From positions 96,955 to 128,954 of the forward strand of contig NZ_JWJD01000004.1 in the NCBI RefSeq assembly GCF_000820505.1: a DNA stretch of 32,000 nucleotides, in the 5' to 3' direction. Origin of the DNA: Geoalkalibacter ferrihydriticus DSM 17813 (GTDB lineage Bacteria > Desulfobacterota > Desulfuromonadia > Desulfuromonadales > Geoalkalibacteraceae). Positions 1-32,000 of the stretch are shown here, piece after piece (the stretch's first letter is position 1; every line of letters begins with the position of its first letter). Position numbers and translations under genes: made by a program. The notes beneath the pieces are model-generated. The model was given only the letters and a program-made list of their open reading frames with translations. It was not told where the DNA came from and ran no database searches.

Positions 1-1221
1 CGAGAGAGAGAGGCCGAAGCCTTCGAGGCCTCCCTGGGGGAAATACGCGAAGATTCCCGTCTCGATCCGGCGCTCGCCTCGGAAACCTTGTACAGACTGC
101 GCGTCCGCTTCGCCGAGAGCGAAAATGTTTATGAAGCTGTGATCAATCACATTCATGGGCACCTCGAAAGCCGGCGGAAAACTCGCGCCACCTCCAAGGA
201 AAAGGTCATGGTGGGTCTTACGAATTTTCTCAGCAAAAACTTTGCACAGACATTTTTGCTGGGTGATGGCGCACTTGACTTCGAGACTTTTGAACAGCGG
301 GCGAAGTTCATTGCTGAAGAGAAAACGCGCCTGGAGGAGACAACTCTCGCAGAATACGAGACAAGGGCGGAGAACGCTCTGAAGGAAGTAGAGGTCACCT
401 TCCGTACCAAATTCATCAGTCGTCTCGTCGAACGCCTCGGGGCAGTGCGCGACAATATTGCCGGGCTGAACAAAATTCTCAAAAACCGCCCCTTCCACGG
501 GGAAATCTACCAGTTTCGCTGTGTCGCCAATCCTGAATTGGACAAAGTCATTAAATTCGCAAAGGCGATTGAAGAAGACCGCTCCAGCCAATACATGGGC
601 GGTCTTTTCGACCCGGCCAACGATCCCGATTCGCCGCACCGTGAAGCGATCGAGTTCATCAACTGGGCTTTTCAGGACGATGACGCCGCCAAACTCGTCT
701 CCGACTACCGTAACTACTATGTCTTCGATGTGGAGATGTTCGACCGTGATGGGAATAAAGTAGCAAACCTCAAGCACCGCATAGCCAAAGGTTCCGGAGG
801 AGAGAACATGGCGCCGTTCTATGTGGCCATCGGGTCCTCTCTTTCCGCCTCATATCGAATCACCAAAAGACTCAATGGCACAGTGGCGGGAGGGATGAAT
901 CTAGCTCCCTTTGATGAGGCATTTTCAAAACTTGATGCTGCCAACTGTTTTAACTGTCTGGAATTTCTTAAGGATACCGGTCTACAAGTGCTGTTGGCAG
1001 CGCCCGACGAAAAGTACCCGACACTGGCCGCACAGGTCGACACGGTCGTCTGGGTTTATCGCGACGGCGTTGACGTCGAGATTGAGACGGAATTCTTGTC
1101 AACGAAAGCGCATGACCTACTACGCTCCGATAATCCCTTTTTCATAAAAAAAGAAGATGATGGAACCGAGAAGGAATCGGATTCTATATCCATCGAGCGT
1201 TCCGTTGTCGGGGGCACCTGA
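1..1221 (+). CDS. jetC: SMC/ABC-type ATPase, C-terminal part (Wadjet JetC-like); 5' end lies outside the window
   Basis: Frame 1 is open from nt 1 (no stop before the TTG at 88), so the gene starts upstream of the window. ABC/SMC head motifs are present: signature-like GSGGENMAPFYVAIG, Walker B-like LAPFDEAFSKLD, then QVLLAAPDEKY. The stop overlaps the start of a JetD-like gene (TGATG, 1219-1223). Family assignment rests on remembered JetC architecture, not a search. Confidence 0.6.
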   Translation, partial: REREAEAFEASLGEIREDSRLDPALASETLYRLRVRFAESENVYEAVINHIHGHLESRRKTRATSKEKVMVGLTNFLSKNFAQTFLLGDGALDFETFEQRAKFIAEEKTRLEETTLAEYETRAENALKEVEVTFRTKFISRLVERLGAVRDNIAGLNKILKNRPFHGEIYQFRCVANPELDKVIKFAKAIEEDRSSQYMGGLFDPANDPDSPHREAIEFINWAFQDDDAAKLVSDYRNYYVFDVEMFDRDGNKVANLKHRIAKGSGGENMAPFYVAIGSSLSASYRITKRLNGTVAGGMNLAPFDEAFSKLDAANCFNCLEFLKDTGLQVLLAAPDEKYPTLAAQVDTVVWVYRDGVDVEIETEFLSTKAHDLLRSDNPFFIKKEDDGTEKESDSISIERSVVGGT

Positions 1222-2411
1222 TGAACCCTGGTCATGATCTCCTTCGGAAGCTTTTCCAAATCTGGCAGCGAAATCCGGATGGAAAACAGAGAAAGACCCT
1301 TACGATCACAAAGGAGCGGGCTCCAGCATATTTTCAGACAATCGATCCCGATGCCAAAGATCAGTTACATGCTTGCTTGAAAAACGCCGCCGCCGAGGGA
1401 TGCATCGAGCTGGTTTGGGGAAAGCATTTTGAAAGCCATCTTCTGCGCAAAATCATCCTCCTGGACGGAGAAACGCTAGGACGATTTTTGGGAGTGCCGC
1501 TCGCCCGCGAGATTGCCGCCGAAGCACAGGCGAAGTTGATGTTCCATGTCCCCCCTGAAGAGTCTTGGCTCTCGGATCTTGTTGCCCGGGTAGCAGAAAA
1601 ATGGTCCCGTGGAGAGGCAGCTTACCGGATTTCCCCTGGAGAGGTCGGGGAAGTTAAGCTCCTGATCGACGCCTTGGGCGCGGTTAAAGAAGGCAAACAG
1701 AAAGGCCTCGATTTACGCACCTTCAGCGCCAGGGTACTGGGTGACTCGAAGGCGATGGAGAGAATGTACGACCGCTTCGCCCGCATCTGGAATGAACAGT
1801 TCGATACTGGCTTGGAGCCAAAGGAGCTTTTCGAAAGTCTGGGCCTAGTCAAATTCCCACAACCCCTGTTTTTCAAAGGGCCAGTGAGGATAAAAAGTGG
1901 GGGAGATTGGCTGAACATGGAGCCCCTAAAATGGGGATTCGGAATTCCTCCCGATGCGATTGAAGATATCGCGTTTGCGCTAATGCCCTCCTATATTCTG
2001 ACGATCGAGAATCTCGCCTCCTTTAACCGGCATGTACGTGAGGTGGATGATGAAGGTCTAATCGTCTTTTCCGCCGGCTTTCTCAATCCGCATACAGCAG
2101 AGGTAATTCAGACCCTTGAACGCAAACTGGACTCTCATACTCCCTTTTTTCACTGGGGGGATATCGACGTCGGAGGTCTCCGCATCGCCAATCATCTGCA
2201 GGCGCAAATCCGAAGGGACCTTCGACTCCATCTGATGAGTCCCGAAATCCTTTCACGGCACGGAGAAATGGTCACTGGCAGCCTGCCGCGGTTCAGGGCA
2301 AAATCCATAAGCCCGCAGATTCAGGATTTGATGGACGCCTTGGTGAGTCATGACCCAGCTATTATTTTGGAGCAGGAAAGTATCGACCCGCAGCCTCCAC
2401 AGATTCCCTGA
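1221..2411 (+). CDS. jetD: JetD-like protein (DUF3322-type N-terminus plus Toprim/DUF2220 C-terminus)
   Basis: 396 aa. Toprim-like acidic motifs ILTIENLASF and FFHWGDIDVGGLRIANHL. Size and position directly after an SMC-like ATPase fit Wadjet JetD. The start is coupled to the upstream stop. Confidence 0.75.
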   Translation: MNPGHDLLRKLFQIWQRNPDGKQRKTLTITKERAPAYFQTIDPDAKDQLHACLKNAAAEGCIELVWGKHFESHLLRKIILLDGETLGRFLGVPLAREIAAEAQAKLMFHVPPEESWLSDLVARVAEKWSRGEAAYRISPGEVGEVKLLIDALGAVKEGKQKGLDLRTFSARVLGDSKAMERMYDRFARIWNEQFDTGLEPKELFESLGLVKFPQPLFFKGPVRIKSGGDWLNMEPLKWGFGIPPDAIEDIAFALMPSYILTIENLASFNRHVREVDDEGLIVFSAGFLNPHTAEVIQTLERKLDSHTPFFHWGDIDVGGLRIANHLQAQIRRDLRLHLMSPEILSRHGEMVTGSLPRFRAKSISPQIQDLMDALVSHDPAIILEQESIDPQPPQIP

Positions 2412-2500
2412 AACCAAGCTTCTTTAGAAAATATCGTATGAGCGGGGATGTACGATCAATTCATGACTCTCCCCCCATCTCCAGTGGTTAGGATGACAAG

Positions 2501-3478
2501 ATGACGTTTGAAGAAATGCGGGAAACTATTGGTGAAGAAAGGATTTCCGTTCTCTTAGGCAACGGATTCTCCCGAAGCTGGTGCGACGAGCCATTTCATT
2601 ACGAAACCCTCTACTATGCAGCCAGATTCGGAGATCGCGAACGTGAAATACGCCAACTTTTCACAGTCCTGGAAACTCAGGATTTCGAGAAGGTGACGAG
2701 CCGTTTGCGAGCATCCAGAGATATTCTCCGATTGTATGCGGCGAACGAAGCTCTGGTGACACAACTTGAAGCTGATGCGCAACTGATTAAGGATGGCCTT
2801 CTGAGGGCTATAGCCGAAACCCATCCAAGTCGTCCAAATGAAATTTCCGATACCGAGTATCGGCACGTGAGATCTTTCTTGGCCAGATTTAAAAATATTT
2901 ACACAGTAAATTATGATCTTTTGATGTACTGGGCGCGTAACCAGAATGATCTGCCGCCAGACGACTGGGATACGGATGATGGTTTTCGGGGTGACAGGCT
3001 TTGGGTGGGACCAGATACAGATCAAGAAATTTTCTTTCTCCACGGTGCACTACACCTATACGAAACTAGGTACGGTGTAAGGAAACATTCCTTTACAAAA
3101 AGGGGACAAGCGATAATCGACACTGTGCAAGAAAATCTTCGCCAAAATGTTTTCCCTTTGTTTGTTTCTGAGCCTACATCTGAAGCAAAGCTCAATCGAA
3201 TTAATAAAAATCCATATTTGAGTTATTGCCTGCGGCAGCTAGCGAAAGAGTCCGGTTATATGTTTATCTTCGGCCATGGGTTCTCAGATGTTGATCGCCA
3301 CATCTTCTCTGCAGTTGACCATAGCAGCGTGAACCATGTTTTTGTAGCTATTTTCGGAGACCCGAACGCCGAAGACAACCGCAGAATACGCGGCAACGCC
3401 ACTGCGTATCTCCAGACTGAGTTTAGGCGTGTCTCCTTTGTAGAGGCTACGAGTGTGCCGATTTGGCGAGATGTGTGA
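2501..3478 (+). CDS. SIR2-like superfamily protein, DUF4917-type
   Basis: 325 aa. The motifs appear in the order typical of SIR2-like folds: VLLGNGFSRSW (GxGxS), IYTVNYDLLMYW (NYD), IFFLHGALHLY (HG). Length and N-terminal GNGFS match my recollection of DUF4917. No partner gene is fused or overlapping. Confidence 0.55.
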   Translation: MTFEEMRETIGEERISVLLGNGFSRSWCDEPFHYETLYYAARFGDREREIRQLFTVLETQDFEKVTSRLRASRDILRLYAANEALVTQLEADAQLIKDGLLRAIAETHPSRPNEISDTEYRHVRSFLARFKNIYTVNYDLLMYWARNQNDLPPDDWDTDDGFRGDRLWVGPDTDQEIFFLHGALHLYETRYGVRKHSFTKRGQAIIDTVQENLRQNVFPLFVSEPTSEAKLNRINKNPYLSYCLRQLAKESGYMFIFGHGFSDVDRHIFSAVDHSSVNHVFVAIFGDPNAEDNRRIRGNATAYLQTEFRRVSFVEATSVPIWRDV

Positions 3479-3493
3479 AGCCCTTGTCACGCT

Positions 3494-3908
3494 TTGACTG
3501 GTGACTTAAACAGCGTACTCCCTGACATGAGTACATCATTGGCACCTGAAAATGGACCGTATCGGAGGGAGGTTCGCGCAAGGCGCCAAGCTGCTGCGGG
3601 AAAATACAAACCTGAGCGAATTCGTCTGTTGTTAGTGGAAGAAGCACTCCAAGCCGAAGCACTACCCCCCCAGTCAAGGCGACAGTTTTGATACCGCTCA
3701 CAAGGATCTGAGAGCTGCGGACTGTAATAAACGAGCGATTGTATTTCCGTTCAAGCGGGCAACAAGCCCGGTTCCGCGAACAGTTCTGGGATCGGTATCT
3801 CGAAAAAACAGTTCGAGACCACTTTGTAATACCACCGTTAAAGGAGCTTGCCTCGCCAGCTCCTGAGCACCTTCTCAATGCGGCCCCTTTCACAGTCGAG
3901 GAGAGGTG
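3494..3908 (+). pseudogene. Possible frameshifted gene remnant
   Basis: Protein-like translation appears in successive frames. Frame 2 covers 3494-3691 (...YRREVRARRQAAAGKYKPERIRLLLVEEALQAEALPP). Frame 1 covers 3712-3908 (...ARFREQFWDRYLEKTVRDHFVIPPLKELASPAPEHLLNAAPFTVEER). A C7 run at 3665-3671 sits before the frame-2 stop. No intact ORF of convincing quality exists on either strand. Confidence 0.2.
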
Positions 3909-4021
3909 AAGCTGGGAGCGTTTGTCTGTCCACTTGCATGTAACCTCTCCAGAGCTCGGCGCAATTTCAGAGTTCTTTATTCTTGCATTTTGGGACGCGA
4001 TCATCGTCGAGGAGACACTCG

Positions 4022-5260
4022 ATGGCCATCACGCGCGAGAATTTGTATGAGGAGGTCTGGGCAGAACCGATGATCACGGTAGCCAAACGCTACAATGTGT
4101 CGTCGAGCTTCCTCGCCCGTGTCTGTAAGCGGATGAATGTGCCGCGACCGGCCAGAGGGTATTGGGCCAAACTAGCGGTAGGAAAAACCAGTAAACAGCC
4201 TCCGCTCCCAGAAGCTCAGCCTGGGGACGAATTGGAGTGGTCACGCGATGGTGAACCGATAAGAGCCCCGCGAAAACTGCCACAGCCGCCGCAGGGTAGG
4301 CGTAGAAGAAAAGCCCACCCTCGTACCGACTCCAGCGGACAGCATAACCTCCTGGTGGGCGCCCGTGAACACTTCGATGCTGCTCGCGAAAAGGACGATG
4401 GCTATCTGAAACCACAAAAAAGACTCCTGGTCGATCTGATTTTGTCGAGAGAATCCCTTGCCCGTGCCTTGGAATCAGCGAACACCCTCTTCTTGGCATT
4501 AGAGAATCGTGGCCATCGGGTCGTATTTTCCCCCAGCTCAGAACATTTTAGAAGGGCCACGGTCGATCCCCGGGAGCATGATCTAGGATATCCCCCAACC
4601 CTGTGGTGCCCATACCGTACAACCGTTGTCTTTGTCGGAACGGTCGCGATCGGGTTAACTCTCTTCGAGATAGCAGAATCGGTCGAGGTACGCTGGGTCG
4701 ATGGCAAGTACATTCGTGTCGCCGATGCTCCCCCGCCGAAGCGCAGGGGATATTCATCAAGCTCCTGGGTAAGCAAACGAGATCTGCCAAGTGGCAGGTT
4801 CTGCCTGCAGGCGTACTCACCTTATCCCAGAACAGACTGGAAGCGGCAGTGGCGAGAATCTAAGAACGGAGACCTGGCCAACAAAATCCCATCTATTGTA
4901 CGTGAGCTTGAGCGCGAAGCATCCACCATCGCAACACTCGTTGAGGAGGCCGAACACGAAGCTGAACTGGAACGGCAACGATGGGAGGCGAAACGACTGC
5001 AGTGGGCACGTGAAGAAGCTGAGCGGAAACGCATGCAGGCACTGGAGGAGAGCCGTGAGCAGCTATTCGACATCATCGAAAAGTGGGCAGAGGCCAAGCG
5101 CGTCGAGGAGTTTTTTGATGACGCTGAGCGTCGGGCGGCCGAAATGAACACTGAGGATAACGCATTTTTCCAGGAGCGGCTTCGAAAAGCTCGCGCTCTT
5201 CTAGGAGGAGTGGATACCCTCCATCGTTTTCGCCAGTGGAAAGCGCCTGATGAGATTTAG
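4022..5260 (+). CDS. Hypothetical protein with a basic N-terminal domain and a C-terminal Glu/Arg-rich coiled-coil
   Basis: I prefer the ATG at 4022 (GAGGAGA at 4009-4015, 6-nt spacer) over the TTG at 3983. N-terminus: ITRENLYEEVWAEPMITVAKRYNVSSSFLARVCKRMNVPRPARGYWAKL. C-terminus: EHEAELERQRWEAKRLQWAREEAERKRMQALEESREQ. I recognise no enzymatic motif. Confidence 0.7.
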   Translation: MAITRENLYEEVWAEPMITVAKRYNVSSSFLARVCKRMNVPRPARGYWAKLAVGKTSKQPPLPEAQPGDELEWSRDGEPIRAPRKLPQPPQGRRRRKAHPRTDSSGQHNLLVGAREHFDAAREKDDGYLKPQKRLLVDLILSRESLARALESANTLFLALENRGHRVVFSPSSEHFRRATVDPREHDLGYPPTLWCPYRTTVVFVGTVAIGLTLFEIAESVEVRWVDGKYIRVADAPPPKRRGYSSSSWVSKRDLPSGRFCLQAYSPYPRTDWKRQWRESKNGDLANKIPSIVRELEREASTIATLVEEAEHEAELERQRWEAKRLQWAREEAERKRMQALEESREQLFDIIEKWAEAKRVEEFFDDAERRAAEMNTEDNAFFQERLRKARALLGGVDTLHRFRQWKAPDEI

Positions 5261-5490
5261 GAAGACAATGAACCCGAGGTTTCCGCATCCAAGTAATACA
5301 TGATTTCGAATCGTTTAATCTGGAAAAACCGACTATTGTAGGCTAGGATAAGAGCCCTATCTAATTTCATTTCTAATCTTTTTGGCAGATCTGGCAATGC
5401 GGGGGGCCTCCTTCTTCCATTCTGAAGTACCTACCCCCGTTCACAATCCTTGAATGCCCTTATGAGAGCATTAGCCACATCGGAGATGGT

Positions 5491-6024
5491 ATGGTAGCCG
5501 ATTTAAAAAACACTTCTCAGGTATTGAATCAATTTATCCTGATGCGTTTAGCCGTCGGCTATCTCGGGCAGGGCAAGCAGGCGGGATGGTGGGACTGCAA
5601 CTTTCTCGATGCCACCGGCATCCGCTTCCTCGAAACCACCTTCCCGCGGACAGCCCGCGCCGCGGCTCTACGGGCCACTACCGAGGCGGCTTGCTCGGTA
5701 CATGACAAGGCACTCGGGCGGGTCGGCTCCTATCATCTCTTCCGTCTGCCGCCGGCTATGGAAGATCTCCTGGAGCAAACCCTCGAACGAGAAGACATGA
5801 ATGCCTTATTCAACGAGATCCAGTCTCACGAGGCAGCGCTGGAGACGCTCCATCACTTGGCCGATGCCTTGATCCACGCTCCTACGGGTCCGGTGCAGGT
5901 CGGAGTGGAAAGCCGGATTTTGACGCCGACAGCGGTGCGAGAGCTCGCCGCACACTATCATTCCGCCTTCAGAGAGGGCGTTCGGTCCTACCCTTACTTC
6001 GCCCCGGACAAAGATGCACGCTGA
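5491..6024 (+). CDS. Small BREX-associated protein upstream of brxA (BrxE-like by position only)
   Basis: 177 aa. GGAGA lies at 5482-5486 before the ATG at 5491. The 3' end overlaps the brxA start by 11 nt, implying co-translation with the BREX operon. No recognisable motif. Confidence 0.5.
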   Translation: MVADLKNTSQVLNQFILMRLAVGYLGQGKQAGWWDCNFLDATGIRFLETTFPRTARAAALRATTEAACSVHDKALGRVGSYHLFRLPPAMEDLLEQTLEREDMNALFNEIQSHEAALETLHHLADALIHAPTGPVQVGVESRILTPTAVRELAAHYHSAFREGVRSYPYFAPDKDAR

Positions 6025-6805
6025 CGAGAGATATACGACTCAGCTTCAGGCTGGGCTCGGGATGATTCCGGAGACGATGGATTTGCTGCGCCTGTGGGAG
6101 CCCGGGATGATCCCGTCTCACCTGGCTGACCGGGCGGTGGAGGAGGGATTGTTTTCCCGGGCTACCGCCAGGCGGACCAGGAATTTGGTGGCCGAGATGT
6201 TCGCGCCCCGCTACCTGGTGGAGCAGGGCGCGGTTGCTTCCCGCCTCAAATTTCTTCTCGAACAGCGCTTCCCGTCAAGCGCTCTGACCCAGGTATTTTA
6301 CCTGCAGACGGCGCGAGCCCAACGAGTCTTTGCAGATTTCGTGATCGAGGTCTACTGGCCGAAGTACATGGCCGGCGCTCTTTCACTGGTCCGGGAAGAT
6401 GCGGAATCGTTCATCCATCGGGCGCTCGATGCAGGGAAGATGCAGAAACGCTGGTCCGAAACGACCATTAAACGGATATCCGGATATCTCCTCGGGTGCT
6501 GTGTCGATTTTGGATTGTTGGAAAACGGACGGGGGAAAGAGCGCAGGATCAACCGTTTTTCGATCCGCTCGGATGTTGCCCTTTATTTAGCCTACGATCT
6601 CCATTTAAAGCCCCTGAGTGACATGTCCGTTGTTCATCACCCGGACTGGCGGCTGTTTGGCCTGAACAGTCAGGAAGTCATCCGCCTACTGAAGACGCTC
6701 AGCCATGATGGTCATCTGTTGATCCAGTCGACCGCAGATCTGGTCCAGATTTCGTGGAAATACCGCAGCATGGAGGAATGCCTCAATGCACTCACTCAAA
6801 GATAA
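6014..6805 (+). CDS. brxA: BrxA (DUF1819-like)
   Basis: 263 aa, immediately upstream of and overlapping a DUF1788-like gene. This is the first position of the canonical brxA-brxB-brxC-pglX-pglZ-brxL order. The N-terminal YTTQLQAGLGMIPETMDLLRLW resembles DUF1819 starts as I recall them. Confidence 0.65.
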   Translation: MHADERYTTQLQAGLGMIPETMDLLRLWEPGMIPSHLADRAVEEGLFSRATARRTRNLVAEMFAPRYLVEQGAVASRLKFLLEQRFPSSALTQVFYLQTARAQRVFADFVIEVYWPKYMAGALSLVREDAESFIHRALDAGKMQKRWSETTIKRISGYLLGCCVDFGLLENGRGKERRINRFSIRSDVALYLAYDLHLKPLSDMSVVHHPDWRLFGLNSQEVIRLLKTLSHDGHLLIQSTADLVQISWKYRSMEECLNALTQR

Positions 6806-7385
6806 GTTTGACGAGGTCTGCCTGCGTCTGGGGCACGGCCGGCGGCTGGAGAGTACCGGCTCCGACCCTATTTATTATCTGGTATTCCCGGTCAGCGAAA
6901 TTCTCGCCGTGAAGCGTAATACCCGCGCCTGGGTCGCCAAACTGGAGAATCTGGGTTGGCGGGTGGTTACCCTTTCCATGGCCGAGGCGCTAAACTCAAT
7001 CCTGCGACAGCACAAGCTGCGCAGGCAATGGCTCCTTGGCGAGAAGATGGTCCTAGATCAGGCCGCGCGCACAGGCAAGCCCATAGAGTTTGGCGAAATT
7101 AATAAAACTTTGGCTAAGGCCCTGACCGAAGGCACCGATCTCATTATGCTTCTGAGGGCCAAAATGGAGGAAGCGACCGCGCAGCCCAATGGTATCCTCC
7201 TCCTTACCGACCTGGAAGCGCTGCATCCGTATCTGCGCATCAACAGTATCGAGGCCCAGCTACAGGGATCGATCCGCTGTCCGGTAGTGGTCCTCTACCC
7301 TGGCAAGCGCGAAGGAAAGACCAGTCTACGGTTCCTGGAATTCTACCCCGCCGACCCCAATTATCGTTCCGAGCACATCGGATAA
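6786..7385 (+). CDS. brxB: BrxB (DUF1788-like)
   Basis: 199 aa. Positioned between brxA and the large ATPase. DPIYYLVFPVSEILAVKR...VVVLYPG is typical of DUF1788 as I recall it. Confidence 0.7.
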   Translation: MHSLKDKFDEVCLRLGHGRRLESTGSDPIYYLVFPVSEILAVKRNTRAWVAKLENLGWRVVTLSMAEALNSILRQHKLRRQWLLGEKMVLDQAARTGKPIEFGEINKTLAKALTEGTDLIMLLRAKMEEATAQPNGILLLTDLEALHPYLRINSIEAQLQGSIRCPVVVLYPGKREGKTSLRFLEFYPADPNYRSEHIG

Positions 7386-7402
7386 CCGAAGGAGCTTTCG
7401 CT

Positions 7403-10400
7403 ATGGCAACGATTCGTACCCTCTTCGATTCATCTCGGGCCCTCAGTCGCCCCATCGAGAAGGTGATTACCTATCAGAACCGCAGCGAAGCTCAGTTGCG
7501 GACCGAAATCTCAGAATACGTGGTCACCGAAAACATCGAGGAGAACTTCGCCGACCTGCTCAAGAAAATGCAGGCAGCAATGCAGGGAGGGGACGGTCAC
7601 GAAATCGGGGTCTGGGTCTCCGGCTTCTATGGCTCGGGTAAAAGTTCATTCACCAAATATCTCGGTTTTGCTCTCGACCGAGGAATGAAGCTCGGTGATG
7701 ACTCCTTCCTCCACCTTCTGCAAAATCAACTCAAGACAGTTCCGGTCCGCGCTCTTTTCAATCAAGTCTCAGCCACCTACGATGCGGCCGTCATCTTCCT
7801 CGATCTGGCCAGCGAGATGCTTGCTGGCGCTTCGATGGAGGATATCTCAACCGTCCTCTACCTGAAGGTGCTTCAGTGGGCCGGCTACTCCGAAGACCTC
7901 AAAGTCGCCGAGCTGGAGCGGATGTTGGAGATGGATGGGCGGCTCGATTCCTTTTTGAGCCGCGCCAGCGAGGAGCTAGACGGTATTGACTGGAAAGAGG
8001 TGCGCAACCAGCCCCTGGTCGCCAACCAGATCGCCGCCCGCCTGGCCTGCGAGTTCTACCCGAAGCTCTTTCCCAAGGCCGAGGACTTCCAAAACCTGAC
8101 CCTGCACGTGAGCAAGTCCGAATTGAAGCGGGCCGAGGAGATGGTCGAGCTGGTACGCCGCAAGTCGGGCAAAAAGAACATCCTCTTTATTGTGGATGAA
8201 GTCGGTCAGTACGTTTCCGCCAAGCCGAACCTCATCCTCAATCTCGATGGCCTGGCGAAAAACCTGAGGCAGATTGGGGGCGGGACCGTCTGGCTGTTCG
8301 CCACGGCCCAGCAGACGCTCACCGAAGACAACATTTCGGCGATGCTCAACGCTCCCGGTCTCTTTAAGCTCAAAGACCGTTTCCCAATCCAGATCCATCT
8401 GGAGGCCAGCGACATCAAGGAGATCTGCCATAAGCGCCTCTTGACCAAGTCCACGCCGGGCGAGCAGGAACTCGGAAAATGGTTCGACAACCATGGACCG
8501 TCCCTTCGCACCGCCACCCAGCTCAGGGATTGTGGGGTCTACGAGACCGGGTTGGGTCGGAAGACCTTTGTCGACCTCTACCCGTTTTTGCCTGCTCACT
8601 TTGAAATTCTGCTGCAGTTGCTCGGTCGCCTGGCACGCAAGACAGGGGGGCTGGGGCTGCGTTCGGCCATCAAGGTCGTGCAGGAGGTCCTGGTTGAACG
8701 TAGCGGACAACAAAATTCCCTCGCTGATGAGCCGGTCGGACACTTGGCCAATACGGTCACTTTCTATGACGCCCTGCGCCGCGACATCCAGACGAGCTAT
8801 GCACACATCGTCGAAGGGGTAGAAGCCGTCGTCCATCGCTTCCCGACCGAACAGTTGTACAACCAGGTGGCCAAATCGATCGCCGTTTTGCAGATTCTCG
8901 AAAACCTCCCGGTCACCGCGAATAACATCGCCGCTTTGCTGCAGCCCACCGTTGATGCGCCGGCCCGAAAAGATGAGGTCGAGAAGGCAATCGCTGCCAT
9001 GCTCAAAGACGGCATGATACCGCTCGGGGAAAAGAACGGCAGCCTTCGTTTTCTCACTCAGACCGGCATCACTCTGCAGAAACAGTTCGATCTGATCGAG
9101 TTTCGGCAGGTCGACCTCCGCGCGGAAGTCAATGGCGTGTTGCGTTCCATCTTCAAACCGCTCCCCTCTGCCCGCTTGAGCGGAGTTCGGCCCGTCACGG
9201 CCGGTTTGAAGATCGTCATTGGCGGAGGTCAGTCGGTTTCCCTGGAGGGGGAGAAGGAAGCGATTCAGTTTCATGTCGAGTTCGTGCCAGCCGTCAGTTA
9301 CGATGAAACACGAAACGAGCGGGAGAACGAATCCCGCACCGCGCGTGAACGTGTCAGCATTTTTCTCATCGGACGCGCTGATCCCGAAGCCGACCAGCTT
9401 GCGACCACTCTGGTGCGCTGCCGTAAGTTTCTCGATCAGCACCGCACGGCCTCCGACCCGGAAACCCAGGAGTTCGTCCGCATCATCGTTGAGCGCCTGA
9501 CCCGCACTGCCAACGAACTGGAGCGCAAGCTCCAGGCGGCCCTTCTCGCGGGATCATTCATCGCCCACGGAGCGCACCAGCCGGTGTCCGAGCGGGGAGC
9601 GGATGTGATGGAGGCCGCCAAAAGTTTTCTCGCCGATGCCGCGGCGCGAGTCTTCGACCGTTACCCGGAGGCGCCTCATCAGGCGGATACCGGTCTTGCC
9701 GAAAAATTCCTCAAAACTCCCCTTGATCGCATAACCACAGCCGAAGATCCCCTCGGTCTGGTCAGCCGGGCCGGCGGCCGAGCCCAGATCAGGACCGACC
9801 ATAAAGCGATCGTCTCCATCAAGGACTTCCTCGGGCAGCAGGGGCAGGTCGAGGGTCGGCGGCTGCTTGACCATTTCGCCGCTCCCTCCTTCGGTTGGGC
9901 CAAAGATACGATTCGCTATCTGCTCGCCGGTGCCTTCCTCGGTGGTGAAATCAAGCTCCGCATTGCCGGTCATGACCATGTGGTCAAAAACGATGAGACC
10001 TTCGCGGCCTTCTCTTCCAATAGAGCGATCGGTGCCGTCGGGATCTCCTTGCGGCAGGAGCGCCCTGACCCAGAGGCGTTGGTTCGCGCCAGTGATCGGC
10101 TGAGGGTTCTGACCGGCGAAAACATTCTCCCACTGGAAGACGAGATCGCTGCGGCAGCCAAGAAATACTTCCCGAGCTATCAGGCTGCCTTCGCTCCACT
10201 TGCCATGGAGCTTTGCGCACTCGGCCTTGACAACACCGATCAGGCGGACCGAGCAGAAAATCTGGCGAACGATCTTACCGAGGTGGTCAGCGGTGACGGC
10301 TCCGACGCAGTCAAACGTATGGGCGGGATCGAAAGTCCGCTCTACGATTCATTGATATGGGGGCGAAAGCTCAAAATGGGCCTGGATAACGGACTGCGCT

Positions 10401-11023
10401 CGACGTTGACACATCTCACGCGATTGCGTCGCGATATTGAGGGGCTGCCGGATTCCGGCATTCCGGCACGGCTGAAAGAGACCGCTGCAGAACCGTTGGC
10501 GACCGTAAGCGACATCCTGGGCCGGGATTCCTTTTTCGATGAAATATCCTCGTTAGGAACGGCTGCCGCTGAGATCGACCGACTGGTTGCGGCTGCCGTC
10601 AACGATCTTTCCGGCCAGCAGGCGGAGCTGATCGCAGCAGAAGAGGAAAAGTGGAGCGGGTCTCCGGATTGGAACAACCTGTTGGAGGCCGAGCGTGAAT
10701 GGTTCATCAGCCAGACCGGTACTCTCACCGTGAAGGCTGAAGGTAATCTTGACGGGCTGAGAAAACTTCTTTCCCACGATTTCACTCTGAACCACCAACT
10801 CCGCGATCTCGCATCCACCATGTCTGAAATGGCCGCTACGAATAAGACCAAAAAGCGAGATCCTGAACCGGAGGTGAAGGATGTTGAGGTGACCGAATTG
10901 GTTGTGCCGAAGGTATTCACCTCCACCAACGATATCGATCTGCTGATTGCTGAACTCAACAAACTGCGCGCACGGTTCTATCTGGACAAGAAGGTTCGCA
11001 TTCGCTGGAAGGAAATCGACTGA
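7403..11023 (+). CDS. brxC: BrxC/PglY P-loop ATPase
   Basis: 1206 aa. Walker A GFYGSGKSSFTKYLG (nt ~7621-7665), Walker B-like ILFIVDEVGQYV. GAAGGAG precedes the ATG at 7403. Size and operon position are diagnostic for BREX. Confidence 0.9.
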   Translation: MATIRTLFDSSRALSRPIEKVITYQNRSEAQLRTEISEYVVTENIEENFADLLKKMQAAMQGGDGHEIGVWVSGFYGSGKSSFTKYLGFALDRGMKLGDDSFLHLLQNQLKTVPVRALFNQVSATYDAAVIFLDLASEMLAGASMEDISTVLYLKVLQWAGYSEDLKVAELERMLEMDGRLDSFLSRASEELDGIDWKEVRNQPLVANQIAARLACEFYPKLFPKAEDFQNLTLHVSKSELKRAEEMVELVRRKSGKKNILFIVDEVGQYVSAKPNLILNLDGLAKNLRQIGGGTVWLFATAQQTLTEDNISAMLNAPGLFKLKDRFPIQIHLEASDIKEICHKRLLTKSTPGEQELGKWFDNHGPSLRTATQLRDCGVYETGLGRKTFVDLYPFLPAHFEILLQLLGRLARKTGGLGLRSAIKVVQEVLVERSGQQNSLADEPVGHLANTVTFYDALRRDIQTSYAHIVEGVEAVVHRFPTEQLYNQVAKSIAVLQILENLPVTANNIAALLQPTVDAPARKDEVEKAIAAMLKDGMIPLGEKNGSLRFLTQTGITLQKQFDLIEFRQVDLRAEVNGVLRSIFKPLPSARLSGVRPVTAGLKIVIGGGQSVSLEGEKEAIQFHVEFVPAVSYDETRNERENESRTARERVSIFLIGRADPEADQLATTLVRCRKFLDQHRTASDPETQEFVRIIVERLTRTANELERKLQAALLAGSFIAHGAHQPVSERGADVMEAAKSFLADAAARVFDRYPEAPHQADTGLAEKFLKTPLDRITTAEDPLGLVSRAGGRAQIRTDHKAIVSIKDFLGQQGQVEGRRLLDHFAAPSFGWAKDTIRYLLAGAFLGGEIKLRIAGHDHVVKNDETFAAFSSNRAIGAVGISLRQERPDPEALVRASDRLRVLTGENILPLEDEIAAAAKKYFPSYQAAFAPLAMELCALGLDNTDQADRAENLANDLTEVVSGDGSDAVKRMGGIESPLYDSLIWGRKLKMGLDNGLRSTLTHLTRLRRDIEGLPDSGIPARLKETAAEPLATVSDILGRDSFFDEISSLGTAAAEIDRLVAAAVNDLSGQQAELIAAEEEKWSGSPDWNNLLEAEREWFISQTGTLTVKAEGNLDGLRKLLSHDFTLNHQLRDLASTMSEMAATNKTKKRDPEPEVKDVEVTELVVPKVFTSTNDIDLLIAELNKLRARFYLDKKVRIRWKEID

Positions 11024-11025
11024 TT

Positions 11026-14000
11026 ATGGCTTTTGATAAACCGACCCGCAATCGTCTCGCCAAGTTCGTTGCCGATGCCCGCCGTGTTATCGCCGATGAG
11101 TTCACAGAGCAGTTTCAGAGTCTCTACGGCATTTCCGCTAAGGGCGATCTCGCTCCACTCGACAAGCTCAGCCACCTTGACGACATCGGTCTGGCCACTG
11201 CCGCCCTATTGCGGGAGCGCATCGATTATCTGGTAAAGACTCATCCCGATGACAAAGACGGTCGAAAGGCTGCTGTCGACCGCCTGGCCCGAGAGCAGGC
11301 CTTTACCGTCCTTAACCGCCTCGCCGCCATCCGCATGGCGGAAAAGCGCGATCTCATCGTCGAATCCGTCGGCCGGGGCTACCAGTCACGCGGTTTCAAA
11401 GTCTTCGAGACCGTCGCAGGCTCTGCTCTCGGCGATACCTACCATCGCTACCGCCGCTATCTCTTCTGCCTCTTCGACGAGTTGGCCGTCGATCTCGGTG
11501 TCCTCTTCGACCGGCGCTCGCCCCAGGCCCTGCTCTTCCCCCGCGAGCCCGTCGTCCTGGCACTGCTCGACCTCCTCCACTCCGCGGACCTGGAGCCCCT
11601 CTGGGCGGAGGATGAGACCATCGGCTGGATCTACCAGTATTACAACGACCCCGAGGAGCGGAAGAAAATGCGCAAGGAGTCTGCAGCCCCGCGCAACTCC
11701 CGCGAACTCGCCGTCCGCAACCAGTTCTTCACCCCCCGCTACGTCGTCGAATTCCTCACCGACAACACTCTCGGCCGCATCTGGTATGAAATGACCCAGG
11801 GGCAGACCCGTCTCGCTGAGCAGTGCCGCTACCTAGTCCGGCGTCCCACCGAGATCTTTCTCGCCGAAGGCGAAATCGCTCCCGAAACGCCCGATCAGGA
11901 AGGCCTTAGCCAAGAGGCACTCCTCAAGCAACCCGTACACATCCCGTACCGTCCGCTCAAGGACCCCCGTGATATCCGCCTCCTTGATCCCGCCTGCGGG
12001 TCCATGCACTTCGGGCTTTACGCATTCGACCTCTTTGAAACCATTTACGAGGAAGCGTGGGACAACGGTTTCTGTCCGGCTCTCCAGATCACCTACGTAT
12101 CCAAGGAGGACTTCCTCAAAGACGTCCCCCGCCTCATTATCGAACACAACATCAATGGCATCGATATCGACCCTCGCGCCGTCCAGATTGCCGGGCTCTC
12201 TCTCTGGCTACGCGCCCAGAAAGCGTGGCAGGCCAGGAACGTCAATCCCGTCGATCGCCCCCGCGTCCGCCGCTCGAACATCGTCTGCGCTGAGCCCATG
12301 CCCGGCAGCCCCGAAATGCTCCAGGACTTCGTCACCACCCTCGACCCACCCCTGATTGGTGAGCTGGTGAAGACCGTCTTCGACAAAATGCAGCTCGCCG
12401 GCGAGGCCGGCTCTCTCCTCAAGATCGAGGAGGAAATCCGCACCGCCATCGACAGAGCCCGCAGGGAGTGGCTCAAGCAGCAGGGCGACCTATTCACCCG
12501 CATGGACAGCTCACAGGAGGAATTCTTCAACCCAGCCGAGCAACAGGTAATCGACGCCCTCCGCGCGTACGCCGAGCAGGCAGACGCCGGTTCCTACCAG
12601 CGCCGTCTCTTCGCCGACGATGCCGCCCGCGGATTCGCCTTCATCGACCTTTGCCGCAAACGCTACGACGCGGTGGTGATGAATCCTCCATTTGGGGAGT
12701 GGTCGGCTCAGTACAAGAACTTGGCAAGGGATGCATTCCCTAACAGCTATAACGATATCCTCGCTGCATTTATAGAACGGGGCGGGCAGCTTCTCAGGCA
12801 CGGCGGCCATCTTGGAGCGATTACATCACGTACGTGCTTTTTTCTCTCTTCTTTTGAAAAATGGCGAGAACGGGTAATACTTTCGTTTCTGAAGCCTGAA
12901 ATTATTGCGGATCTTGGACTTGGCGTCATGGATGCTGCAATGGTTGAAGCTGCTGCCTATGTCCTTTCTATTCCGATGGACCCCCGTCAGAAATCTGAGA
13001 TGAATTGTTTTAGGGCCCTCAACGAACAAGATCCTGCTAGAAAAATACAGAGTATGGTTGCCTCTATTTTAAAGGGCAGTCGCCCTGAAAACTATTATAT
13101 AATCAATCCTTCCAGCTTCTTTGTTGTTCCCGGAGCTCCATTCAATTATTGGGTACCAGATAGAATTCGGAGCGCTTTCCGTTCATTCCCAAGCTTCGAG
13201 CCCAATACGGGAGTAGTTAGAGTCGGGACACAAACCTCCAATGATGAGCGCTTCGTCAGGACTTGGTGGGAGGTCAAAGAAAGCTCCATCATCCGGCGGC
13301 CAAACTCCCCCGTGGGCAACGACGCATGGGTAGCCTTCTCCAAAGGAGGTGGAATGTCACGATTTTATTGTGACTTTCCCCTAGTCGTAAACTGGCATAG
13401 AGATGGGAAAGAAATCAAAGATTTCAATGAGAATACCGGGTCTAACAAGGGTGGGCACTGGTCACGAAATGTTAGAAGTATTGAATACTACTTCATGCCA
13501 GGGCTAACGTGGGGGATGCGTGCATCGGCTCTAGGAATTTGTGCAATGCCCTCAGGTTGTATCTTCAGCACAAACGCTTATGGCTGCTTCCCAGTAGAAG
13601 ATCCGTTAATTGTGCTCGCAATACTATCATCACAACCTGCGGCTTATTTGATTGATATGATGCTTGAGAGGGAAGGATTTTCGAAGTTTGTCCCTGGTAT
13701 CGTTCAAAGATTGCCATTCCCAAAATACATACCGCCAGAAGTCAGAGAGGTTCTGCGAGACGCTGCTCTGAATTTGTGGAAGTCTGTTCGTGATGAGCGC
13801 TCTTGGTCAGAAACCTCTTACTCTTTCGAAGGAACATTGATCCCCGATAAAACAAAAAAACTTAATGCTTGTTTTAAAGACTACCGATTGACCATCGAAA
13901 AGCTTGAAAACGATCAGATGCTACACGAAAACCGTATCAATTCGGTCACTTACTCCATTTATTTATTTACAGGTGAAGACCGTACTGTTATTGAAAAGCG

Positions 14001-15057
14001 CTTCTCATCGCATTCAGAAAAGGGAAGTGAAGGTTCATCTTCCCGAAAGGAAGATGAAGATGTGAGCCTCTCTGACACCACTTCCTACGTGCAAAATCTT
14101 GTTAGTTTTGCTCTAGGCACAATTTTCGGCCGTTGGGAAGTCCGGTATTCTACTGGCCAACGCCAGGTTTCAAATTTGCCAGGTCTCTTCGAGGCGCTTC
14201 CTATTTGTCCACCCGGCATGCTCCAGAACGCCGAGGGCCTGCCCGCCGAGCCGAAAGATGTGCCCGCCGATTACCCGTTGCGCATTTCCTGGCCCGGCAT
14301 TCTGGTGGACGACGAGAACCACCCAGAGGACATTGTCGCCCGCATCCGCGAAGCCATCGAGGTGATCTGGAAGGACCGCGGCGAAGCCATCGAGCAGGAA
14401 GCCTGCGAGATCCTCGGCGTGAAGTCCCTGCGCGACTACTTCCGCCGCCCTGCCACCTTCTTCGCCGACCACCTCAAGCGCTACAGCAAAAGCCGCCGCC
14501 AGGCCCCCATCTACTGGCCGCTCTCCACCAAGTCCGGCAGCTACACCCTCTGGCTCTACTACCACCGCCTCACCGACCAGACCCTCCACACCTGCCTGGC
14601 CGACTTCCTCGATCCCAAGATCCGCAAGGTCCAATCCGAACTCGATGCCCTTACCGCCTCGGGCCAGAGCGGCACCCGCGCCGGCGAGCTCCGCGAGTTC
14701 CTGGACGAACTTAAGGACCTGCGCGACGAGATCGAGCGCATCATCAAGCTCCCCTGGAAGCCCAACCTCAACGACGGCGTCCTCATCACCGCTAGTCCCC
14801 TCTGGAAGCTCTTCCGTCTGCCGAAATGGCAGAAGGACCTGAAGGTCTGCTGGGAAAAGCTCGAAAAAGGAGAGTACGACTGGGCGCACCTGGCCTATAG
14901 CATCTGGCCCACTCGGGTGGAAGATGTCTGCAAAAAAGATCGTTCTATCGCTATCGCCCACGGTCTGGAGCACCTCTGCAAAGTGGCGCCGCCAAAGGCG
15001 AAAGGCACGCGGGGGAGGAAGAAGGTTTCTCCCGTTACAGAGGAGCTTGATTTATGA
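11026..15057 (+). CDS. pglX: PglX N6-adenine DNA methyltransferase
   Basis: 1343 aa. SAM-binding motif LLDPACGSMHFGLYAF (nt ~11981-12030). Catalytic motif IV VVMNPPFGEW (NPPF at 12682-12693). The start is 2 nt after the brxC stop, and the stop overlaps the pglZ start (ATGA). Confidence 0.9.
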   Translation: MAFDKPTRNRLAKFVADARRVIADEFTEQFQSLYGISAKGDLAPLDKLSHLDDIGLATAALLRERIDYLVKTHPDDKDGRKAAVDRLAREQAFTVLNRLAAIRMAEKRDLIVESVGRGYQSRGFKVFETVAGSALGDTYHRYRRYLFCLFDELAVDLGVLFDRRSPQALLFPREPVVLALLDLLHSADLEPLWAEDETIGWIYQYYNDPEERKKMRKESAAPRNSRELAVRNQFFTPRYVVEFLTDNTLGRIWYEMTQGQTRLAEQCRYLVRRPTEIFLAEGEIAPETPDQEGLSQEALLKQPVHIPYRPLKDPRDIRLLDPACGSMHFGLYAFDLFETIYEEAWDNGFCPALQITYVSKEDFLKDVPRLIIEHNINGIDIDPRAVQIAGLSLWLRAQKAWQARNVNPVDRPRVRRSNIVCAEPMPGSPEMLQDFVTTLDPPLIGELVKTVFDKMQLAGEAGSLLKIEEEIRTAIDRARREWLKQQGDLFTRMDSSQEEFFNPAEQQVIDALRAYAEQADAGSYQRRLFADDAARGFAFIDLCRKRYDAVVMNPPFGEWSAQYKNLARDAFPNSYNDILAAFIERGGQLLRHGGHLGAITSRTCFFLSSFEKWRERVILSFLKPEIIADLGLGVMDAAMVEAAAYVLSIPMDPRQKSEMNCFRALNEQDPARKIQSMVASILKGSRPENYYIINPSSFFVVPGAPFNYWVPDRIRSAFRSFPSFEPNTGVVRVGTQTSNDERFVRTWWEVKESSIIRRPNSPVGNDAWVAFSKGGGMSRFYCDFPLVVNWHRDGKEIKDFNENTGSNKGGHWSRNVRSIEYYFMPGLTWGMRASALGICAMPSGCIFSTNAYGCFPVEDPLIVLAILSSQPAAYLIDMMLEREGFSKFVPGIVQRLPFPKYIPPEVREVLRDAALNLWKSVRDERSWSETSYSFEGTLIPDKTKKLNACFKDYRLTIEKLENDQMLHENRINSVTYSIYLFTGEDRTVIEKRFSSHSEKGSEGSSSRKEDEDVSLSDTTSYVQNLVSFALGTIFGRWEVRYSTGQRQVSNLPGLFEALPICPPGMLQNAEGLPAEPKDVPADYPLRISWPGILVDDENHPEDIVARIREAIEVIWKDRGEAIEQEACEILGVKSLRDYFRRPATFFADHLKRYSKSRRQAPIYWPLSTKSGSYTLWLYYHRLTDQTLHTCLADFLDPKIRKVQSELDALTASGQSGTRAGELREFLDELKDLRDEIERIIKLPWKPNLNDGVLITASPLWKLFRLPKWQKDLKVCWEKLEKGEYDWAHLAYSIWPTRVEDVCKKDRSIAIAHGLEHLCKVAPPKAKGTRGRKKVSPVTEELDL

Positions 15058-17570
15058 CGATTCGGGAATACATCCGTGATCAGGTCTTCCGCCGCAGAGC
15101 CCAGGAGAAAGGTGCACTCGTCATTTATGACCCAGTTCGCCGCTATTACGATGTTGCTCTGGATATGGCATGGGAAAAATGCCAGGTGATCGACGTTTCC
15201 CCATCTATCATTGAGCAGCGTGAGGCAGCTACGGAAGCTCTCAGCTCCTTGGCGGACGGTAACATCCATCAACTGGTGATCTGGATTCCGGCGCCTCCTC
15301 CCGCGGACAGCGATGCCAAGCAGCGAGACCCCTTTGCCGTTTTCGCCGAGATCGGAGCCGTCTTCCCCTCGGGCGATGGCGATGATTACGCTTCCATTTG
15401 TCGCCGGGCCAAGCCGGATCATGTCCCGGAAATCAATAGGCTTTTCGAAGACGGGGAGCCGACCTTTGATATGATGGATGCGCTCGACCAGGGGGGCTCC
15501 TGGCCCAAACTGAAAACCCTGCTGGGAGCCTCGTCCGCGAGAGAAATCCTGATCGGCATCGTATCGCCGAAACCGGAACAGGAAGAGGCGCTCAAGCAGG
15601 ACCCGACCTGGGTGGGAGAAGCCAGGGAGTTTGTTCATCGCAGCCTTGGGCAAAGGCTTAAGACCAAGGGGCAGACACGTCAGTCGATCGCTGACGAGTT
15701 GTGGCGGATCATCCTTTTCAGCGAATTCGTATTCGATTCCGGGAGTGAAATCCCCTCGGCCCTTGCGACCCTTCCGCAAGCCGGGATCGAGGCGAAATCT
15801 CTGATCTACGATCTCTGTGATGAGTTACGCAAGCACGAGGACCATAAGGATACCTACACGATCTTTGCCTTGGAGATCGAGCAGGAGCTTTCACTCGCGG
15901 AGCGTACTCGCGAGATGACACAGTTTGGGGAGCGGGATACCTTCTCCTTTGAAGAGCGCCTTTTCCTGCAGCGCATGGTGGACCAGGCCCTTGATGGTGA
16001 GCTTGAAAAAGCAAGGGAAATCTGGGAGAGCCGCAGAAAGTCCATCTGGATGGGGCAGGAGGAGCGTTTGGCCGAGTGGACCCTTTCCTTGAGGGCTCTC
16101 GATCTTCTCGATACAGCCAGTCGTCTGAGCACCCCCCGCTTCCCCACGCTTGAATCGATCATCCATGGCTACGCTTTGAACTGGCGCGACCTGGACCGCC
16201 ACCACCGAGAGATGGAACAGGCCGTCAATGAGTGGCAGGGGGACCACGAAGGGCTGGAAACATTGGTCGCCCGCGCCCGTTCTGCATACTTCCGATCTGT
16301 TGAGGCTCTTCAAGCCGAATTCGTTCGCCTGGTGGCTACCGAGGGGTGGCCGGTCAGTGGGGGCCAAGTGCTCTGGAACTGCCAGATCTTCTCGAAAATG
16401 GTCGCCCCGGCCCTCGACGCCGGCGAGCGCGTGGCCTATTTTCTCATTGATTCTCTACGCTATGAACTGGGCGTCGAGATCGAAAAGCAGCTATCTGACA
16501 AGCGGCCGGTTATCCTGCACACCGCCTGCGCTCAACTGCCGACTTATACCGAAGTGGGGATGGCCAGCCTGATGCCCGAGGCCGAGTCTGCTCTCAAGAT
16601 GATCAGCAAGGATGGGAAACTGGTCACGACCCTCGGTGGACAGGTGGCAACTGCCCCGGCTACGCGCTTGGCCTACCTGCAATCGAAAAAAGGTGACCAG
16701 TGCGGCGATATCGACCTTGACGATTTGGTTCGCCAGAAGAAACCGAAAATGGGAGACAAGGTGCGACTGCTTCTTGTCCGCACCCGTGATATTGACTCCA
16801 TTGCCCATGATACCCCTCATCACGTCCTGCAATTGATCCCGACACTTGTGCGCCAGATCCTTCGCGGGTTGACCAAGGTGGCGGATATGGGCTTCGATAG
16901 AGCGATCATTGCCACTGACCATGGATTCATCCTCTTCCATGAACAAGGGGCAGGGAATGTTGCCCCGCGCCCGGCAGGTAACTGGCTGATCGAAAAAACT
17001 CGGTGCATGCTCGGCCAGGGCCAGGCCGATGCAGCGAACTTGGTGCTGAAACGCGAAGATCTAGGTATCCCAGGTGATTTCGAAGAATTTGCCGCGCCCA
17101 AAGCTTTGGTCCCTTATTCCCGCGGACAGATATACTACCATGAGGGGTTATCCCTCCAGGAATGCGTGCTTCCCTGCCTCAACGTTCAACTTGTCTCTGG
17201 CAAGAAAGGGAAAAAGCTCTCACCCGATAGCCTGGTATTGACTTATCGCCAGGGGAAAACCAACCGCATTACCTCTCGTCGTCCTGTCGTGGATTTGGCC
17301 TGGCCGCAGGCTGGGCTATTCACCGAAGAGGGAGAAATCGAGGTCGTTATCGAGGCCGCCGATCCCAAAGGAAAGATCGTAGGTTGGGTAGGCTCCTGCC
17401 CGACAATTAACCCCGCGACTGGCGGGGTGCGCATCAACCCCGGCGCCGCTCTCTCTGTAGGACTCCGGATGGAGGATGATTTCTCTGGGGACTTCACCGT
17501 GCGGGTGCTCGACGCAGCGACAAACGTATTGCTGGCCAGCCTTCATCTTGAGACGGGATATTTCGAATGA
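15054..17570 (+). CDS. pglZ: PglZ alkaline-phosphatase-superfamily protein
   Basis: 838 aa. PglZ-domain motifs YFLIDSLRYELG and IIATDHGF. ATGA overlaps with both neighbours. Confidence 0.9.
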   Translation: MTIREYIRDQVFRRRAQEKGALVIYDPVRRYYDVALDMAWEKCQVIDVSPSIIEQREAATEALSSLADGNIHQLVIWIPAPPPADSDAKQRDPFAVFAEIGAVFPSGDGDDYASICRRAKPDHVPEINRLFEDGEPTFDMMDALDQGGSWPKLKTLLGASSAREILIGIVSPKPEQEEALKQDPTWVGEAREFVHRSLGQRLKTKGQTRQSIADELWRIILFSEFVFDSGSEIPSALATLPQAGIEAKSLIYDLCDELRKHEDHKDTYTIFALEIEQELSLAERTREMTQFGERDTFSFEERLFLQRMVDQALDGELEKAREIWESRRKSIWMGQEERLAEWTLSLRALDLLDTASRLSTPRFPTLESIIHGYALNWRDLDRHHREMEQAVNEWQGDHEGLETLVARARSAYFRSVEALQAEFVRLVATEGWPVSGGQVLWNCQIFSKMVAPALDAGERVAYFLIDSLRYELGVEIEKQLSDKRPVILHTACAQLPTYTEVGMASLMPEAESALKMISKDGKLVTTLGGQVATAPATRLAYLQSKKGDQCGDIDLDDLVRQKKPKMGDKVRLLLVRTRDIDSIAHDTPHHVLQLIPTLVRQILRGLTKVADMGFDRAIIATDHGFILFHEQGAGNVAPRPAGNWLIEKTRCMLGQGQADAANLVLKREDLGIPGDFEEFAAPKALVPYSRGQIYYHEGLSLQECVLPCLNVQLVSGKKGKKLSPDSLVLTYRQGKTNRITSRRPVVDLAWPQAGLFTEEGEIEVVIEAADPKGKIVGWVGSCPTINPATGGVRINPGAALSVGLRMEDDFSGDFTVRVLDAATNVLLASLHLETGYFE

Positions 17571-19681
17571 ACCAGGATGCCCTCGACATCAAACTAAACG
17601 ACGTCTTCTTCGGCAAGGTGGTGCGCAAGGATCTGCTCCTTCAGGTAAAAAAGGGGACCAACGTTCCATCCTTCGTGCTGGAATTTCTTCTGGCTCGCTA
17701 CTGCGCCAGCGATGATCCGCGAGAGATACAGGAGGGGATGGCTGCGGTTCTGGAGACCATTCAGAAGAACTACGTGCGCCCCGACGAGAGCAACAAGGCG
17801 CAGATGATCGTTCAACAGAGGGGCAAGCACACCTTCATCGACAAGATCCACGTCAAATATTTTGAGAAGGAGAAGCGGCCTTGGGCGCGGATGGAGAATT
17901 TCAATTCCTCACGCATCGCTATAAACGATCGCTACTACCAATCTGAAAACGACCGCATCTTCGAAGGGGGGATCTGGGCGGAGTGCACCGTTGCCCACAA
18001 CGATGTTGAAGATGACCCTTATGCCTTCTACATCGAAAAGCTTAAGCCGATCCAACTTTCCAGGTTTGATTTCGATGGGTTCGTGGAGGGGCGCAGGCAG
18101 TTCACCCGGGACGAGTGGATCGATGTACTGATCCGCTCGTTTGGCATTGAGCCGAGCTGGATGAGTCCGCGCCTGAAGTTTCATTATCTGGCCCGACTCG
18201 CTCCCTTGGTGGAGGCGAACTTCAACTTCATCGAGCTGGGTCCGCGCGGGAACGGGAAGTCCTACACTTTCAGCGAGTTCTCACCTTATTCGACGTTGCT
18301 CGGTGCACCGACCTCTGCCGCAACACTCTGGTGGAATAACGGCCGCAAGCAGGTTGGAATTATAGGCTTTTGGGACGTAGTGGCTTTTGATGAGGTCGGC
18401 GAAGGGATCGTGGTGCGAGATCGCGAGACCTTTCAGGTGATGAAGCAGTACATGGCCAACGGCAATTTCACCCGATCTTCCTCAATGGTTACGGCGAGCG
18501 CCAGCTTGGCTTTCATCGGCAATATCGATGATGCGATTGAGTCGGTGGTCAACTCCCCTGAGCATTCGCTCTTCAAGCCTCTGCATCCAGTATTCGATCT
18601 GGCCATTCTGGACCGTTTCCATACCTTCGTTCCCGGCTGGGAGATTCCGAAGAACAAAGACGAGAACCTGACCCGCAATTACGGTTTGATAATCGAATAC
18701 CTGGCCGAGGCATTTCACCATCTCGCCCGCAAAACGAACCGTTTCGCCCAGGTGAAGGCTGCCTGCAAACTCGGCCCCGGCTATGACCAGCGGGACCAGA
18801 CGGCCGTGCTGAAGACCGTCTGCGCTTTCGTCAAGATGCTCCATCCGGGCGACGAGCCGACCCAGGAGGAAATCAACGAGTATCTCGCCTATGCGATCGA
18901 AGGGCGGCGGCGGGTGAAGGAGCAGCTCAACAAAAAGAAGCCGGACGACGAGTTCGCCAATATCAACCTCGGTTTCTACGCACCCGACGGGCAGTTGATT
19001 ACGGTCTTCTGCCCCGAATCGCGTTATGCCGACGCAACCCAGAACCCCTCACGCAGCCGGGCGCAGGAAGAAGAGGATGAGACTGTAGCTGCTAAGCCCG
19101 CTACTGTACAGCCACCTCCAGGGGCCTTTCCTCCGCCGGAGGCTCAACCTTCGGCCTTACCGGAGCCCGTTGCCTCAGAGCAGACGGAAGCCCTTGCCGC
19201 TAATAGAAGCGAACCGAAGGAGCGGCACTATCGAATCCATTACGGAGCAATCGGGCATTCCTACGAGAGCATCTTCGGCGACTACCTGCCTGGAGCAGAG
19301 GAGATCGTCATCGAGGACCCCTATATCCGGCAAAATCATCAGATCGGCAACTTCTTGCGCTTTTGCGAAACGGCCGTTCGTCTAGGCAAGCCGAAGCGTA
19401 TTGTCCTGATCACGAAGTTTGACAACCAGTTCGAGAAGGACGAGGCGATGGCAAAGCTGTTTTCCATCGCCGACAGTCTGAAGCAGCTTGATATATCTTT
19501 GGAGATCAAGGAAAACGCAGCCTTGCACGATAGAGAGATAAGGCTGAGTAACGGCTGGACCTTAAAGATCGGGAGAGGTTTTGACATCTACCAGAAACCG
19601 GACGATTGGTTCCAGATCGGCGCAAATGACCTTTTTCTTAGACCGTGTTTGGAAACGAATGTGGACGTGATTCCGCGGTAG
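17567..19681 (+). CDS. brxL: BrxL-like AAA+ protein with a non-canonical C-terminal MIT_C/PLD-like domain
   Basis: 704 aa. The BrxL-type N-terminus is LDIKLNDVFFGKVVRKDLLLQVKKGTNVPSFVLEFLLARYCASDD. Walker A ELGPRGNGKSY, Walker B VVAFDEVGEG. The C-terminal ~150 aa (EDPYIRQNHQIGNFLRFCE...LHDREIRLSNGWTLKIGRGFD...LRPCLETNVDV) matches my memory of the MITD1 C-terminal domain, not a Lon protease domain. Confidence 0.8.
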   Translation: MNQDALDIKLNDVFFGKVVRKDLLLQVKKGTNVPSFVLEFLLARYCASDDPREIQEGMAAVLETIQKNYVRPDESNKAQMIVQQRGKHTFIDKIHVKYFEKEKRPWARMENFNSSRIAINDRYYQSENDRIFEGGIWAECTVAHNDVEDDPYAFYIEKLKPIQLSRFDFDGFVEGRRQFTRDEWIDVLIRSFGIEPSWMSPRLKFHYLARLAPLVEANFNFIELGPRGNGKSYTFSEFSPYSTLLGAPTSAATLWWNNGRKQVGIIGFWDVVAFDEVGEGIVVRDRETFQVMKQYMANGNFTRSSSMVTASASLAFIGNIDDAIESVVNSPEHSLFKPLHPVFDLAILDRFHTFVPGWEIPKNKDENLTRNYGLIIEYLAEAFHHLARKTNRFAQVKAACKLGPGYDQRDQTAVLKTVCAFVKMLHPGDEPTQEEINEYLAYAIEGRRRVKEQLNKKKPDDEFANINLGFYAPDGQLITVFCPESRYADATQNPSRSRAQEEEDETVAAKPATVQPPPGAFPPPEAQPSALPEPVASEQTEALAANRSEPKERHYRIHYGAIGHSYESIFGDYLPGAEEIVIEDPYIRQNHQIGNFLRFCETAVRLGKPKRIVLITKFDNQFEKDEAMAKLFSIADSLKQLDISLEIKENAALHDREIRLSNGWTLKIGRGFDIYQKPDDWFQIGANDLFLRPCLETNVDVIPR

Positions 19682-19695
19682 GGGGGTCCGTCTAA

Positions 19696-19731
19696 GCACG
19701 CGCCGAAGAACCGGCAGGGCGTGCCTTTTTC
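19696..19731 (+). terminator. Candidate intrinsic terminator of the BREX operon
   Basis: GCACGC (19696-19701) pairs with GCGTGC (19719-19724). An inner GCCG/CGGC helix has a 3-nt bulge. The hairpin is followed by CTTTTTCT and starts 15 nt after the brxL stop. Confidence 0.5.
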
Positions 19732-19792
19732 TCCTACGGTCTCGTCATAGGAATGATCTTTAAAGTCCTTTTTGGATGGCAGGAAAAATATA

Positions 19793-20764
19793 TCATGCAT
19801 CCTCAGGAAGTGAGGGTTGAGTCAGAGGAAAATAAAGGCTACCAAAATTATCAAGCTTATCCCGCCAGTCTGGTGACGGCCCACTTCTTGGCACTCGAAC
19901 AAATTCCAAAATATGATCTTCGGTTCTTCCCCTTTCTTTTTCCCAAGGCAGAATCGCAATACCGACAGAATGGCGATCCAGCAAATGCAGGATTTCGGAA
20001 AAAATTCTAATGCGTTCACTACCAATATTTGATGGAAAAATGACCCAAATAGCCTTAAAAAAACAGGCATTAAAAAGCAGTCGGCTCAAAAGTGGCTCGA
20101 TGCGCTGCTTAAAGTTTTCGTTTGACCGGAGGTGAAAGAACATAAACCCAACGTCCTCTGATTTTTTGGTTTCAGGATCCCACCCAAATGCTATTGCATC
20201 AACAGACAAAGGGAATTGCATAGGTTTTACTTTTTCAATACTTCTTTTGATTTTATCCACGAACATGCTTGGTTGCGCATAGAGAAGACCACGAAAGGCT
20301 GCCTCTTCAAATTCTCCTCTTTCTTTTTTCGCAAGTTGCTGGCCAGAAGCGGCACTCGCGTTCTTGGAAAACACCTGTTTATAGTGTTCTCGCAAGTTCC
20401 GGTAAGTTAATTTCCCCCCTGCAACTTCGGCCAACATTTTGACCCCTTCGTTGGGATTCACCTGATGCAGGCGTTTTATCACCTCAAGGCTAGGGAAAGA
20501 TAAAGTATCTGGATCGACCCCCGCCAAATCCTTAACAGAACCCTTGACTGAATCGAAAAACTCCCTGACAGCCATCATACGATTCACCGTATTCAGGCTG
20601 TAGCCACATGCCTTGCAAGCGTCTCTGATTCTTCGGTGCGGGTGTGCATATCCTGCTTTAGAGTAATGTTGCTTGAATTTCTCAAAAGTCGATGCTACCG
20701 AGTACCAATTGCCCTTAATTCTGGATAGTTCCGCCAATTCTTGGAGCAGGCTCTGCGGATTCAT
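19793..20764 (-). CDS. Hypothetical protein (AT-rich orphan); possible N-terminal helix-turn-helix
   Basis: 323 aa. Good RBS on the minus strand (GGGAGA, 6-nt spacer, ATG at 20764). AT-rich: the hand-counted line 20221-20280 is 20/60 GC. No motif I can name. It is convergent with brxL and divergent from tnsA. Confidence 0.7.
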   Translation of the reverse strand: MNPQSLLQELAELSRIKGNWYSVASTFEKFKQHYSKAGYAHPHRRIRDACKACGYSLNTVNRMMAVREFFDSVKGSVKDLAGVDPDTLSFPSLEVIKRLHQVNPNEGVKMLAEVAGGKLTYRNLREHYKQVFSKNASAASGQQLAKKERGEFEEAAFRGLLYAQPSMFVDKIKRSIEKVKPMQFPLSVDAIAFGWDPETKKSEDVGFMFFHLRSNENFKQRIEPLLSRLLFNACFFKAIWVIFPSNIGSERIRIFSEILHLLDRHSVGIAILPWEKERGRTEDHILEFVRVPRSGPSPDWRDKLDNFGSLYFPLTQPSLPEDA

Positions 20765-20784
20765 AATTTATCTCCCAAAGAAAC

Positions 20785-20929
20785 GTCGCACAAGCGTGCG
20801 ATCTTTATTGACAAAAGGCTTTGCCAGTGCTAAATTTGTAGCACAATAGTGCGACGTGGCATAAAAGTGCGACACACTATAGCAGTTTACAAATACGTCA
20901 AAGAGAATGCACGAGAAATTTAGTGCACG
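20785..20929. promoter_or_regulatory. Cluster of GTGC-type half-sites in the divergent intergenic region (operators and/or TnsB-binding sites)
   Basis: Palindrome TCGCAC-aagc-GTGCGA (20786-20801). Palindrome GTGCTA-aatttg-TAGCAC (20827-20844). Direct repeats AGTGCGAC at 20848-20855 and 20866-20873 (18-bp period). AGTGCACG at 22 nt-offset position 20922-20929. Confidence 0.35.
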
Positions 20930-20997
20930 GCACTGAGTATCTTGATGATGGGCACCAAAGGAAACTCTCTTTAGAATCCCCTCGCACGGGAGCAGGT

Positions 20998-21870
20998 ATG
21001 AAAAAAAGAAGGGGCATATCACCGAACGATGTTAAACGTTGGATCGCCAAGGGTGACGGCCAAGGAACGGGTCGAGAGTATAAGCCGTTTTTTCATGTCC
21101 GGGATGTTCCCTCTTGTGGTCGATCATCCATGGTGCTGGGCCTGAAAACCGGTCGAGTCCATCATTATCTCTCCGATCTCGAATACGCCTGCCACATTCT
21201 GGCCGAGTATGCGGGGGACATTACCGACATCCGGGAACAGTTCACCCTGCTCCCTTGGGAGGAAACGCAGAGGATTGCTGATGGGCTTGGCATTCGCCAT
21301 CCTACTTACCCAGGAACAAAAACCCCGACACTCATAACTTCAGACTTGGTGCTGACTTCAGAAAAAGAAGGGCAAAAGAGCTACGGGGTCATCTGCGTCA
21401 AGCATTCTTCGGCGACGATCCTACCTCGGGAGGCCAACATGTTCACATCAAAATTCAAGAAGATAGGCCGCCGAGTTCGGCGGGTTATGGAAAAACTCCT
21501 CATCGAAAAAACTTACTGGGAGCTCCGAGGCGTTTCTTGGCGCCTGGTTACCGAACAGGACATCCCCATGGTTCGTGTCCGTAATTTGGATTTGCTTCGG
21601 GGGAGTATGGTCTCCGAGGAACTCGACAGTGTGAACACACTTATGGGGGACTTCCTAAAGATATTTGATTCAAACTGGACGGCCAACCGTACGTTTCTCC
21701 GCATCCTCGACCGAGTCGGCGAAAAAATAGGTCTCTCGCGGGAAGAGTGTTTCACCCTCTTCAGCCGGGCCGTCTGGCTGCGACTCCTTCCCGTTGATCT
21801 GGACAAAAAAGTCATCCATCACGATCAGCCACTGCTCAGGATTGCAAACCAAGGAGGCGACAGATGCTAA
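20998..21870 (+). CDS. tnsA: TnsA, endonuclease subunit of a Tn7-like heteromeric transposase
   Basis: The ATG at 20998 gives MKKRRGISPNDVKRWIAKGDGQGTGREYKPFFHVRDVPSCGRSSMVLGLKTGRVHHYLSDLEYA. This is collinear with the Tn7 TnsA N-terminus (RRIKEGRGQGHGKDYIPWLTVQEVPSSGRSHRIYSHKTGRVHHLLSDLELA, from memory). Catalytic-position residues are conserved (SDLE, TSDLVL, CVKHS). Confidence 0.9.
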   Translation: MKKRRGISPNDVKRWIAKGDGQGTGREYKPFFHVRDVPSCGRSSMVLGLKTGRVHHYLSDLEYACHILAEYAGDITDIREQFTLLPWEETQRIADGLGIRHPTYPGTKTPTLITSDLVLTSEKEGQKSYGVICVKHSSATILPREANMFTSKFKKIGRRVRRVMEKLLIEKTYWELRGVSWRLVTEQDIPMVRVRNLDLLRGSMVSEELDSVNTLMGDFLKIFDSNWTANRTFLRILDRVGEKIGLSREECFTLFSRAVWLRLLPVDLDKKVIHHDQPLLRIANQGGDRC

Positions 21871-24041
21871 GCATCAACGATTTCCTCTGTGCAGCGCCAG
21901 ATACTTCGACGGTCATCGAAGGGGTTTCTCGCCTAGTGGGTGTCGACTCCCAGAATTTCGCATACCTGATCCGTGTAGACGAATCGCCACTTAAGGGGCC
22001 GATCCAGATCCCCATGCTCCAATTGCAGGCAGCTATCCAGGCTGGAGAGGTTCTCCTGGATCAGGAAATCACCATCGAACTACCTCCTACCCTGGAGGTG
22101 CTGAATTCTGCGGGAATAGAAAAAGTAAAGAAATCAATGGATGTTCTTACCCCGCTTGTCTTGGATGATAATGTCCTCTTCAACCCGGAGTATCGCGCAC
22201 GGATGTTTGCCCAGCGGGGTGAGGAATGCAAAATTCATCCGCGACAAATTCGCCGTCTCTATTATCGGTACATGTGGGGCGGGCAGACTGAGCTGGCCCT
22301 CGCCCCCATGTTTTCTAGGTGTGGAGGGCGCGGCCAAAAGCAAAAGCCGGGTTCAAAGAAGAGGGGCAGGAAACCCCAGGATAGCACAGTGGCCAGTCAG
22401 GTCTCCTTGCCAGACGTGCGCGAAAAGCTAGAAAAAGGCGCTAAGAAATTTTACCTGCCGGACGGCCTCACCCTGGAAGAAGCCTTCATCGAGACAAAAA
22501 ACAAGTATTTCACAAGGGGACTGCATATAGAAAGGGGAGCTCCAGTCACTGCAATTCTTCTCCCGAAAGAACAGTTACCCAGTCTCGCTCAATTTCGCTA
22601 TGTCTGCGGCTACCTCGGCAAAACTCGGAAAAATGGCCGTAGAATTCGCCAGAAGCTTGTGGAATGGGAATTCAGAGGTCGAAATCGTGACAATGTTCCG
22701 GGACCAGGCTATCGGTTCGAAATAGACGCAACAAAATTACAAGTCAGACTGGTCTCGCGGTATGACCGGTCCAAGACACTCAAGGATCCAACTCTCTACG
22801 CCATCATCGACGTTTGGTCTGGGGCCATCGTCGGTTATGCACTTTCGTTTCACAACGCTAGCTGGGCACTGGCATCAAAGGCGCTGCAAAACTGTTTTAC
22901 GGACAAACAGGAGGTATTCGAGCGATTGGGTATGAATTGGTACTCCAGAGAGGATTGGCCCTGCCAGCACCTCCCTCAACGTCTCGCTGCTGACAGAGGC
23001 GAACTGGTTAGCAATAAAGCAGGTTTGATCCCGGAAATTGGCCTTAAAGTTGAAATCATGCCACCGATGTGCCCGCAGCTCAAAGGTAAGGTTGAGGCAT
23101 CAATCAAGGACGTTAAGCATGGACATTCCCATCGGCTGCCCGGTCGTCATCCAAAAAACCGTCAACGCCGTGAGACCGATGGAACCGAAACAGCAGCTTT
23201 AACCATCGAGGAAATGGAGAGGGTGATTGTCGAAATCATCATCGGGCTAAACCACGAACCGGCACCCGCCGCTCACATCCCTCCCGAGATGATCGAGGAG
23301 GGAGAGACCGATGTAACGCGCATTGGGCTGTACCGGTGGGGAGTAGAACGCTACACTCTCACACGGTCGCTTACCAAAGAAAAAATTTGGGAGAGTCTCC
23401 TGATGAAGGGTGAGGCGGCACTCACGCCTAAAGGACTCAATTTCAAGTGTCAGACCTATAGACTTCCTGCGGGCGCTAATGTCATGTCCCGTTGGAGGGC
23501 ATCCGGAAAAGGAAACCCTCTGGTTCATGTCCGGTATGATGAACATCATGCAGACCAGATCTGGTTCATGGACCAGAAAGAAAAAAAATGGGTCCCGGCA
23601 TCCAATGTCAGCGAAAACATCAAGCGGCGAAAAGCGGCGTTTTACGAATTGGAAATCAGCCGACAGGAGGTGAAACACCTCCGGCGCCTCGCAAAAGACG
23701 AAAACCTTCACCGGGAGAGCGAACGACGCCAACGGATCAATGCAATTATCACCCAGGCTGAGGAGGAAACCAAGGAGGATAGGAAAGGGGTTTCCATTGC
23801 AGGCCGCAAAAAAGATCGAATGGAAAACACCCAACTTGAAAGAGCGGCAAGCGAGATGATCGCCTCCGGCGCTACGGCCATGGCACCGGCTCCACAGCCG
23901 ACACCGGCAGTGGGGGCGCAAAAAGATATCACAGGAGCTGTTTCGCCTGGCCCCCTGCCTGCCCCGTCCGGAGAGACGAAAAATCACCCTGAAAATAAGA
24001 TTCATCCTGCTGAATTGTCGATTCAGATGTGGGAGGACTGA
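21864..24041 (+). CDS. tnsB: TnsB, DDE (Mu-like) transposase
   Basis: 725 aa. AAGGAGG lies 6 nt before the ATG at 21864, and the gene overlaps the tnsA stop. DDE-region motifs EIDATKLQV, IIDVWSGAIVGY, LAADRGELVS. Confidence 0.9.
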   Translation: MLSINDFLCAAPDTSTVIEGVSRLVGVDSQNFAYLIRVDESPLKGPIQIPMLQLQAAIQAGEVLLDQEITIELPPTLEVLNSAGIEKVKKSMDVLTPLVLDDNVLFNPEYRARMFAQRGEECKIHPRQIRRLYYRYMWGGQTELALAPMFSRCGGRGQKQKPGSKKRGRKPQDSTVASQVSLPDVREKLEKGAKKFYLPDGLTLEEAFIETKNKYFTRGLHIERGAPVTAILLPKEQLPSLAQFRYVCGYLGKTRKNGRRIRQKLVEWEFRGRNRDNVPGPGYRFEIDATKLQVRLVSRYDRSKTLKDPTLYAIIDVWSGAIVGYALSFHNASWALASKALQNCFTDKQEVFERLGMNWYSREDWPCQHLPQRLAADRGELVSNKAGLIPEIGLKVEIMPPMCPQLKGKVEASIKDVKHGHSHRLPGRHPKNRQRRETDGTETAALTIEEMERVIVEIIIGLNHEPAPAAHIPPEMIEEGETDVTRIGLYRWGVERYTLTRSLTKEKIWESLLMKGEAALTPKGLNFKCQTYRLPAGANVMSRWRASGKGNPLVHVRYDEHHADQIWFMDQKEKKWVPASNVSENIKRRKAAFYELEISRQEVKHLRRLAKDENLHRESERRQRINAIITQAEEETKEDRKGVSIAGRKKDRMENTQLERAASEMIASGATAMAPAPQPTPAVGAQKDITGAVSPGPLPAPSGETKNHPENKIHPAELSIQMWED

Positions 24042-25465
24042 TGAGGGATTGGATCAACGATAGCCCTGAGTATTTCGATTTCCCGATCCCCGAATTCCAA
24101 GGGAATCCTCTCGTCGAGGCATTGCGGCCTCCACCGATGGATAAGACGGAGGCAATTTCGCGGCTAAGTCAAAAGCCTCTTTTTAACAGGAGCGAACGCG
24201 ATCTTCCCTCCTCCATGAGGATGGCTCTGCCCTCACGCTTGCAGAACTTCATGTTCCCAACCCAACAGCACATCGGGTTATTGGATCGGATTTACTGCCA
24301 AATCCTGAACGGCTATCGTAGGTATAACCCGGCCACAGTCTTAGGCCAGCAATATCTCCATGGTGAAGGTAACCCCTTTAACGATCCTAATAAGACCCCT
24401 TCAAATATTTCCTTCCTGACCGGACTTTCCGGCATGGGCAAATCCAGTCTGATCCGCAGTATTATGCGGGCAATGGGCAAGCCGCTCATCGTGCATTCCA
24501 ACTACAAAGGTGCTCCATTCCCGGAGTCACAGATCCTCTATCTCATGAGGAATGTGCCCGACCAGTGCAGTGCCAAATCTGTCTGCAAGAAAATCGGCCT
24601 CCATGCTGACACCCTGCTTGGCAAGAAACTTTATGCTCAACGATTCACAGACAAGGCATCAAGATCCGAATACGTCTCCGCACTTGAGGCAATTATCAAA
24701 AATCACCATGTCGGCGCTCTTGTCATCGACGAATTTCAAAATATCTCCTTGGCAAAATCTGGCGGCAAGGGAGAGGTTCTAGCCCTGATTCACAATCTCC
24801 GCGACGAACTCGGAGTTCCCATCATCCTTGTCGGGACCTATAAAGCCGCAGCAATGTTAAGGGAGGAAACCAGCCTCGCGCGCCGTCTCGTTGAGGGCGG
24901 TTTTCACGAACTGAAGAGGCCTGCCGACCCAAGCGATATAAATTGGCGTGCCCTCTGCAACATCGTCTGGCGCTATCAGTGGGTGAGAGAACCGCAAGAC
25001 ATCAGCGACAAAATCGTCCAAACCTTATATGGCTTCAGTCAGGGAATCACCGGCATCATGATCAACCTCTTTATTACCGCCCAGACCTACGCGATCGAGG
25101 AAGGGCTCGAAACCGTGACCTGTGGTCTGTTGAATGAGATCTATCATGAACGCTTCCGGCCGATACACCACATCATCCACCTTCTCCGGGAAAACAATCC
25201 GGCAGTTTTGAGCCAGTATGACGATCTCTACTTTGACGCGATTGCGGAAATGGATGACGATCCATTACAGAACCGCATCAAAGCTCTTCGAGAAGGGATG
25301 GCAGACACCAAGGAGGCTCTGTTGGAAAATATTGCCGCCGGGCCGCCCCAGAATGTAGCCAAACCTCGCCAAGGAAGAAAAAACAAGCTGACGACAAAAA
25401 GCCTCCACGATGCGATCCGAGGGTCTGCTCAAAACTCTGCCGATATCCTCGGAAAAAGGGCATGA
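24041..25465 (+). CDS. tnsC: TnsC AAA+ ATPase
   Basis: I prefer the ATG at 24041 (GGGAGGA at 24031-24037; TGATG overlap with the tnsB stop) over the GTG at 24029. Walker A TGLSGMGKSSLI, Walker B ALVIDEFQN. Confidence 0.85.
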   Translation: MRDWINDSPEYFDFPIPEFQGNPLVEALRPPPMDKTEAISRLSQKPLFNRSERDLPSSMRMALPSRLQNFMFPTQQHIGLLDRIYCQILNGYRRYNPATVLGQQYLHGEGNPFNDPNKTPSNISFLTGLSGMGKSSLIRSIMRAMGKPLIVHSNYKGAPFPESQILYLMRNVPDQCSAKSVCKKIGLHADTLLGKKLYAQRFTDKASRSEYVSALEAIIKNHHVGALVIDEFQNISLAKSGGKGEVLALIHNLRDELGVPIILVGTYKAAAMLREETSLARRLVEGGFHELKRPADPSDINWRALCNIVWRYQWVREPQDISDKIVQTLYGFSQGITGIMINLFITAQTYAIEEGLETVTCGLLNEIYHERFRPIHHIIHLLRENNPAVLSQYDDLYFDAIAEMDDDPLQNRIKALREGMADTKEALLENIAAGPPQNVAKPRQGRKNKLTTKSLHDAIRGSAQNSADILGKRA

Positions 25466-27366
25466 ATACGTTTCCTTTCTTCCCTGTGCCAGCCTCGGGC
25501 GAGACGGCTTACTCTCTTTTCAGTCGCTCCATCGCGCGCTCAGGTCTTCCCGAAACCTATCTTTTGCAGGAGTTTACCTGCCAACGGCACTCCACAACCC
25601 TGCTATCGGCACTTCCGGGCTATCTGTCATCTATTTCGAGGAGAATGCCGCTCGGCCATCCTTGGCGAGACGCGACCCTTATCGTTCGTAAGCATACCTC
25701 ACTGCCGTATTTCATTTACTTCGACGAGAAGGAAAATCGAGACAGATGGGTGGACAGGCTTGCGGGAATCGACTCTTCCCAGCCGATAACAATGGCGCTG
25801 GGGTTGACCAGCTACCCTCGCGGAATGCTTTCTATCCATCCCAGATATTGTCCGACCTGTGTTCAAGTAGACCGCGACAACTATGGTTTTCCCTGGTTCC
25901 GACGCGAGCATCTGTTGCCAGGAGTGGCGGTCTGCTGGCGGCATGGTACGGCCTTAGCTCAGGGTTGCAGCCGCTGTGGTCCGTATCCCATAAAAGGCAG
26001 AGCCCTGAGCATGGCCGGCAGATGTCTCTGCCAGGAGGGAATAAATCCGCTGCCAGTCCATGCCGACCTACCGGAAGACACCGAACCACTTCTCTGGCTC
26101 GCTCGGCAGAGTGCTTGGATGGTGAACTCGCCAGGAAGCCCCTTCGGTGGCATCAGGGCGACCTTGCGGGAGAAAGTCCTGGAGAAAGGTTTCGGGCGAG
26201 GTTCCTTGATTGAGCCACGTCGGCTCGCAAAAGCTATTGAGGAGAGATTCGGAAGGCAAACTCTGGAATGGCTGGGAACTCCTGCCTGGGAAGGGGAAAG
26301 ACCTGCGGCATGGCTCCGGAGACTTCTTTCAGGACAACTCGACGGGAAGAAGCGCAGCCCTGCCCTCCTCTTCCTTATCATCATTGGAACGCTCTACGAA
26401 TCGTTAGAGGCTTTTGAAAAAACAGCAGAAGATCTATCTCGACCTGAGACAATCGAAGAAGAACTGGTGCTGCCGACCTGGAGCGCAGATCTTTTTCGGC
26501 TCCTTCAAACCGGTGAATGCGGCCTACCCGGAATCTCCAAGCAACTTGGGATCTCGACCTATCGGCTCATTGAGAAAATTCGCCAACGTGGCTGGCGCGT
26601 TCCTCTTTCCCACCAGACTCGAAAAAAACTGGGAGACGCGAAGATCTCTGCAATCAAGGAAGATTTTATGCAGGGGATGGAGAAAACACAGATCATGCGC
26701 CACCACGGTTGCAGCGAATGGGCACTCACTTTGATTGAACTGGATGAACCTGGGCTAAACGCCAGCTTCCGAGGTGCTGCGAAGCTTATAACGCAAGAAC
26801 GAAACCGCGCTCGGTTGCGCGACCATCTCTCCGCAAACCCGACTGCAACCCGAATCGATATCTTGGAAGGTCTGCCCGGTGTTTATGACTATATGCTTAA
26901 ACAGGATAAGGAGTGGTTCTACAAACAAATTTCCGAGAAAAAGGCCGCGGCGCCAACTCCCAGGAAAAGCAGAGTCGACTGGGCCCTTCTCGATCAGAAT
27001 AAGGCGATAGAGATCGCGGGCGTATTTGACGAGATGCTGGCATCGGGCCCAAAACCAGTGCAGGCGACCGCCACTGCAGCCCTGAAAAGGGCCGGCCTTC
27101 TACGACAATATAGCAATGATCCTACCAAATTCCCCCTGGTTGCCGGCATCCTTCAAGAGCGTTCCGAATCGCGGCAAAACTTTATCCGGCGCCGCCTAGC
27201 CTGGGCGGTGGAGCAAATGGCCAATTCCGGAGACCCCATCTCAATCAACAAGCTTCGCCGAGTCGCCTCCCTTCCGGCAGAAACTATGAGAGATCACAGG
27301 CAAGAAGTCATTAACCTAGCGGAGCAGATGAACACCGCTATCGATGGAGGATCATTTTTTGCGTAA
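25462..27366 (+). CDS. tniQ: TniQ/TnsD-family target selector
   Basis: 634 aa. ATGA overlap with tnsC. TniQ-type N-terminus FPFFPVPASGETAYSLFSRSIARSG. Cys/His cluster CPTCV...CWRHG...CSRCG. The long C-terminal extension resembles TnsD. Confidence 0.8.
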   Translation: MNTFPFFPVPASGETAYSLFSRSIARSGLPETYLLQEFTCQRHSTTLLSALPGYLSSISRRMPLGHPWRDATLIVRKHTSLPYFIYFDEKENRDRWVDRLAGIDSSQPITMALGLTSYPRGMLSIHPRYCPTCVQVDRDNYGFPWFRREHLLPGVAVCWRHGTALAQGCSRCGPYPIKGRALSMAGRCLCQEGINPLPVHADLPEDTEPLLWLARQSAWMVNSPGSPFGGIRATLREKVLEKGFGRGSLIEPRRLAKAIEERFGRQTLEWLGTPAWEGERPAAWLRRLLSGQLDGKKRSPALLFLIIIGTLYESLEAFEKTAEDLSRPETIEEELVLPTWSADLFRLLQTGECGLPGISKQLGISTYRLIEKIRQRGWRVPLSHQTRKKLGDAKISAIKEDFMQGMEKTQIMRHHGCSEWALTLIELDEPGLNASFRGAAKLITQERNRARLRDHLSANPTATRIDILEGLPGVYDYMLKQDKEWFYKQISEKKAAAPTPRKSRVDWALLDQNKAIEIAGVFDEMLASGPKPVQATATAALKRAGLLRQYSNDPTKFPLVAGILQERSESRQNFIRRRLAWAVEQMANSGDPISINKLRRVASLPAETMRDHRQEVINLAEQMNTAIDGGSFFA

Positions 27367-27639
27367 CGCGAAATGCATCCTCCAAACCACGTTGCCGGAA
27401 CAGTTTTCAGGCAGTCTCAGTACCGTGACTTTTCAAACATAAAAAGGGCTATTTTCATTTGAGGGTTGAGGTGGCCCTTTCTGCAGGCACCTTCCATTAC
27501 CCTCTCTCGGCGCGACACCTTTGGCATGGTCTTTGATTATTACTACAAGACAGGAGTTTGGCAGAATTTGACTGGATGGCGATGGGGTAGGTTTCATGCG
27601 AAGCGATATGTCCTTGAAAGAAAAAGGAACTAAAAACAA

Positions 27640-28098
27640 CTATTCAGGAGGCTTAAAAGTGGGGACTTCAAGCAGGGGGAGCAACATTGGCTTAAAACCA
27701 CAACGGGCTGTAAGGGAATATGCATGCTCTCGCAAATAGGGAAATAAGATCAGAGGAGCATTTCTTTGTGCCCAGTGGTCAATATGCTCCACAGGAAACT
27801 CACTTTCATCAACTTTGAAATTGCCAACAATTTCAATTCTCATTGAAAAAGGAGCCGAGTTTTCCTTTTCATCTTCTTCGAAGCCGACCTCAAGCTTCAA
27901 AGAAACACTGATCTCTTTATCTTCCTCATCATACTCACTATGACCTACCATAAGAGAGAACCTGCCCCCTTCGACACCTTTATCTTCGCTAGGGGGTCCA
28001 TTCGCTGAAATAAATAATTCTTTGACCAACACACCTTGGACTTGAATGGGATGATATTTAGTCAAAGGAACTCCCTCTTTTTTCTCAGCCATTGACAA
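27640..28098 (-). CDS. SecB-like chaperone
   Basis: 152 aa (the start is TTG at 28098 or ATG at 28092). It aligns by eye with E. coli SecB. IQVQGVLVKELFISANGPP matches FQIQRIYTKDISFEAPNAP. NAPLILFPYLREHAYSLTARCGFKPMLLPLLE matches [32 protein letters not shown]. Confidence 0.75.
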   Translation of the reverse strand: MSMAEKKEGVPLTKYHPIQVQGVLVKELFISANGPPSEDKGVEGGRFSLMVGHSEYDEEDKEISVSLKLEVGFEEDEKENSAPFSMRIEIVGNFKVDESEFPVEHIDHWAQRNAPLILFPYLREHAYSLTARCGFKPMLLPLLEVPTFKPPE

Positions 28099-28100
28099 AC

Positions 28101-28406
28101 CTAAGCAGCCAATTTGAAGGGGATGTAATTTACATCCTTGTCAGGAGAAGAGAAAATATCATGTTTAATGCTTTTTCTATATCTCTTCTCAGACTTTGAT
28201 GTTGAATATTTGATTTCGCCAAAAAATAAATTTTCTCCAGGCGCAAAAGTAAACGCTTCGTTTAGGTTGGACAATACAGGTTTTTTTACATGCTTATAAA
28301 AATCATAATTAGACTTTTCAAGAATAGCATCAACCTCTGCGTCGGTGGCAGCTTCAAAAAATGTCTCAATTCGATCCTTTAAGTTTTCTGTCCATTTCTT
28401 TTCCAT
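28101..28406 (-). CDS. Small protein of unknown function (antitoxin candidate by position)
   Basis: 101 aa. The ATG at 28406 is 2 nt after the upstream stop, and its own stop is 2 nt before the SecB-like ORF. The N-terminal half is acidic and the C-terminal tail is basic (KSEKRYRKSIKHD). Confidence 0.6.
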   Translation of the reverse strand: MEKKWTENLKDRIETFFEAATDAEVDAILEKSNYDFYKHVKKPVLSNLNEAFTFAPGENLFFGEIKYSTSKSEKRYRKSIKHDIFSSPDKDVNYIPFKLAA

Positions 28407-28408
28407 CT

Positions 28409-28936
28409 TTAATACCCTTTATAGTGTAAGTGCATACTCAAAATGTTTTGTGTATTCCTTACGCAAATTAAAACTGGATTATACAGAAACAGCCTTTCTC
28501 CAACCTTAAGGTCTTTTTTCCACACAAAGCTGCATTTGACTACATCTGCGCCTTCCAAAAGAGCAACGAAATTAATTGCTACAGCGTCGGTTACGTCCTT
28601 TTTCCCTCGTGCTATGAGATTTTCCTTTGCGACCTTTACAGCTTCTGCATGCTCATAGGTATTAAGGTTAAGGCACCTACCCAAATTAATTGTAGCACAA
28701 ATAACACCAATTTGCGGATCGGCAAGCCCTCTTTCTCTCGCGGCTCTTCTGCCCTCTCGCTCAGCGAAATAAGAGGATGACTCATGGAAGTATACCCCAT
28801 CACCTAACCAGTGCCGGGGACCTGTGCTAGGGTTAAAACCTTCCTTAAATATCTTGCCAGCAGAAATGAGCGTGGTGCCATGATATGCGTCTGGGACGAT
28901 TTTTTGAATATATTCAATCGTGGATTTTTTGCTCAT
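28409..28936 (-). CDS. ART-fold (PARP-catalytic-like / DUF3990-like) protein, toxin candidate
   Basis: 175 aa. Ordered motifs are AYHGTTLISAGKIFKEGF (H19), WLGDGVYFHESSSYF (Y49), IGVICATINLG and LFLYNPVLICV. These parallel PARP WHGSR / GKGIYFA / IGLILLGEVALG / LLYNEYIVY. Pro154 sits where the catalytic Glu would align. Confidence 0.5.
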   Translation of the reverse strand: MSKKSTIEYIQKIVPDAYHGTTLISAGKIFKEGFNPSTGPRHWLGDGVYFHESSSYFAEREGRRAARERGLADPQIGVICATINLGRCLNLNTYEHAEAVKVAKENLIARGKKDVTDAVAINFVALLEGADVVKCSFVWKKDLKVGERLFLYNPVLICVRNTQNILSMHLHYKGY

Positions 28937-29974
28937 GTTCCGGATGAGCCCTCAGCTCCCTAGCAGGGCCTAATCAGAAGAAGATTAGTTTTAGGATAAA
29001 ATACAAGATACCAAATTTTTCGCAAATAAAAACTTAATCAATATTATTTTTAGTATGGAGTCACAGCCGGCAAAACTCGGCAAATCGGCCTGGACAGTTA
29101 TTCTGTCCAGAAAGGGTGTGTGCTATCGGTAGTGGATGGTGAAGATAACAGACCTGACAAGCTGATGTCCATAAGAATATAAGGAAACCCACAACCACCA
29201 GTCAGGCGTCGCCGCTTCCTTGAGGGGGTTCGCTCTCCAGATTTACGATCATCCCAAACGGTTGCGGATCTCCCTTTTGATGCCAAGTTCCACTTAGATC
29301 AAGTGAGAGTTGCGCATTCACAGCGTCTTCTTCCTTGTCTTCGTATTTGAGTCTTATTTCACCAGAAATCATCCCTTCCTCCATTGGATTGCCTGCTGTA
29401 CATTGGAACGCATTATGTCACGGCTTCAGGGAGATTTAAAGCGGACGCTTTCGGGCGTCCTTTTTCGCACGGGTGCCAGCACAGTTTTCCAGCAATCTCG
29501 GGACCGGGACTTTTCAGACAGAAAGGAAGGGCCATTTTCATCCGCGGGATGAGATGGTCTTTTTCGCAGGTCAGGTGGGAGTTTTTTCCTCACCGGCCTC
29601 GATCTTTGATCTCCCATTATCGATGAGGTATTTGTAGTGCTGGTTGAGATCAAGAGCTAGCTACGCTCTCGTATCCGTCTCGATTCTTGTAAAGGCTCCA
29701 TTTGATTTCCACTTGACGTCCTTCCTCTGGTTTTGCTTTTTTCGCGAGAACGGTTACCTGTTACCTAAGGTCGGATTTCCGATCCAGTTCCAAAGCGGCG
29801 CTTTCCCCCATTGCGACTCCTCCCTGCTTATAGGCCTGGCACATCCGGACCACAAGTTATCCTTAGCAACCTCCGCGCCAATCATTGGAGGACACCCAGC
29901 GGCCAGGGACAAAATGCGAGACCAGTGCCAACCTCCTACAGAGCGCCTATATCTACCGCCGTCTGATCTTGATT

Positions 29975-30185
29975 GAGAGACAAGCTCTGTTAACAGAAAG
30001 GCCCCCTCGGCAAAAATCGCCGAGGGGGCCTTCACTGTTAAAATTTATGATTCAACAACTTGCTAAAAGAAATTGTCACTCGCTCAAACTCGGGAAATGA
30101 GTGACAATTTCTTTTAGCAATTAAGCCCTTTGTAACTACCTGAAATTACATAACCACCAGTGACAAAGACTTTTAGCATTTCACA
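29975..30185. repeat. Candidate Tn7-like left end: four copies of a 20-22-bp motif plus a TGT terminus
   Basis: Copy C (30099-30120, +): GAGTGACAATTTCTTTTAGCAA. Copy B (30060-30081) is its perfect reverse complement. Copy D (30159-30178, +): AGTGACAAAGACTTTTAGCA, 17/20 identical to C. Copy A (29975-29996, +): GAGAGACAAGCTCTGTTAACAG, 16/22 identical to C. Read inward from 30185 on the minus strand, the sequence is TGTGAAATGCTAAAAGTCTTTGTCACTGG. Confidence 0.55.
29998..30032. terminator. Strong orphan hairpin (14-bp perfect stem)
   Basis: AAGGCCCCCTCGGC (29998-30011), a 7-nt loop aaaaatc, then GCCGAGGGGGCCTT (30019-30032). On the minus strand it is followed by TTTCTGTT. No intact gene lies on either side. 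Confidence 0.4.
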
Positions 30186-30304
30186 GAATGGGCACGAGTC
30201 TAGCGGAATTGCCCTGGGCTGTAAAGGGCCAATCCAAAAAGGTTTGACTGACCGCAACAACTCATTTAGACTAACTTTTTTGCCAATCAACCAAGGCGCA
30301 AGAC

Positions 30305-31018
30305 ATGCTGCGGACCCTGTTTTTTGTGGCCACTTTCATCCCCTGGACCCTGGCCTTGCTGCTGATCAGCCTGGCGGTGTCCTTCTTCGGGGCGGATGCC
30401 GTGCACCACTGGGCCAGAGTCTGGGCGCGCGGCGGTTTGCGCCTGGCGGGGCTGCGCGTGCAATGTCGCGGCCGACTCGAATTGGAGCCCGGGCAGGCGG
30501 TGATCTTCATGCCCAATCACCAGAGCAATTTCGACATTCTTGCCCTACTGGCCTGCATTCGGCCACCTTTTCGCTGGCTGGCCAAAAAGGAACTCTTCTC
30601 CATTCCCCTGTTCGGCACGGCCATGCGTCGTGCCGGCTGCATCGCCGTGGACCGTGGCGATCATCAACGGGCGGTAGCGAGCATGGATGAGGCGGCGCGG
30701 CGCATCCACGGCGGCGAATCGGTGGTCATCTTCCCCGAGGGAACGCGCTCCCCAGACGATCAGTTGCTGCCTTTCAAAAAAGGCGGTTTCATGACCGCCA
30801 TCAAGGCGCAGGCGCCGATCATCCCGGTGGCCGTGACCGGCAGCGGCCGGGCACACCGCAAACACAGCCGCAAGATTCGTCCCGGCATTATCCGCGTCAA
30901 CTTTCTGCCCTGCATTGAAACGCATGGGCTGACCACCAATGACCGCGACCAGTTGATGGATGCGGTGCGCCGCGCCCTGAGCGCGAATCTGAGGGAACCT
31001 AAGGCGGACACGACATGA
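30305..31018 (+). CDS. plsC: 1-acyl-sn-glycerol-3-phosphate acyltransferase
   Basis: 237 aa. Hydrophobic N-terminus, acyltransferase HX4D motif NHQSNFD, and the FPEGTRS motif. Very GC-rich: the line 30421-30480 is 46/60 GC. Confidence 0.85.
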   Translation: MLRTLFFVATFIPWTLALLLISLAVSFFGADAVHHWARVWARGGLRLAGLRVQCRGRLELEPGQAVIFMPNHQSNFDILALLACIRPPFRWLAKKELFSIPLFGTAMRRAGCIAVDRGDHQRAVASMDEAARRIHGGESVVIFPEGTRSPDDQLLPFKKGGFMTAIKAQAPIIPVAVTGSGRAHRKHSRKIRPGIIRVNFLPCIETHGLTTNDRDQLMDAVRRALSANLREPKADTT

Positions 31019-32000
31019 GTGAGAGCATAGAATTGCAGCCTGCCGAGGTACGAATTACCGCCTTGGGCGGGCTGGGCGAAATCGGTCTCAACATGATGGT
31101 CCTCGAAAGCGGCACGGACCTGCTGCTCATTGATTGCGGCCTGATGTTTCCCGAGGCCTACATGCTGGGCATCGATCTGGTCCTGCCCGATATCAGCGCC
31201 ATCCGCCACCGGGTCAAAGACATCCGCGCCCTGGTGCTGACCCATGGCCATGAAGATCACATCGGCGCCATCCCCTATCTGCTTCCGGAGTTAGGCTTTC
31301 CACCGATCTACGGCACCGGTCTCACTCTGGGCCTGCTGCGCAACAAGCTCGAAGAACACGATCTGCTCGATCGCGTCGAGCTGCGCCGGGTGAGTTTACC
31401 CGAAGAAGTTTCCCTGGGCCCCTTTGCAGTGGAGTTCTTCCGCGTCACGCATTCCATCGTCGACGGCGCAGGCTTGGCGATCCGCACCCCGGCGGGCCTG
31501 ATCGTGCATACCGGCGACTTCAAATTCGACAACACCCCGGTGGACGGCAACCGCACCGACATGGCGCGCCTGGCCGGCTACGGCGATCAGGGGGTGCTGC
31601 TGCTGCTTTCCGACTCAACCAACGTCGAGCGCCCGGGCATGACGCTCTCGGAGCGGGTCGTAGGCGACGCCCTGGCCGAGATTCTGCCGCGCTGTCCCCA
31701 TCTGGTGATGGTTTCGACCTTTTCCTCCAATATCCATCGCGTGCAACAGGCGGTGGACGCGGCCGTTGCCTGCGGCCGCAAGGTGCTGCTGAACGGTCGC
31801 AGCATGGTTGCCAACTGCACCGTGGCACGGCAATTAGGCTATCTGCGCATCCCCGACGCGACCCTTATCGACCTGCGCGACCTGCGCGATCTGCCGCGGC
31901 AGGAGGTCATGGTGATCACCACCGGCAGCCAGGCCGAGCCTCTTTCGGCGCTGATGCGCATCGCCATGGCCGACCACAAGCAACTTGAGCTGGAACCGGG
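31015..32000 (+). CDS. rnj: Ribonuclease J (metallo-beta-lactamase/beta-CASP family), 3' end outside the window
   Basis: The ATG at 31015 overlaps the plsC stop (ATGA). Translation: MSESIELQPAEVRITALGGLGEIGLNMMVLE...LVLTHGHEDHIGAIPYL...HTGDFKFD. The frame stays open to the window end. It is absent from the ORF track because no stop is reached. Confidence 0.85.
   Translation, partial: MSESIELQPAEVRITALGGLGEIGLNMMVLESGTDLLLIDCGLMFPEAYMLGIDLVLPDISAIRHRVKDIRALVLTHGHEDHIGAIPYLLPELGFPPIYGTGLTLGLLRNKLEEHDLLDRVELRRVSLPEEVSLGPFAVEFFRVTHSIVDGAGLAIRTPAGLIVHTGDFKFDNTPVDGNRTDMARLAGYGDQGVLLLLSDSTNVERPGMTLSERVVGDALAEILPRCPHLVMVSTFSSNIHRVQQAVDAAVACGRKVLLNGRSMVANCTVARQLGYLRIPDATLIDLRDLRDLPRQEVMVITTGSQAEPLSALMRIAMADHKQLELEP

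Follow-up and report, generated by a model that had tools for sequence, protein, structure and literature searches.

A three-gene operon of Geoalkalibacter ferrihydriticus, coding on the minus strand for products of 175, 101 and 150/152 aa, is, to judge from sequence comparison, very probably a divergent representative of the anti-phage family CmdTAC (PD-T4-9). As to membership in this family together with its toxin-antitoxin-chaperone (TAC) logic, we are highly confident of the assignment. CmdTAC was discovered in 2022 and explained mechanistically in 2024. It combines an ADP-ribosyltransferase (ART) toxin, an antitoxin addicted to its chaperone, and this chaperone, which resembles SecB, and has been characterized in Escherichia coli ECOR22 (Vassallo et al. 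2022, PMC9519451; Vassallo, Doering & Laub 2024, PMC11618068) and E. coli O112ab:H26 (Mets et al. 2024, bioRxiv 10.1101/2024.02.24.581848). The initial annotation of this DNA had taken the combination as undescribed and the toxin as a new type. However, it is already published as CmdTAC/PD-T4-9, whose PADLOC models the operon matches, and since TACs with an ART and a SecB-like chaperone were described in 2022-2024, the operon does not represent a new kind of system.

An AT-rich operon beside a Tn7-like element

The three close-packed ORFs lie, exactly as first described, with gaps of 2 nt at both junctions (TAA-AG-ATG and TAG-GT-TTG), within the window, i.e., the whole stretch of 32,000 nucleotides analyzed here (Table 1). 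For the chaperone, the NCBI annotation gives 150 aa from the ATG at 28092. By sequence criteria, the ORFs are real genes and not chance ORFs, because homologues of each of the two larger proteins number in the dozens to thousands and the gene order recurs in unrelated genomes. The extreme AT-richness reported initially was reproduced (G+C 18/60 in the line 28141-28200, compared with a window median of 32/60). Together, the three genes form the most AT-rich block of the window, and four of its five most AT-rich lines belong to the operon or the region immediately 5' of it, with the lowest value (13/60) in the line 28981-29040, upstream of the toxin gene. The GC content of the toxin, antitoxin and chaperone genes (0.42, 0.34 and 0.43, respectively) is 10 to 20 points below the surroundings, e.g., the tns genes (0.51-0.54) and a flanking acyltransferase gene (0.63). 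A consensus scan of 27300-29400 gave only weak promoter-like sites, and no terminator-like hairpin appeared in this scanned interval, the region 3' of the chaperone gene included.

Table 1. Features of the operon and the neighboring transposition genes (window coordinates)
Feature	Coordinates	Strand	Product or evidence
tnsA	20923-21870	+	Pfam Tn7_TnsA-like_N
tnsB	21864-24041	+	PADLOC TnsB, E=4.3e-10
tnsC/tniB	24029-25465	+	Pfam TniB/AAA_22
tnsD/tniQ	25462-27366	+	Pfam TnsD plus TniQ
cmdC-like SecB-family chaperone gene	27640-28098	-	152 aa from TTG 28098
cmdA-like antitoxin gene	28101-28406	-	101 aa, ATG start
cmdT-like toxin gene	28409-28936	-	175 aa, ATG start
AT-rich region, presumed promoter	28937-29060	-	upstream of operon; composition

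The genomic setting proposed earlier, next to a Tn7-like tnsABCD set and a defence island, was borne out by the Pfam and PADLOC matches of the tns genes and by the Wadjet, PDC-S21 and BREX systems of the adjoining island. The operon is located 273 nt 3' of tnsD in convergent orientation, where Tn7 cargo normally sits. This position and the deviating composition are the basis for reading it as cargo of the adjacent element, a reading that we favor with moderate confidence. Repeat finding, motifs, k-mer sharing and ungapped inverted alignment gave no convincing pair of transposon ends or target duplication. All matches were at chance level: between 20886-20911 and 29613-29638, 18/24 positions agreed, and about one match of this quality is expected by chance. 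GTGCGA(C) motifs are clustered 5' of tnsA, but the cluster lacks an inverted counterpart. No related element turned up in a metagenome scan with TnsB and no RNA gene that could serve as attachment site in the Rfam and tRNA scans, and the small ORFs of the 1.2-kb spacer had no family matches.

The toxin is a remote relative of CmdT

Sequence families and structure prediction agree that the 175-aa product is an ART-fold protein. The fold had been suggested from motifs, all of which were found (YHGT with H19, GDGVYF with Y49, IGVICATINLG and LYNPVLICV with P154), as was the LILFPY noted for the chaperone, and it was upheld by a Pfam PARP match (E=9e-6, 25.8 bits, cut-off 26.7) and by the AlphaFold and Foldseek check suggested at the time. 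The AF2 model was confident (pLDDT 94.9), and its PDB matches at E<=0.001 were ART-superfamily folds without exception, among them MbcT, NatT, PARP1/2 and Tpt1. The best two were MbcT (6fkg) and NatT (8qnl), with E ~1e-4 and TM-scores of 0.46-0.48, and by sequence the solved relatives closest to the toxin family profile were PARP10, PARP4 and PARP1. The link to DUF3990 fell away, as PF13151 gave no match at E<=1 and PARP was the only one of these Pfam families found. Neither did DarT, RES, macrodomain or Xre models (Pfam, PADLOC) match any of the three proteins at E<=1, and an identity as DarTG or RES-Xre was rejected on these grounds.

The subfamily of this toxin comprises 144 clusters at E<=1e-30, inside a wider set of ART homologues that runs to 4448 clusters (E<=0.001). 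It is recognizable by the motifs PDAYHGT, LGDGVYFFE, INLGRCLDL and ICVRN, and all its named proteins are annotated as “hypothetical protein.” H19 and Y49 are invariant across 104 family sequences, and the toxin also keeps G20, G45, G47 and F50. The third position of the catalytic triad, 154, is Pro here, outside the H-Y-[E/D/Q] pattern published for CmdT, in which the Y41A change in the ECOR22 protein kills both defence and toxicity. Among the 104 sequences, the residues at this position include 45 Q, 18 E, 17 R, 5 P, 5 H and 4 Y, with Q or E in 63/104 and neither in ca. 40% of the family, so that the third residue of H-Y-[E/D/Q] is not universal in the subfamily. The other four Pro154 members are full length with 51-59% identity, and the two that were examined both have complete gene triads, which argues for selection.

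The relationship to E. coli CmdT becomes apparent at the level of the family. With hhalign, the toxin family and CmdT were aligned over 108 columns (87% probability, E=3.8e-6, ca. 23% identity), and the family HMM gave CmdT 24 bits. Similarly, the PADLOC model PD-T4-9_A was matched by 99/104 family members (best 3.9e-13). The match of the toxin itself to PD-T4-9_A was weak (E=0.005 and 0.014, 14 bits), and direct BLASTP to CmdT aligned only 32 residues, in which Y49 corresponds to Y43 in RefSeq numbering, equal to Y41 of the ECOR22 protein. Because of these weak direct matches, the membership assigned here by sequence comparison rests, for the toxin, on family-level transitivity, and an automated caller with per-protein thresholds might miss it.

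The chaperone and the antitoxin

The third product was correctly recognized at the outset as SecB-like (PF02556, E=2.2e-10, 41 bits, above the cut-off of 26). It also matched PADLOC PD-T4-9_C (E=1.8e-13) and, by BLASTP, E. coli CmdC (31% identity, E=7e-11). It has the fold family in common with the housekeeping SecB, including the conserved xAPxxLFPYxR segment. However, its best score to the NCBIfam SecB equivalog, 33.5 bits, falls far short of the cut-off (143), and it sits in a toxin-antitoxin operon rather than in the yibN-grxC-secB-gpsA context. We therefore rejected an identity as housekeeping SecB, and for the same reasons the public annotation, “preprotein translocase subunit SecB,” is misleading in its reference to export.

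The 101-aa antitoxin had no Pfam, NCBIfam or PADLOC family match and no similarity to E. coli CmdA by sequence or profile comparison, and its single-sequence AF2 model was uninformative (pLDDT 43.7). CmdA itself is described as highly variable in the CmdTAC papers (Vassallo 2022, PMC9519451; Vassallo, Doering & Laub 2024, PMC11618068). A common N-terminal motif (W..l...I..FF..aTd.E....LEk.nY.fYk) is found in its positional equivalents in 22 loci, whose alignment shows ca. 40 conserved N-terminal residues followed by a variable, aromatic-rich tail. In 21/22 of them, the protein ends in Ala-Ala or Val-Ala, usually with an aromatic-x-aromatic patch just before; here, the C terminus is NYIPFKLAA. 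CmdA ends in LDLAA. Its terminal AA is a tested ClpXP degron, as the change to DD abolishes ClpXP dependence, and it is built of an N-terminal helix pair and, after it, a long disordered tail for chaperone addiction, a layout with which the alignment of the 22 loci would be compatible. By this analogy, the LAA terminus predicts an unstable antitoxin, and the aromatic patch abutting it suggests that chaperone binding may physically mask the degron. Where SecB is missing, behind more distant homologues of the toxin, the next gene is a short ORF that keeps the N-terminal motif of the antitoxin and misses the tail. Such tail-less ORFs fit a putative neutralizing N-terminal domain to which a chaperone-addiction tail has been appended.

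Comparison with CmdTAC and other systems

The rule for calling CmdTAC (Vassallo 2022/2024) asks for an adjacent, co-oriented toxin, a small second ORF and a chaperone of the SecB type, in this order, and this is what we found at 28936-28409, 28406-28101 and 28098-27640. The E. coli reference was located through a 45-nt cloning primer across the cmdT-cmdA junction, given in the supplement of the 2022 paper, which retrieved an identical cmdTAC locus in an E. coli genome. This locus lies in a P2-like prophage and codes for proteins of 192/77/129 aa, with the same gene order and similar sizes. Both are three-gene T-A-C operons of ca. 1.2-1.3 kb carried (in the present case, probably) by mobile elements, with a small ART-fold toxin in which the His is conserved and the essential Tyr is present (Y49, corresponding to Y41 of ECOR22), a short antitoxin with an LAA end, a SecB-like chaperone (the two are 31% identical), and matches to the PD-T4-9_A and _C models of PADLOC. 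They differ in that the toxin is remote (ca. 23%, at profile level) and in a separate subfamily, with Pro instead of Q/E/D as third triad residue. The antitoxin has 101 aa against the 77 of ECOR22 CmdA, without detectable similarity. Host and carrier are also different, here a member of the Desulfuromonadales and, probably, a Tn7-like element, in E. coli a P2-like prophage.

Two other groups of systems resemble the operon in part. The classical TACs (HigB1-HigA1-Rv1957 or SecB-TA of Mycobacterium tuberculosis, MqsRAC, HicAB-SecB and E. coli HigBAC) share the T-A-C order and, as predicted here, have a SecB-like chaperone that guards the antitoxin through a C-terminal addiction tail and an aliphatic C-terminal dipeptide read by ClpXP. 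However, these systems pair an RNase toxin (HigB, MqsR or HicA) with a DNA-binding antitoxin homologous to HigA, MqsA or HicB, whereas here there is an ART toxin and an antitoxin without a recognizable DNA-binding domain. An RNase-type TAC was rejected, given the lack of HigB/MqsR/HicA or HigA/MqsA/HicB matches (Pfam, NCBIfam, PADLOC) and the PARP nature of the toxin. In the second group (DarTG, ParST, MbcTA and NatRT), an NAD+-using toxin of the ART superfamily is, as proposed here, held in check by a cognate antitoxin, and DarTG has a role in phage defence too. Unlike them, the operon lacks a RES motif and any antitoxin of the macrodomain, Xre or ParS type; with MbcT and NatT, the toxin has only the fold in common (TM ca. 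0.46-0.48). By analogy with CmdTAC, neutralization here would depend on a third protein, the chaperone, unlike in these two-gene systems.

Conservation and mobility of the triad

The conservation of the toxin-antitoxin-chaperone order across genomes, a point that the initial annotation had left to a neighborhood survey, was confirmed: toxin, small ORF and SecB follow each other in all 15 of the 15 distinct close loci examined. The relatives adjoin integrases, resolvases, IS21 and prophage genes and are also found on plasmids and in a Pseudomonas phage. Triads in the phage and plasmid collections were recovered with the chaperone as query; tblastn with the toxin against the same collections returned nothing. 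The more distant members of the 4448-cluster ART set are without the chaperone. Big protein searches with the products of the operon gave no direct sequence link to the E. coli proteins.

Proposed mechanism and alternative readings

E. coli CmdTAC works by abortive infection. A phage structural protein titrates the chaperone, ClpXP degrades the antitoxin, and CmdT blocks translation by attaching ADP-ribose to mRNA, at the adenine N6 of GA dinucleotides, an activity reported for the E. coli toxin only. We propose a similar course here. The toxin, with the fold and family described above, would be a PARP-like mono-ADP-ribosyltransferase that the N-terminal helical part of the antitoxin binds and neutralizes. 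The LAA that ends the aromatic tail of the antitoxin would mark it for ClpXP, and the SecB-like chaperone would, as in known TACs, hold this tail and so shield the antitoxin. A structural protein of the phage, abundant and freshly synthesized in the infected cell, would compete for the chaperone, and the antitoxin would then be degraded and the toxin freed, both steps by analogy with E. coli CmdTAC. If it behaves as E. coli CmdT does, the freed toxin would draw on NAD+ for the ADP-ribosylation of nucleic acid, with single-stranded mRNA as the likeliest target, and the ensuing stop of translation would abort the infection.

As to mRNA being the substrate, which follows the E. coli precedent, we are evenly divided. 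A different substrate is a real, if minority, possibility. It might be DNA (as for DarT), structured RNA (RhsP2, Tre23), RNA ends (PARP10, Tpt1) or protein. The identity to CmdT is only ca. 23% at profile level, position 154 is Pro, PARP10, PARP4 and PARP1 come closest in sequence among solved proteins, with Tpt1 among the structural neighbors, and known nucleic-acid ARTs differ widely in target. However, the family models and the operon logic are common to CmdT, and there is no positive pointer to any particular alternative. The toxin is also basic (pI 9.1), which would suit the binding of nucleic acid, without indicating which one.

The module could also serve chiefly for addiction, stabilizing the Tn7-like element or the island by post-segregational killing and not by defending against phages. 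Upon loss of the operon, the unstable antitoxin would decay and the long-lived toxin would remain. We consider both this function and this course of events unlikely, despite the cargo position directly 3' of tnsD, the occurrence of relatives on plasmids or close to integrases, resolvases and IS elements, and the instability predicted from the LAA tag, since both characterized members of the family are abortive-infection defences, the neighborhood is a defence island and a chromosomal copy of a transposon profits little from post-segregational killing. In any case, addiction and defence are not mutually exclusive.

More speculative still, and in our opinion quite improbable, is that the His-Tyr-Pro subclade (5/104) stands apart in chemistry or target and makes of the operon a portable, Tn7-borne phage sensor. 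Having lost the acidic or amide third residue by which the CmdT family is defined, these proteins may use a different chemistry, e.g., substrate-assisted catalysis as in H-Y-I PARPs, and may modify a nucleic acid or protein other than the GA adenines of mRNA. The chaperone, in turn, may recognize phage structural proteins, namely those of phages preying on iron-reducing Desulfuromonadales; we know of no TAC trigger for phages of this order.

It is very improbable that killing works through consumption of NAD+, with the toxin acting as a glycohydrolase or phosphorylase in the manner of the RES-domain proteins MbcT and NatT, instead of through transfer of ADP-ribose to a macromolecule. These two are the top Foldseek PDB matches (6fkg and 8qnl, E ~1e-4), and the usual catalytic Glu/Gln is absent, but their TM-scores of 0.46-0.48 are low and do not exceed that of PARP2, Pfam matches PARP and not RES, the invariant H and Y are those of PARP/diphtheria-type enzymes and the toxin family matches CmdT models. 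Least credible of all is a decaying or repurposed remnant with a toxin catalytically dead through Pro at the Glu/Gln position, given three intact, tightly coupled ORFs, the retention of H19, G20, G45, G47, Y49 and F50, the many relatives without Q/E at 154 (17 with Arg and 5 with His), the full-length Pro154 members with their triads and the activity of human H-Y-I enzymes, such as PARP10, as mono-ARTs.

Implications

As a divergent CmdTAC, the operon extends this family to a large, mostly environmental subfamily of toxins, in which the H-Y-[E/D/Q] triad of the literature is not strictly kept. The named toxins of the subfamily go under “hypothetical protein,” and the chaperone is mislabeled as the SecB of protein export. 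The operon is also a probable additional case of Tn7-like elements carrying abortive-infection modules into defence islands.

Relationship of the operon to CmdTAC

The genes for the 175-aa toxin, the 101-aa middle protein (antitoxin) and the SecB-like chaperone are separated by 2 nt at both junctions (TAA-AG-ATG and TAG-GT-TTG). They form the most AT-rich block of the window, with GC contents of 0.42, 0.34 and 0.43, respectively; the neighbouring tns genes have 0.51-0.54 and the acyltransferase gene on the opposite side 0.63 (line 28141-28200 holds 18 G+C in 60 nt; window median, 32). ORF coordinates and GC counts confirm the anatomy outlined in the initial annotation, i.e., three minus-strand ORFs, 2-nt gaps and an AT-rich block. 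The toxin is 100% identical to G. ferrihydriticus SAMN05660860_00121. The chaperone scored 41 bits against Pfam SecB (cut-off, 26). On the NCBIfam models of the housekeeping SecB of protein export, its scores were far under the cut-offs. PADLOC assigned it to PD-T4-9_C (E=1.8e-13), and the toxin had a weak match to PD-T4-9_A (E=0.005). The middle protein matched no family in Pfam, NCBIfam or PADLOC, and AlphaFold2 gave no usable fold for it from the single sequence.

PD-T4-9 has since been renamed CmdTAC, for "chaperone-mediated defence" (Vassallo 2022, PMC9519451; Vassallo, Doering & Laub 2024, PMC11618068; Mets 2024, bioRxiv 10.1101/2024.02.24.581848). In E. coli, CmdT is an ADP-ribosyltransferase (ART) of the H-Y-[E/D/Q] type, inactive as the Y41A mutant, that blocks translation by modifying N6 of adenine within GA dinucleotides of mRNA. 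The antitoxin, CmdA, is short; its N-terminal helices are followed by a disordered tail with LAA at the end, and it is degraded by ClpXP unless protected by the SecB-like CmdC. Displacement of CmdC by the major capsid protein of T4 triggers the system.

Large protein searches with the operon's proteins never reached E. coli. The reference locus was found via a 45-nt cloning primer across the cmdT-cmdA junction (2022 supplement, PMC9519451), which was identical in a P2-like prophage of E. coli N2250, the only match among 5426 complete E. coli genomes. There, cmdTAC occupies the prophage variable region, between replication endonuclease/DinI-like genes and the portal gene, and is labelled in RefSeq as two hypothetical proteins and "protein-export chaperone SecB". 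The chaperone of the operon is 31% identical to this CmdC (E=7e-11). By BLASTP, the toxin aligned with CmdT over a single 32-residue stretch (E=2e-5) that places Y49 on the Tyr equivalent to the essential Y41 of ECOR22 CmdT. The toxin family of 104 aligned sequences matched CmdT by hhalign over 108 columns (87% probability, E=3.8e-6), and 99 of the 104 members matched PD-T4-9_A (best, 3.9e-13). No similarity between the middle protein and E. coli CmdA was found by sequence or by profile, which agrees with the published statement that CmdA varies too much to serve for calling CmdTAC; what the two share is the terminal LAA and their overall layout. Judged from these comparisons, the operon belongs to the CmdTAC family, as a divergent member that had not been annotated before. 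The new toxin type and undescribed combination initially proposed are therefore out of date. The mechanism proposed with them, an ART toxin whose antitoxin depends on a SecB-like chaperone, appears to have been right; the combination itself has been published as CmdTAC.

Features of the window and of the loci compared with it (coordinates of each locus)
Feature	Location	Strand	Remarks
Wadjet 3' part, JetC-like	88-1221		SbcC/RAD50-like Walker B protein; upstream of the operon
Wadjet JetD	1221-2411		upstream of the operon
DUF4917 / SIR2_2-like gene	2501-3478		PADLOC candidate system PDC-S21, E=2.9e-108
ORF, 185 aa	3447-4004	-	between PDC-S21 and brxA
ORF, 425 aa	3983-5260	+	between PDC-S21 and brxA
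ORF, 177 aa	5491-6024	+	between PDC-S21 and brxA
Complete type 1 BREX	6014-19681		BrxA, BrxB, BrxC, PglX (1343 aa), PglZ, BrxL
ORF, 323 aa	19793-20764	-	GC 0.447; between brxL and tnsA
tnsA, tnsB, tnsC (TniB-like), tnsD (TniQ + TnsD)			upstream of the operon
Chaperone gene, 152 aa from TTG	28098-27640	-	150 aa from ATG 28092 in NCBI annotation
Middle-protein (antitoxin) gene, 101 aa	28406-28101	-	ORF reading
Toxin gene, 175 aa	28936-28409	-	ORF reading
Reference cmdTAC, E. coli N2250 (L040)	NZ_CP189474.1, 3447-4660		CmdT 192 aa, CmdA 77 aa ending LDLAA, CmdC 129 aa
Triad, Pseudomonas phage Turba (L001)	OR683412.1, 1277-2690		annotated as two hypothetical proteins and "protein-export protein SecB"
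Triad, Thiodictyon pTs417 (L043)	1111-2453		same architecture
Triad, Acinetobacter indicus pBDT201-1 (L044)	1028-2396		same architecture
Two-gene candidate, Treponema MAG (L028)	1098-1824		toxin homologue + short ORF
Two-gene candidate, Intestinibacter bartlettii (L029)	2983-3634		toxin homologue + short ORF

Fold and active site of the toxin

Profile searches of the kind proposed in the initial annotation bore out its expectations, with Pfam SecB for the chaperone and the PARP catalytic domain for the toxin (E=9e-6; 25.8 bits, slightly below the 26.7-bit cut-off); its suggested link to DUF3990 found no match in Pfam. The AlphaFold2 model of the toxin, built from the alignment of 104 homologues, was confident (pLDDT, 94.9; pTM, 0.89), and every significant Foldseek match in the PDB (E<=0.001) had an ART-superfamily fold (MbcT, NatT, PARP1/2, Tpt1; E about 1e-4 to 1e-3, TM 0.31-0.48), so the predicted ART fold is supported. 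Among viral models, ART-PolyVal and PARP-like phage proteins were matched. The solved chains nearest by sequence to the family profile were PARP10, PARP4 and PARP1 (E 0.02-0.03). Because the best structural matches include NAD+-degrading toxins, an NADase mechanism is kept as a minor alternative to ADP-ribosyl transfer.

Residues H19, G20, G45, G47, Y49 and F50 are invariant in the family, and E52, C88, N122, C158 and others nearly so. Position 154, ahead of the conserved ICVRN strand, is Q in 45, E in 18 and Arg in 17 of the 104 homologues. It is Pro here and in the four closest homologues found (P0002-P0005), so that the toxin departs from the published H-Y-[E/D/Q] triad, which is loose across its subfamily. 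These four are intact (51-59% identity), and both of those examined (P0002 and P0005) keep complete operons around them. H-Y-I PARPs are active mono-transferases. For these reasons we think that the toxin is probably an active enzyme despite Pro154, although its chemistry or target could differ.

Conservation of the triad and the antitoxin tail

A word-indexed profile search gave 115 toxin-family clusters, and a full scan with HMMER, covering 1.84 billion representatives, gave 4448, 2299 and 144 at E thresholds of 0.001, 1e-10 and 1e-30, respectively. The neighbourhood survey proposed at the outset found the triad conserved: a toxin gene, an ORF of 73-126 aa and a SecB-like gene followed one another in every close locus that was readable (15 of 15 distinct loci, from Desulfobacterota, Ignavibacteria, Acidobacteriota and others). 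It is often retained too in Bacillota with lower-scoring toxins. At their N-termini, the middle ORFs have a motif in common (roughly I..FF.n.TdeE....LEkA.Y.fYk). Their tails are variable and aromatic-rich, and 21 of 22 terminate in Ala-Ala or Val-Ala, usually right after an aromatic-x-aromatic patch (e.g., NYIPFKLAA, AFDYKLAA and EYDYCLAA). As this putative degron directly adjoins the likely chaperone-binding aromatics, the arrangement suggests that chaperone binding would mask it. In two distant homologues lacking SecB (L028 and L029), the next ORFs, of 50-64 aa, keep the N-terminal motif and have no tail. This supports neutralisation by the N-terminal part of the antitoxin, and such pairs would look like a two-gene ancestor or derivative of the system.

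Similar triads, with toxins at 21-30 bits on the family HMM, were found in Pseudomonas phage Turba, a Thiodictyon megaplasmid and a small Acinetobacter plasmid, with antitoxins ending in YAYAA, PLAAS and YLLAA, respectively. For the Turba toxin, GTG 1277 is the probable start codon; it lies 33 nt upstream of the annotated one, and an ORF beginning there regains the HGT motif. Both plasmid toxins and antitoxins are annotated as hypothetical, and the Acinetobacter triad adjoins an "abortive infection family protein" and a RelE/ParE pair. In Roseateles / Burkholderiales MAGs, the toxin-like domain forms the C-terminal part of longer ORFs of 364-380 aa in L033, L034 and L039, and the ORF of L027 has 235 aa; SecB is absent downstream of all four, and the ART domain has apparently been reused there in another architecture.

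Carriage and genomic setting

Between the Wadjet and BREX genes lies PDC-S21, a single-gene candidate defence protein; the three ORFs between it and brxA, which are unassigned members of this defence island, had no match in Pfam or PADLOC, and neither did the 323-aa ORF after brxL. The C-terminus of BrxL matched Pfam MIT_C (PLD-like domain; E=1.9e-46). The operon starts 273 nt past tnsD in convergent orientation, where the cargo of Tn7-type elements lies. Just upstream of tnsA, a GTGCGA(C) core occurs four times within 90 bp (20784-20874), with two of the copies spaced 18 bp, as AGTGCGAC. These copies may be where TnsB binds the tnsA-proximal end, or they may form an operator. On the other side, no inverted counterpart of this cluster was found. 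The distal end, if any, should be within the ca. 1.2 kb that separate the toxin and acyltransferase genes (28937-30160) and hold no credible gene. Found in this spacer are a GC-rich hairpin at 29998-30032, an inverted repeat at 30060-30120 whose 22-nt arms match perfectly and lie 17 nt apart, and a repeated TTTTTCGC[AG] motif (29016, 29461, 29560 and 29737). Searches around the element found neither transposon ends nor a target duplication, no RNA gene marking an attachment site and no related Tn7-like element for comparison, and the operon is therefore described only as likely transposon-borne. The closest homologous triad is not beside Tn7; its neighbours are a resolvase and IS21, in an element that carries an integrase, so the module evidently moves between carriers. 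Three features of this family member remain new: its H-Y-P active site, the conserved terminus of aromatics followed by LAA, and the probable Tn7 carriage.
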